Under the pieces are notes generated by a model, which saw only the letters and a list, made by a program, of their open reading frames with translations, had not been told where the DNA came from and did no database searches. The position numbers and the translations under genes are program-made. This document shows positions 1-64,000 of a stretch of DNA of 64,000 nucleotides, one piece after another. The stretch's first letter is position 1; each line of letters begins with the position of its first letter. Location: assembly GCA_011109175.1 (NCBI GenBank), contig RDEW01000006.1, forward strand, positions 421,668 to 485,667. The letters are read 5' to 3'. This DNA comes from Dicyema japonicum (lineage: Eukaryota > Animalia > Dicyemida).

Positions 1-1256
1 AAATTCTCTCACTGCGTGGATCCCAGCTTCACAGCCGCCATTGATTCGGACACCAAGCTGCGAAGGACAAAATTCGACTGAAATTCGGGAGATAACAAAA
101 CGACAAGCCATTTTTGCGGATAAACGTCGAAATACGTTTCCAATTGCAATGGGGCAAATGCCACCATCTTTCTTTCCAAGGCCCGTTAGATTCGCTGAAA
201 AGAGGAGATTCCGACCAAAATCGGAAACGTTTCCGGAAAGCATGCGAGCTACGAGATCCCGGGTTCGCTCCAAGAGTAGCGATCCTGGCCTGCCGACAGA
301 ATGGGACACCAAGTCTGACAGATGGTCAGGTTTGAGACCGTAAACTCCTCCACTGCTACTTCTTCGGAAAGAACAAAGAGCGTTGTAAATGGCTGAAGTG
401 GAAATATCATGCATAGATTGTTCTGGACGAACAGGTTTACAAACGTCTTCTGGTTTTGGAGGATGTTTCTGTCCCAATATACAGAGTGTCTCCTGAGTGG
501 CTTTCACTGGGTCATAATCCGTACAAACAGTTCGAACTGCAGCAGTAAGATCGCCCTCCATCAATTTCCTCCTGACACGAGAGCGAAGCCTCTCAGGAGC
601 CATACTGGATGTTTGGAATTGGACTTTGGGAAGTAATCAACTGGGGAAACAAATAATTCTTCAGCTAGGGACTCCCATGAATCCATAAAGGCACTCACGC
701 GCTTCTTCAGGACATGGGATAGAGAGGGTTTCCGAGAAGATGGGGCAGGCTTACGCTCTAACCCCATAGCCAGGACAGGGAAAGAAAAAAGAACCATCCA
801 ATCCTTGTTCGAGCTATTGGACACAGCTTTCTCAATGCAAGAAGAAAGGGCAGAAGCAATTGAGATCCGGGAAGCCTTGGGGATCCTGACAGGGATAATC
901 TTCCTTTGTCGCGTGTTTGATAATAAAACCAGAAAATCCTCCGGAGACATGGCTTCCATAAGATCTGATACAGATGATGAATACACAAAATGATCATGAG
1001 GTTCAATTTTAGTGAGTTCCAGTCGGCACGACCGGCACGACCACGAGGGAAGTGATCGAGCAATTTTTTTGGATAGTTTTTCACAACCTATGTGGTAGTA
1101 ACCAACACATACAAGAACATCGAATCCCGCACTTGCGAGAATTGGATACTCAGCACCCTTTGCATGAGGTGTCTTCGTGTAGTACATCACAAAAAACAGA
1201 CATGAATAGATAATAGGAGAGAGGACTGTATATATTAACGACGACAACGACAACAA
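1..1256 (-). mobile_element. CRE-like (RLE-type) non-LTR retrotransposon 5' part: PHD finger plus start of RT; runs off the window start; frameshifted
   Basis: ORF 561..1256 contains YHIGC...WSCRSC and IPVRIPKASR. Downstream minus-strand frames give GLKPDHL, PIAIGNVFRRLSAK and QLGVRINGGCEAGIHAVR, typical of CRE-like RT. Confidence 0.75.
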
Positions 1257-1489
1257 CGATCATCTTAGATTAAACCAAGAGATAATATTTTTTACCCTTT
1301 CCAATTGAGAGATTATAAAAGATTCACAAATAATCATTAATCAAACCATTAGAATATGGTGGCGTCGTAGGTTCTCAAAATAATAATTAATTTTAACCAT
1401 GTGAATATGTTGGCATTTTTGTTTCTTAAAATAATCATCAATGAACCATTAGAATATGCTGGCAAAATTATCCTAATTACATCATTCGT

Positions 1490-2385
1490 ATCACGGTTTA
1501 TAAAGCGTACTTAAATTTAAATCCTGCCGGCCTTTTTTCCCCAAGCACGTCGAAATTTGCCTTTTTTATTCTACCAACAGTAGCATTCCAAATCATCTCT
1601 GGGGGATTTTCCATATATCTGTTTAAAATCTCTTTCTTAATTGTCATACAATAATCTTCACTCACATAATTTTTCCACAATTAAACGATCCAAATAAGCT
1701 CTCTTCTTTTTAGCTTTGTCTATTCCGAAATATCTTTTCATTCTGCAACCAGCGGTTTATGATCACTATAAGTGATGGTGCCTCCATAGCTGCGGACTCT
1801 GTTAGTAAAGACGAAGAGATCTTTTACATATAACATATCAATCTGATGTATATCCGGACATAGTCACCATTTCCATCCTTTCTGAGTCGATTCCACGTAG
1901 TTTTATGCCTCGCATTGTGGTCGAATGCAGAATTAGAAATAAAGTAGTCAAACATGTTACAAAATTGCACGAGCGATTTTCCTAACATATTCCTCCTTCC
2001 CCTGGCATGCCTACCCATACAGGGTTCTCTCCTTGGATTGTGTCCCACTTTAGAATTCCAATCTCCACACAAAGAGGTCATAAACGAACCATTGAGATCA
2101 GAGATGGTATCCGTTAGTGACATATAAAACAAATCAAGTTCATCGGGATTTGTAGAAACCCTCGCCATTGTGGGCGCGTAGACATTAATTATGGATATAA
2201 AGGAATTGTCAGTCCTCCCACTCTTAATCTGGAGTACTTCTATTCTGTCATTCACCCTCCACACTCTGTGGATTCTCCCATCAAGACATTGATGTATAGC
2301 AAAGTCAAGCCCGTAGTGGTGCATTCGGAGTCTAGTAGTGTAAGTCTAACTCTCCATAATTCTCCTCAACTGCATCTTTCCTCTC
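1490..2385 (-). mobile_element. RTE-clade LINE fragment (APE endonuclease)
   Basis: ORF 1824..2324 has INVYAPT, LCGDWNSKVG and HKTTW endonuclease motifs. Confidence 0.85.
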
Positions 2386-2772
2386 GAATCGCTTGTTTAA
2401 ATCAAAAATTTAGATTGTAATTTTAACTAGAATAGATTATTTAACATTTAATTTGCCTCTCGGGATCGGCCAAAAATCGTCTATTTCAGAAATTTATGTA
2501 GAGACAAAGAACACCGAAATCGACGTACTATTGGTAGCAATAAGGAATTTTCTCCCCCAACTACTAATTACTAAATAATAATTATAAAAATTTAAATATT
2601 CATTATTAAATGTCACAGACTGATAAATCGTTACTTACGGAACAAAACTAAATTGTCTAAAATTAATAATCTACGCATTAATAGATACAAGATACATCTC
2701 CAGCTAATAGTTAGCTAAAAAACGAGTTTTTTGTCTGCACATAACCAACATCCCCATTAAAAAACGAAACTA
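2383..2772. repeat. Dispersed AT-rich repeat (uninterrupted copy); a second copy is split over 6750-6966, 9479-9584 and 14050-14150
   Basis: Direct similarity: ctctcgaatcgcttgtttaaatcaaaaa at 2383 and 6752; gtcacag.ctgataaatcgttacttac at 2612 and 9511; ctccag.taatagttagctaaaa at 2698 and 14068. Confidence 0.85.
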
Positions 2773-2918
2773 CTTTATTGTTTAAAAATTTATTTAAATA
2801 TAGGTTTACCATTAAAAAAATAATGCATATGAGAAAACTGGCTCGATGTACTGTTTGTATACGTTCATCAGGACCGGGTGACCACCACTCTTCCATATTC
2901 CCCATAAACTTTGCAATA

Positions 2919-4165
2919 CAGTCCGACCCCAAAATGGGGCAGACCCAGGGGTGGAGCACCCTCGGATTTTGGGACACCTTTTTTTCAAATCAACACTTTG
3001 GCAGAATAAAATGAAAAATCAATAAAAAATTATGGAAATTTTGGGGCATCGTAAAATCATTTATTAACAATTTTTAAGATAATAAAATTATATAAATTAA
3101 TTATTTTTTGTTTTATTTTCAATTTTCATTTTTGCTGTGGTTATGGATTACGAAGCTAAATTGAAAATTGCTAAAGAAATTATGAGGAACAATTTATCTG
3201 AAAGGATTTAATCACAAAGTACAAGACAAGTAAAGGAACTATTTCAAGAATCAAACGAAATATTGTACCTTTCTTACACCTCGGCAATACTAGTCTGAGT
3301 TTTGAGGCATTTAAAGTCGATAAAAAATTTTGATGATCAAGTCATTGAAGTATTTCAAAAGTGGATAAAATTCCGATTTCAGGCCCTACTTTGAAAAAAA
3401 TCGCCTTAGTTACAGCTTCAAAATTGGATTTACTTCTTTTAAAGCCTCCAATGGGTGACTTGATAGATTTAAATTGCTACATGAGCTTCAATTCAAGTTA
3501 ATATGTGGAGAAAAGGCCTCATGCAATTTATCTCAGGTTAAAAATTATTTTTAAAAATTTGACGAGAAAGTATTAAAACATGGACCTCAAAATGTATTTA
3601 ATTGCGATGAAACCGCACTTTTTATAAAAAGAACTCCCCAAAAATCATTTGTTGAAAAAGGCGAACAGTGTTTTGGCTATAAACAAGGAAAAGAAAGACT
3701 AACTGTTCTTCTATGCTGCAGTTTAATTGGAGAAAAACTTGAAAATAGATGTGGCATGTATTGTTAATTGTTGGAAGAGAATCGACAGGAACCGTGATGC
3801 GACAGACTGTCCAACAGATCAACTTCTAAATCATGTTGTAGACGAAACAATTGATGTAGAATGCGAAGAGTCCGAAAATAATATCTATAGTGGATGTTCA
3901 GAAACGGAGAATTCTGAAAATATCGTAGAAGAAACAAATGATCAGCTAAACAAATTGGAAGAAAAAATTTCACGTGGCACCGAAAATACTGCGAGACTTC
4001 TATGATTTCCGGCTAAAATTAACAAATGATATACGACAAAACTCTAAAATTAAAATAACTGATTATTTTGGCAAAAATGTTATTTGATGTTAATTATTGA
4101 TTCAATTTCAGAAATAATAATAAACCCCTGTTTTTGGGGCACTTGGTTCACCATTTAGGGGTCTG
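2919..4165 (+). mobile_element. pogo/Tigger-like DNA transposon relic
   Basis: TA-flanked imperfect TIRs (CAGTCCGACCCCAAAATGG vs reverse complement of ccatttaggggtctg). Remnant peptides FKASNG*LDRFK, NCDET and RLTVLLCC. Confidence 0.75.
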
Positions 4166-4339
4166 TACGTTCAGTCTCTTCTCGCATTTCAATAGATTGT
4201 TACTACGTGTGGTGTCAAACAATAACGATTATTTTCACAAAAAGCAATAATTTTGGTTTAATAAATTACTAAAATGGATTTATATTAAAATGAAAATCAT
4301 TTAGGACTGCCAACAGAAAAAATTAAATTTCATATAACT

Positions 4340-4760
4340 ACTCCCCCTCTACACTAGAGTTTTTCGGACGTTTTGGAAACCGGATCACCTCATGCACTGG
4401 AGATCTCCGCGAACGCCGCTGGCTGTTTGAGCGAAATTCGCTCGCAAGTCTGAGAAGGAACAGCCACGCAGTGAGAGCGGCAGCTCACTAATGTTTTGTC
4501 TATCATTTTTAATAAAAAATTATCTAAAAAAAACTTTTTGGTTGTGCAGGTGACGTGGTTCTTAAACACTATGTCTGGAAAACAAAGAATTAACAAACAA
4601 GACTACTGACGTTCAATGTCAGGGGGCTCTCTAATACCTCAAAAAGAAAAGAACTTTGTGAGGACTTTTCAAGATACAAAGTATCTTCGGATGTCTTCAA
4701 GAAACAAAATTAACCAACAAGATAGAAGAGCAATACTGAGAGTTCAGTCACGTCCTATGA
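4340..4760 (+). mobile_element. 5' end of an RTE-like LINE (GC-rich UTR plus endonuclease N-terminus)
   Basis: Frame reading LLTFNVRGLSNTSKRKELCEDFSRYKV at ~4600-4685, homologous to the endonuclease start at 27700-27790 (-). Confidence 0.6.
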
Positions 4761-4905
4761 CATAGCGTGCGTATAATATAATATAACAACTATGATATTT
4801 TCTAGAAAATAGTTCCATGACACGTGGTATACATGGTTATCACGTGGTTAATATAATGTATTTCATAAATTATGTTTTAGTATATTAGAGTTGTTAGCTA
4901 AATGA

Positions 4906-6039
<1,134 letters not shown>

Positions 6040-6968
6040 TCAAACAGATTCGAATATTTCCATTTTTATATTAAAATGAATATTAATAGTTTAGCAATTG
6101 TGGTTGAAAGCATAATAGATTTATAATAATAATCACGTAATATGAGTTTAATCATTTGTCCATTTTCTTTAATAAAAATGAATTTCGCTTTGTCATCTAA
6201 TTGCATCTGTTAAAATAACTAGACTTAAAATATTAGTAATTTTTTCAGAAATATTCGACATTTAAGGGTTGATAAATCAGAACGATCTATAATAATCCAT
6301 TGAACCTCCCTAACCCAATTTATTATCTAAGGCTGCAATGTACCAGACGTCTTCAAAAAACTTAGTTCAGCATCAGTCGAACGAGCAATTTCACTATTAT
6401 CAAAAATTCTCTAAGGATCGCAACTCTAAATCAATAGTATCTATCAATCTTTGATTTATTCTATAACAAAAAATTTTTATAGACATTTTTAAATTTGTTT
6501 AAGTTTTATAGGTAAAAATACAAAAATGCTTTTTTGCTATTTTTTAGAAAATTTACTTTTGCCCTACTCATTAGTAATTCTCGTAGATTCAACATAAGCA
6601 GCATCACCAGCAGGATTGTGTTCATTGACTTTTTTAAAGATGATGTCTCCCTTAGTGAGTAATTTGGCTGACATTTAATTTTGTAATAGCGTACACATTT
6701 CCAAAATGTGCCTTCGCCATTACATTGTTCAAAAGGTAAATATTGTCAAAACTCTCGAATCGCTTGTTTAAATCAAAAATTAAGAAATTTAGATTGTAAG
6801 TTTTAACTAGAATAGATTAGTTAAAATTTAAATTGCCTTTCGGGACCGGGCAAAAATCTTCTATTTCACAAGATTATTGTAGAGAAATAAGAATACCGTA
6901 TTCTACGTACTATTATTAGCAATATTGAATTTTCTGCCCCAACTACTAATTACTAAATAATAAATATA

Positions 6969-9476
6969 CAGTAAACTGTCTTAAATTTGCCAATTCTTAG
7001 ATTTGCCATTTTTTAAGAAATATTCTAATTTTAGTGGAAATTTGCCAATTCCGAAATTTGCCTGATTTTTTTTATAGTTTTAAAAAATTATTGAAAATTA
7101 AAACAATAAACTTTATTCAAGTAGCATGCCTCGTTGTGATTCTAGTGGTCGATGTACAAGACTCACTATCGAACAGAAAGTGCAAATACTGCGTTATAAG
7201 GACGACAACAACTTATTATCATGCCAAAGAATTGCCGACAAATTTTCCTTTTTGTTTTATAGTTAACATTTGCTGGAGGACAGTTAACGCTATCTCAAAG
7301 AGTTGTGGGTCAATTTTTGAACAATTCATAAGTAAAAATTCCTAAAAAAACAGTCAAAGAATTAAAGTTCCCGCAACTTTACGAAACGGTTTTTGAGTGG
7401 ATGGATTCGATGGAATCAAAAGGTATTCTTAATTTTTTTAATTTTAAGGTGCATTGTTGAACGGTGCATTAAAATCCAATTAGGCAGAAAATAATGTTCT
7501 TTCCTAAAAATGCTACAGGAATAATTCAGCCAATTGATTTGGGAATTATTAAAGAATTCAAAGTCCACTTTAATAGACACAAATTGGACTTTTTACTGGA
7601 TTATTGGAAAATAAAACATGTCACTTCATATAAAAAATTGAACCTTAAAGACACTGTTCTACTTATAAAAATGGCCTGGGAAGATGTATCCTCTAAAACA
7701 AACAAAAAAATTTTTTCAAATACTAAAAAAATCGGTTACTAGTACACCTTTAGAAATGTGAACATAAGAAATATAATCTAATACGGATATTCACGATCCG
7801 ATTGAAATCTAAGAATTTGTCTATAAATTATTCTGAAAAAAATTCAATAGATGAAGAAAAAAAAACATCATTATTTGATGACAATGAGATACTCATCCAT
7901 GAAGAAATTACTGAAGTGAAACCCCTAAACAAGAATGAAATACCATCCAAGTTAAGCGAAATTGAATGGGATTTTGTTGAGAATGCTAAAAACGAAGAGA
8001 ATGTCCTGATTACATCTATTAGAAAATTTAATAAAATTATTATTAGCACTTTCACGAGAGCCATAATATTTATAGCATGTGCAGCAAAAAATATAAGAGA
8101 ATTAGTTAGGTTGTTCCAAGCTCTTCTGTTTTTTGCTAGGTCCCTCAGTGAGTCCAGATCGTCACCAGATGCCAATGTTTTCTTCACGGCTTTCAGATCG
8201 TTTTGTAGAACGACCGGGAGCGTAGTTCTCGGTCTTCCACGAAAGCGTTTTACATTGGAGGAGTAGTAATCTTCCATTGCGATTTTCGGAGGGGATATCG
8301 GGTCCAACCTCAGGACGTGTCCAAAAAGTCTCCAACGAGAGCTAATGATCTCGTGGCTTAATGGTATACAGTCACACTTATTTTACAGTCCATTCCGCGA
8401 GATCTTGGATGGCCAGGACATTCCAGGTATGTTTCTTAGATGATTCATGTGAAATGAGTCTAGCCTCTCCAATTCCTCTTTAGAGGTGGCCCAGGTCCCA
8501 GAGTTGTATAGTAGAATTGGTTTTATGAAAGTGTCGTATAACATAATCCTTATTAGAAGATTTATGAATTATTAGAAATAATAAACAAAGAAAGTAAATG
8601 AGAATTGAATTTTATTTCGATGGAATTTAATACTTCATTTTTGTAAAGTAAAACAATCAATAATGTAATTAAAATAACACAGCCAACCATCCAAGGTGGA
8701 TCCGCCGACATTATATCGACGTTATTTATTTAATAACCCCGAAAAGGGAACATCAAGAAAAGACAAACTAAACCAACTAGTTAAGTGATCCCGGTACGCC
8801 TCAACAGGGTCGAGAGGTTTTTCCTATGTTCCTCCAGAGTACCCACGGCTTTCCTGAATAGACGACGATCATCTTTTATTAGAGTTTGAAGAGGGGTGGG
8901 TTTTTCCCCAAATTTCGTGTATTTGAGGCTCTAGCCTTGAATGGAAGAAACGACTTGTTTCTTGAACACACAGACCGATGAAGCCGGAGCCGTTATTTTT
9001 GATTGCGGCGTAGTCAAGCATTGGGGGGTAGATTTGTTAGACGTGCAAGTTTACCTGTTAAGGAGTTGATCTTTTCACAAATTTAAAATGTTAAAACGTG
9101 GCGTCATGTGGTTCACCTTTTGTGGTGGCGCTCAGTGTAGAAAAACACCAAAAAGAATCATTTGCTCTTCCCCATCCAGACTCCTTATGCCTGGATGGTA
9201 TACCTCATCGACGTCGTTGCCTCTTACGATTGTAGCAGAGATCAACTGAAGAAACCACCGGGTCTCACGTGAGTCGTGGCTTTTTAGCGTAGCTAGGCGT
9301 CCAAGTTTCTTTAGGACTTTACACTTTTTTAAATAATTTTTTTTGTAATAAAATCATATTTAATTATTTTCATCGATGAGAAGTTACCCAATAACTATTT
9401 TAAAATTATTGATTAAATTTTGAAATTTGCCAATTCCCAAATTTGCCGCAAAAAATGGCAAATTTGGAGTTTACTT
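6969..9476 (+). mobile_element. pogo/Tigger-like DNA transposon with nested insertions
   Basis: TA|CAGTAAACT...AGTTTACTT|TA ends with repeated aaatttgcc subterminal motifs. HTH RLTIEQKVQIL and DDE_1 PKNATGIIQPIDLGIIKEFK (ORF 7494..7742). The host repeat resumes right after 9478. Confidence 0.85.
8030..8555 (-). mobile_element. RTE-like LINE 3' fragment nested in pogo
   Basis: PKIAMEDY..RFRGRPRTTLP..DL..AKNRRAW C-terminus followed by an (aat)-type tail. Confidence 0.85.
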
Positions 9477-9688
9477 TAATTCCTAAAAATTTAAATATTA
9501 ATTATTAATTGTCACAGTCTGATAAATCGTTACTTACAAAACAAAACTAAATTGTCTAAAATTAAAAATCTACACATTAATAAATGTCGTATCACGTCCG
9601 GGCTGATAAGTCTAATTTATCATTCAAAAACAATTGGTTACCGGACTCTTTTCGGAGGAAAAACGAAATTTTTAATTTTGTCTTAAAA

Positions 9689-10750
9689 CATGTTCGACGT
9701 AGTATGGGGCGAAAATAGGAGACCTTGAAATCGGTCCCCGATTTTCGGAGTTTTAAAAGGACATAATTCATTCAATTTTATCCCAAGAACACAAAATCGG
9801 GCATCCTGGTTTTAGCAAATTGACAAAACTTATATCAGATAAATATGTTGGAATAAAAAATGATGTTATTATCAGATTTATATCAAATTGCGATTCCTGA
9901 ACAAGTTTTAATTCTCTAAAAACATCTGAAGAAATCAAAATACTCACTGTTTCTAAAAATTATCAACGATTTATGGCTGATTGCATCGATTTTAGAAGAT
10001 ATGCTTCGGACAATAATGAATTCAAATGGATTTTAACAGTGATCGATTGTTTCTCCAAGTATGCCTGGGCATTTCCGCTTTTTAATAAAACTGCAGAAAA
10101 TGTAAAAATTTCATTGGAACATCTTTTTCTGACGGTTGGTCCACCAGTTTCATTACATACTGATAACGGAAAAGAATTCCGTAATTGAAATATGACTAAT
10201 TTTCTCACCGATAGGAAAGTCAACTCAATTAACGGAAGGCCTAGAAATCCTAACTCACAGTGTCAAGTCAAACGTTATAACCAAACACTTAAACATTGGT
10301 TAGCAAAAACACTCTTCGAAACAAGATCAGCAAAGTGGGTTGATATTTTGGAAAAACCCGTTTACAAATATACTGTGTCTTGCCATCGTGCGACGAGAAA
10401 ATCGCCGTTTAAATTATTTCGTGGCATTCCAGGTTTCATTGTTGGTGCAGTATCTGACATGCAACTGTCAGATGAGTCAACTGAGGAATGTAATAAGGAG
10501 GTTATGATACATTTGGAGAAATATAAGAACAAAACAAAAAAAACACCAATAAAAATTTCAGAAATGAAGATATAAAGATTGGGGACTTCATACGTATAAA
10601 AAAAGACTTTGATAACAATCAACTGACAAGAAAATTCCCATTGGAAGCTTTTTTGAGAAAGAATAATACCAAATGATTGAAAAGAAATTGTACTCTGTCA
10701 TAGTCGAAGATTCTACAGGAAACAAACAGAAAATATCAAAGATTCGAATT
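9689..10750 (+). pseudogene. Retroviral-type (rve) integrase with H2C2 zinc finger, disrupted
   Basis: EHKIGHPG...FISNCDS, IDF, WILTVIDCFSKYAWAFPL, LHTDNGKEF, GRPRNPNSQCQVKRYNQT (catalytic Glu appears replaced by Lys); several stops. Confidence 0.85.
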
Positions 10751-10831
10751 AAAAAAATCAACAATAATTAGATATGTTTTTACATTCCCTTATTTTCTAT
10801 TATGGATTTGGTTAAAGTCAATTTCTTAAAT

Positions 10832-11234
10832 GGGTTAGGGTGAATTAGAATGGATTAGGATGTATTAGAGAATGAGTTATTTTGAATAAGAGAATGGGTT
10901 AGGGAGAATTAGAATGGATTAGGATGTATTAGAGAATGAGTTATTTTGAATAAGAGAATGGGTTAGGGTGAATTAGAATGGATTAGGATGTATTAGAGAA
11001 TGAGTTATTTTGAATAAGAGAATGGGTTAGGGTGAATTAGAATGGATTAGGATGTATTAGAGAATGAGTTATTTTGAATAAGAGAATGGGTTAGGGTGAA
11101 TTAGAATGGATTAGGATGTATTAGAGAAGGAGTTAGGGTGAAGTGAAGAATGGGTTAGGGTGAATTAGAATGGATTAGGATGTATTAGAGAAGGAGTTAG
11201 GGTGAAGTGAAGAATGGGTTAGGGTGAATTAGAG
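10832..11234 (+). repeat. Minisatellite, 64-bp unit, ~6.3 copies
   Basis: gggttaggg recurs at 10832, 10896, 10960, 11024, 11088, 11152 and 11216. Confidence 0.95.
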
Positions 11235-11377
11235 CATCGGTTGTTTTTATACATTCAAAAGGTTGTTTTATTGACAGAATAGAATGTTCGAACTCTAATT
11301 AAATTGACTTGTAATATTTATCCATAAATTCTCTTTTTATTTTTTATATTAACATATTATTACTATAAATAAATCCT

Positions 11378-12215
11378 TCTGCTCAGATCCAAAAGAAACT
11401 TCTCATATGGATAAGGGATTTTCCTAACAGGACAGATTTCCCAAGTACGTGTTGGAGCACAGATGTCGAAAGACATCATACTGAAGAGGGGAGTTCCTCA
11501 GGGTTCCGTCCTGAGCCCTGCTATTCAATATATTCCTATCTGATTTTCTAACTCAACCGAATATAAACACAAGACTATTGATATACGCCGATGATATTCT
11601 GATCACAGATACATCTGACAAATCAACTTTTTCGGAGAAAAGAATCATGTCATTCATTGGACAAGTTCAGGACTGGTGCACAAAAAGAGGGATGAGATCC
11701 AGTCGCCTAAGGAGGCATCAGAAGCAGCCTTACTCATTAGAGATTCCTAAAGTAAACTCAATGCGCTACCTCGGGATAGCAATCGATGGGAATGGTTCCT
11801 TCATCGAGGACATAAGACGAAAAAGGAAGAAGGCGCTTCAAGCACTCTTATGTACGAGAAAGTTGTTTGTAAGCCTGGAAACCTTCTTGTTCATCTTCAT
11901 GAGGATCATCCTACCGGAACTGCTATATGGATGCGAAGCATGGTTTTTCTCTTGCCAAATAGAAAGAATAATGTTTTTCATGGAAAAAACCAGAAGGTCG
12001 GCAATAAAGTTGGCTTTGGGGAAAAGGCTCTGGGATGCTCTCAGTACTGAAGAAGACATGATTTTAACTCCTGTTAAAAACATCGTAGAGAAAATAATCA
12101 ATGGGATCCAACGATAGAAGATAACTAAATGGAGTGTGTATACATCGGAAGTGTCCAGGCCACATAGGCGGACACGTTTAAATATCCTAAAAATAACTCC
12201 TTACTTACTTACTTT
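11378..12215 (+). mobile_element. 5'-truncated APE-type (Jockey/I-like) LINE RT fragment, RT-A'
   Basis: GVPQGSVLSP, LIYADD, YLGIAID, LLYGCEAW; ends in a (TTAC)3 tail at ~12200-12213. Confidence 0.85.
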
Positions 12216-12222
12216 GGAATAA

Positions 12223-13830
12223 ATTTGGTCTAGTTTGGTTCAGGATCAGCTCCAAAAAATTCAGGGTGTGGATCCGTGGAGTTTGATCCCTGATGACAAA
12301 AAGTGTCTGCGATATATTTGAACACTCCGACGAGGAACTACCTATTGCTGATAGCACTGTCAGCATCTTTGAAGTGATGACAGCTATCAGGGAATGCAAG
12401 GTCAATGCTCCAGGATATGACCACATATCAATGAAACTTATCAAAGAGGGTCCGGATATTTTGTTTGACTATCTGCGATGTCTTTATGATGGGTGTTTGC
12501 GACGACTTGGCCACTTGCCTTTAATATGGAAGAAAGCTGTTGTGAGGATGATTCCAAAACCAGGGAAGCCAAAGAGAGATCCGGCAAGCTACAGACCAAT
12601 TAGCTTAATATGTTCTTTCGCGAAAGTGATTGAACGTATCATTTTCAAAAGGCTAAGCAGACATATAGAAGAAAACGACTTTCTGATTCCGGAGCAGTGG
12701 GGTTTTCGTCCCGGAAGAGGCTGTGCAGACTGTTTCTTTCTACTGAATTCTGAAATCATGAAAGCAAAGGATTCCAAGAGACAAATAAACTTATTATGTC
12801 TTGATATCTCGAAAGCATTCGACAGTGTATGCCATGAAGCGTTGTTAAAGCAGCATCAGCATGAAGATACCTATTTGTTTGGCTAAGAAATTATCTTCAG
12901 GAAAGACAATCTTTTGTGAAGGTGGATATATATCTGATGCAATATCATTCAAAAGAGGATTACCTCAAGGTTCAGTATTGAGCCCTATTTTGTTTAATAT
13001 ATTTATGGACTTAGTTTTCCAAGTCCGAGGAATATTAATACTAGTCTTCTTATTTATGCGGATGACGTAATCGTGGTGGACACATCTCTAAAATCTTCTA
13101 TATCCGAAGGAAGAATCCGGGAGTATGTCGACCAGATTGAGCATTGGTGCAACTTGAGGAGGGCTAAAGCTCTCTGCTGAAAAATCTTCGCACTCCGAAT
13201 AAGCAGTTTGAAAAAGCACCTGAAACAAGAATACACACTGGGAGTAAACAATTCACACAGTCTGCGCTACCTGGGGGTCGAATATGGACACGCAGGAGAT
13301 TACATGGACGACATAAAGGGCAGGAGAAAGAGAGCCTTTCAGTCGCTCCTATGTACACGGAAGTTACACGTTAGCCGTCACACTTACCTGTTTATCTTAA
13401 AGGGAGTTATTCTCCCTAGCCTACTTTATGGGTGCGAGGGGTGGTTCTTCTCTTCGAAGAGGGACAAGATCTTATCCCTCCTAGAGAAGAGTAGAAGAAA
13501 TGCAATGAAGCTTTCCTTAAAAAAGAAACTGAAAGACAGTCTAAACGAGGACGAAAACAAGCTCCTGGAACCAATTAGCAAGATTGTGGAGGATCGGATC
13601 AATGGTTTTAGGAGGAGATCAAAGGTCCAGGACACATACATAAAGCTGTGAAAATAAAGATTAAAAAGCTGGGAGAAACGTTCAGAAAAAGATTAATAAT
13701 AAAAAAAAGGAGGAAGGGTCCAGGTGTGGAGTCCAAGCCTTATCGAGATAAATTAGTAATTGGATGGATATCAAGGATAAATGGTACCCGGATGAACAAT
13801 CCAGGCCAACCGGCGGACTGGACCTATTCC
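12223..13830 (+). mobile_element. 5'-truncated LINE RT fragment RT-B, copy 1
   Basis: APGYDHI, YRPISLICSFAKVIER, QWGFRPGRG, LDISKAFDSV, PQGS, YADD, YLGV; frameshifted. Confidence 0.85.
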
Positions 13831-14660
13831 ATAACTTGTTGTTTTAATTCATTTCAGCGACAGATTTTTGAACTTTTGTCTTTGTTGCGTTTTCAATTCT
13901 TTTGATAATGTTGCAATTGTTCAATTTTTTTGGCTATCATGGAAATAAATTGTGATTCCTTTAGTTTCATTAATGACTCCTGTAACCATATAAGTTTGAC
14001 TCATCAGCCCGGACACGAAGATGGCCCCGGGTTCTCATACTATACGACAATAAATAATAATATATATCTCCAGTTAATAGTTAGCTAAAAACGAGTTTTT
14101 TTGTCCTGTGAATAACCAACATCCTCATTAAAAAACGTAACTACTTTATTAAAATTATTTATATTTTCGTCGTATTTCCATATTCGTTGGTTTAACATTT
14201 TTTCACAAGCAATTATTAGATTCTCATACGCTGCATTTAATAATTTGTCGTCTTCTCACAACAAAATGGGTTCATTTCTTCATCTGATAAAGCGGGAGGA
14301 TATTTTGCCCCCATAAAAAGATAATATAGATTATTTTTAGTCTTCTGGTGGGTGGTACTATGATAAAAAACGATGACTTTCATAGAAGACTGATAAGACC
14401 CAAAATTTCCGTTAGATGAAATAACTGACGAAATCCATCTTTTTATACTTTGATTGAATGTTCAATTTATTGAAAATATTACCGTTTGACTTGGCATTGT
14501 ATCCGTGGAGACCTTGGCCTGCCTCTTAAATGCTTCTTCGAGTTCGCTTATATCCATCAAGAAAAAATGACCCATATAAAGACCTCTCCTTAACTAACAA
14601 CCCCATAGTTCTACAACCACCAGAAAGAATTCCTTGGAGACATTTATTTACGAAATAAAA

Positions 14661-15185
14661 TCAAATCTCACAAATGAAAGACTCGTAAAATTCAAACGCT
14701 TAGGGGACATTTTTCGTTAGCAATTTTGGAAGGAAGTAAGACGGCAACCAACTTGGACTTCCTTCAATCAAAACACAAAGTTACAGTTTTATTAGAAAAT
14801 GCAACCCATCATACTCATCGGTCACACCCAAAACCTTCTCCACATAATCATCTGTGATGTCCTCCCATTGGTCCTCTTCGACCTATTGAATCAGTTTCAT
14901 CTTTCACAGTTTCGAAGAGACGTTCATCAATTATTTTGGCCCTCTTCTCATCTGAGTTGGAAGGCGGGATCTCTTTCTTAGGTCTTCGTCTTTTTCGTTC
15001 AAATTTATCTATCAAATCTTTACAGTGAATGTATTCCTCAGGCTCCCATGAAGCATCCTCACTGTCATATTACCATAAATAAACATATCATAGTTTAGCC
15101 ATTTAACTTTATAGAATTTCTCTTGCTTTTTGCTGACTTTCACATCAACTATTGCCTCCACGTCGTACTCTATTAACTCTGACAT
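14661..15185 (-). pseudogene. HP1: HP1/CBX copy 1 (chromo + chromoshadow); 2-nt deletion gives early stop CPLSV* at 14692-14694
   Basis: Same exon structure as copy 3; ttcaaacgc here versus ttcaatgacgc or ttcaataacgc in the other copies. Confidence 0.8.
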
Positions 15186-15255
15186 TTAATTTAAATTTAT
15201 TTTAAATTTTAATTATTTTATGAAACTTTTAAATTCATTTTTATATTAATAAAAT

Positions 15256-17127
15256 TAATGAGATTGGAAGATGGATGGTTCCGAGTCATACGACCCGTTG
15301 TCACGAGATTCCTCTGCATCTGTGAGGAAGATGGAAACCCGCTTCGCTTCTCCACATACAAGACAAAAAAAACCGATTGGTACAAAAGTTCTTCCTCAAT
15401 CGGTTTCGTCTGAAAATGAGAGAAGGCTATTTCGAAAGTTAGTAGAAACAATGGAATTTGATTGCGGGAACTAGAAACATCTAACTGTTTGACGTTTTCT
15501 CTGTGATCCTGAGATTCTAAATAAATAAGTGCCGGATAAATTTCATGGACTTCTCTTTTCGAATGCAGTCCATTGCGGCTATAGGTTCCACGAATCTACC
15601 ATACTTATTGGCTTGATGGGTGACACCGTGTTATTCACGTATAGCAAATCGGATTATCTATAGCAACTTCCCCAGAAAATTCAGGGGTTGAAGAAGTCTT
15701 GACCAATGGACTCAGGATGTTGAATGTGCTTAATGCGCCTGTCCCCTATGGTTGTTAGTTGTATTCGTTAAGATTGATAAACAAAGCTCGATCAGACGTC
15801 TTTCGGCACCTACACCATTCTCCTAAATACACGTGGAACCATGGCCGTGGTTTCCTTCGTTTCCGACCTGGACTGTTCAAGGAAGGGCCGGATGATCTTC
15901 TGCTTGTGCTGAGGAATCTATTTAACGCGAGTATTACTCATGGATATGTCCCAATACGATGGAAATGTTCTATTATCAGAATGGTACTCAAACCGAGAAA
16001 GTCGGGGAGGAACCCTCTCAACTATAGACCGATCAGCCTCATTTGCTCTATATCCAAGATTGCTGAGCGAATTATCTTCAAAGGCTGAACGAGCACATAG
16101 AAGAGAGTGGATTCCTCCTCGCGGAACAATGGGCTTCAGACCTGGAAAATCCTGTACGGACTGTATCTACTAGATGCACACGACGGTATTGAGAGGTCTG
16201 GAATTCAAGAGACAAGTCAACCTAGTATGTCTGGATCTGTCTAAAGCTTTTGATAGCATGTGGCATGAAGCCCTCCTATCAAGGCTAGCAGCTGCGAAAA
16301 TCCATAAGAAACACTTCATATGGATAAAGAACTAGCTAACAGAACGAACTTCCCGAATACGTGTCGGACCATATATGTCAAAAGATATTACATTGAAGAG
16401 GGGAGTTCCACAGGGCTCTATCTTGAGCCCGCTGTTGTTCAATATATTCCTATCTGATTTTCTAACTCAACCGAATATAAACACAAGACTATTGATATAC
16501 GCCGATGATATTCTGATCACAGATACATCTGACAAATCAACTTTTTCGGAGAAAAAATCATGTCATTCATTGGACAAGTTCAGGACTGGTGCACAAAAAG
16601 AGGGATGAGATCCAGTCGCCTAAGGAGGCATCAGAAGCAGACTTACTCATTAGAGATTCCTAAGTAAACTCAATGCGCTACCTCGGGATAGCAATCGATG
16701 GGAATGGTTCCTTCATGGAGGACATAAGACGAAAAAGGAAGAAGGCGCTTCAAGCACTCTTATGTACGAGAAAGTTGTTTGTAAGCCTTGGAAACCTTCT
16801 TGTTCATCTTCATGAGGATCATCCTACCGGAACTGCTATATGGATGCGAAGCATGGTTTTTCTCTTGCCAAATAGAAAGAATAATGTTTTTCATGGAAAA
16901 AACCAGAAGGTCGGCAATAAAGTTGGCTTTGGGGAAAAGGCTCTGGGATGCTCTCAGTACTGAAGAAGACATGATTCTAACTCCTGTTAAAAACATCGTA
17001 GAGAAAAGAATCAATGGGATCCAACGATAGAAGATAACTAAATGGAGTGTGGATACATCGGAAGTGTCCAGGCCGCATAGGCGGACACGTTTAAATATCC
17101 TAAAAATAACTCCTTACTTACTTACTT
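15256..17127 (+). mobile_element. Chimeric LINE RT-A (5' part like 25077-26270, 3' part like 11524-12215)
   Basis: Starts at a degenerate GSDHRPVV endonuclease end, then KKTDW and RT motifs; sequence type switches at 16438-16449. Confidence 0.85.
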
Positions 17128-17134
17128 TGGAATA

Positions 17135-18750
17135 AATTTGGTCTAGTTTGGTTCAGGATCAGCTCCAAAAAATTCAGGGTGTGGATCCGTAAAGTTTGAT
17201 CCCTGATGACAAAAAGTCTGCCGACATATTTGAACGCTCCGACGAGGAACTACCTATTGCTGATAGCACTGTCTGCATCTTTAAGTGATGACAGCTATCA
17301 GGGAATGCAAGGTCAATGCTCCAGGATATGACCACATATCAATGACACTTATCAAAGAGGGTCCGGATATTTTGTTTGACTATCTGCGATGTCTTTATGA
17401 TGGGTGTTTGCGACTTGGCCACCTGCCTTTAATATGGAAGAAAGCTGTTGTGAGGATGATTCCAAAACCAGGGAAGCCAAAAAGAGATCCGGCAAGCTAC
17501 AGACCAATTAGCTTAATATGTTCTTTCGCGAAAGTGATTGAACGTATCATTTTCAAAAGGCTAAGCAGACATATAGAAGAGAATGACTTTCTGATTCCGG
17601 AGCAGTGAGGTTTTCGTCCCAGAAGAGGCTGTGTAGACTGTTTCTTTCTACTGAATTCTGAAATCATGAAAGCAAGGATTCCAAAAGGCAAATAAACTTA
17701 TTATGTCTTGATATCTCGAAAGCATTCGACAGTGTATGCCATGAAGCGTTGTTAAAGCAGCTTGTATCAGCATGTGTTCCAAGATACCTATTTGTTTGGC
17801 TAAGAAATTATCTTCAGGAAAGACAATCTTTTGTGAAGGTGTGTGGAAATATATTCGATGCAACATCATTCAAGAGGGGAGTACCACAAGGTTCGATATT
17901 GAGCCCTATTTTGTTTAATATATTCATGGCGAGTTTTCCATGTCCGAGGAATATTAATGCTAGTCTTCTTATTTATGCGGATGACGTAATCGTGGTGGAC
18001 ACATCTCTAAAATCTTCTATATCCGAAGGAAGAATCCGGGAGTATGTCGACCAGATTGAGCATTGGTGCAACTTGAGAGGGCTAAAGCTTTCTGCTGAAA
18101 AATCTTCGCACTCCGAATAAGCAGTTTGAAAAAGCACCTGAAACAAGAATACACACTGGGAGTAAACAATTCACACAGTCTGCGCTACCTGGGGGTCGAC
18201 TATGGACACGCAGGAGATTACATGGACGACATAAAGGGGAAGAGAAAGAGAGCCTTTCAGTCGCTCCTATGTACACGGAAGTTACACGTTAGCCGTGACA
18301 CTTACCTGTTTATCTTCAAGGGAGTTATTCTCCCTAGCCTACTTTATGGGTGCGAGGGGTGGTTCTTCTCTCGAAGAGGGACAAGATATTATCCCTCCTA
18401 GAGAAGACTAGAAAGCTGCAATTAACCTCTCCTTAAAAAGAAACTGAAAGACTGTCTAAACGAGGACGAAAACAAGCTCCTGGAACCGATTAGCAAAATT
18501 CTGGAGGATCGGATCAATGTTTTCAGGAGGAGATCTAAGGTCCAGGACACATACATAAAGCTGGGAGAATAAAGATTAAAAAGCTGGGAGAAACGTTCCG
18601 AAAAAGATTAATAATAAAAAAAAGGAGGAAGGGTCCAGGTGTGGAGTCCAAGCCTTATCGAGATAATTTAGTAATTGGATGGATATCAAGGATAAATGGT
18701 ACCCGGATGAACAATCCAGGCCAACCGGCGGACTGGACCTATTCCATAAC
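17135..18750 (+). mobile_element. LINE RT-B copy 2
   Basis: ORFs 17285..17608 and 17749..18120 carry RT motifs. Confidence 0.85.
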
Positions 18751-19577
18751 TTGTTGTTTTAATTCATTTCAGCGACAGATTTTTGAACTTTTGTTTTTGT
18801 TGCGTTTTCAATTCTTTTGATGATGTTGCAATTGTTCAATTTTTTTGGCTATCATGGAAATAAATTGTGATTCCTTTGGTTTCATTAATGACTCCTGTAA
18901 CCATATAAGTTTGACTCATCAGCCCAGACACGAAGATGGCCCCGGGTTCTCATACTATACGACAATAAATAATAATATATATCTCCAGTTAATAGTTAGC
19001 TAAAAACGAGTTTTTTTGTCCTGTGAATAACCAACATCCTCATTAAAAAACGTAACTACTTTATTAAAATTAATTTATATTTTCGTCGTATTTCCATATT
19101 CGTTGGTTTAACATTTTTTTCACAAGCAATTATTAGATTCTCATACGCTGCATTTAATAATTTGTCGTCTTCTCACAACAAAATGGGTTCATTTCTTCAT
19201 CTGATAAAGCGGGAGGATATTTTGCCCCCATAAAAAGATAATATAGATTATTTTTAGTCTTCTGGTGGGTGGTACTATGATAAAAAACGATGACTTTCAT
19301 AGAAGACTGATAAGACCCAAAATTTCCGTTAGATGAAATAGCTGACGAAATCCATCTTTTTATACTTTGATTGAATGTTCAATTTATTGAAAATATTACC
19401 GTTTGACTTGGCATTGTATCCGTGGAGACCTTGGCCTGCCTCTTAAATGCTTCTTCGAGTTCGCTTATATCCATCAAGAAAAAATGACCCATATAAAGAC
19501 CTCTCCTTAACTAACAACCCCATAGTTCTACAACCACCAGAAAGAATTCCTTGGAGACATTTATTTACGAAATAAAA

Positions 19578-20104
19578 TCAAATCTCACAAATGAAAGACT
19601 CGTAAAATTCAATAACGCTTAGGGGACATTTTTCGTTAGCAATTTTGGAAGGAAGTAAGACGGCAACCAACTTGGACTTCCTTCAATCAAAACACAAAGT
19701 TACAGTTTTATTAGAAAATGCAACCCATCATACTCATCGGTCACTCCCAAAACCTTCTCCACATAATCATCTGTAATGTCCTCCCATTGGTCCTCTTCGA
19801 CCTATTGAATCAGTTTCATCTTTCACAGTTTCGAAGAGACGTTCATCAATTATTTTGGCCCTTTTCTCATCTGAGTTGGAAGGCGGGATCTCTTTCTTAG
19901 GTCTTCGTCTTTTTCGTTCAAATTTATCTATCAAATCTTTACAGTGAATGTATTCCTCAGGCACCCATGAAGCATCCTCACTGTCATATTAGCATAAATA
20001 AACATATCATAGTTTAGCCATTTAACTTCTTAGAATTTCTCTTGCTTTTTGCTGATTTTCACGTCAACTATTGCCTCCACGTCGTACTCTATTAACTCTG
20101 ACAT
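19578..20104 (-). pseudogene. HP1: HP1/CBX copy 2; nonsense TAA at codon 25 (20030-20032) in the chromodomain
   Basis: TTC TAA GAA GTT here versus TTC TAT AAA GTT in copies 1 and 3; this is a substitution, not a homopolymer indel. Confidence 0.85.
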
Positions 20105-20174
20105 TTAATTTAAATTTATTTTAAATTTTAATTATTTTATGAAACGTTTAAATTCATTTTTATATTAATAAAAT

Positions 20175-22045
20175 TAATGAGATTGGAAGACGGATGGTTC
20201 CGAGTCATACGACCCGTTGTCACGAAATTCCTCTGCATCTGTGAGGAAGATGAAAATCCGCTTCGCTTGTCCACATACAAGACAAAAGAAAACCGATTGG
20301 TAAAAAAGTTCTTCCCCAATCGGTTTCGTCTGAAAATGAGAGAAGGCTCTTTCGAAAGTTAGTAAAAACAATGGAATTTAATTGCGGGAACTAGAAACAT
20401 CTAACTGTTTGACGTTTTCTCTGTGATCCTGGAATTCTAAATAAATAAGTGCCGGATAAATTTCATGGACTTCTCATTTCGAATGCAGTCCATAGCGGCT
20501 ATAGGTTCCACGAATCTACCATACTTATTGGCTTGATGGGTGACACCGTGTTATTCATGTATAGCAAATCGGATTATCTATAGCAACTTCCCCAGAAAAT
20601 TCAGGGGTTGAAGAAGTTTTGACCAATGGACTCAGGATGTTGAATGTGCTTAATGCGCCTGTCCTCCATGGTTGTTTGTTGTATTTGTTAAAATTGATAA
20701 ACAAAGCTCAATCAGACGTCTTTCGGCACCTACACCATTCTCCTTAATACACGTCGAACCATGGCCATGGTTTCCTTTGTTTCCGACGTGGACTGTTCAA
20801 GGAAGGGCCGGATGATCTGCTGCTTTTGCTGAGGAATCTATTTAACGCGAGTATTACTCATGGATATGTCCCAATACGATGAAAATGTTCTATTATCAGA
20901 ATGGTACTCAAACCGAGAAAGTCGGGGAGGAACCCTCTCAACTATAGACCGATCAGCCTCATTTGCTCTATATCCAAGATTGCTGAGCGAATTATCTTCA
21001 AAGGCTGAACGAGCACATAGAAGAGAGTGGATTCCTCCTCGCGGAACAATGGGGCTTCAGACCTGGAAAATCCTGTACGGACTGTATCTACTAGATGCAC
21101 ACGACGGTATTGAGAGGTCTGGAATTCAAGAGACAAGTCAACCTAGTATGTCTGGATCTGTCTAAAGCTTTTGATAGCATGTGGCATGAAGCCCTCCTAT
21201 CAAGGCTAGCAGCTGCGAAAATCCATAAGAAACACTTCATATGGATAAAGAACTAGCTAACAGAACGAACTTCCCGAATACGTGTCGGACCATATATGTC
21301 AAAAGATATTACATTGAAGAGGGGAGTTCCACAGGGCTCTATCTTGAGCCGCTGTTGTTCAATATATTCCTATCTGATTTTCTAACTCAACCGAATATAA
21401 ACACAAGACTATTGATATACGCCGATGATATTCTGATCACAGATACATCTGACAAATCAACTTTTTCGGAGAAAAAATCATGTCATTCATTGGACAAGTT
21501 CAGGACTGGTGCACAAAAAGAGGGATGAGATCCAGTCGCCTAAGGAGGCATCAGAAGCAGACTTACTCATTAGAGATTCCTAAAGTAAACTCAATGCGCT
21601 ACCTCGGATAGCAATCGATGGAAATGGTTCCTTCATGAAGGACATAAGACGAAGAAGGAAGAAGGCGCTTCAAGCACTCTTATGTACGAAAAAGTTGCTT
21701 GTAAGCCTGGAAACCTTCTTGTTCATCTTCATGAGGATCATCCTACCGGAACTGCTATATGGATGCGAAGCATAGTTTTACTATTGCCAAAGAGAAAGAA
21801 TAATGTTTCTTATGGAAAAAACCAGAAGGTCAGCAATAAAGCTGGCTTTAGGGAAAAGGCTCTGGGATGCTCTCAGCACTAAAAAAAACATGATTCTAAC
21901 TCCTGTTAAGAACATCGTAGAGAAAAGAATCAATGGGATCCGACGATAGAAGATAACTATATGGAGTGTGGATACATCGGAAGTGTCCGGGCCGCATAGG
22001 CGGACACGTTTAAATATCCTAAAAATAACTCCTTACTTTCTTACT
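20175..22045 (+). mobile_element. Chimeric LINE RT-A, second chimera
   Basis: Same structure as 15256-17127; switch at 21358-21369. Confidence 0.85.
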
Positions 22046-22054
22046 TTGGAATAA

Positions 22055-23660
22055 ATTTGGTCTAGTTTGGTTCAGGATCAGCTCCAAAAAATTCAGGGTG
22101 TGGATCCGTGGAGTTTGATCCCTGATGACAAAAAGTGTCTGCCGATATATTTGAACGCTCCGACGATGAACTACCTATTGCTGATAGCACTGTCTGCATC
22201 TTTAAGTGATGACAGCTATCAGGGAATGCAAGGTCAATGCTCCAGGATATGACCACATATCAATGAAACTTATCAAAGAGGGTCCGGATATTTTGTTTGA
22301 CTGTCTGCGATGTCTTTATGATGGGTGTTTGCGACTTGGCCACTTGCCTTTAATATGGAAGAAAGCTGTTGTGAGGATGATTCCAAAACCAGGGAAGCCA
22401 AAGAGAGATCCGGCAAGCTACAGACCAATTAGCTTAATATGTTCTTTCGCGAAAGTGATTGCACGTATCATTTTCAAAAGGCTAAGCAGACATATAGAAG
22501 AAAACGACTTTCTGATTCCGGAGAAGTGGGGTTTTCGTCCGGAAGAGGCTGTGCAGACTGTTTCTTTCTACTGAATTCTGAAATCATGAAAGCAGAGGAT
22601 TCCAAGAGACAAATAAACTTATTATGTCTTGATATCTCGAAAGCATTCGACAGTGTATGCCATGAACCGTTGTTAAAGCAGCTTGTATCAGCATGTGTTC
22701 CAAGATACCTATTTGTTTGGCTAAGAAATTATCTTCAGGAAAGACAATTTTTTGTGAAGGTGGATATATATCTGATGCAATATCATTCAAAAGAGGATTA
22801 CCTCAAGGTTCAGTATTGAGCCATATTTTGTTTAATATATTTATGGACTTAGTTTTCCAAGTCCGAGGAATATTAATACTAGTCTTCTTATTTATGCGGA
22901 TGACGTAATCGTGGTGGACACATCTCTAAAATCTTCTATATCGAAGGAAGAATCCGGGAGTATGAGTATTGGTGCAACTTGAGAGGGCTAAAGCTCTCTG
23001 CTGAAAAATCTTCGCACTCCGAATAAGCAGTTTGAAAAAGCACCTGAAACAAGAATACACACTGGGAGTAAACAATTCACACAGTCTGCGCTACCTGGGG
23101 TCGACTATGGACACGCAGGAGATTAGATGGACGACATAAAGGGGAGGAGAAAGAGAGCCTTTCAGTCGCTCCTATGTACACGGAAGTTACACGTTAGCCG
23201 TGACACTTACCTGTTTATCTTCAAGGGAAGTTATTCTCCCTAGCCTACTTTATGGGTGCGAGGGTGGTTCTTCTCTTCGAAGAGGACAAGATCTTATCCC
23301 TCCTAGAGAAGAGTAGAAAAGCTGCAATTAAGCTCTCCTTAAAAAAGAAACTGAAAGACTGTCTAAACGAGGACGAAAACAAGCTCATGGAACCGATTAG
23401 CAAGATTGTGGAGGATCGGATCAATGGTTTCAGGAGGAGATCAAAGGTCCAGGACACATACATAAAGCTGGGAGAATAAAGATTAAAAAGCTGGGAGAAA
23501 CGTTCCGAAAAAGATTAATAATAAAAAAAAGGAGGAAGGGTCCAGGTGTGGAGTCCAAGCCTTATCGAGATAAATTAGTAATTGGATGGATATCAAGGAT
23601 AAATGGTACCCGGATGAACAATCCAGGCCAACCGGCGGACTGGACCTATTCCATAACTTG
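22055..23660 (+). mobile_element. LINE RT-B copy 3
   Basis: ORFs 22206..22574 and 22439..22819 carry RT motifs. Confidence 0.85.
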
Positions 23661-24479
23661 TTGTTTTAATTCATTTCAGCGACAGATTTTTGAACTTTTG
23701 TCTTTGTTGCGTTTTCAATTCTTTTGATAATGTTGCAATTGTTCAATTTTTTGGCTATCATGGAAATAAATTGTGATTCCTTTGGTTTCATTAATGACTC
23801 CTGTAACCATATAAGTTTGACTCATCAGCCCGGACACGAAGATGGCCCCGGGTTCTCATACTATACGACAATAAATAATAATATATATCTCCAGTTAATA
23901 GTTAGCTAAAAACGAGTTTTTTTGTCCTGTAAATAACCAACATCCATTAAAAAACGTAACTACTTTATTAAAATTATTTATATTTTCGTCGTATTTACAT
24001 ATTCGTTGGTTTAACATTTTTTCACAAGCAATTATTAGATTCTCATACGCTGCATTTAATAATTTGTCGTCTTCTCACAACAAAATGGGTTCATTTCTTC
24101 ATCTGATAAAGCGGGAGGATATTTTGCCCCCATAAAAAGATAATATAGATTATTTTTAGTCTTCTGGTGGGTGGTACTATGATAAAAAACGATGACTTTC
24201 ATAGAAGACTGATAAGACCCAAAATTTCCGTTAGATGAAATAACTGACGAAATCCATCTTTTTATACTTTGATTGAATGTTCAATTTATTGAAAATATTA
24301 CCGTTTGACTTGGCATTGTATCCGTGGAGACCTTGGCCTGCCTCTTAAATGCTTCTTCGAGTTCGCTTATATCCATCAAGAAAAAATGACCCATATAAAG
24401 ACCTCTCCTTAACTAACAACCCCATAGTTCTACAACCACCAGAAAGAATTCCTTGGAGACATTTATTTACAAAATAAAA

Positions 24480-25006
24480 TCAAATCTCACAAATGAAAGA
24501 CTCGTAAAATTCAATGACGCTTAGGGGACATTTTTCGTTAGCAATTTTGGAAGGAAGTAAGACGGCAACCAACTTGGACTTCCTTCAATCAAAACACAAA
24601 GTTACAGTTTTATTAGAAAATGCAACCCATCATACTCATCGGTCACTCCCAAAACCTTCTCCACATAATCATCTGTGATGTCCTCCCATTGGTCCTCTTC
24701 GACCTATTGAATCAGTTTCATCTTTCACAGTTTCGAAGAGACGTTCATCAATTATTTTGGCCCTCTTCTCATCTGAGTTGGAAGGCGGGATCTCTTTCTT
24801 AGGTCTTCGTCTTTTTCGTTCAAATTTATCTATCAATTCTTTACAGTGAATGTATTCCTCAGGCTCCCATGAAGCATCCTCACTGTCATATTACCATAAA
24901 TAAACATATCATAGTTTAGCCATTTAACTTTATAGAATTTCTCTTGCTTTTTGCTGACTTTCACATCAACTATTGCCTCCACGTCGTACTCTATTAACTC
25001 TGACAT
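24480..25006 (-). CDS. HP1: HP1/CBX heterochromatin protein, intact, 151 aa; introns 24883-24905 (23 nt), 24704-24728 (25 nt), 24583-24605 (23 nt)
   Basis: Spliced product MSELIEYDVEAIVDVKVSKKQEKFYKVKWLNYDIEDASWEPEEYIHCKELIDKFE...VEKVLGVTDEYDGLHFLIKLKSKLVAVLLPSKIANEKCPLSVIEFYESFICEI*: chromodomain with Y/W/Y cage, basic hinge and chromoshadow domain. Confidence 0.93.
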
Positions 25007-25076
25007 TTAATTTAAATTTATTTTAAATTTTAATTATTTTATGAAACTTTTAAATTCATTTTTATATTAATAAAAT

Positions 25077-27000
25077 TAATGAGATTGGAAGACAGATGGT
25101 TCCGAGTCATACGACCCGTTGTCACGAGATTCCTCTGCATCTGTGAGGAAGATGGAAACCCGCTTCGCTTCTCCACATACAAGACAAAAAAAACCGATTG
25201 GTACAAAAGTTCTTCCTCAATCGGTTTCGTCTGAAAATGAGAGAAGGCTCTTTCGAAAGTTAGTAGAAACAATGGAATTCGATTGCGGGAACTAGAAACA
25301 TCTAACTGTTTGACGTTTTCTCTGTGATCCTGAGATTCTAAATAAATAAGTGCCGGATAAATTTCATGGACTTCTCTTTTCGAATGCAGTCCATTGCGGC
25401 TATAGGTTCCACGAATCTACCATACTTATTGGCTTGATGGGTGACACCGTGTTATTCACGTATAGCAAATCGGATTATCTATAGCAACTTCCCAGAAAAT
25501 TCAGGGGTTGAAGAAGTTTTGACCAATGGACTCAGGATGTTGAATGTGCTTAATGCGCCTGTCCCCTATGGTTGTTAGTTGTATTCGTTAAGATTGATAA
25601 ACAAAGCTCGATCAGACGTCTTTCGGCACCTACACCATTCTCCTAAATACACGTGGAACCATGGCCGTGGTTTCCTTCGTTTCCGACCTGGACTGTTCAA
25701 GGAAGGGCCGGATGATCTTCTGCTTGTGCTGAGGAATCTATTTAACGCGAGTATTACTCATGGATATGTCCCAATACGATGGAAATGTTCTATTATCAGA
25801 ATGGTACTCAAACCGGGAAAGTCGGGGAGGAACCCTCTCAACTATAGACCGATCAGCCTCATTTGCTCTATATCCAAGATTGCTGAGCGAATTATCTTCA
25901 AAGGCTGAACGAGCACATAGAAGAGAGTGGATTCCACCTCGCGGAACAATGGGGCTTCAGACCTGGAAAATCCTGTACGGACTGCATCTACCAGATGCAC
26001 ACGACGGTATTGAGAGGTCTGGAATTCAAGAGACAAGTCAACCTAGTATGTCTGGATCTGTCTAAAGCTTTTGATAGCGTGTGGCATGAAGCCCTCCTAT
26101 CAAGGCTAGCAGCTGCGAATATCCATAAGAAACACTTCATATGGATAAAGAACTTTCTAACAGAACGAACTTCCCGAATACGTGTCGGACCATATATGTC
26201 AAAAGATATTACATTGAAGAGGGGAGTTCCACAGGGCTCTATCTTGAGCCCGCTGTTGTTCAATATATTCTTGTCAGACTTCCCAGTTCCACCAGATATG
26301 AACACCAAAATGTTGATATACGCGGATGATATTCTAATCATGGATACTTCTGGAAAATCCACTTTATCGGAAAATAGAATCAGGCTATTTGTTGATCAAG
26401 TTCAGGACTGGTGCTCCAAGAGAGGGATAACACTCTCTACCGAAAAATCGAGCCATATGAGAGTCAGTCGCCTACGGAGGCATCGTGTACAGCCTTATTC
26501 ACTTGGCATCCCAAAAGTGAATTCACTTCGCTACCTCGGAATAGTCATCGATCAGACGAGGAAGGAAGAAAGCGCTACAAGCGCTTTTCTGTACAAGGAA
26601 GGTATCCGTAGGCTTGGAAACCTTGCTGTTTGTTTTCACGAGAGTTATTCTGCCGGAACTATTGTATGGATGCGAAGTATGGTTTTTCTCACGTCATAGA
26701 GATAGAATTATACTACTTATGGAAAAATCAAGAAGGTCAGCAATAAAGCTGGCCTTGGGGAAAAAATTATTCAACACCCTCAGTATTGAAGAAGGTAAAA
26801 TTCTTACTCCGGTGAGATACATTGTGGAGAAAAGGATCGATGGGATCCACCGATGGGATAAAAGAAAATGGAGATGAGGTATGTCGGAAGAGTCCAGGCC
26901 GCATAGGCGGACTCGCATAAACCTCTTAACTCCTATAATACGCTTAAATAAAGATTGGATCATTGGATTGCTTACGATATTGAGGGCCGATCGGTCCTAA
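25077..27000 (+). mobile_element. 5'-truncated APE-type LINE RT-A (non-chimeric donor copy)
   Basis: ORF 25995..26699 has LDLSKAFDSVWH, GVPQGSILSPLLFNIF, YADD and YLGIV; its 3' half differs from the array copies. Confidence 0.88.
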
Positions 27001-27039
27001 AGAATGACACCCCCATCGAGTTCCTTTGTATGCATTGAA

Positions 27040-27810
27040 GAATGCTTTATCGCTTAGCAGTTGTGACACGTGTATTGCAATGCTGTATTTGGAAACGATT
27101 TCCTCAATTCTTCCAAAATAATGAGACATCTCTTCATCAAATGTAAATCCCTCACTTTAACAGTTTCCTGATAAACCCACAAATTATGAGTCTAAAAAAC
27201 TCGTCAATACCAAAATGAATCCTATATTTTAATACCATTCCAGACATCATATGCTGCAATGTTGTGTGACCATAATAGTTGTGTGACCATAATAGTACAT
27301 TTCATTCAGGATCTTATCGATCCATTCATGCAGCTTTTGGGTACCACATTTGAAGAATTCACCACCAAGTCCGTCGGGGCCATGAATCCTGTTGTTAATC
27401 TCCTCAGGGTCATTAATCTCCTCAGGGTTTTTATTAAGCCATCCACTGTGAGGAGCGTAAACGTTTATTTTAATTAGAAATTTCTTCGACGGGTTGAGGT
27501 CATCCAGTTTCAATTGCAACACCCGATTTTATCATTCACGCTGTAATAGCGGCAGACTCTCTTGGATAGATCATTCCTAACGGCAAATCCTAGCCCATAG
27601 TGCTTGTTTCCACCTGGAAGGAAGATTAGTCAAAAGTTCCCATGTTATTCTTGGATCATGTTGATTAGTTTAGTCTCCTGAAGGCAGGCGATTGAAATCT
27701 TGTACTTTGAAAAATCCTCGACCAGTTCATTCCGTTTCCAAACGCTAGAGAATCCCTAGACGTTAAACGTGAGAAGGGATAAGTCCAATGGCTTGATACT
27801 GTGTTTTCCA
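27040..27810 (-). mobile_element. RTE LINE relic, internally deleted (endonuclease joined to RT start)
   Basis: LLTFNV, IACLQETK, HYGLGFAV and INVYAP, then GPDGLGGEFFK. Confidence 0.8.
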
Positions 27811-27940
27811 GATATTGCCTCTTTCTTTGTTTTATTTTAATAAATAATATACGATATTGTAGAAAACAAAACGTTAATAAATAATATAAATTAAAAAATA
27901 TTTTAAAAAATCATATAAATAATTAATTTAAATATTATTG

Positions 27941-28641
27941 ATGGTTGTGAAGAGAGTAACGTTTAAGGAAGATGAGAACAAAACTCACCATATAAGAGCA
28001 TACGAGGATGAGGATTTTGAGTACCAAGAAGAGAGTGTGAATATATTTGAAGAGGACGACGCAGAAGAGAGTGATGAGGAAATTGAAAGGGAAGTTAAGG
28101 AAAAAATACACGGAATTCCGATAACCCCATTTAACATGAACGACGAATTGGAAGAAGGATTCATTCTCCAAGATGGAATGTACGTAATGTCAGGTGTGAA
28201 GAGAATTTGGGATGATTGGTTGGATAACATTGACCACGTGGTTTATGAGCCCAACCGAGAACCTTGTAGGGAGAATGAGGAGAAAGATGAACCTGTGAAC
28301 AGAGATGCCATTCAGGAGATTCGGGGATTTTTAAACCCCGGAGAATCCGTGTTGGAAGCAATTCGGAGATTTGGTGGAGAATCCAAATGTGCGAATCAGT
28401 GGTGGTCGAAGAAGAGGAAGAACACGACAGATTTTTCTCAAGGGAACAAGAAGTCATTGTTGCGTCTTACGGAACAGGCTGACTTGCTAGTGAGTGAGGG
28501 GAAATGTACGTGTATCAGCATACTGGTGAGAGAATGGGGGAAATGTTGGGGAAGAGGACAGAATCTGCTATTCTAGTCGACTTGTACCCCATGAGAATGG
28601 AGATTAGTGATGATGCTACTTACGATATGTTTGTTGATTGA
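27941..28641 (+). CDS. CD2BP2: CD2BP2 / U5-52K (LIN1)-like; one G missing at ~28498-28501; no GYF domain found
   Basis: GIPITPFNMNDELEEG, DDWLDNID, LNPGESVLEAIRRFG, LTEQADLLVSEG; the shifted frame continues EMYVYQHTGERM...DDATYDMFVD*. Confidence 0.8.
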
Positions 28642-29239
28642 TTTTTGTATTTTATTATATTGTCTTTTATATGTCAATGTTGTTTTTAAGTGGCTTGCAG
28701 GAAAACAACTACAAAAGCAGACATTCACAGAGATCCGTCAGGTATATTTGGAGTGACGCAGAATTCGAAAGTGGACCAAGATAAGAAAAGTGGTGGTTAC
28801 TACATAGGTGTTGTAGAGTTTGAGCCCAATTGTATGATGAGATTGATGTTACAAGGAGAGACTATATTTGAGAAATTAGTAGGCCGGAAATAATAGGACA
28901 ACATTAGAAGATTTAATGCAAATATAAAAAAATAAGTAAATGGGAATTGAATTTATTTTAGATGGAATTTAATACTTCATTTTTTGTAAAGTAAAACAAT
29001 CAACTCCACCTACATTATCGACGTGTTGCTTCTCACGATTGCAACAGAGATCACCTGGAGAAGCCACCGGTTCTCACGTGTGTTGTGGCTTTTTAGTGTA
29101 GCTAGGCGTCCAAGTTTCATTAGGAAGTGAAGCGATTCTACACTTTTTTAAATAAATTTTTTTTCGTAATAAAATCAAATTTAGTTATTTTTATCGATGA
29201 GAAGTTTCTCAATAACTATTTTAAAAAAATTAAAACACG

Positions 29240-31600
29240 CTACTTGTTCTGGTGCTAAGAAGAAAAGAAAAAGAAAGGAAGATCAGAAAATAACATGCAG
29301 AAAACTAATCAGGCCAGGTCTGACTCTGTCCGTATATGGATCACGTTACATTCGAAGAAATACTACTTTTACCTGCAAGATCGAAAGGGCAGTGCGCGTC
29401 TTGTGGATATTGCAACGCGAGGAAGTACGGATTGAATTGCACATCTTGCGGGAGATTTTTTCACCTCGGGTGTGTCCGAATATCGAAATTGGCTGCGAGA
29501 TCTCTTTACAAATGGGACTACGCGTACTGTATGGATACCGACCCCGCTCGGTGCCGTCATCCGGCTGAATTCAGTCATCCCTCTTATTCTGGATTGCGCC
29601 CAAGCCAGCCATGTAAAGGACTTGACCTCCGAAGCTACTGATGAAGCCGGCCGTGCCTTGTTAAAGTCTATCACCTTGCTGTTCACTCGAATAGTTAATG
29701 ATGATATTCAAAATTTGCTAGAGATCTTTTTTGTGGACATCTACTGGCATTCCGAAAAGGAATGGAGTGTCCGCCCAATTGCGATCGATACATACTTTCG
29801 AAGGCTTGCTGCTCAAATCGCTGCCCTGAGAACCTTCCACAATATTACTAAAGAGCTGTTCCCGACTCAACTAGGTGACCGGCGGTTGCAAGGCAGCAGT
29901 ACGCCGTGATGAGTTACTTCAACATCAATAATTCCAGACCCAAAGGCTAGCCTGAAGCTTGATATATCAAATGCCTTCAACTCGCTGAGGAAAGACTGTA
30001 TTTTGGAAACTTGTTGGAAGAGAGTCCAGAGATTGGCCGACTAGTACACTTATCGTATGGGACGGACTCAGCAGTAGTTTACAAAAGCGATATCGTTTAT
30101 TCACTCACGGGCGTTGAGCAGGGAGACCCTCTAGGGCCTTTGCTTTTTTCAATGACACAGTGGCACGAACATAAACAGGAACTCAACCTGTGGTACTTGG
30201 ACGACACCACAATAGCTAGCCAATATGAGAATGTATATCAGGAAATTTCTTCAACCATTCCAGTTCTGAAACAATTGGTTTTTAGTGTCAATGTTATGAA
30301 ATAGGAACTGATAATTACTGCTCATCTCCAAGCTTTTCTACTGCCTGCCAAGAATTCAGATCGCTACTTCCAGTTTCAGCACATCCTCTTTGACAACACA
30401 CACCTCCTATGCCTTCTAGGAAACGACGAGCTGGAAAACTGCCTCACCAGTAAGGATAATGAAGTTGATGCCTTTACAAAGAGAGTATCATCTTTGGATC
30501 CACATGTGTCTTTCTTCTTGCTCAAGAAATGTATTTCCATGTCATTCACCATGTTTTGAACACCGGAATGCACTATTGTCTGCTGATGGGACTCTGAGAC
30601 GATCGGCGGAGTCAATACGGAATGTCAAATTCGATGATCTGGGCTAGACAATGTGCAAACTATCTGCGAAAAATAAGGGCATTGGGTTAAGATCCTCCCT
30701 TGAAGCCGCCCTGCCTGCCTACTTATCATCCTTGCGAGCTGCAGTAGCTTGGTCCAAGCAGTCCTACGTAACATAACTGGACATACCTTGGACTCGGAGC
30801 TTGATAGAGTTAGCAAGTTGTGGGGAGGTTGGGCTTGGAATTCCCGTCGAACTTTGTTTGCCAGAAGAGTTGGGACTCAATTGCATGTATGAGCACTCTG
30901 GAGGCCGCGAAGACAAGCGCCAACCAACACCAACTGGCAAGCATTAAGTCGGCCGCACATCGCGGAAATGGAACCTGGCTCTAGGCCCTACCGTCCTCAC
31001 ATCTGGGGACCCTCCTTGACGAAAACAGCCTGAGGATCGTGGTGGCACTGCACCTAGGACTGGACATATGCCAGAGCCACAAATGCCGTTGCGGCGGCGA
31101 CGTTGATACGAAAGGCTTACATCCACTCTCTTGCCGACGAAGCGCTGGTCGAGCCCCGTGTCACGCAGCCCTCAAGACCGAGGGATTTCCGGCCCAATTA
31201 AAACCTTTGGGCTTAGACAGAAGCCACAGGAAGAGGCCGGATGGCATGACGTTATTCTCATATTCCCACGGAAAATCACTAGTCTTGGACGCAACGCGTG
31301 TGGACACCTTCTCAGGGGCCAGATCTCTGACGGCGACGCACTCTCCTGGAGACGCAGCCGACCAGGCGGAGGCCAAGAAGATCCGTAAATACGAATCCCT
31401 CGTAGACGAATACCATTTCTCCCCCATTGCTGTGGAGACAACTGGAACCGTGGGAGCGAAGACGGACGCCTTTCTCTTCAGCATTGGAAGCAAACTCGCC
31501 TCAAAAAGGTGTGAGCCACAGAAGAGGCTCTGGTTGAGGCAGAGACTCGAATTGGCGATTATCAGAGATAACGCCTTCGCCATTCTGTCGTCCTAGTTAT
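29240..31600 (+). mobile_element. CRE-like non-LTR retrotransposon (PHD, RT, restriction-like endonuclease), decayed; inserted in a pogo 3'-end copy
   Basis: PHD at 29393-29530; SGLRP, RPIAIDTYFRRL, GVEQGDPLGPLLF, WYLDD; CRCGGDVD..GLHPLSC, RPDG, DAT, KIRKYE, PIAVETTG. Flanks match 9300-9430. Confidence 0.88.
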
Positions 31601-31669
31601 TCATAATTTTAAAAATAAATTCTCTTGTGGTTTTAAATTAAAAAAATTATTGATTAAATTCTGAAATTT

Positions 31670-32870
31670 GGCCATGCAAAGATATTCGAGAATTCTGGCA
31701 CGTTCACCTTGGATGCCCTCTATTCTTGTTCTGGATGGAAAAGTTTATGATGAGAAAAGTCGACTCCTTTCGAATCATGACGAAAAAGTTCAAAACTCTT
31801 GAAGCACATACCGCCTTCTTAATAAAAAAATAACATTTTTGTTCTCAAAATGATCTTCTCATTACGGAGTTCCTCTTGTTTTCATGATTCTCTCAAATCT
31901 CTGGAAGATCTTATCAGACAGACAACTGAAGAAATCCTCAATATCAGCTTTGACAGCACTGGCTGATCCCTAGGAAAGCTCCCGATAAGGTTTGAGGGAA
32001 TTGGTTTGAGGTCTGCCGATTTGGTCATTCCATGCTACCTATCGTCCTTCGCAAGCTGTCGCGCCTTGGCCAACTCAATTTTATGTTCCTGCCACGGATT
32101 GACTCTGGACCCTGTGCTTGACCTGGTTGTGCATCAATGGATAGCGAACGGGTTTGGTTTTCAGAAGAACTTTACCTCTCAAAAGGACTGGGATGAAATC
32201 CTTTGTGAAAGAAGCTAAATTAACTTAGAAGATCCGCAGATACCCATCGTCGCACATGTCTGAATGCAGCGTCCACTGAGAATTCGGGGTCCAGGCTCAA
32301 TCCCTTTTCGGTACGGGCAGTTGGTACTCTGCTTGACGGGAATAAAATCCGCGTTGGAGTTGTTCCTCGGCCAGGCCTTGACGTCTGCTTGGAACACCGA
32401 TGCCGATGTGGTGAGATGATTGAAAGGAAAGGACTACACTCGATGTCATGCAGACGGAGCTCCAAGAGATTCCCTTGTCACGCCATGTTAAACACGACAT
32501 TCATGAGAGCTATCAAAGACGCCGAGTTTACTTGCCTTCTGGAGCCCGTCAGTGTTGGCAGAGGTGATGGAAAGCATAATAACCATGCCATGGAGCCGAG
32601 GGAGGTGTTTTGATTGGGACACTTTCTCCAATGAAAATTTGCCTAAGTAATCGTTGCACGCAGGTTCCGCAGCGAGTACTGCTGAAGATTTGAAAAGGAA
32701 TACGACATCATGGACCGGTTCGTTTTCCAGCCGATCTCCGTTGAGACGTCTGGCGTTATTGACCCGAATACGTCTGATTTTATTAAGTTAATCGGAATGC
32801 TTGCAGGGAAACAGAATGGCGAACCTATAATGAGGCAATGGCTTTTCAAGAACATTGGGCTCTCGAGAGG
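31670..32870 (+). mobile_element. Second CRE-like 3' fragment (RT end, zinc knuckle, RLE)
   Basis: LR SADLVIPCYLSSF, HRCRCGEMIERKGLHSMSCR, FQPISVETSG. Confidence 0.8.
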
Positions 32871-32939
32871 TTACCCCCTTTAGGTGCTCAATGCCCATAG
32901 GCCACAATGGAGACCTGTCAAAACAACTTTACATTATGT

Positions 32940-33800
32940 TCACAGGACTACAAAAAAACAAAAGAATATAAAGAGAACTATTTATCTTTTGATTTTATTA
33001 ATGCAAACCTCGACATCAAAAGATCCTTATCTGCTTCATTGACATGCAGAAGATTTTTGACTCGATTCTGAAAAAATTACTCACTGGAAGATCTTTGTCT
33101 CTAACATTCCGAGCAATTTTAATTTTAAACGGACAAAGAGAAAGGTTAATTGCACGTTCCACGTATTCTGTCACTAAATTTTCATTAAACGGTGAACAGG
33201 AATCCCCGCTGTCACACATTCTCTTTAACTTCTTTATGAGCGATATGCATTCCCACAACACTTTGGTCCTCGCTTATGCTGACGACATAATCGTAGCAAC
33301 AAGAGACCATTAATTCAAATTAAATACTAACAAATTCGGCACCTTTTTTTACCCTTAATGGAATGCCAATCCCCTCCACTATCTATCAAAATACTAGGGA
33401 TCACATACGACCCCCTTATGAGGGATGGAGTACAAACCTATACTATACGAACCTAAAGAAAACTAATTTTTCCAAGAAACAGTCACGGAGGTCCTACAAA
33501 GGTCTTCCTCGCCATTAATGCCAACTCAGTTAGAGGAACTTGTCAGGGAACCCAATTGAAATTTCTAAATTCCGAAAAGTGTCTCATACATACAGGAAGT
33601 GAGTAGGTTCTCAGAAGAAACACAGAAAAGGTTAAGACTTCTTAAAATACTGGCTATTCTTAATAAGATATGCTGTTCTAGACGACCACAAAACGGCTTC
33701 TCTTCTCTTGTCCTGATTCGCCTTCGATTTCTGCGCCACATCAGATAAATATGAAAACGACCAGTCCTAGGAACCCCACCAATAGGCTGGGATAGAACCA
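32940..33800 (+). mobile_element. Jockey-like LINE RT relic
   Basis: QESPLSHILFN..LAYADD (ORF 33044..33313) and KILGITYD remnant. Confidence 0.65.
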
Positions 33801-33961
33801 ATAATCCTTTTTTGGTGCCACAATAAACTGGGGACCACCCGAGAAAGGTCTTAAAAATTTTTTTATCCTAAAATAATTATCTATTAATAAATTTTTATTT
33901 AATAATTTTTAATATAAATAAATTTTGTTTATTTAAATTTGAACGTGCTTATTGTCTCTTG

Positions 33962-34155
33962 ATGGGTCACGCTAACGTTTTCTATTCACATCCTCGTAAT
34001 TACGGACAAGGATCGCGTGCTTGGTATTTAATCTAATTTATATTAGTCGAATGTGCGGGAATCGACATGGGCTGATCAGAAAGTACGCTCTTTTCGTGTG
34101 TCGTCAATGTTTCCGTGATAATGCCAAGTCACTTGGCTTTAAGAAATTGGATTAG
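33962..34155 (+). CDS. RPS29: 40S ribosomal protein S29 (uS14), 56 aa, one 23-nt intron (34024-34046)
   Basis: [21 protein letters not shown]|[35 protein letters not shown]; intact, with a C2-C2 zinc site. Confidence 0.97.
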
Positions 34156-34689
34156 TCTTTTATTCTTTTTGTCACTTTCATTTTAAAAGTTATTAATTTT
34201 CGTTATATTTTCTCATATCTGCCAGGGAGAGAGACCGCCAAGCTGTCACTGGGGTCACACAAGACTATACTACTAAGACAGTTGACAGCAGATAGCAGAT
34301 AGAAATTCCCATATAGGAGAACTTTGCTAAAAGAACTCAGGGAGCTGTGTCCTTGATGCAGAGATGTCGAATCCTCTTTGTACAGTTTGAGTACTCTAGG
34401 GCCTAGAAGGGTGAAGAAATAAAATATGTAAAATACTCGGTGTTTTCAGTTGGTCATTTATGTAAAACATATTAAGTTCAATAAATCCTTGCGAATTGGT
34501 TATTTTTTTATTAATTTTTTTAAATTTTTTTTAAACAAAATAATGTTTTTAACAATTAAACAAATGTCAGTTGAGAAAGCCTGCTGCGTGGATTGCGAAC
34601 GAGTTCCCTCGGAGTATGGCCATTCCAATTGGTTATTTTCGATGCAGAATCGAGTATTTAGGTGATGGAGAATATCACTTAATAAACAT

Positions 34690-35420
34690 TTGAATTTCGT
34701 CAATTTCACAATTATTGTAACAAATCAACATTTTTTCACTTTAAAATTGTTTTGTAAGCTTAGCAGTGTTTAGCATCGTTATCCTGCTGGAAGACAAATT
34801 CAGAAAGCTTAATTTTTTCTGCAGAAGATAGCAAATATTTAGATAAAATCTATAAATTTGAATCTATCCACTATCCTATCAATAAAAACTAATTTACCGA
34901 CACATAATATGAAAAACAAGCAAACTACCACCACCATGTTTGACTGTAGGGAAAGTATTTTTGGGTTCTAACGCCTTATTAAGTTTTCGCCAAACAAAAA
35001 GCTTTTCATCTGAGTAGAAAAGGTTGAATATACATTCATTTGAGAATATAGTATTGGTCAGCTTCTTTTGATAATATTAAAGCCATTTACAGGCTGCTTC
35101 AAAACGTAATTTTATTATTCTTGGTGTTAACAGAGGCTTTTTTATTGGGTTGTGTGCCAATATTTTTTATTATTCAATATTTTTAATTGTTATATGACTA
35201 ATTGATATGTTTCTATCATTCTTCATTTTAATCAAAATTTTTCTTTATGACATTTTGGATTTTTGCTCAATTTCATAACAAATGATGTTTAAAATCTCTT
35301 CAGAGCAAATATTGTGACCACCACTTCCTTGTCGGCGTTCTGTTATGTTAGTAGCAGACGTCTTTTTTATTTGTTAAGACAATCTGTTTTTATTTAAAAC
35401 CGGCATCTTTTAATTGAATG
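34690..35420 (-). mobile_element. Tc1-like transposase relic
   Basis: KKPLLT, TVKHGGGS and FQQDNDAKH motifs, interrupted by stops. Confidence 0.8.
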
Positions 35421-35649
35421 ATTTGTGTAATTTTATATGAGGATAGTTCATTTTTATGGGTTATTATTTATTTATACTTTACACAACAGGAATCACCAGA
35501 AATTTTTAAAATTCAAAAAATATAACATTTTGTTGTTACAAAATCTACCATATTAAAATAAAATTGACTAAATTTTTGCATTTTTAAATATTTTGAAAAT
35601 TTTTAAAATTTCAGATAGATAATACATTTAATATAACATTTTGCTGTTA

Positions 35650-37130
35650 AAGACTGTACCCCTCCACTGTCATGCCCCAGCGGCTACACTTCCGAGCTCA
35701 AGCGATTCCCCAGGTTTGAAAATAGGCTAATTAGCGGTGACCTAAATGCGAAGAGTTCTCATTGGTTTGCTGACCAATAAATGGATCAACAGGGAACCCT
35801 CATATCCGACAGTTTTGACGACCATCATTCTCAATAATCTAAGCAAACACACAAGGACCCCTTCCCTCGAGGCGACTCTTCTACTTCACTCGACACTTGC
35901 CGCTCCTACTCTTGTGGCTGTCATTTCATGGGATGTTATATACGGCTTACATACTGACCATAACCCGATCTTCATGAGGATCCCACAAAAACATAAGTTA
36001 ATGATCACTTCAAGAACCAATGTTCACTTCTCAAAGGCAATATGGCCCGCTTTCACATATTTTATCAAACTACACCTTCAGGCCTTCCGGATAGAGGACT
36101 TGGGATCTATAGACGCTGCTGTCAAATACTCAATGAGATTATACTCCGAGCTCGCAAAAGATTCATTCCGATAGGTTGTCCTAACGTCCATCACATCCAA
36201 TCGATGATGAATCGCGAGCTCTAATCCAAACGAGAAATAATCTGAATAAATTCGAAAGACAATCAGTGCACGTAACTGAAAGGATATCAAAACCGAATAA
36301 AGGAATCACACGGAACATCACAAAACATACAAAGAATAATGGGAACCGTTCTCAGAAAAGCTACGAATAATACATCCTCTGCTGTATTATGTAAATCGAT
36401 AAGAAGGCTCAAGAAGTGCTCTCCATATTTAATTGAATATCGAGAGCCATGTCCAAATGAGGTTATGAAGTACTATGTGAATATTAGTATAAATCACACT
36501 CAAAAGACCTGGATGTTCGTTCAGGCCATGGTCGAAGGGATAAATGTCCCAACATGACTTCCTTCAACCCTTCAATGGTGCATTCAATAATCAGGAAAAT
36601 GAATAACTCGTCGTCCCGCGGTTCAGATGACATCTCCATTCTCGAACTGAAAACATGGGTTTTTCCGCGACGGCCGCAATAACAAAAATTTTTAATTTCT
36701 CAATAAACGAGAACAAGATTCCTTTAATATGGAAGACCTATCTGAAGATACACCTTATCCTGAAGAAAAACAAACCACCAGTTCTTGGTTGCAGTGAAAC
36801 ATCGAAGAGGCGACACGGTCCGTGCAAAAGATATTAAGCCTGATGGGTTTTGATGAATTGCCTCAATATATCACCAGGAAAGTCACATGTAACGACGTTT
36901 ACTCATCACGAAAAAAAATACGGGCAACACCAGAAATAAATTGTATGATTCCCCGCTCCCCATTAAGAAGACCATTTCAATCCTTGGAGTTGTATGATTC
37001 CCCCATTAAGGTCCTCAAGATGGCAAAGTCCCCTGACCATCCCCTCGGGCCGGACATCTAACTATATATGGACGCCTGCTTGAGATATGAGAAGAAACCT
37101 TCCCCGCTGTGGATATAAATCCAGGACTCC
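35650..37130 (+). mobile_element. Jockey/I-like LINE relic (endonuclease end to RT start)
   Basis: GDLNAK, TDHNPI, FSKAIW, SRGSDDIS and KIPLIWK remnants. Confidence 0.7.
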
Positions 37131-37419
37131 AAAAACTAACCGTAGGAAAAGGACTGGTATGAATAAAATAAACGGTTACTGAAGTAAGTTTTTCCTGTCA
37201 TCTTTCAAGAAAATTTCCTTTTCTGACCAGAATTATTTTTGATAGAAGTATCTACCATTAAAGAAATCCCTAGTAGAGAAGAATCCTTTTAAATGCCGGC
37301 CAGGCATTGGGCGTTTCTGAGTTAAGTGTATCTAATGATGCCTATAGAAATCGTAGAACAGAAATCTTTCAACCAAGTAAAAAAGCGGTGTGGGAATCGA
37401 ACCCACAAGTAAATGCAAT

Positions 37420-37639
37420 AATAATAATATAATAACAGCCTTTTTAACGGAGCCGTGGTATTAGCTCTGCATAGGCAGGACACACGCTTTATTTAAGTAA
37501 AGAACAGTTAATTTTAACTAATCGTAGAACCAAGGAATGATCCTCACTTCTTTTTTTTCTTTTTCTTGTATGAGTGTCCTTTCTAGACAATCCAGTTCCG
37601 CAGTGAGTATTCACTGATGACGGCGTCACTCGTCAAACC
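37420..37639 (-). mobile_element. 5'-truncated SINE copy with 14-bp TSD CAAGTAAATGCAAT (37406-37419 and 37640-37653)
   Basis: High similarity to 41510-41736. Confidence 0.85.
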
Positions 37640-37738
37640 CAAGTAAATGCAATGCGAGGACAAAACTAACCCACGTGAGTTAGGATTATAATCAGGGAAT
37701 AATCAAAAAAGTTTTTATTATAAAAATAACAATAAAAT

Positions 37739-40282
37739 TTATCTTTTGTACTTCTTAAAAAGATGATGTACTCTTTTGGCAGGGGATGGTCGTTTAGTAG
37801 TATCAGCATATACTAATCCATGTGCACCCGACAGCATAGACATAGAACGACTCCCAGCCTACAAATAAGTTCCTAACACCAACCGTCGTCACCTCAGGCT
37901 TCTTCAACTCCTCAATCTCTTCCTCCAATACTCCCTTCTCACACTGTTTCAAAACCTCCTGCAGAAGTACAGCTTGTTCATTCTTGGTGGAATAAAACAG
38001 TGGAGCATCTTCCAATCCAGGGAGACTCTTTATCACATTATAGCAGTATCCCTGGTTAACCAAAAAGGCGTGTCGTTTGGCAGCATACTTACTCTCAGTA
38101 GTGTCCTGGGATATTAGAGAGTAAAAGAAAGCATTGTACTCATCCCCAACAATGCCTACAATAAATCACCAATGCCAGCCTTTCTTGGGTCTCAGAATTC
38201 TCCCCAAGCGCTGAGCCTCCTGCCTTCGAGACCCCCCATGACTAGAGATCTGAATCAGCACATTAGCGTCCGGCAAGTCGAAAGAAGTATCCGCCACCTG
38301 AGTTCGTGAAAAACGCAACCTTTGACACAAATATCGTGTTAACCGTGGACTCGTCTGGAATCTATGCAGAATGAGAACCGTTCCTCCTGAGACGTAGGTC
38401 CGTACAAAAATGCCCAAATTACAAATTCCTTACTTTTTAAGCTTAACGGCGTAGTGCATCAAAGCCATAATCGAGTCTGAGAACACGATAATCTTATCAT
38501 TCCGTTTCTCATGGTAGTCTATCAGAAATTGACAGGCCCTGAACTTATTGGGGTTCATCGCATATAATAACTGCCTCAAACACAATCCTTACCATTTTCT
38601 TGGCCTGTTTGGGGCTGTTTATGTACTCCTGGAAGAATTCTGGAGTCATTGGGCACCACACCTGGGTTTTACATAAAAATACCTCAGCACATTTCACACG
38701 TGCGATATATCCTGACTTTTGGAGGTCCAACCAATTAGCCTCGTATAATTTTGGCCCTATCAGAAAGTTAAGGTCAGTGATCTTATCGTCTTCCCTAACT
38801 AAAGTGGCTGTCAACCCAATCTTGCAATGAACCCTCAGTATCGTTAAGACCTGACGGAATATCCTAGCAGGAATGGTGTGGACCTCTTCTATTACTCAAA
38901 CAACTACCATCGAGAATCAGAAGCCCCCACTCTCTTTCCTTGACCCACTGCATCACCATTTCTGACTCAAAAGACGATTTTTTGTATGGGAGATCATATT
39001 ATACGTGCTAATGCACACAAAGTGTTTATCTACCATAACCACTCAACCAACCATCAGGCTGTTGTTTTGTGACGACGTGAACTTAAAGATGTGCTTGTCA
39101 GAAATGTCGGTCCACAAGCGAAACTGGACTAATTAAAGAGAGTACCTGAGATCTCCACTGTTCTACAGATACGTTCGGCGAAGTACAGAGGATTATACAG
39201 CGTTTTCTGACTGTACAAGCGGCTGTGACTCCCACCAGGGATTTACCAGCCCCACAGGGTAGCACTATCAGTCCAGACCGAGCTCTCCCATTACAGAATG
39301 TCTTCCTCAGACTCTTCTCCTGGTAAGGTCTCAGCAAAGTCGATGGCTTCAAACGAATTCTAAGTAAGAACACTATATTACGGAGTATTGGGGATTGTGG
39401 AGTCGTTCTTGTAGTCATACTCACTCAGAAGGGGATACTCCAATTCATTGCAGCGTTTCTGAACTAGTTCAATCTTGTCTTGTTGCACATGGAGAGAGTA
39501 AATGGAGTCATCCTCAACATTGAGTAATCATCTTCGTACATGGCTTGTCATCGACTCTAAAGTTATAGAAATGACCACCGTTCAGAAGGAGGAGGAAGTT
39601 TAGTCTGTTCCTTCACAAAACATGAGGATAAAGAGAATCAGTCCTGAGAGTGTTGTAAACATCCCTCAATCTGGTTTCCAGGTAGTAGCAGTTTGTATTT
39701 GAGGACCAACATGACCTTCCCGTAACTGAGTGTGCAAGATTCGATGAAGGAAAGCACAGAATCGGGGATTGATGTCTTGGAAAGGCGGGTCAGACTCTCA
39801 ATAATGTGGTTAGTGTCAAAGCCCACGGAAACGGCAGCATAAAGAGAGTAGGCAGTCATCTTGTATCGTGGATGAACTCAGGGCGGGACACAGGCTAAGA
39901 TTTAAGAACATGGGTACTTCTGCGATTGCTATTAGGAAATCCTGTGCGTGTTGCCAAATTGGAGAGAAAGCTTCGAGGAATATGTGTCCATTGGGGGTCA
40001 CCCAGAGGGGACATTGAGTGATGTCGTCTTTCAGCTTTAGTTGTTCAGTAAAGTCGTTGGCACCAAACTTGTTAGTGTTTAAGACTTCTTTGATCCTTTT
40101 CGAGGCAGCTTTAGGGAGAAGGGCAAATTGGTCACTCTGCTCGTCTTCTGATTCTTGTTTATTTACTAAAAATTAATATAAGAATCACAATGTCCTGAGA
40201 ATATGTTTGTCGTCTCATTTTCCTTTCGTTTCTTACTACTCTTATCTTCTTTTATGTCAACTAAATTCTTTCGTTTGGACAT
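37739..40282 (-). CDS. ERCC3: TFIIH helicase/translocase XPB, many 22-25 nt introns; several homopolymer indels
   Basis: [42 protein letters not shown] (Walker A), LILD|[31 protein letters not shown]; ends HHLFKKYKR*. Confidence 0.95.
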
Positions 40283-40439
40283 TCACAAGGATACTTTTAT
40301 TTTATTTATTTTTTATTTACTAATAATTTTATTATTTTATTTTTTTATAATAAAATGTGACTAATTAAGAATGGTCCCAGGTTCACTATAAGTCATAATT
40401 TAATTACCAAGAAAGAAAGTATTAAAAATAAAGTGATCC

Positions 40440-41000
40440 CAGCCTCGAATTTTCTTCGAGTACTCCGTCAGTGAACCAACAGCGTTTCTGAATTGTCTTA
40501 TTTTATTTTTGCAGGGGAATTCTATCGAAGTGCACTTTTTTAATGCCGATTTGAATTCCTCCGCATGAACCGCATTCTCTCTGAATGAATTTCCTTGTTC
40601 CTTTCACATACGTAGGAAGCCCTAGCCATTTCTCACCGTCGCATCATCTGAAAGGAGACTGGAGAAGGATGTGGAGTCTGATTGCATATGCCGCATGATC
40701 TTCCGTCTGAAAGAGTTCATAAGCTCGTCCCTCGTAGAAGGAATAGCGAATCTCTAAGCAAAACAGGCATATTCAACCGTCGGCACAATGATTGAAGATA
40801 TAATTTGCTGATACAAGCAGTAAGAGGGAAGGAGCTCTTCTTTATGATGTCTTTTAAGACGTTCTATTTTCGACGGGTTAAAGATCTTTGTTATGAGTGT
40901 CCTCGAAACCGAGTCGAAGGTCGAGCATCAAAATGTTTATTTAATGCATGCCTACGTGTTTTCTGTTATTATCAGATGTACCCTTCAATTCACTCATCAA
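40440..41000 (-). other. Candidate unidentified intron-containing coding fragment
   Basis: A 50-codon frame (...KIFNPSKIERLKRHHKEELLPSYCLYQQIISSIIVPT) joins a 38-codon frame (RFAIPSTRDELMNSFRRKIMRHMQ...) through a 24-nt GT-AG segment; no family recognised. Confidence 0.35.
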
Positions 41001-41388
41001 TGTTAACAATCCTATTTGGCTTTTCCACAATCTTTTTAACACTTTTTCAGCAATGATAGAACTCACAATTGCTCTTGTTGTCGGGCATTCATTTAATGTA
41101 CAAAGCTAAACAATTTCAATTAATATTTCTTTCACTTCAGAGCATTAGGATGATACTGCTAATTGCCCTTTGTTGTTCTGGGACCAAACATGTCAGATGT
41201 CTCACGGAGGTCGGCTACAAGGTGAACCGATCCCTAATGTGTTTCTTCTGTGAAACTAATTAAAATATAATTTAAGTCAATTTACAGTGTATCAGGAAAT
41301 GACAACTCTACAACTCCTTTCCAAACGTACAATCCCAACAATCCCTGTCACTATATAAATTTATAAACAAAAGGAAATCACAGTGACA

Positions 41389-41736
41389 GGCCGGGTGGCG
41401 TAGTGGTTAGGTGTCGGGCTTAAGTGGCTTAGGCTACGGGTTCGAATCTTCGAATCTCGCTGCTGTTCACCTGGTGGAAGGTTCCACGCATCTACGATGC
41501 AGAAATGGTTTGACGAGTGACGCCGTCATCAGTGAATACTCACTGCGGAACTGGATTTGTCTAGAAAGGACACTCACACAAGAAAAAGAAAAAAAGAAGA
41601 AGTGAAGATCATTCCTTGGTTCTACGATTAGTTAAAATTAACTGTTCTTTACTTAAATAAAGTGTGTGTCCTGCCTATGCGGAGCTATAAAATATTATGG
41701 CTCTCGTGAAAAGGCTTTATTATTATTATTATTATT
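41389..41736 (+). mobile_element. Full-length tRNA-derived SINE with 14-bp TSD AAATCACAGTGACA
   Basis: A box TGGCGTAGTGG, B box GGTTCGAATC, (ATT)n tail; TSD at 41375-41388 and 41737-41750. Confidence 0.9.
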
Positions 41737-42948
41737 AAATCACAGTGACAACTAGTGAACTGTCTCCAAAGAAATCTTCCATTCCTTTTAGCTTCCAAGA
41801 CTGGGGTCGTTTAAATTGGATACACGATTTTGTTTCCACATGATGCATCCGAAGACTTGATGATAACAGATACTACGCCGACCCCCTCCTCCGAAAAACT
41901 CTTTACGGTATGTACACCTATCAACATACGGATATGAGGTCGATGCTGCTAATTAAGTCCTCTTTCTTTTTGAACCCCTCCGAGTTCACCTTTTCTAATG
42001 TCCAGAACTTTTATTTATCTACCACACCAAAAGTGAGCGATTTATGGAAGTAACCGTAATTTTCCGCGTCCAACTCAACACCCACCGACCTCCTACATGT
42101 TAGTGAGGTCTAAGTAACTTATTTTAACCTCGTGCTCAGAGCGTATTCTCCTCAATGATTTCTTCATTGTCAATTCAAGAGTATCAGTGTCATTAATTTT
42201 GTTATAACTTTTCCTTCCCGATTAGACATTTCTCTACAAATTAATATTCGAGGACAAATCCTCCCTTATCCTGAATATTGTCTTGACATCGAAAAGATCA
42301 TTTTACTCCATTTAGGATAACGCATAGCACAAATCTCCCTCATGCATACAAAATCAACGCTTCTGGCAATTGCACACATACAAAACCGACAATAGTGATT
42401 CAAGAGACATCAAATAATCAGTTCTCAAACATATCATTCGGTGTCCAGTGGTGGGGAGTAATCGCTAAAACTGTACATTTAGTCGGCCAAGTGGTTAATT
42501 GGTCGAAAATTAAAGCAGTGGTGTGTTTACTTAGCTTCGTGGTGGATGAAATTGCTAGTCTATCTTCTGATCATGGACGACTAACTCAGAAGACACCAGA
42601 AACCCTTATTTCTAAAGAAAGCAGGTATAGGACACAAGTAGAATTCGACTCAGAATCTCGTCCACCCCCAAATTGAAAGAACCTGAGGATCAACTGTCTG
42701 CACTTATAGAATGATAGTTATCATGAATCTATGATGCTAATGACATTGTTTTAATTTTTGAAAAATAATGTACCTTAAAAATATCATAGGTGGTTGGAAT
42801 GCATGTAATCCTCAATAAAATAATGAGATTAATCAACCGTTAATTGGACCAAAACACAAAATCCAGCCCATTGAAAATTTCTTAATCGAATTACAGCGGA
42901 AACTCTTAAAGGAGGCTAGTTTACCGAGCTGTTCTCTATTCCATTCAC

Positions 42949-44292
42949 CAGTTGTTCCCGACCTTTTTGAGAGCACGGAACCCTATCGACATTTTTCATT
43001 TTATACGGAACCCTTATATAGTTTTTAACAATTATCAGTATTTTACTAATATAAAAAAATAAAATGCTAGTTAGTGAGATGGTTGAGGCTAATGTCTCTC
43101 GCATAGCTGTGAATATTGGCCTTTTCCTTAACAGGGATAAACGCAGGTCTTCTTTCACATACAGTAGGTTCGCGCGTTTTTTATATTTGTTAATGCAGAA
43201 AATCCACTTTCACAGGGATAAGTCGTTAAAACTGGACCAAATATCTAGAAGCTTTGTTTGCCATAATAGGATATTCTTTTTGCCAATCAGCCAAAACGAA
43301 TCAACATCAGTAAATATTCCATTTTTAACGTTCTGTCAAACAAACGCAAGTTCTTATTTTTTTAATGATAGCTCGTTTCCAGTTATTTTGTACTCAGCTA
43401 AAAAGATTCCTCAACTAATATGGGTGGAAATAATTATTTGTACATGTAAATAGTGACTCCAAATGGTCTACAATTTGTAGAACAATTTCTTTCTTCACAT
43501 GAGGGAACATTTCCAAGTTTCCATTCGTGATATGTCGTTTCCATATTTGTAGTTTTTTTCAGAAAAGCAGCTATTTTGTCCGCGCAACTCAATAGATTTT
43601 CATTTCTTCCTTGCATGCAGCTATTGAGAATATTGAGTTCATGAAAAATATCGGCGAGATGTGCTAATTTGCGTCACCAACATTCATCATTGAGACATTC
43701 AATAAAGTCATCCAACTTCTCTTGTATACAAAAAGCCAACAATTCGTGTCTTTGAAACGAATTAACATGTTTCCCCTTGAGAGCCATCTTACTTGAGGAT
43801 GCAAAATCAAAACTGAATGATTTTCACAATGTTTTGAGAACCGTCGCAATTTCAACGGCCTTATTTTAATTAATTATTTTTACAACCATGTCCAAGCACA
43901 TTTAAGTTCATGCCCAATAGTTTTTTGCGACAATGCCTCGCGATGAAGAAAACAATGCGTGTGAATAATGTTCGGATTCTTATTTTTCGCAATAAAAACG
44001 AAGCTATTTTCGCAAGTTTTTAACCGCAAACGATACAAAGTGGTAGAATCCATGTCTCCAGTCCATATGAAACCAAAGGCAATATAACTTTCTCGATAAG
44101 ATCGAACTTTAAGATATGCACTGTCACAAGACTCCATTTAAACACGCGCAAATTAAATTAATTCGTTTTGAAAAATTATTCTTTTGAAAAAAAAATTTAA
44201 AAAAATTTTGGAACTTTGCGGAACCTCAAGAGCTGTTCAGGATTCTCGACCCCGTCGGACTCGTCCTCTATTTTGTCGGTCTGGGATCACTT
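42949..44292 (-). mobile_element. hAT (Buster/Charlie-like) transposon relic
   Basis: TIR CAGTTGTTCCCGACCTTTT; peptides VRWLSRGNML, THCFLHREAL and YIAFGFIWTG. Confidence 0.8.
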
Positions 44293-44510
44293 CGTTAGAT
44301 GAGAACTTTTATTTCTTTATCTTTGACCCAGTGATCCTGGGGGTAATAATAATAACCGTACAAGTTCAAGGGAGGTATAGATGGTTGAAGAAACAAACTA
44401 GTAAATAAGAGCTAAAAAATTAAGAGTAACAGAAGTATGTGACCCAATCGCTAAATATACTAACAATTAGCAAGAATGACCGATAGAATAAACCAAAGTA
44501 AACCTAACCG

Positions 44511-45772
44511 TTAGACAAATCGTGAATAATCAAAGATTGGATATGTCACGTCAGTGCAGACACCACAACGATTGTCATTCGTGGCTACTTTAGTAAATCC
44601 GTCATCGTTCCCAATTTGTGCTCCAAGAGTTCTTCACAATCCAATAGCCAGTATTATTCCCAGTAAGCTTGTATCCAACCAAAAGCACAGCATGGTGCAA
44701 ATTTTTCAGATGCTGGAATAATCATCATAATCTACATTTGGGGTCATTGTAAATTTCAGATTTATAGAAACTAAAAGTCCTTTGACTGGAATCAATTCCA
44801 ATCGAGAAGGGTCCCACAGTATAGAGAGCATGCATTATGGAAGCTACGTTATTGGGGACCATTTTGAACCCCCTCAGTTTAAAATGCTGACGGAAATCTC
44901 CATTTTTACAAGGCATGTCCTACAAATCAGATTTCAGAAGGACCATTCCCATATATGGCCCATACTCTTCAGTTGCTGCGAGTCCATATAAGTCTATATA
45001 AGCAAACGAATTCACATCAAGTCCCCCAAAGCAGCCGTTGTTGTGTTGACCCCACGAACAGTCCACAAGTTGTTGTTCAGAAAAATAAGACGGAATTATT
45101 TGTTTTAATGAAGTAATGTGACTCAATTACACCGGTAGTACCAAACGACCAACATGATCCGCAATTTGAATGAGGAATCCTTTCTGTTGTGAGCCATCAC
45201 AAAATTTAAAATAAGTAATGACAAGATCACCGCAATGAATGTCTGTGGTTGTTCTCTGCTTCAAGTAGGTCACGTTCTGACTCAAATTTTGGCTTGTGGT
45301 TTAAGATGCAGTTTGTGAGCTTTTTCCGCACTTCCCGGGTCGAAAAACTCAGAAATCAGGTCAATATTCATATCATCTTTTACATGACTTTTTCTGACAG
45401 TACAGAACTCTAAAGTGATAAAGATCCACGACTATTGGTAATTTATTCTATTTCATGATCGCCAGGGTTACGGGGGTAATCGTCATACTAATGGTAGTTG
45501 ATCATGTATTTATCGTAATGAGATACGAATAAAGTGTCATATCCAAACATTTCATATCTTGATGGGACCAGGCGCTCATCAGTGAAGAAGAGATTGCTCC
45601 CTAATACGTCCTCAATTTTTCTCCACACAAAACACTTTCCACTTCTATTTAGTCTCCCGTCATCTGATTTACAGGCGTATGTCCCTGGAAGTTTCTTAAA
45701 GTTATAATTCCCATTTACTGAGAAGGACTTGAAAAGACCGACTGAAATCAGAAGCGATGATTTATGTGTAGT
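44511..45772 (-). pseudogene. 26/29-kDa-proteinase-like papain-family protease, disrupted or mis-assembled
   Basis: N-terminal SRYEMFGYDTLFVSHYDKY; NCGSCWSFGTTG, SEQQLVDCSWGQHNNGCFGG, HHAVLLVGY, WIVKNSW. Propeptide and the DWR..KDQ segment look degenerate. Confidence 0.75.
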
Positions 45773-46119
45773 CTAATATTTATTATTTTATGTTAAAAAA
45801 TAAATTTAAGTATTTAAAAAATTAAATTATCGAGTGGATTACATGAAAAAAAAGTATGCATCATCATTAAGGTGAATTGCATTGAGACTGAGTACTGTGC
45901 TAAATCACATGTAAACGAGAGTGACTACATGACTTAATGTATTATACTATTTCGGGTTCATTAACACGTCCTTTTATATTGCTGCTTCTGTGGATCACTT
46001 CAATAATAATGATATCTAAAATCAAACGATCATCTTGTTTTTTAATATCATTTTATTTGAGTTTAAAAAATAATTCGAAAGAACTAAATTCAAATACAAG
46101 ACAATTTGCTTTTACGTTA

Positions 46120-46500
46120 ATTATTCAAAATCACAAGTGTGTTTGGTGACTAGCATATTGAATCCCATTCGCTGACAAGAAGGTCGTATTTATGCAGGTT
46201 TTCCACTTCAATCAACTTTAACATTTATTGAGCAGTGATTCCCGTTTATTCTTCGTTTTTTCATCAACAAAAATATATAGTTAAGTTTTACCAGACCATC
46301 TGTTTTAAGTGTCGTATCTACCCTTATCTCTACACCTTTTAGACTTTTTAATCCCAAACTGAGAAAAAGATGTAAATGTAATCACCTCATAACTTTATTG
46401 TGTCGCCACATATAAGCACCGTTGAGCATCCTGTTAAATCATGTAGCCAAATAATCCACAATCTTTTTAGCAGACCACAATGAATGACCACTAAGTCGAG
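46120..46500 (-). mobile_element. R4/Dong-like RLE retrotransposon 3' relic
   Basis: KIVDYLAT, RHNKVM, EIRVDT and HKYDLL remnants, homologous to ORF 60343..61026. Confidence 0.6.
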
Positions 46501-46690
46501 TATTTTTAACAATTTATTAACAAAAAAAAAGCATTTAAATAATTAATCCTTTGCAGATAGGATTGCGTATACGTTTCCATGCAATACGGCAATCCCGATT
46601 CGTTGTCTTAGCCATAAGATTCTCGGGGTTCTTTCTTTCGGCTCTCTAGTTTCCTAGTCGAGTATTATTAGATATTGAAAATTATCATAG
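46495..46690 (-). mobile_element. CRE-like extreme 3' end
   Basis: LWLRQRIGIAVLHGNVYAILSA matches the C-terminus at 31520-31596. Confidence 0.65.
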
Positions 46691-47322
46691 TAAACAATTC
46701 AGTTGATTACTTCATTAGAGAGCACGTTCATGACAGAGGACTTGCAGTATTATAAGAGAAATTAATTATGGAGTTATCCACTAAATTTCATGAGGCATCA
46801 TTGATTAAATATAGCGATGGGAGACGAGTTTAGCTCTTCTAGGATAGTATTGGGAGATATGACAGTTTGAGTACAAATATTTGAGTCTCAAATCGCTTAA
46901 ATTCTACATTTTCTCATTCTAACATTATTAAATCAAACATTCATCCTTACTCTGTGGTATCCCGGGTTGACATCGCGGTGATCAATGTTCATTCCAGAGG
47001 GGAGTTTAAGGCATCCCATCTGGTACCGTGGTGGCTGTCCGATTCGATGCCGCAGGATTCCTCTCTGCTCTTTGCCATCTTCAATTCCAAAGAGGAGTCA
47101 TGCGCTCCACTCATCTAAGAAGACATATCTAGCCGGCATACAATAGGATCCTACACATCCCTGCTCCGCTGGACAGGTTCCCTCAACGGCAGATATTAAT
47201 TAAAAAAGCGTCTCACAATGACCACGGAAAGGGAACCACCTAATTATTTACTCACATAAACCAAATGAATATTGTCAGTTATGTTTTTTAAAGTAAAATA
47301 AAATTCGCATATATAAATAGAG

Positions 47323-49157
47323 TTACATGCCATTTTCAAATTCATGAAAGTCATCATCAGAATTTCCATTACAGCCAACCTCAACTGTAGTTTCTCCACT
47401 GTCAAACGTATCTTCCAGTTTAATTTCAACGGAGCCAAATTCCAGCGAGGAATTTTCCCCAACACTGTCAAACACCACTGTCTGCTCAACCACCTCTTCC
47501 TTGCTCTGTACCTTGTTAGATATTCCAAGTAAGAGTCCCTTGATTCTACGAATTAGTCAAATTCAAACGATCTAAACATCTTTGATGAGGCAGTCACAAT
47601 AAAGTTACCAGTCGAGGTCTCAAATAAGTCATAAACGTACCACAGCAGCCAAAGCTCCCGAATATTCGATCAAACTGCTCGTCTCATAACTATTTACAGA
47701 AGTGGTCTCCTCGCTTTCCGACCTCTTAACCATTCTGTTACGTTCCAACATCTTCTCAATCACCAACATAGCCTGTGACTCGTCTCCATTTGAATTTCTT
47801 CCGTCCCCACTCTACAGTCAAACAACACCTTACATTCACAGAGTCAAGTAGCAATTGATTTAACGAACGGTTGAACCGAAGAGAGCAAATCAGTCCATAG
47901 TAGGCAGCAATCTTGAGATTATTACCACGCAAGTCAATTTGGGTGATATTCTTTGACTCAGCCAAAAACTCCGACAAGGCAATAACGCCTACATGGGGTT
48001 ATTTACGTACCTTCTGTCACTTGGAGACAGTTCCGCAGTTCTAGTCGACACAGGCGGTGACATTTAAACAAACCAAGTTTCAGGTCTACCAATCCTTCAT
48101 CCCCAATTGGATTGTTGTTCAAAGTCAAGCATTTTAGACGAGTATTTGTGATAAAGGAAGACAGAGTGAGCATTGACTTTGAAGTTATGGCGTTTTTGCT
48201 TAGATGCAAGTGAGCGAGAGAACTAGAGTTTTCTGACAGGCCAGTAAGGAAAGAAATCAGTCCGACATCCTCGGATAAAAGGAACGAATACCTTCAAATC
48301 GTTGTTGCTGAGGTCCAGAAGCCGTAATCTAATCTGTCCTAACATCAGGTATTTCAGATAAGCAGTATCGTCCAGTGTGATGCCATTTCCCCCCAAATAG
48401 AGCTCCCGAATGGAGGTATTATTCCTCACTCCGTTAACTGCCGTGAGAAAATGAGGTACCAATTTCGCTCAAGTTGACTCCGTTGGCGTTTATGTTCTCC
48501 AAGTGAAGCACATTCACGTAAGCCCCGTATCGGAAGCCACGTGTGAAATAAAGCATTGCGTCATAGTCAAAATTTATCCTGTTAAGATCCACGTGGGTGA
48601 CACAGGTAGACTGAGAGTTAAACTTAAGTTACCCCCCGCAGCAGTTTGGTAAAACTGATCCATGATCTGGGTCCCATTCCACGAAGAGAGCAAAGGTTGA
48701 GTTTGACGACGGAATCATAGAAGATGAGGATTTCAAAAAACGAGACAGCAGCCTCGAATAAGAATAGCCAAACCTCCTCGTCAATGTAGGAATTCTCCAA
48801 ACTGATAGAAATAAAACGAGCTCGTCTAAAAACCTCCTCCAATGCCTCCACCTGATTTAAATTTAGTCGTAAATCTGCAATCACTGGAAGACAAACTTGA
48901 CAGATCCATTATGGGATATCTGTTATCAGTAGGAGTCAATTCCTCCAGCTGGTTGATGACGGTTGGGAGTGGTTTACAGTTGTACCTAAAGGAACATGTT
49001 CTGTATTTCTCTATAATATCGGCTGGGTCAGCTAGAGTGAGGACTCAATATTACCAGTAGCAAATAGATTCTGAGGTTTGTCGACGTAAGTTATTACTGT
49101 TGTGAGAGAGTTAGAAAATGAAACAGAACGGCCAACAGATTCGTCTCCAATCATCAT
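47323..49157 (-). CDS. PPP1R37: Leucine-rich-repeat protein PPP1R37 (LRRC68)-like, multiple tiny introns
   Basis: NCKPLPTVINQLEE, LNQVEALEEVFRR, MGPRSW, IRELYLGGN, LNNNPIGDEG..LKLGL, FLAESKNITQIDLRGNNL, in the order expected for PPP1R37. Confidence 0.8.
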
Positions 49158-49639
49158 AACAAGAACATAAAGTGATTTAACAATGTATGTTTAATATAAT
49201 TATAATATTTAAAATATTTATTTCATATTTTTTAATATACGAGCCATTTAAATTGGGTATTTTTTAATATAGCTTTTCTAAATAAATGGCTTTTCTTCTG
49301 AATTGCTAAATGCGTATTAGGTGATTAAATTATATAAATAGAATTTAATTGTAATAATTGAATATTTAAAATAAATTAAACTGGAATTATTGATTTTAAA
49401 ATTTAAGCTAATACTAAATCTTTGTTATTCTAAGCCAGTGACTCCTCCGGATGGCTATCATGAGAGGCAACGTGGTGCATGTAAACAGTGGGGATTTTAT
49501 ATATTTTAAGATAATAGCTATTTCTGGAATATATGGGTTGAATACCATCAATTGAGTGTTTTTGTTGACGCATAAATATTGAATTATTCTATTGAATGAG
49601 TTTTTAGGTAAATTCATCCCCTATTATTACATCGATGGT

Positions 49640-49960
49640 AATTTTTTTATAAATAAAATAATAAATCATTATTAGCATTTCACGAGAGTCATAATATTTA
49701 TAGCCCTCGTGTGCAATAAAGGGAACAATCTTGGATGTCAATCTCTTCCACACACCTTTATTAGCTAGGGTTCTTAATGCATCCTCAGCGGATTTCAAAT
49801 CTCGTTTTACGTTTTTAAAGTTTTTTTTGTAGGATACTGGAAAAGTTATCTTAGACCTCTCACGGAAATTACCTTCTGGCAAACATAGTAGTCTTCCATA
49901 GTTCTGCTCGGCGGGGATGTCAACCACATCCACAGGATGTGCATGAATAGGGTATTTTCT
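49640..49960 (-). mobile_element. RTE LINE 3' fragment
   Basis: PAEQN..FRERSKITFP..LRTLANKGVWKRL; 3' motif shared with 8040-8085. Confidence 0.75.
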
Positions 49961-51087
49961 TAATCAACTATTTTCATTATTAAAGAAACACACGTAAAAC
50001 GATAATAGCTATGGTTTTACCAGTGCGGCGTATTGGGTTTAAAAAATTAGAGTTATAGGGTCTTAACCCTAGCTCTATGGATGTTCTTCCTTCGAATAGC
50101 AATCAGAGTTAGCCAAGAACCCACAAGGGGACTAAGAGTTTCCGATTTTTGAGGAAATCGTATGGTGAGGACTCGGAGATTTCCACAGCGAAAGAAACTG
50201 ACCATCTACATGTCATTTTCCATTTAGTCTACCAATAATGAGGGGAAAACAGACACTTTCAAAGCCCTTGACGAGTACGCTTAATGCTTTATGCCAGGAA
50301 GCCCTTCCGACACTTTCTCTGTACGCGAGTCCAAAACCGTCAATCCCTCACCACATATTCACTGTTGTGGTGCACAGATCCTCATTACCATTCGGAGTCA
50401 ACAAAAGTCCCCAAACAAGATCTTCAAGACACTGTTGCAGGTTCTGAAGTGGTGGGAGGTGTAGTTACGTTTTCCATAAATTTGATTTATTGGAATTAAT
50501 TTAATAAATCAATATTAGTTGTGGTTGCCAACATTATTGTTCATTATTTTGAAGATTTGTGGGATTACAACGATTTCCCAGATCTCAGCTTTATTAGATC
50601 CTGTAGATTTTGGTAAAACGTTCCGACCGTCGTCAAATATGCCGTTACTCATGTTCTGCTCATCAATTGTGAAATTGCTTTGATCTACCGAGAGTTGTTG
50701 GCTCTAAAACAAATGACATTTTTTAATTCTTTAATTTGACAGTGCCATTCTAATTTTGCAAGTTTAGCGACGTTCTGAAAATGTACAAACAAGAAAATAA
50801 TTGAACTGTAAATTTATTGCTATTAAGTGAGCCTCTGACCCAGGCCAAGCATCTAAGCCAATAGAGGATCAGAAGAAAGGAAGTACCGAAAAAATTCTGA
50901 AGATAATTTGTTTGTCCCATTTGCTGATGAAACTCAGGAATTCTTTGCCCACAAACGGACTACCTATTCCTCCCTATTTGATGAATGATCCAAAGGGTCA
51001 CCAAGGATCTACGTGAGACTGGATTGTTTCGAGAGCGTATCTAAATAGCTATTGTCAGAGAAAGCAATCTGGCGATTCTAACTCCCT

Positions 51088-51400
51088 AATAATAGCCTTT
51101 TCACGAGAGCCATAATATTTATAGCTCCGCATAGACAGGACACACACTTTATTTAAGTAAAGAACAGTTAATTTTAACTAATCGTAGAATCAAGGAATGA
51201 TCTTCACTTCTTTTTTTTCTTGTGTGAGTGTCCTTTCTAGACAAACCAATTCCGCAGTGAGTATCCACTAATGACGGCGTCACTCGTCAAACTTTTTTGG
51301 CATCGTAGATGCGTGGAACCTTCCACCAGGTGAACAGCAGCGAGAATCGAACCCGTAACATAAGTCACTTTAGCCCGACACCTAACACTAAGCCAGCCAG
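51088..51400 (-). mobile_element. tRNA-derived SINE copy
   Basis: Reverse complement closely matches 41389-41736; approximate TSD taactcc(c)ta. Confidence 0.9.
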
Positions 51401-51599
51401 ATAACTCCTAGTATTTAATAAAATTAATTTTTGAAGAATTAAGTGATGTTTGTCGGTGATGTACAATTTATTTACCCATTTCGATAATTTGAAATGAATT
51501 ATGGTGGATGAATCATTTGAACCCCTAATAAAATTGTCATATTTAATATATCATTTGGAGCTACACTTTTGGTTGAGGTGGCGACGACGCCTCTATTGC

Positions 51600-51790
51600 A
51601 CTATGTCTTATTCGTATTCCTTACCGACTTCTTCGTTCACTTTGGAATCTTTTAATTGCAGAAGACTTAAACAACCTTACAAGAAACACCAACTGGCATG
51701 CGATCTAACAAAATATGACATCTCTGTCTGCTGTCTACAAGAGACAAAAACGACCGTACAATGAACAGAACTGTTTGGCAGATTCCACAT
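51600..51790 (+). mobile_element. RTE endonuclease N-terminal relic
   Basis: SFNCRRL...KYDISVCCLQETK. Confidence 0.65.
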
Positions 51791-53021
51791 TTTTACTCTC
51801 CCACCGGCCTGCCGACATTAGTTCATCAGGATCTGATTCGCTGTGTTACAATAGTGTGGGCAGCATCTGACATTATTAGCGCGCAACCAACGGAAGATCA
51901 TGGACAGAGCTGACGGAGAGATGATTAGGAATACGGCACAAAGGAAACTTAAACTAATTTTATGTTTTTTCAGGAGTGCTTTTTTAATAATAATAATTTG
52001 AAGCTACATTCTAAGAGTTTCCATCAGCGAGACTTTCTCAATACGCACACGTCCCTTAACACGCCCTTAAGCCTTAACTCAGATTATATCTGGAAGTCTC
52101 TTCAAGACACAAGAAACCTCCCCTTTGTGGAGATTAATCCAAGATTTCCAAAACAAACCCCTAAAGAAAGCTTGGTATGGACACCATCACTTAATTTAGA
52201 CGATTACTTTTATCTTCGTTATTTTATTTCCATGGTTAATAAATTAAGAGTTCCTCAGATACACCATAATTTAACATTTATGTACCCCCGTTCCCTTCGA
52301 GTGATGGAAACTGATAGCTGACAAGAACACCATAGCCAAGAGCGGACACTCCCAGAGATCCAAAAGTGTATTTGGTCTTATTACCCCGGATACACAGATA
52401 TTAATGTCATTAGTTGTATCGCAAAGTTTTCGTTCGCAAAGATCCGGTTGGCTTATCCTAATTCTTGTTGAAGACAGCAACACAACCCACGGCACCACAA
52501 AAAATGAGAAATTATTGAATATCATTCAACTCAATATTAACCCCAAACAACAATATTAGGGACTTTCATAAAGTCATCACTCGAACCCCACAAAATTGTC
52601 ATCAAAAAAAGTCAATCAAACCATAATCTTCCTTGTGATAAATTCAGTTTTACATCGCCGGGAGAGTCCTTAACTGCACACAGGAGTCGATATTGTTGAC
52701 GTGGAAAAAACCAAGAAAATCTCACAACCTGGGATAACATGACATTTTACGTGAATCCCCAATTTCTCAAGTCCAAAATTACTCCGAAAATAGAAAGCAG
52801 ACCACGTGAATAAACTGATGTGATCCGACAATGTAGATTATTCGATCGGGGAATCACAACTCTTTCTGTCATAAACCAGCAAAACTGGCGCATTATCAGT
52901 CAATCTGACCACAGCCACTCTCACTCTGATCTAAAGAATCCTCAAATCTGCAACAGACAACACAACCATGAAGTTACGGGAAAAATTCCTTACAAGATAG
53001 CAAAAAACTGTACATTCCGAC

Positions 53022-53258
53022 TGAAGGTTCCACGCATTTACGATGCTTTGGGTTGACGAGTGACGTCATCATCAGTAAACATTTCACTGCAGACCCGGAT
53101 CGTCTACAAAAAAACTCACACCCAACATAAAAAAGAAGTGAAGAGCATTCCTATATTCTCCCTCTACGATTAGTTATAACTGTTTTTTACTTAAGTGTGT
53201 CTCCTGTCTGAAAGGAGCTACAGCTAATAGGCTCTTTGTAAAGTGCAGTATTATTATA
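53022..53258 (+). mobile_element. Diverged, 5'-truncated SINE copy
   Basis: gaaggttccacgcat..gacgagtgacg..aagaagtgaaga..ctacgattagtt core and (att) tail. Confidence 0.8.
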
Positions 53259-53394
53259 TCTTTCTAGGCACAACGATTTACTGTTTAAAATAGATTTCAT
53301 TACATCAACAAACTCTGTGTTATGTTGTAAAGATTACCAATTTGGGTTATAATCTGAAAAGTAAAAGTCATCACCTCAACATAAACAATACAAT

Positions 53395-53690
53395 TCTGTT
53401 ACACATTACAGGCACGTACGCGATGCCAAGATATGACAAAGCATGTGCAACAGGAAAAGGTAACAATCTAATCAACATCGCCCATCTTTTTAGATCCGTT
53501 GCCTATGTTCCGTAGCATTTCTAGATCATCCTCATCTTTAAGGCACTTCCCAATCCTCCTGAGATCTTTATCTAGGATTACCGGCAGTGTTGTCTTTGGC
53601 CGGCCGCCGAAACGCGAAGCCTCTAAGATAAATACTCCTCCATTGCTATGTTGGCAGGGGTTCCCATATCTGTTAAACATGAATTTTGAA
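53395..53690 (-). mobile_element. RTE LINE 3' fragment
   Basis: FGGRPKTTLPVILDKDL (ORF 53468..53680). Confidence 0.8.
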
Positions 53691-53783
53691 AATTAAATAT
53701 TTTTTTGCATATAAATAAACCAAAACATTTTTAGAATGAATAAATATCAGAAATTGCAAAATTATCATTACCAAAACTTTACA

Positions 53784-55091
53784 CACTCGACCCTCGCACA
53801 TTAGCCACATTTTGAAAAATTTTCTTAGAAAAAATCCTAGAAACTGATGCTATTTCGTAGCAGCAGTTTGCTGATAGATTCTAAAACATGCTTCGAAAGA
53901 AAAACAATAAATAATCTTTTACTAAAGAAGGACGCTATTTTGAAAGATTCAAAAAATTATCAACCGTCTTTTAAAACTGCACATAAACCAAAGCTTCCAA
54001 AGCTTAAAGAGAATTTGGTTGAATGGATGGAGGTAGCAGAATCTAAAGGTACTTTTCGAAAAATCAATTTTCTAGGTGGTTTTCTGAATGATGCTTTAAT
54101 ATTTACTAAGGGCGCATTTTTTGCGAATGAGTTACAACTCAGTAATTTCAAAAATTCTAATGGATTCTTGGATGAATCAAAAAAAGACACAGAGAAATGA
54201 GAAAAAATAAATCTGTCTACAAAAATACCTTGAGAACGTATCCGAAGAGACGATCAGGAATTATTTCAGAGTTTTAAATAACTCCAATAACAAAATTATT
54301 GAAATTGATATTAATGATACAGCAAACACAAGGACGGACACTTTCGATCCTCTCAAAGTTGAGGATTTTCAAATATTAAATACACGGAAAATGAAACATT
54401 ATTGAAAAAAATTTTTAGAAGATGAAACATTATTGAAAATAAAAAAATTCGGAAAATAGTGTAAAGAATCTGAAAAAATAATACCTGTAGACAAAATGGA
54501 TATTGTAGTTAGATTTACTGCAATAGAGAAGGATCCCTTAGCCAATGTTGAGAATGAACATCAAGTTTCTCCAATTTCATCATAAAAAATTAATTTTATT
54601 TTAATAAAATTATACGTTTTTTGTTTGTTTAAGGAATTAAAAAAATATTTGTTCATTGTTCTTTATAATTATTGATTTTATTTTTTTTCAAATTAGCTAT
54701 TTCTCGAAATTGTGATATGCGCTGGAGGCTATTTGGAAATATCTTAAGTATGGACTTGGGTGCTCCAGCCAACATAGCAATGGAGGATTACGCAGGGACC
54801 GTGTTTTCGTGGACTCCGGCGTATTACACTACCATAAACACTTGACAGAGATCTAAACCTCGTGAACAAAAGTCTAAGAAGTGTGGACGACCTGGACAAG
54901 CTGAGGAAACTGTCTTACGATCGAGGAGGTTGGAAGAGGTTGGTTCGGAAGATTATTTTGAATGCTGCACGTGTGAAATTATAACTATTATGATTTTACG
55001 CACGTTGCTTATAATAATAAATTAGCCATTTCTCAAATTGACCACAAAATTCTAAGGAACCAAAAAATGGACAATTTGCGAGGGTCGACTG
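53784..55091 (+). mobile_element. pogo/Tigger-like transposon relic with a nested RTE 3' fragment (~54720-55020)
   Basis: TIRs CACTCGACCCTCGCA / TGCGAGGGTCGACTG|TA; CENP-B-type HTH LVEWMEVAESKG..FKNSNGFLD. Confidence 0.8.
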
Positions 55092-55649
55092 TATATCTAT
55101 TTCTTAAACATCTGTAAAACATCCGGTAATTCTGTGAGACATTTAATTGACCACACACTACAGAGAATTACTCTCAAGCTAGAGACTAAACGAATGTTGA
55201 ATGTCTTCCTCCGTTTCAACATGTGGATTGAAATCACTACTGTATGTTTACCTCTGTTGGATTACATAGCAAACCAGGAACACTTACTACGACCAACGAC
55301 ATCAATAATACGTTAACAGTATAAAGATCTGTTTTAAGCGTTCTAGCGAGCCCATGTTTTCTCGCTATAACTAAGGAGAGATTCTCCTTTATATTAACAA
55401 GTTAACAAGGGAAAGAAACAGACTCCGTTCCAAGATGAAGCGTATGTGGAATACCGAGATCGCAAAAGAAGATTAAAAAAGACAGAGGTGAATCGACCGA
55501 CTATTCAGAGAAGTGGTGGAACGGAAATGAAGTGAAGAAATTGATAAGCTGGACAGTAGGAATCCAACCATGAACAGAGACCAAATTAGATATTGTTTTA
55601 TTCTGCAAGTTCAATGAGATTCAATAAGTCGGCCGTAAAAACATTATTC

Positions 55650-56300
55650 CTCTAGAACTGGTTATATGTGTCCTAACAATGGAGAATCGTCAGGGACTCT
55701 GAATCCCATACATGACACAATGATGTCCCACAATGTATACACTGTTGCGTGTGAATGCAAGAAAAATGTCCAGGGACATGACCACGTGAGAATTAAACTG
55801 TTTAAAGGAGATTGGAAATTGTTAGTTATTGTTTCGAAACCTGGAAAACCAAAGAAAAGGCCGTTGTATCTCCCGATTAGCTTAATAAGCTCGTTGACCA
55901 AGATAATGGAACGAACAATTTTCCAGATATTATTCTAGCACGTGGAATTAAAAGACCTCTTAAGGATAAAGCAATTTGGTATTTTTCCAGGTCGTTCTTG
56001 CGATCACTGCTCTTTCTATATCAACTCAGATAGCTAAGGCACAGACCTCTGTATCGTCTGCTTTGACATAAGAAACAAATTGTGTGACCCGAGGTCCTCC
56101 TGAGACAAATCAGCTCGTTTTGAGTACCAAAATGTTTATTTGGGCGGTTGAAGGATTTTTACTGAATTTGAAAAACAAGAAATACCCATTTCAAATGGAA
56201 TTATTGGTATCCCATGGTTCCGCCCTGAGCCCCATTCTTAATATTTTTATTCACGCCTTGACCTGCTTTCATATATTAAGCTTATTATAGATTAAACCAA
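55650..56300 (+). mobile_element. Jockey-like RT relic related to RT-A/RT-B
   Basis: KPGKPKKRPLYLPISLISSLTKIMER, KQFGIFPGRSC, SHGSALSP. Confidence 0.7.
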
Positions 56301-57989
56301 CTAGGAGGGATCTCAATGAAGAGTCTATGCCCTCCAAGCCAGGATCCTTGTCATTCGAAAATTTTATTACATATAACTAAATTTCTTTGTAAAAAATACT
56401 TTCATTCAGCACATCAATCGTCTGTCTCCTTCCGAGGAGGAATGGCCAGAGTTTCCTACGTTTCTGCAAGGAGTTAGGAAACCCATTCAGAGAAAGGTGG
56501 CCAACGATGAGGACTCCCAATCGACTAAAGAGGGGCACATCAATAGAATTTTTATGGAAACACAACAGAAAGCACTTCCGGAAATCAATTGGGTCCTTGA
56601 CAGAAGACTCAAGAGTTCGGGAGCCATTGGAGGCTGGGATTACTTAATTAGTTGGAATGACCTTTCTTGTTGGTCTTGGGGTTTTAATAATAAATCATTA
56701 AGTTTAAGGTTATGCGGTATTACTGCGAATTGTCAATTTACTTAATCAATGTCTGCGGTGTTTCAATCAAATGGTCACTAAACCGAGGGTTTTTAGTTTG
56801 CTGATTACAGATGGAATGAGGTTCATTGCTACTGAGGACAACGTAAGGGTTTGTTTGATACATTTTAGAGGGAAAATGTGGCAGTTTCAGAGTTGGGCTT
56901 ATTTTACGCTTAGATTGTTACATGTCAGCTTGGGGAATTCTGATTTCTTGTATGCTTTCACAGTCATTTTAGGGTAGAAATGTTTTGTCAATTAATGGCA
57001 ATCCTCAGAATCATCCTACAATGTTAGGGAGACTGTTTGGTGATGACTTTAGAGTTGACCACCCAAATTATAAAGACTTTCAAAAAAGATGTGAGAAGAG
57101 ACCTGATTTGTTTTAAACCTTTGTTCCTTTTTGATCCGTTAAGAGGTTTCTGCGATTTATCTTAATTCTGTCTGGGGGGTAGACAGCTTATGAAGTCCAG
57201 TACACCTTGTGATATCAGCCGCAATGCTATCAGCGACAGTATTCAAATTTTGATAGAAAATACAGTTTCTGGTTTTGTAATTAAACACCAATTTTCGCAA
57301 CAAAAAATCTTAGGATTCGTTCCGCATATGATACTTCAATGACCATCATGGGTCATACGAGAAATTCCTAGGTAACATAGGGAATGGAATGTTTGATCTC
57401 TCCTGCAGTCGGTATTCAAAAATCAACTCGATCCCACGGAAAACCATACCCTTACTATCCTAGTCTCTTCCAGAGGAGTCAATGTGGAGTAATAGTTTCA
57501 GTGTGATTTCTTTAAAAATCAAGGAATTTTCTCTATTTTTAGGCAGAAATATCGACTTGTCCTGAATAAGGATAGTCCAGTCAAATCCTTTGCAAACAAT
57601 CTTAGGGGAGGGGGACTTTTGGATATCAGACAGTTGGGAGATTCTTAGAAGTAATGATCAACAGATCACGGTAATAACAAACTAATTACACAATCCAGAC
57701 ACGTGATAACAGCAATGAAGTTGTCGGCAAAGATAAAGACTACCTCGTTAGAGTGAATGGTTTTCTTTCGAGCGAGCTAGGTACCCTCTAGGCGTCACAA
57801 ACTTACAGAGCTGATAAACAACATGACGCCGCACTGTTCGTGAATGAATAGCATTTCAAATATTATTAAATATTATCAAATTTCAATAAATTATTTCATT
57901 TTGTTTTTATAGTTGCGTAATTAATATTTAATGAAATATAAAGGTAAAATATGCAAATATATTTAAAATTCAAAGTGCAAAATAAAGCC

Positions 57990-59019
57990 CGCAAATTGTC
58001 GTAGTTGATGCAAATTCAAAATTTTGATTTTTCAAACATGCCACTGGCAAGTACAACGAAAGCTGAAAAAGAAGGGGGTGGAGTTCAATCTTCTGATCAT
58101 GGGTAATCAACATCTTCTAAGCCAGGTCCACCCGGTATCGGAAAGACAACTTTAATAAACAGCGTATTCAATACAGAGCTAACTTCCAAACATTATAACA
58201 GTATTTATCCCTTTAATCGACTAGTTGAGTCAGCTGGATCCATCCAAATGAATGTTGAACGTTGTCAAATGAACAAGGACGGTGTAAATTTACGGTTAAA
58301 CATAATAACTGCTCTTGGATACGCCCAGAAACAGAATAATGGCGAGTTTGACATAAATTTGATCTATTAGCCACCTCCCTGTTCTTCAGTACATCGAGGA
58401 TACCTTTGAGAAGTACATGAAAGACGAATCAGGTCCAAACAGACGGAATATGGTGGATTCAGAGTTCACTGCTGTCTGTACGTCCTGGACCCCTCCTCAG
58501 GGTGCTTTGATTATCACAATTTTCAGCCTTAGTCGACTGGATATCGAGTTCATGAAGAGAGCTTCGTCGATGGTGAACCTAATCCCCGTAATAGGCAAGT
58601 CTGATATGCTCACAGTGAACGAATTGTCGAATTTGAAGAAAAAACCTGAAGAAGCAGTTTGAGGAAATGGAGATTAAGGTGTTTGAGATACAAGTGGATG
58701 AGTCTGATGATCAAGATTACGCTAATCTATGCTCCAAAATGATTGTATTTGTGGGTTTTCACTTTCTAGAAGGCCATTCCCTTTGCAGTGGTCGGATCTA
58801 ATGAGATCATCGACGTAAAGTCAGCGAAACGGCGAGCACGTGCTTATTCTTGGGGGATTGTTGAGATTGAGAACCCTCAGCACTGTGAGTTTGTCCTGTT
58901 GAAGAGTTTTATAATGTAATGTTTGTTGATATTGGAGTACGCAAATGCATGACATGATTGACTCTACTGATGCAGTCCACTATGAGAACTACAGGTGTAA
59001 TAAATTACAGCAAGTATGA
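57990..59019 (+). CDS. Septin without an obvious C-terminal coiled coil, six 22-25 nt introns; a few indels; start uncertain
   Basis: KKGVEFNLLIM|GPPGIGKTTLINSVF, DSRVHCCLY, LDIEFMK, VNLIPVIGKSD, IPFAVVGS, RAYSWGIVEIENPQHCEF, HYENYR. Confidence 0.9.
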
Positions 59020-59889
59020 CTTGCTTCTTAGTTATTTTTTGTTATCGGAAAAATATATTGGGTTAGTTGTGGTTGTTTTGTTAGCCTTCTTAGTTACGAT
59101 TATTAGTAACATTATTAACCCACAGTTCCGATTATGTGATCTGGATAGGATGTGACCCTCTTAGGACTGTCGGAGATGTTGGATGGGTAGGCAGACGGGT
59201 TCTGCTTCCAGATTTTTACTCACCTCGTGCATGTTCAAGAAAAGGAAGACAGGATTCCGCCCATCATGAAGGTAAGTAGACATTGTATCGATAATACGGG
59301 GACTCCTCGACTTTAGTAAGGAAGAGAGTGATCCCTCTTGTATACTTCTTGCATATTATTAGGCCAATGATCCCTTTAGGAATTAAATAGGGCAAAGAAC
59401 TGAAAAGAAATCCATCGACCAAGTAATGAGAATCGAACCTACAACCAACCATAGCTATTTGGTAGAGTACTTTCAAGAAGCAGTGACCATAGTCGATTCA
59501 ATTTTAATCAATATTGTGGTCATACGTTTTTCTTAACAAATAATAGTTAGTGATCAGCTAGTGGCTGGTGGAACGTGGGATTCAGAGGTGGGACTCTTAG
59601 AGGTTATGATCATTTCATCACAATTTGTGAAGGTCATCAGTAATGTCCCTTTTTGAACAATTTTAATTTAATGAAAGAAAATCAATTGTAGTTAATTAGC
59701 ACTAATATGCAATCTGAATTCTTTTCCTCTTTGGGCATTGACCCTCATTATTCTAATAAATTTTGAATTTTAGATTCTAATTGCGTAGATACGATTATAT
59801 ATTTGTTGTTTAATTAGTCCACAGTGAAAACACATAATTATTGCGTTTAAATAAATTTTGTTAAATACTTTATGGAATAATAATAATAA

Positions 59890-61100
59890 CGAGTAAATTA
59901 ACTAATTAAGCGTATTTTGATCCAGATTGTTGGTAATCCCTCTTCTTCTCTTAGAAGAAGAGTGTGCCATAACCTCCCTGTTACTCCGCATCTCCACATC
60001 AGATTCAGTCAAAATATCTCCGTTAGAGTCCAGTGGGCTGTCCTCACGGCATGTCAGTTCCACAAGTTGGGAGGTAGCAGAGGCGTACTCTTCATCGTAT
60101 ACCTTCATCCCATGCTTATGTTCAATGAGCATACTTTCGAGCGTTCTCTTCAGCACAACCGATTGGATGTAAGTCCTCGTTGATTCTTCAATAGATAATT
60201 TATCCATATGATTCTTGAAGCATCTTGAGACAACTCCATCCATGTCAAAACCACTGGAATAATCTTCACTTGGCATTCATAGAGCAGCAAAGTTCGTTTG
60301 CAAGCAAGTCATATTTGTGAAGTTTCTCAACTTCAACTTGCTTTAGTCGGTCTTGTGAGGTAATCCCACTTCAAATAAAGTTACTTCCTTCTTTGTTTTG
60401 TCATACACAAAAATATCAGGTTTATTGTATTGGACTTTTGTTTCTGTCAAAATCGACGTGTCAACTCTAATTTCGACATTTTGATTCGTAAATATTGACT
60501 GAACCGAGTGTCCTTTCAATTTCCTGTTTCTTTTGATTCCATAAATTCGACAAAGATGAAGATGGATGCACTTTACCACTTCATTATGTTTTCGGAGATA
60601 ATCACTATTTAGCATTTTTCCACACTGAGTGGCCAAATGATCAACAGTTTTCTTGCTTTTTTTACAATGGTTGCATAATGACCCCGTGTATGCAAAAAAC
60701 AAATTCCTATCTTGCAAAAGACAGTACAATGCTTCGCTCCGTGGGCCGTTATTTCCTTTGGATAACCATTCTGAGGAAGTATATAGGTCGACATTTGTTT
60801 CATCAATACATTTGAACATAATTGAGTGTAGTGTTCTGCAATAAATTTTATTTAATAAATATTTTTTCTGAGTGTCCTTGAGGGACTTAATATCCATGCT
60901 TTCCCTGTCGGCAATTGCATATTTAGAGGCAAGAAATCCTGCGATTGTAGCCAAGTGCCATTTTTTTGTTTTTATTACTCGCAGAATCCCCGACCTTCGC
61001 AAACACACAGTCGACTGATTTTCCAAACTTTTAAGGAACTGGAAAAGAATTAATTCGCTCTTTAATGAAATCGAGGTAAACAGCCTCCAAATTCACGTGC
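59890..61100 (-). mobile_element. R4/Dong-like RLE non-LTR retrotransposon 3' part
   Basis: ORF 60343..61026 has CNHC..TVDHLATQC (CCHC), HNEVVKCIH, NKPDI and LFEVG, followed by DGVV..YIQSVVLKRTLES. Confidence 0.85.
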
Positions 61101-61514
61101 AATGTTTTCAGACGGGTTGTTGTCACAAGATTTACTGATAGTATTATTGTTTGCAACATAAAGCTTTCTTACTACAATAGGTGACTCATCTTTCCCTAAA
61201 ATTAAGGAGTTCCCACAATGGCGGATACTTGCAAATTCAGTCGAAGGTGCTTATGCCATTTCGACAAAACCTGAAATTTTAGATTTTCTACTGTCAAGTA
61301 GATTTCGCTTAGCAACAATACGATACAGAGACGTATTGATGATATGGCTTTTGATGTGGAAAACGATCTTTGTTTAATACTGAAAAATACTGAATTTAGT
61401 CTACAATTAGTTAATACTTCCTGGAAATGACTCATTATTGCTTGCATATGTACGTTTTGTCAAGGATGGCCGGATTATGCAGGAATTACTTTTTGCTCGA
61501 AAGCTTGAAACGTA

Positions 61515-61785
61515 TGTTATCCAAATTAAGTCGTTTTCGACCCTTGGAGATCTCATGAGCCTATTTTCTCCACTCTCCAAGATCCGTCGCAATTTGGAGT
61601 AGCCTTGATGTAGCATTCCCGTGACGTCTTCTACCGTGGATAGCAACTGAGTCCTCGGTCAGATCTTCTCTTCTCAGTAATATTGCTTAGCATAATACTT
61701 CTTTCCAAGGAATCAGAGCGGACAACATGCCCCAAGAACGCCAATCTGTGTTTTACGATTCTTCCTTCTAGCGAAATGTCCGTTG
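61515..61785 (-). mobile_element. RTE (BovB-like) 3' fragment with TTGAAAC duplicated at its flanks
   Basis: RLAFLGHVVRSDSLERSIML; the hAT frame resumes after it. Confidence 0.7.
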
Positions 61786-62084
61786 AAACTGACACAGGGG
61801 AAATCAATGTTCGACAAAGTCCATGAATTTCTCGGTCTTAAAGATACCATTAACAAATATAGTTGCATGTGCAACTGATGGGGCACCTTCAATGATTAGT
61901 CGCTATCGAGGTTTTATGGAATATTTAAAACAACACGTACCAAATGTAATGACTATTCATTGTGTGATCCATCGACAGCATCTGGTGGCTAAAAATACAA
62001 ATGGTCGTCTACACGACTCTCTCAATACGGTTATTTATGCTAAATTTATTATTATTAATAGCACTTTCGAAGAACCAAAAATGT

Positions 62085-62760
62085 AATTTATTTAATTTAA
62101 GGTTCCGCTTGTGCCGTATTTTTCTTCAGGTTATTCTTTCTCCCACAATTCTCTTAACTAACTTCCTCCATGCTCCACGGTTACTGGCAATTATTCTGAG
62201 CGTATCCAGATCGTTTCCTGTTTTCAGCTTTCGTCCTACATTGGTTAGGTCTTTGTGTAGAACCTCTGGCAAAGTTATGCGAGGTTTTCCACGGAACGAG
62301 GTATTCACTTCTGGGCAGAAATAGTTATCCATTGCTATTTTAGCAGGCGTCATCTGGCTCATCCGAAGGATGTGACTAAATAGACGCCATCTTGATTCTA
62401 GGATATCCAGACTCAATGGTCTTGCATTACATATTTTGTATAGATTCTTGTTTGTAATTTTTTTGGCCAGTTGATGCCAAGCAACAGTCGGAGTTGTTTA
62501 CGATGGAAGGCATCTAGTTTGTCCATTACCGCTTGTGATACTCCCCAGGTTGCAGCGTTGTACATTAGGACCGGTTTCACGAAGGCATTGTATAGTCTTA
62601 CACGTAATTGTGTGCTAATTTGTTTACGATGATTCCAGACTACTCCCATTTTTCTAAAGGCCGCAACGGCCAACATCTTCCTGTTAGTGATATCCTCAGC
62701 GTCTCCGAGCAACGACCCCAATTTTTTACAGTATCTCCATTTTTCATCAGTTCGGGTTAA
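62085..62760 (-). mobile_element. RTE LINE 3' fragment
   Basis: LRVRLYNAFVKPVLMYNAATW, RWRLFSHILR, FRGKPRITLP. Confidence 0.88.
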
Positions 62761-64000
62761 TTCACGGCGTATGGTAGTGTTCTGCTAAATTTAATGAACT
62801 TGAAATTACAATTTGCTGATATTAATTTAATCAAGGTATTATTTTTTAAATTAATTTAGGCAAAGTCACTTACTTCTGCTTTTATTTAGAAACCACCGTT
62901 ATTTTGTAAGAATATCATCAGGAAAGAATTAATTCAATTTACACGTCTCAGCGGTCTTAAAGACTTCCGTTCTGAAGATGATTTCGAAATTTGAACATTT
63001 GATCACTCTTGAACAACATATGAAGGACGTTTCAAAGATTTTGTGAACTCAAAGTTTCAGATTGGGTAATAGACCCCTTACAGAATGTAGATGACGTTGA
63101 ATCTTGTCAAGAGGAACTAATCATGTTAAAACGATTTTGAAATTAAACCCACTTTTAAACATCGGTCCTATCAATATTTTTGGTTACAAAAAGATATTCC
63201 TAAAAATATCCTGTTATGGAAAAAATCAAAATTGTTTTTTATTGCTTTCCCCACTTCTTATTTGGTTGAGAGAGGCTTCAGTATTTTCACAATTACCAAA
63301 AGGAGAAACCGCTTGGACATTGTTGAAAGAGGAGATCTACGAATTAGGATTACAAACATGAACCCAAATATTGAGAAACTTGTGTCTAACTTTTTGCAAC
63401 ATCATTGTTCACATTAATTATTAAATTTTTTATTTCCAACTCGTTACCATATAGGTTTTCCCGGTGGGCGATATTTTTTAAAAGTTTGTTAAAGGGGGCG
63501 ATGACCTGAATAATTTTGGGAACCCCTGGTCTACAGCATGCCAGACAGTTGCTGACTCATAGAGTGAAGTCTGTCGTTGAGAATACAAAAGTCCTGATTA
63601 GGGTTCACATGGCAATCAAAAAAAGTTACTGTACAGCACAATAAGCCAGGACAAGTCACCGCGGACATTACTCACCATTAATGTTCCCAAATAGAGGAGG
63701 TAGAGAAAAAGCAAAAGTACTCCCCGCATAAAGTATTGGGAATAACGCAGCGTGGAACTTCTTATGTGGTAAAATGTATTGTATCATTACTATATTCTAC
63801 AGGGAGAACTTGAGACAGTTGGGGGTGAATACAAATGTCCAATCTGCGCAAACAACTGTGCTTGGGAAAACCCTTGAGCATATCCCTTGACGCACATGAG
63901 TCCTCTCGTGCAGCCTACTGTGAAGAGGACAATTGCAAAAATTTGAATCTTCGGTAAAGGAGCAAGCAAAGACACGTGAGAGGGATTAGTTAATAGCATG

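Follow-up and report, generated by a model that had tools for sequence, protein, structure and literature searches.

Unequal crossing-over (NAHR) between transposable elements (TEs) gives rise to tandem gene duplications, the textbook case being Bar in Drosophila, and needs long tracts of near-identical sequence. Proteins of the HP1/CBX1-3-5 class bind H3K9me, dimerise and silence repeats. In human Alu/Alu-mediated rearrangements, a hybrid element is found at the junction, and MMBIR, MMEJ and SSA have been proposed as routes (Song et al. 2018, PMC6071635). HP1 paralogues of Drosophila pass through a 'revolving door' of birth and death, for which a link to conflict with selfish elements has been proposed (Levine and Malik 2013, PMC4049844). 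Dicyema japonicum is a parasite of octopuses with a genome assembly of 67.5 Mb in 377 scaffolds. Its genome has only about 5,000 genes and consists of 49% repeats, and the genome paper makes no mention of an expansion of HP1-type genes (PMC6736024). Here we describe a tandem array in this genome in which an HP1-type gene lies between LINE relics.

Results

The window analysed is a stretch of 64,000 nucleotides of D. japonicum DNA and contains no N. From 11379 to 26929 it holds a head-to-tail array of 3.16 units (Table 1). The 12-mer TTCAATATATTC occurs only four times within the window, at 11524, 16438, 21358 and 26259, and their spacing sets the unit lengths at 4914, 4920 and 4901 bp, in full agreement with a preliminary description of this DNA. 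Three is the copy number in one assembly, made from a pooled sample with 1.24% heterozygosity. In a self-BLAST, 11379-22022 aligns to 16292-26929 (10.7 kb, 94.7% identity), and 11379-17103 also aligns to 21213-26929. The array had been described as spanning 11524-26270; the array itself stands, but its real limits are 11379 and about 26929-26960.

Table 1. Positions of the array's features in the window
Feature	Position	Strand	Basis or detail
L, 5'-truncated relic of LINE family 'L' (3' part of RT), left joining partner	11379-12242	+	Genome copies, broken frames
12-mer TTCAATATATTC (F-N-I-F) in L, switch interval	11524-11535	+	Four-way alignment and site counts
Unit 1, 4914 bp	11524-16437	+	12-mer spacing and unit alignment
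Unit 2, 4920 bp	16438-21357	+	12-mer spacing and unit alignment
Unit 3, 4901 bp	21358-26258	+	12-mer spacing and unit alignment
RT-B, third, more diverged LINE RT relic in each unit	12247-13651; about 17160-18566, 22079-23473	+	RVT_1
Dispersed repeat, right part	14049-14535		Interrupted at 9585/14049 by 4.46-kb TIR-bounded insertion 9586-14048
HP1-type gene, unit 1	14661-15185	-	Exons 15185-15085, 15061-14908, 14882-14785, 14761 onward
Unique 685 bp between HP1 start codon and LINE relic, presumed promoter, in all units	15186-15870		DNA and tblastx
J1, chimeric LINE relic, R-family to 16437, L-family from 16450	15871-17155	+	Family identities and site counts
HP1-type gene, unit 2	19578-20104	-	Stop at codon 25 in chromodomain
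J2, second copy of J1-type chimeric LINE relic	20791-22074	+	Four-way alignment and site counts
HP1-type gene, unit 3, sole open copy	24480-25006	-	Exons 25006-24906, 24882-24729, 24703-24606, 24582-24480
R, 5'-truncated relic of LINE family 'R', right joining partner	25691-26960	+	Genome copies; 12-mer at 26259-26270

The two joining partners, L and R, belong to two LINE families about 75% identical, and both are 5'-truncated and lie on the plus strand. More than 25 genome copies of 88-93% identity cover the entire L piece; its reading frames are disrupted, and family homology begins at 11379, although family copies extend further 5'. R likewise starts abruptly at 25691 with family copies running on 5', and genome copies of 89-93% identity cover positions 615-1853 of the query, spanning the breakpoint (four R-family copies were retrieved from the genome). 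An ORF in R (25995-26699) matches Pfam RVT_1 at 4e-28, its best solved relatives being the R2 and LINE-1 (L1) ORF2 RTs. Across the array's LINE relics, RVT_1 matches of 4e-28, 9.6e-16 and 4.7e-11 were obtained; those of RT-B, which is 68.6% identical to R around the same RT motif, are 9.6e-16 and 1.5e-6. The non-LTR-type RT domain, together with the 5' truncation of the copies, identifies these elements as non-LTR (LINE) relics. L and R themselves are 74.8% identical, and their longest identical runs measure 18, 16, 13, 12, 12 and 12 nt. The proposal that two diverged LINE RT relics served as joining substrates is thus upheld, and they share an orientation and come from separate families.

The LINE copies inside the array had been given starts at 15256, 20175 and 25077. 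The copies are there, but their LINE part begins at 15871, 20791 and 25691. All LINE family alignments end at 15871 / 25691, and 15256-15870 resembles no family copy by DNA comparison or tblastx, which rules it out as part of the LINE. The 685-bp sequence upstream of the HP1-type gene has no DNA or tblastx match outside the array.

A four-way alignment of L, R, J1 and J2 places the switch between families at a single point. In L, the 12-mer is preceded by ...CTGCTA and followed by CTATCTGAT; in R, the corresponding flanks are ...GCTGTTG and TTGTCAGAC. Both J1 and J2 are R-type to the left of the 12-mer and L-type to its right. On the left, J1 and J2 match R at 31 of the 31 sites that differ between L and R, and L at 0. 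On the right, J1 matches L at 151 of 155 such sites and R at 4, while the counts for J2 are 145 and 10. The final R-type site corresponds to L coordinate 11523 and the first L-type site to 11536, directly flanking the 12-mer. Genome-wide copies give the same picture: L-family loci are 93-98% identical to the left part of L, only 75-79% to the left part of the junction relics and 88-93% to their right part, whereas R-family loci are 92-98% identical to the left parts of the junction relics and of R, and 72% to the right part of the junction relics; for the left part of J1 the figure is 92-96%. In other words, L and R are each contiguous with their own family across the breakpoint, and the junction relics are not. 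The chimeric LINEs, their flanking strings and the location of the switch in a conserved RT motif (the 12-mer encodes F-N-I-F) all agree with what had been noted before. Since six runs reach 12 nt or more and the 12-mer is just one of them, however, the conserved motif represents one opportunity among several.

Same-orientation repeats, a chimeric junction repeat and a single clean switch in a short identity, the marks of microhomology-type, repeat-guided duplication, are all present. The preliminary description spoke of a crossover. Its switch point holds, but a homologous crossover is the less likely event at 74.8% identity with runs of at most 18 nt. Because the longest run is 18 nt and the switch run 12 nt, microhomology-mediated joining fits better; the long, near-perfect identity at the exchange point that classical NAHR requires is lacking for the first duplication. 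MMEJ, MMBIR and a short homeologous crossover are all candidate routes compatible with the sequence.

Template switching by LINE reverse transcriptases is known, and the switch falls in a conserved RT-coding motif, as it would if the chimera had formed at the RNA level, by an RT switching between two LINE RNAs at that motif, and had then been inserted twice. Yet at each junction the high identity extends well past the LINE in both directions and takes in unique non-LINE DNA: the HP1 gene with its upstream region to the left, RT-B and the TIR end to the right. In addition, the junction LINEs are truncated 5' at precisely the same point as R and end 3' where L does, and no J-type copy is seen elsewhere among the scored genome matches. 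These data make an RNA-level origin exceedingly improbable.

Other repeats travel with the unit. The insertion at 9586-14048 has a short TIR (GTCGTAT) and flanking AATAAAT, and two copies of the dispersed repeat that it interrupts (L004 and L010) are uninterrupted across the 9585|14049 join. Its right end is present in every unit, confirming that a transposon end was copied along. Neither the three ORFs at 9963-10622 nor the six ORFs in the right flank (27247-29909) gave a Pfam match at E up to 0.01.

The units differ from one another by 1.6-2.6% substitutions (76-126 per pair), with 91 transitions versus 61 transversions. Among the inter-unit indel blocks, 22 of 33 are single bases adjoining an identical base, which may be residual long-read consensus errors. 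Relationships change along the unit. The tree shape is ((U1,U2),U3) for the first 700 bp but ((U1,U3),U2) at 12273-13258 and 15003-16002, a mosaic that argues for more than one exchange or conversion event. After one duplication plus one unequal crossover, the left part should show ((U2,U3),U1) and the right part ((U1,U2),U3). The left part instead shows ((U1,U2),U3), and two blocks show ((U1,U3),U2); we reject this two-step history as a complete account. A single unequal crossover is insufficient to explain the changing tree shape; extra exchange or conversion, or haplotype switching in the assembly, is needed. Between 11790 and 12207, unit 3 has 23 private differences. Eight of these agree with the family consensus, and the other 15, many of them G-to-A, are private changes seldom seen among family members; ectopic conversion from other LINE copies is not clearly supported as their source.

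The assembly combines one built from short reads with one built from long reads (PacBio, up to 65 kb), both from a pooled sample whose heterozygosity is 1.24%, and HaploMerger was used (PMC6736024). It is conceivable that divergent haplotypes of one unit, or of a plain duplication, were placed in tandem when the Platanus and Falcon assemblies were merged. The divergence between units lies in the range of allelic divergence, the homopolymer-type indels suggest imperfect polishing, and the ((U1,U3),U2) segments could be haplotype switches. Against this, L and R share only 12 identical bases at the chimeric junction, which therefore needs a real join, since k-mer or overlap assembly should not be able to produce one through so few shared bases. 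Moreover, the window has no gap, the three units carry distinct sets of substitutions with a natural transition bias, and both junctions and their flanks are mutually consistent. We therefore regard an artefact as quite unlikely; at most the third unit is in doubt, not the duplication or its mechanism.

The cargo of the unit is an HP1-type gene encoding a chromodomain, a hinge and a chromoshadow domain, with three introns of 23-25 nt (in unit 3, GT..AG introns of 23, 25 and 23 nt). It was copied with the unit as a complete gene, as had been claimed, but lies on the minus strand. Each exon was searched separately against Pfam. Exon 1 hits Chromo with 26.7 bits (cut-off 25.1; profile 1-27) and exon 2 with 18.7 bits (profile 29-53), and Chromo_shadow matches exon 4 of unit 3 at 32.4 bits (cut-off 22.4), the unit 2 exon being identical. 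The gene thus has the N-terminal chromodomain and C-terminal chromoshadow domain of the HP1/CBX1-3-5 class. Compared by eye with the HP1a pattern, exon 1 (...IEYDVE...KVKWLNYD) keeps Y7, W29 and Y32, which we take to be the expected methyl-lysine aromatic cage (Y, W, Y, as in fly HP1a). At the DNA level the genome holds just three copies of the gene; the closest paralogue shares only about 50% protein identity with it.

Of the three copies, two carry disabling lesions. In unit 1, a 2-nt deletion at 14695 leads to a premature stop at 14692-14694 (KCPLSV-stop), in a frame that would otherwise end at 14661. The last 11 residues of the chromoshadow domain are removed, and the cut exon 4 scores 16.3 bits with Chromo_shadow, under the cut-off. 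This deletion, seen in one assembly, is not of the single-base homopolymer-type class of indels. In unit 2, codon 25 is changed from TAT to the stop TAA, and there are further V-to-I, K-to-E and E-to-V changes.

The preliminary description saw here a raised dosage of a silencing factor, possibly as a copy-number-variable array. Such an array, varying among isolates and maintained by the benefit of additional TE-silencing HP1 copies, would be in keeping with several features. Every copy spans the whole gene, along with no less than 1.25 kb of identical sequence upstream and over 3 kb downstream; variable sites in the gene-bearing block (13757-15003) number 11 in 1250 bp, versus 141 in 3687 bp outside it (Fisher p = 1e-8); chromoshadow loci in the genome number at least 10, and there is another HP1-type tandem array, of 3.8 kb, on C24 (from which one stretch was retrieved); and the HP1 family turns over fast in flies (PMC4049844). 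However, within the block the gene has diverged more (10 substitutions in 525 bp) than its non-coding flank (9 in 961 bp), so coding constraint is not what keeps the block similar. Coding differences between the copies comprise 5 amino-acid-changing or nonsense and 5 silent, too few to show selection. Above all, with only the unit 3 frame open in the assembly, raised dosage is not supported, and because two of the three copies are disabled, the locus shows no dosage adaptation. We consider an adaptive array unlikely. Judged from sequence, the locus records how a young, lineage-restricted HP1 paralogue was born and has decayed, not a working three-fold increase in dosage.

Discussion

Taken as a whole, the locus is very probably a genuine DNA-level tandem duplication in D. 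japonicum, in which two LINE relics were joined by microhomology, the units later underwent exchange and copies of the HP1-type gene decayed. The ancestral order would have been L, an RT-B relic, the end of the TIR-bounded insertion, the dispersed repeat, the HP1-type gene (minus strand, with its 685 bp of upstream sequence) and R, with L and R already 5'-truncated members of their families and every LINE relic in the same orientation. R may then have suffered a break or fork stall that was resolved by joining to L, or by restart within L, on a sister or homologous chromatid through the 12-nt identity, inside otherwise 75%-identical sequence, by MMEJ, MMBIR-type template switching or a very short homeologous exchange. 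This would give L-X-J-X-R, in which J is a single chimeric LINE. The 4.9-kb units, now long and identical, could then have undergone unequal exchange or gene conversion, which copied J and yielded three units. Since then, divergence between the units has reached 1.6-2.6%, and disabling lesions have arisen in two of the three HP1 copies.

A broader proposal is that HP1-type genes of D. japonicum turn over fast as a family and that the abundant TE relics around them change their copy number again and again, with this locus, the C24 array and other clusters as examples, and that the present array is a segregating copy-number polymorphism in which selection retains the intact copy as those beside it decay. 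Jointly, these ideas are speculative and rather doubtful. If true, they would describe a parallel among spiralians to the revolving door of fly HP1 genes, and one whose birth mechanism can be seen at base resolution.

The mechanism proposed here is of a known kind. What the locus offers is a base-resolved case of dead retrotransposons apparently creating new gene copies, in which both parental elements persist beside the hybrid junctions, each assignable to its own family, and in which the join seems to have used microhomology between quite diverged elements, not long homology. It also adds one dated example to an apparent dicyemid expansion of HP1-type chromatin readers.

As in Alu/Alu rearrangements (PMC6071635), same-orientation dispersed retroelements flank the segment, the product contains a hybrid element, and the breakpoint lies in a short identity within otherwise diverged repeats. 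Unlike in the Alu case, the organism is a dicyemid, the substrates are RT-coding LINE relics from two families only about 75% identical, and the outcome is a fixed or assembled triplication, as opposed to a de novo deletion or duplication in a patient. The arrangement of repeat, unique segment, hybrid repeat, unique segment and repeat, followed by unit-to-unit expansion, resembles that produced by NAHR, as at Bar. The first step differs from NAHR in its use of a 12-nt run (longest available, 18 nt), whereas the second, unit against unit, fits it. Like the genes of the Drosophila revolving door (PMC4049844), which are often lost or pseudogenised, these are lineage-restricted HP1-type genes born by duplication; the Dicyema genes, however, belong to a different phylum, and its duplicates are a few per cent apart with two already broken.

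The array and its units

Self-BLAST of the window aligned 11379-22022 with 16292-26929 (10.7 kb, 94.7% identity) and 11379-17103 with 21213-26929, and gave a weak match (71%) between 11379-12190 and 26113-26929. The 12-mer TTCAATATATTC is present at 11524, 16438, 21358 and 26259 and at no further site in the window. Its spacing sets three tandem units (U1, U2 and U3) of 4914, 4920 and 4901 bp, the sizes stated in the preliminary description, whose observation is confirmed as a whole; the count of three comes from one assembly. Between any two units there are 76-126 substitutions (1.6-2.6%) plus 20-24 indel events, and the variable sites comprise 91 transitions and 61 transversions.

Dicyema japonicum is a dicyemid animal that parasitizes octopus. 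Its published assembly (67.5 Mb in 377 scaffolds, with 49% repeats and 1.24% heterozygosity) combines a Platanus assembly of Illumina data with a Falcon assembly of PacBio reads (up to 65 kb long), and HaploMerger was run on the merged result (PMC6736024). The window contains no N. Single bases lying beside an identical base account for 22 of the 33 indel blocks between units, and such blocks may be residual long-read consensus errors. We infer that a junction with only 12 bases in common is impossible through k-mer or overlap mis-joining, and hence at least one real duplication is secure.

Coordinates of features in and around the array
Feature	Position	Strand	Remarks
HP1-type gene, unit 1	14661-15185	-	2 nt missing at 14695
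HP1-type gene, unit 2	19578-20104	-	codon 25 TAT-to-TAA; V-to-I, K-to-E and E-to-V
HP1-type gene, unit 3	24480-25006	-	open
L, left LINE relic	11379-12190	+	5'-truncated at 11379
R, right LINE relic (LINE part)	25691-26929	+	5'-truncated at 25691
TIR-bounded insertion	9586-14048		4.46 kb
Minisatellite	10829-11233		64-bp period, 6.3 copies, 97%
Direct repeat	9201-9405 / 29011-29226		~210 bp, 84% identical
Small repeat family	2381-2586 / 6752-6968
Small repeat family	37417-37639 / 41507-41736 / 51087-51323 / 53023-53257

The internal junctions are chimeras of two LINE families

We aligned four sequences: L at the left edge, R at the right edge, and the two internal junctions, M1 and M2. The switch point falls exactly where the preliminary description had put it. 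Considering only sites that distinguish L from R, M1 and M2 are both R-type to the left of the 12-mer (31/31 decisive sites), and to its right they are L-type at 151 (M1) and 145 (M2) of 155 sites. The 12-mer is directly flanked by 11523 (in L coordinates), the last site of R type, and 11536, the first of L type.

Family copies elsewhere in the genome identify L and R as members of two different families, in line with the earlier reading of diverged LINEs. L has more than 25 full-length relatives (88-93% identity) and the LINE part of R has its own set (89-93%), in each case continuous through the breakpoint. Compared over the left part, L-family copies show 93-98% identity to L versus 75-79% to the junction; over the right part, they show 88-93% to both. 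R-family copies (n = 4) are 92-98% identical to the left part of both the junction and R, 88-90% to the right part of R and 72% to the right part of the junction. These mirror-image identities, in copies that run through the breakpoint, indicate that only the junction elements are chimeric and that the parents are natural family members. RVT_1 matches (up to 4e-28) mark the parents as non-LTR reverse transcriptases; among solved structures, R2 and L1 ORF2 are nearest to them. The reading frames of the LINE relics are all broken. One segment previously assigned to a LINE, 15256-15870, is instead unique DNA, to which the family copies show no DNA or tblastx match.

Origin of the junction and history of the array

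L and R are 74.8% identical across 816 aligned bases, and their longest identical runs are 18, 16, 13, 12, 12 and 12 nt, the switch run being one of the three 12-mers. Homologous crossover normally needs identity far above that of such short runs, which favors a microhomology-mediated first join; this would have been guided by L/R homeology and have proceeded via MMEJ or template switching. The crossover originally proposed stands in kind and is better named a join between two homeologous LINE relics guided by microhomology. Since the second junction duplicates the first, the third unit would have arisen by unit-to-unit exchange.

Units 1 and 2 pair over the first 700 bp, ((U1,U2),U3), and likewise at 11774-12273, versus ((U1,U3),U2) at 12273-13258 and 15003-16002. 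Given these changing groupings, a single event is insufficient; they call for more exchange or conversion, or else for haplotype switches in the assembly. Unit 3 has 23 private sites in the first 700 bp, 8 of them agreeing with the family consensus and the other 15 derived. Across 11524-26258, private substitutions number 27, 78 and 47 for units 1, 2 and 3, respectively; in the L-derived part, G-to-A changes make up many of those private to unit 3.

State of the HP1-type copies

In each unit, the HP1-type gene has four exons separated by GT..AG introns of 23, 25 and 23 nt, consistent with the tiny introns of the D. japonicum genome (mean 38 bp), and AATAAA lies downstream of the stop codon. 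Exon-by-exon Pfam searches identified Chromo in exon 1 (26.7 bits, profile 1-27) and exon 2 (18.7 bits, profile 29-53), and Chromo_shadow in exon 4 (32.4 bits; cut-off 22.4). All three residues of what we take to be the aromatic cage, by the HP1a pattern, are present (Y7, W29 and Y32).

The preliminary description read the triplication as changing the dosage of a TE-silencing factor. The state of the three copies does not support increased dosage: unit 1 is frameshifted, unit 2 carries a stop and only unit 3 is open. In this assembly, unit 1 is shifted in frame by the loss of 2 nt at a site outside any run, and unit 2 owes its stop, with TAA at 20029-20030, to substitution. The chromoshadow domain of unit 1 ends KCPLSV*, losing its last 11 residues, and exon 4 falls to 16.3 bits. 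Coding differences between copies are 5 silent and 5 amino-acid-changing or nonsense; positions 15016, 15044 and 15137 are among the variants that tell the units apart. On sequence grounds, the locus resembles a set of young duplicates undergoing decay.

One block, 13757-15003, has 11 variable sites in 1250 bp, versus 141 in 3687 bp for the rest of the unit (p = 1e-8). The block and its equivalents in the other units are each 1.25 kb long and cover the HP1 gene and its 3' flank; the LINE-derived parts are four times more diverged. Within the block, the non-coding flank is the most similar part (9 in 961 bp, versus 10 in 525 bp for the gene), and hence the low divergence is not evidence of coding constraint. 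Local homogenization or quicker decay of the LINE relics could produce this pattern.

The insertion and flanking repeats

The array's left part overlaps a TIR-bounded insertion into a dispersed repeat. The insertion holds the minisatellite, L and RT-B (a third LINE reverse transcriptase relic, found inside each unit). It has short TIRs (GTCGTAT...ATACGAC) and an AATAAAT-like target duplication, and other copies of the dispersed repeat are uninterrupted over the 9585|14049 join (L004:1180-1424, L010:182-366). Pfam searches of three ORFs found no transposase or integrase. As described earlier, the insertion's right end is copied in every unit, as part of the 4.9-kb repeat.

The minisatellite adjoins L on the left, outside the array. 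In L004 (G000:C313:464787-468025), the insertion-hosting repeat is tandemly duplicated around 1180-1424 with a 97-bp period, one 70-bp piece matching twice (1180-1249 and 1277-1346). The direct repeat lies some way outside the array on either side and may be just a dispersed repeat; similar small repeat families occur in the window (see table).

HP1-type loci elsewhere and comparison with known systems

In the genome searched (67,542,437 bases, 377 pieces), the HP1-type gene has only three DNA-level copies, those of the array; the window itself is C334:421668-485667 there. The nearest paralogue, on C179, has ~50% chromodomain identity to the gene and an intron at the same position. Genome-wide there are at least 10 chromoshadow loci, and chromodomain hits exceed 40. 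Scaffold C24 bears a separate HP1-type tandem array (C24:1275000-1284999, L055) whose units recur every 3.8 kb and are 96% identical; the C24 array shows no DNA similarity to the 4.9-kb unit. Its type of protein reads MPFKSKK...EFEVEDIID...KRYLVKWVGYS, with a micro-intron in the gene, and there are at least 5 such units on C24 and 2 on C315 (chromodomain hits at C24:1276984-1336304 and C315:2517-6418). Two HP1-type pairs have identical Pfam scores, C301:506897-507410 with C342:187135-187648 and C246:601398-601786 with C315:390526-390910; the members of each pair could be alleles on scaffolds left unmerged, or the products of a very recent segmental duplication.

The D. japonicum genome paper makes no mention of HP1, chromo domains or tandem arrays (PMC6736024). 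Comparable turnover has been described for the HP1 genes of Drosophila (PMC4049844). The D. japonicum junction can be classed with Alu/Alu-mediated rearrangements, whose products carry a chimeric Alu with short microhomology (PMC6071635), and the HP1 array is a tidy new instance of this known process.
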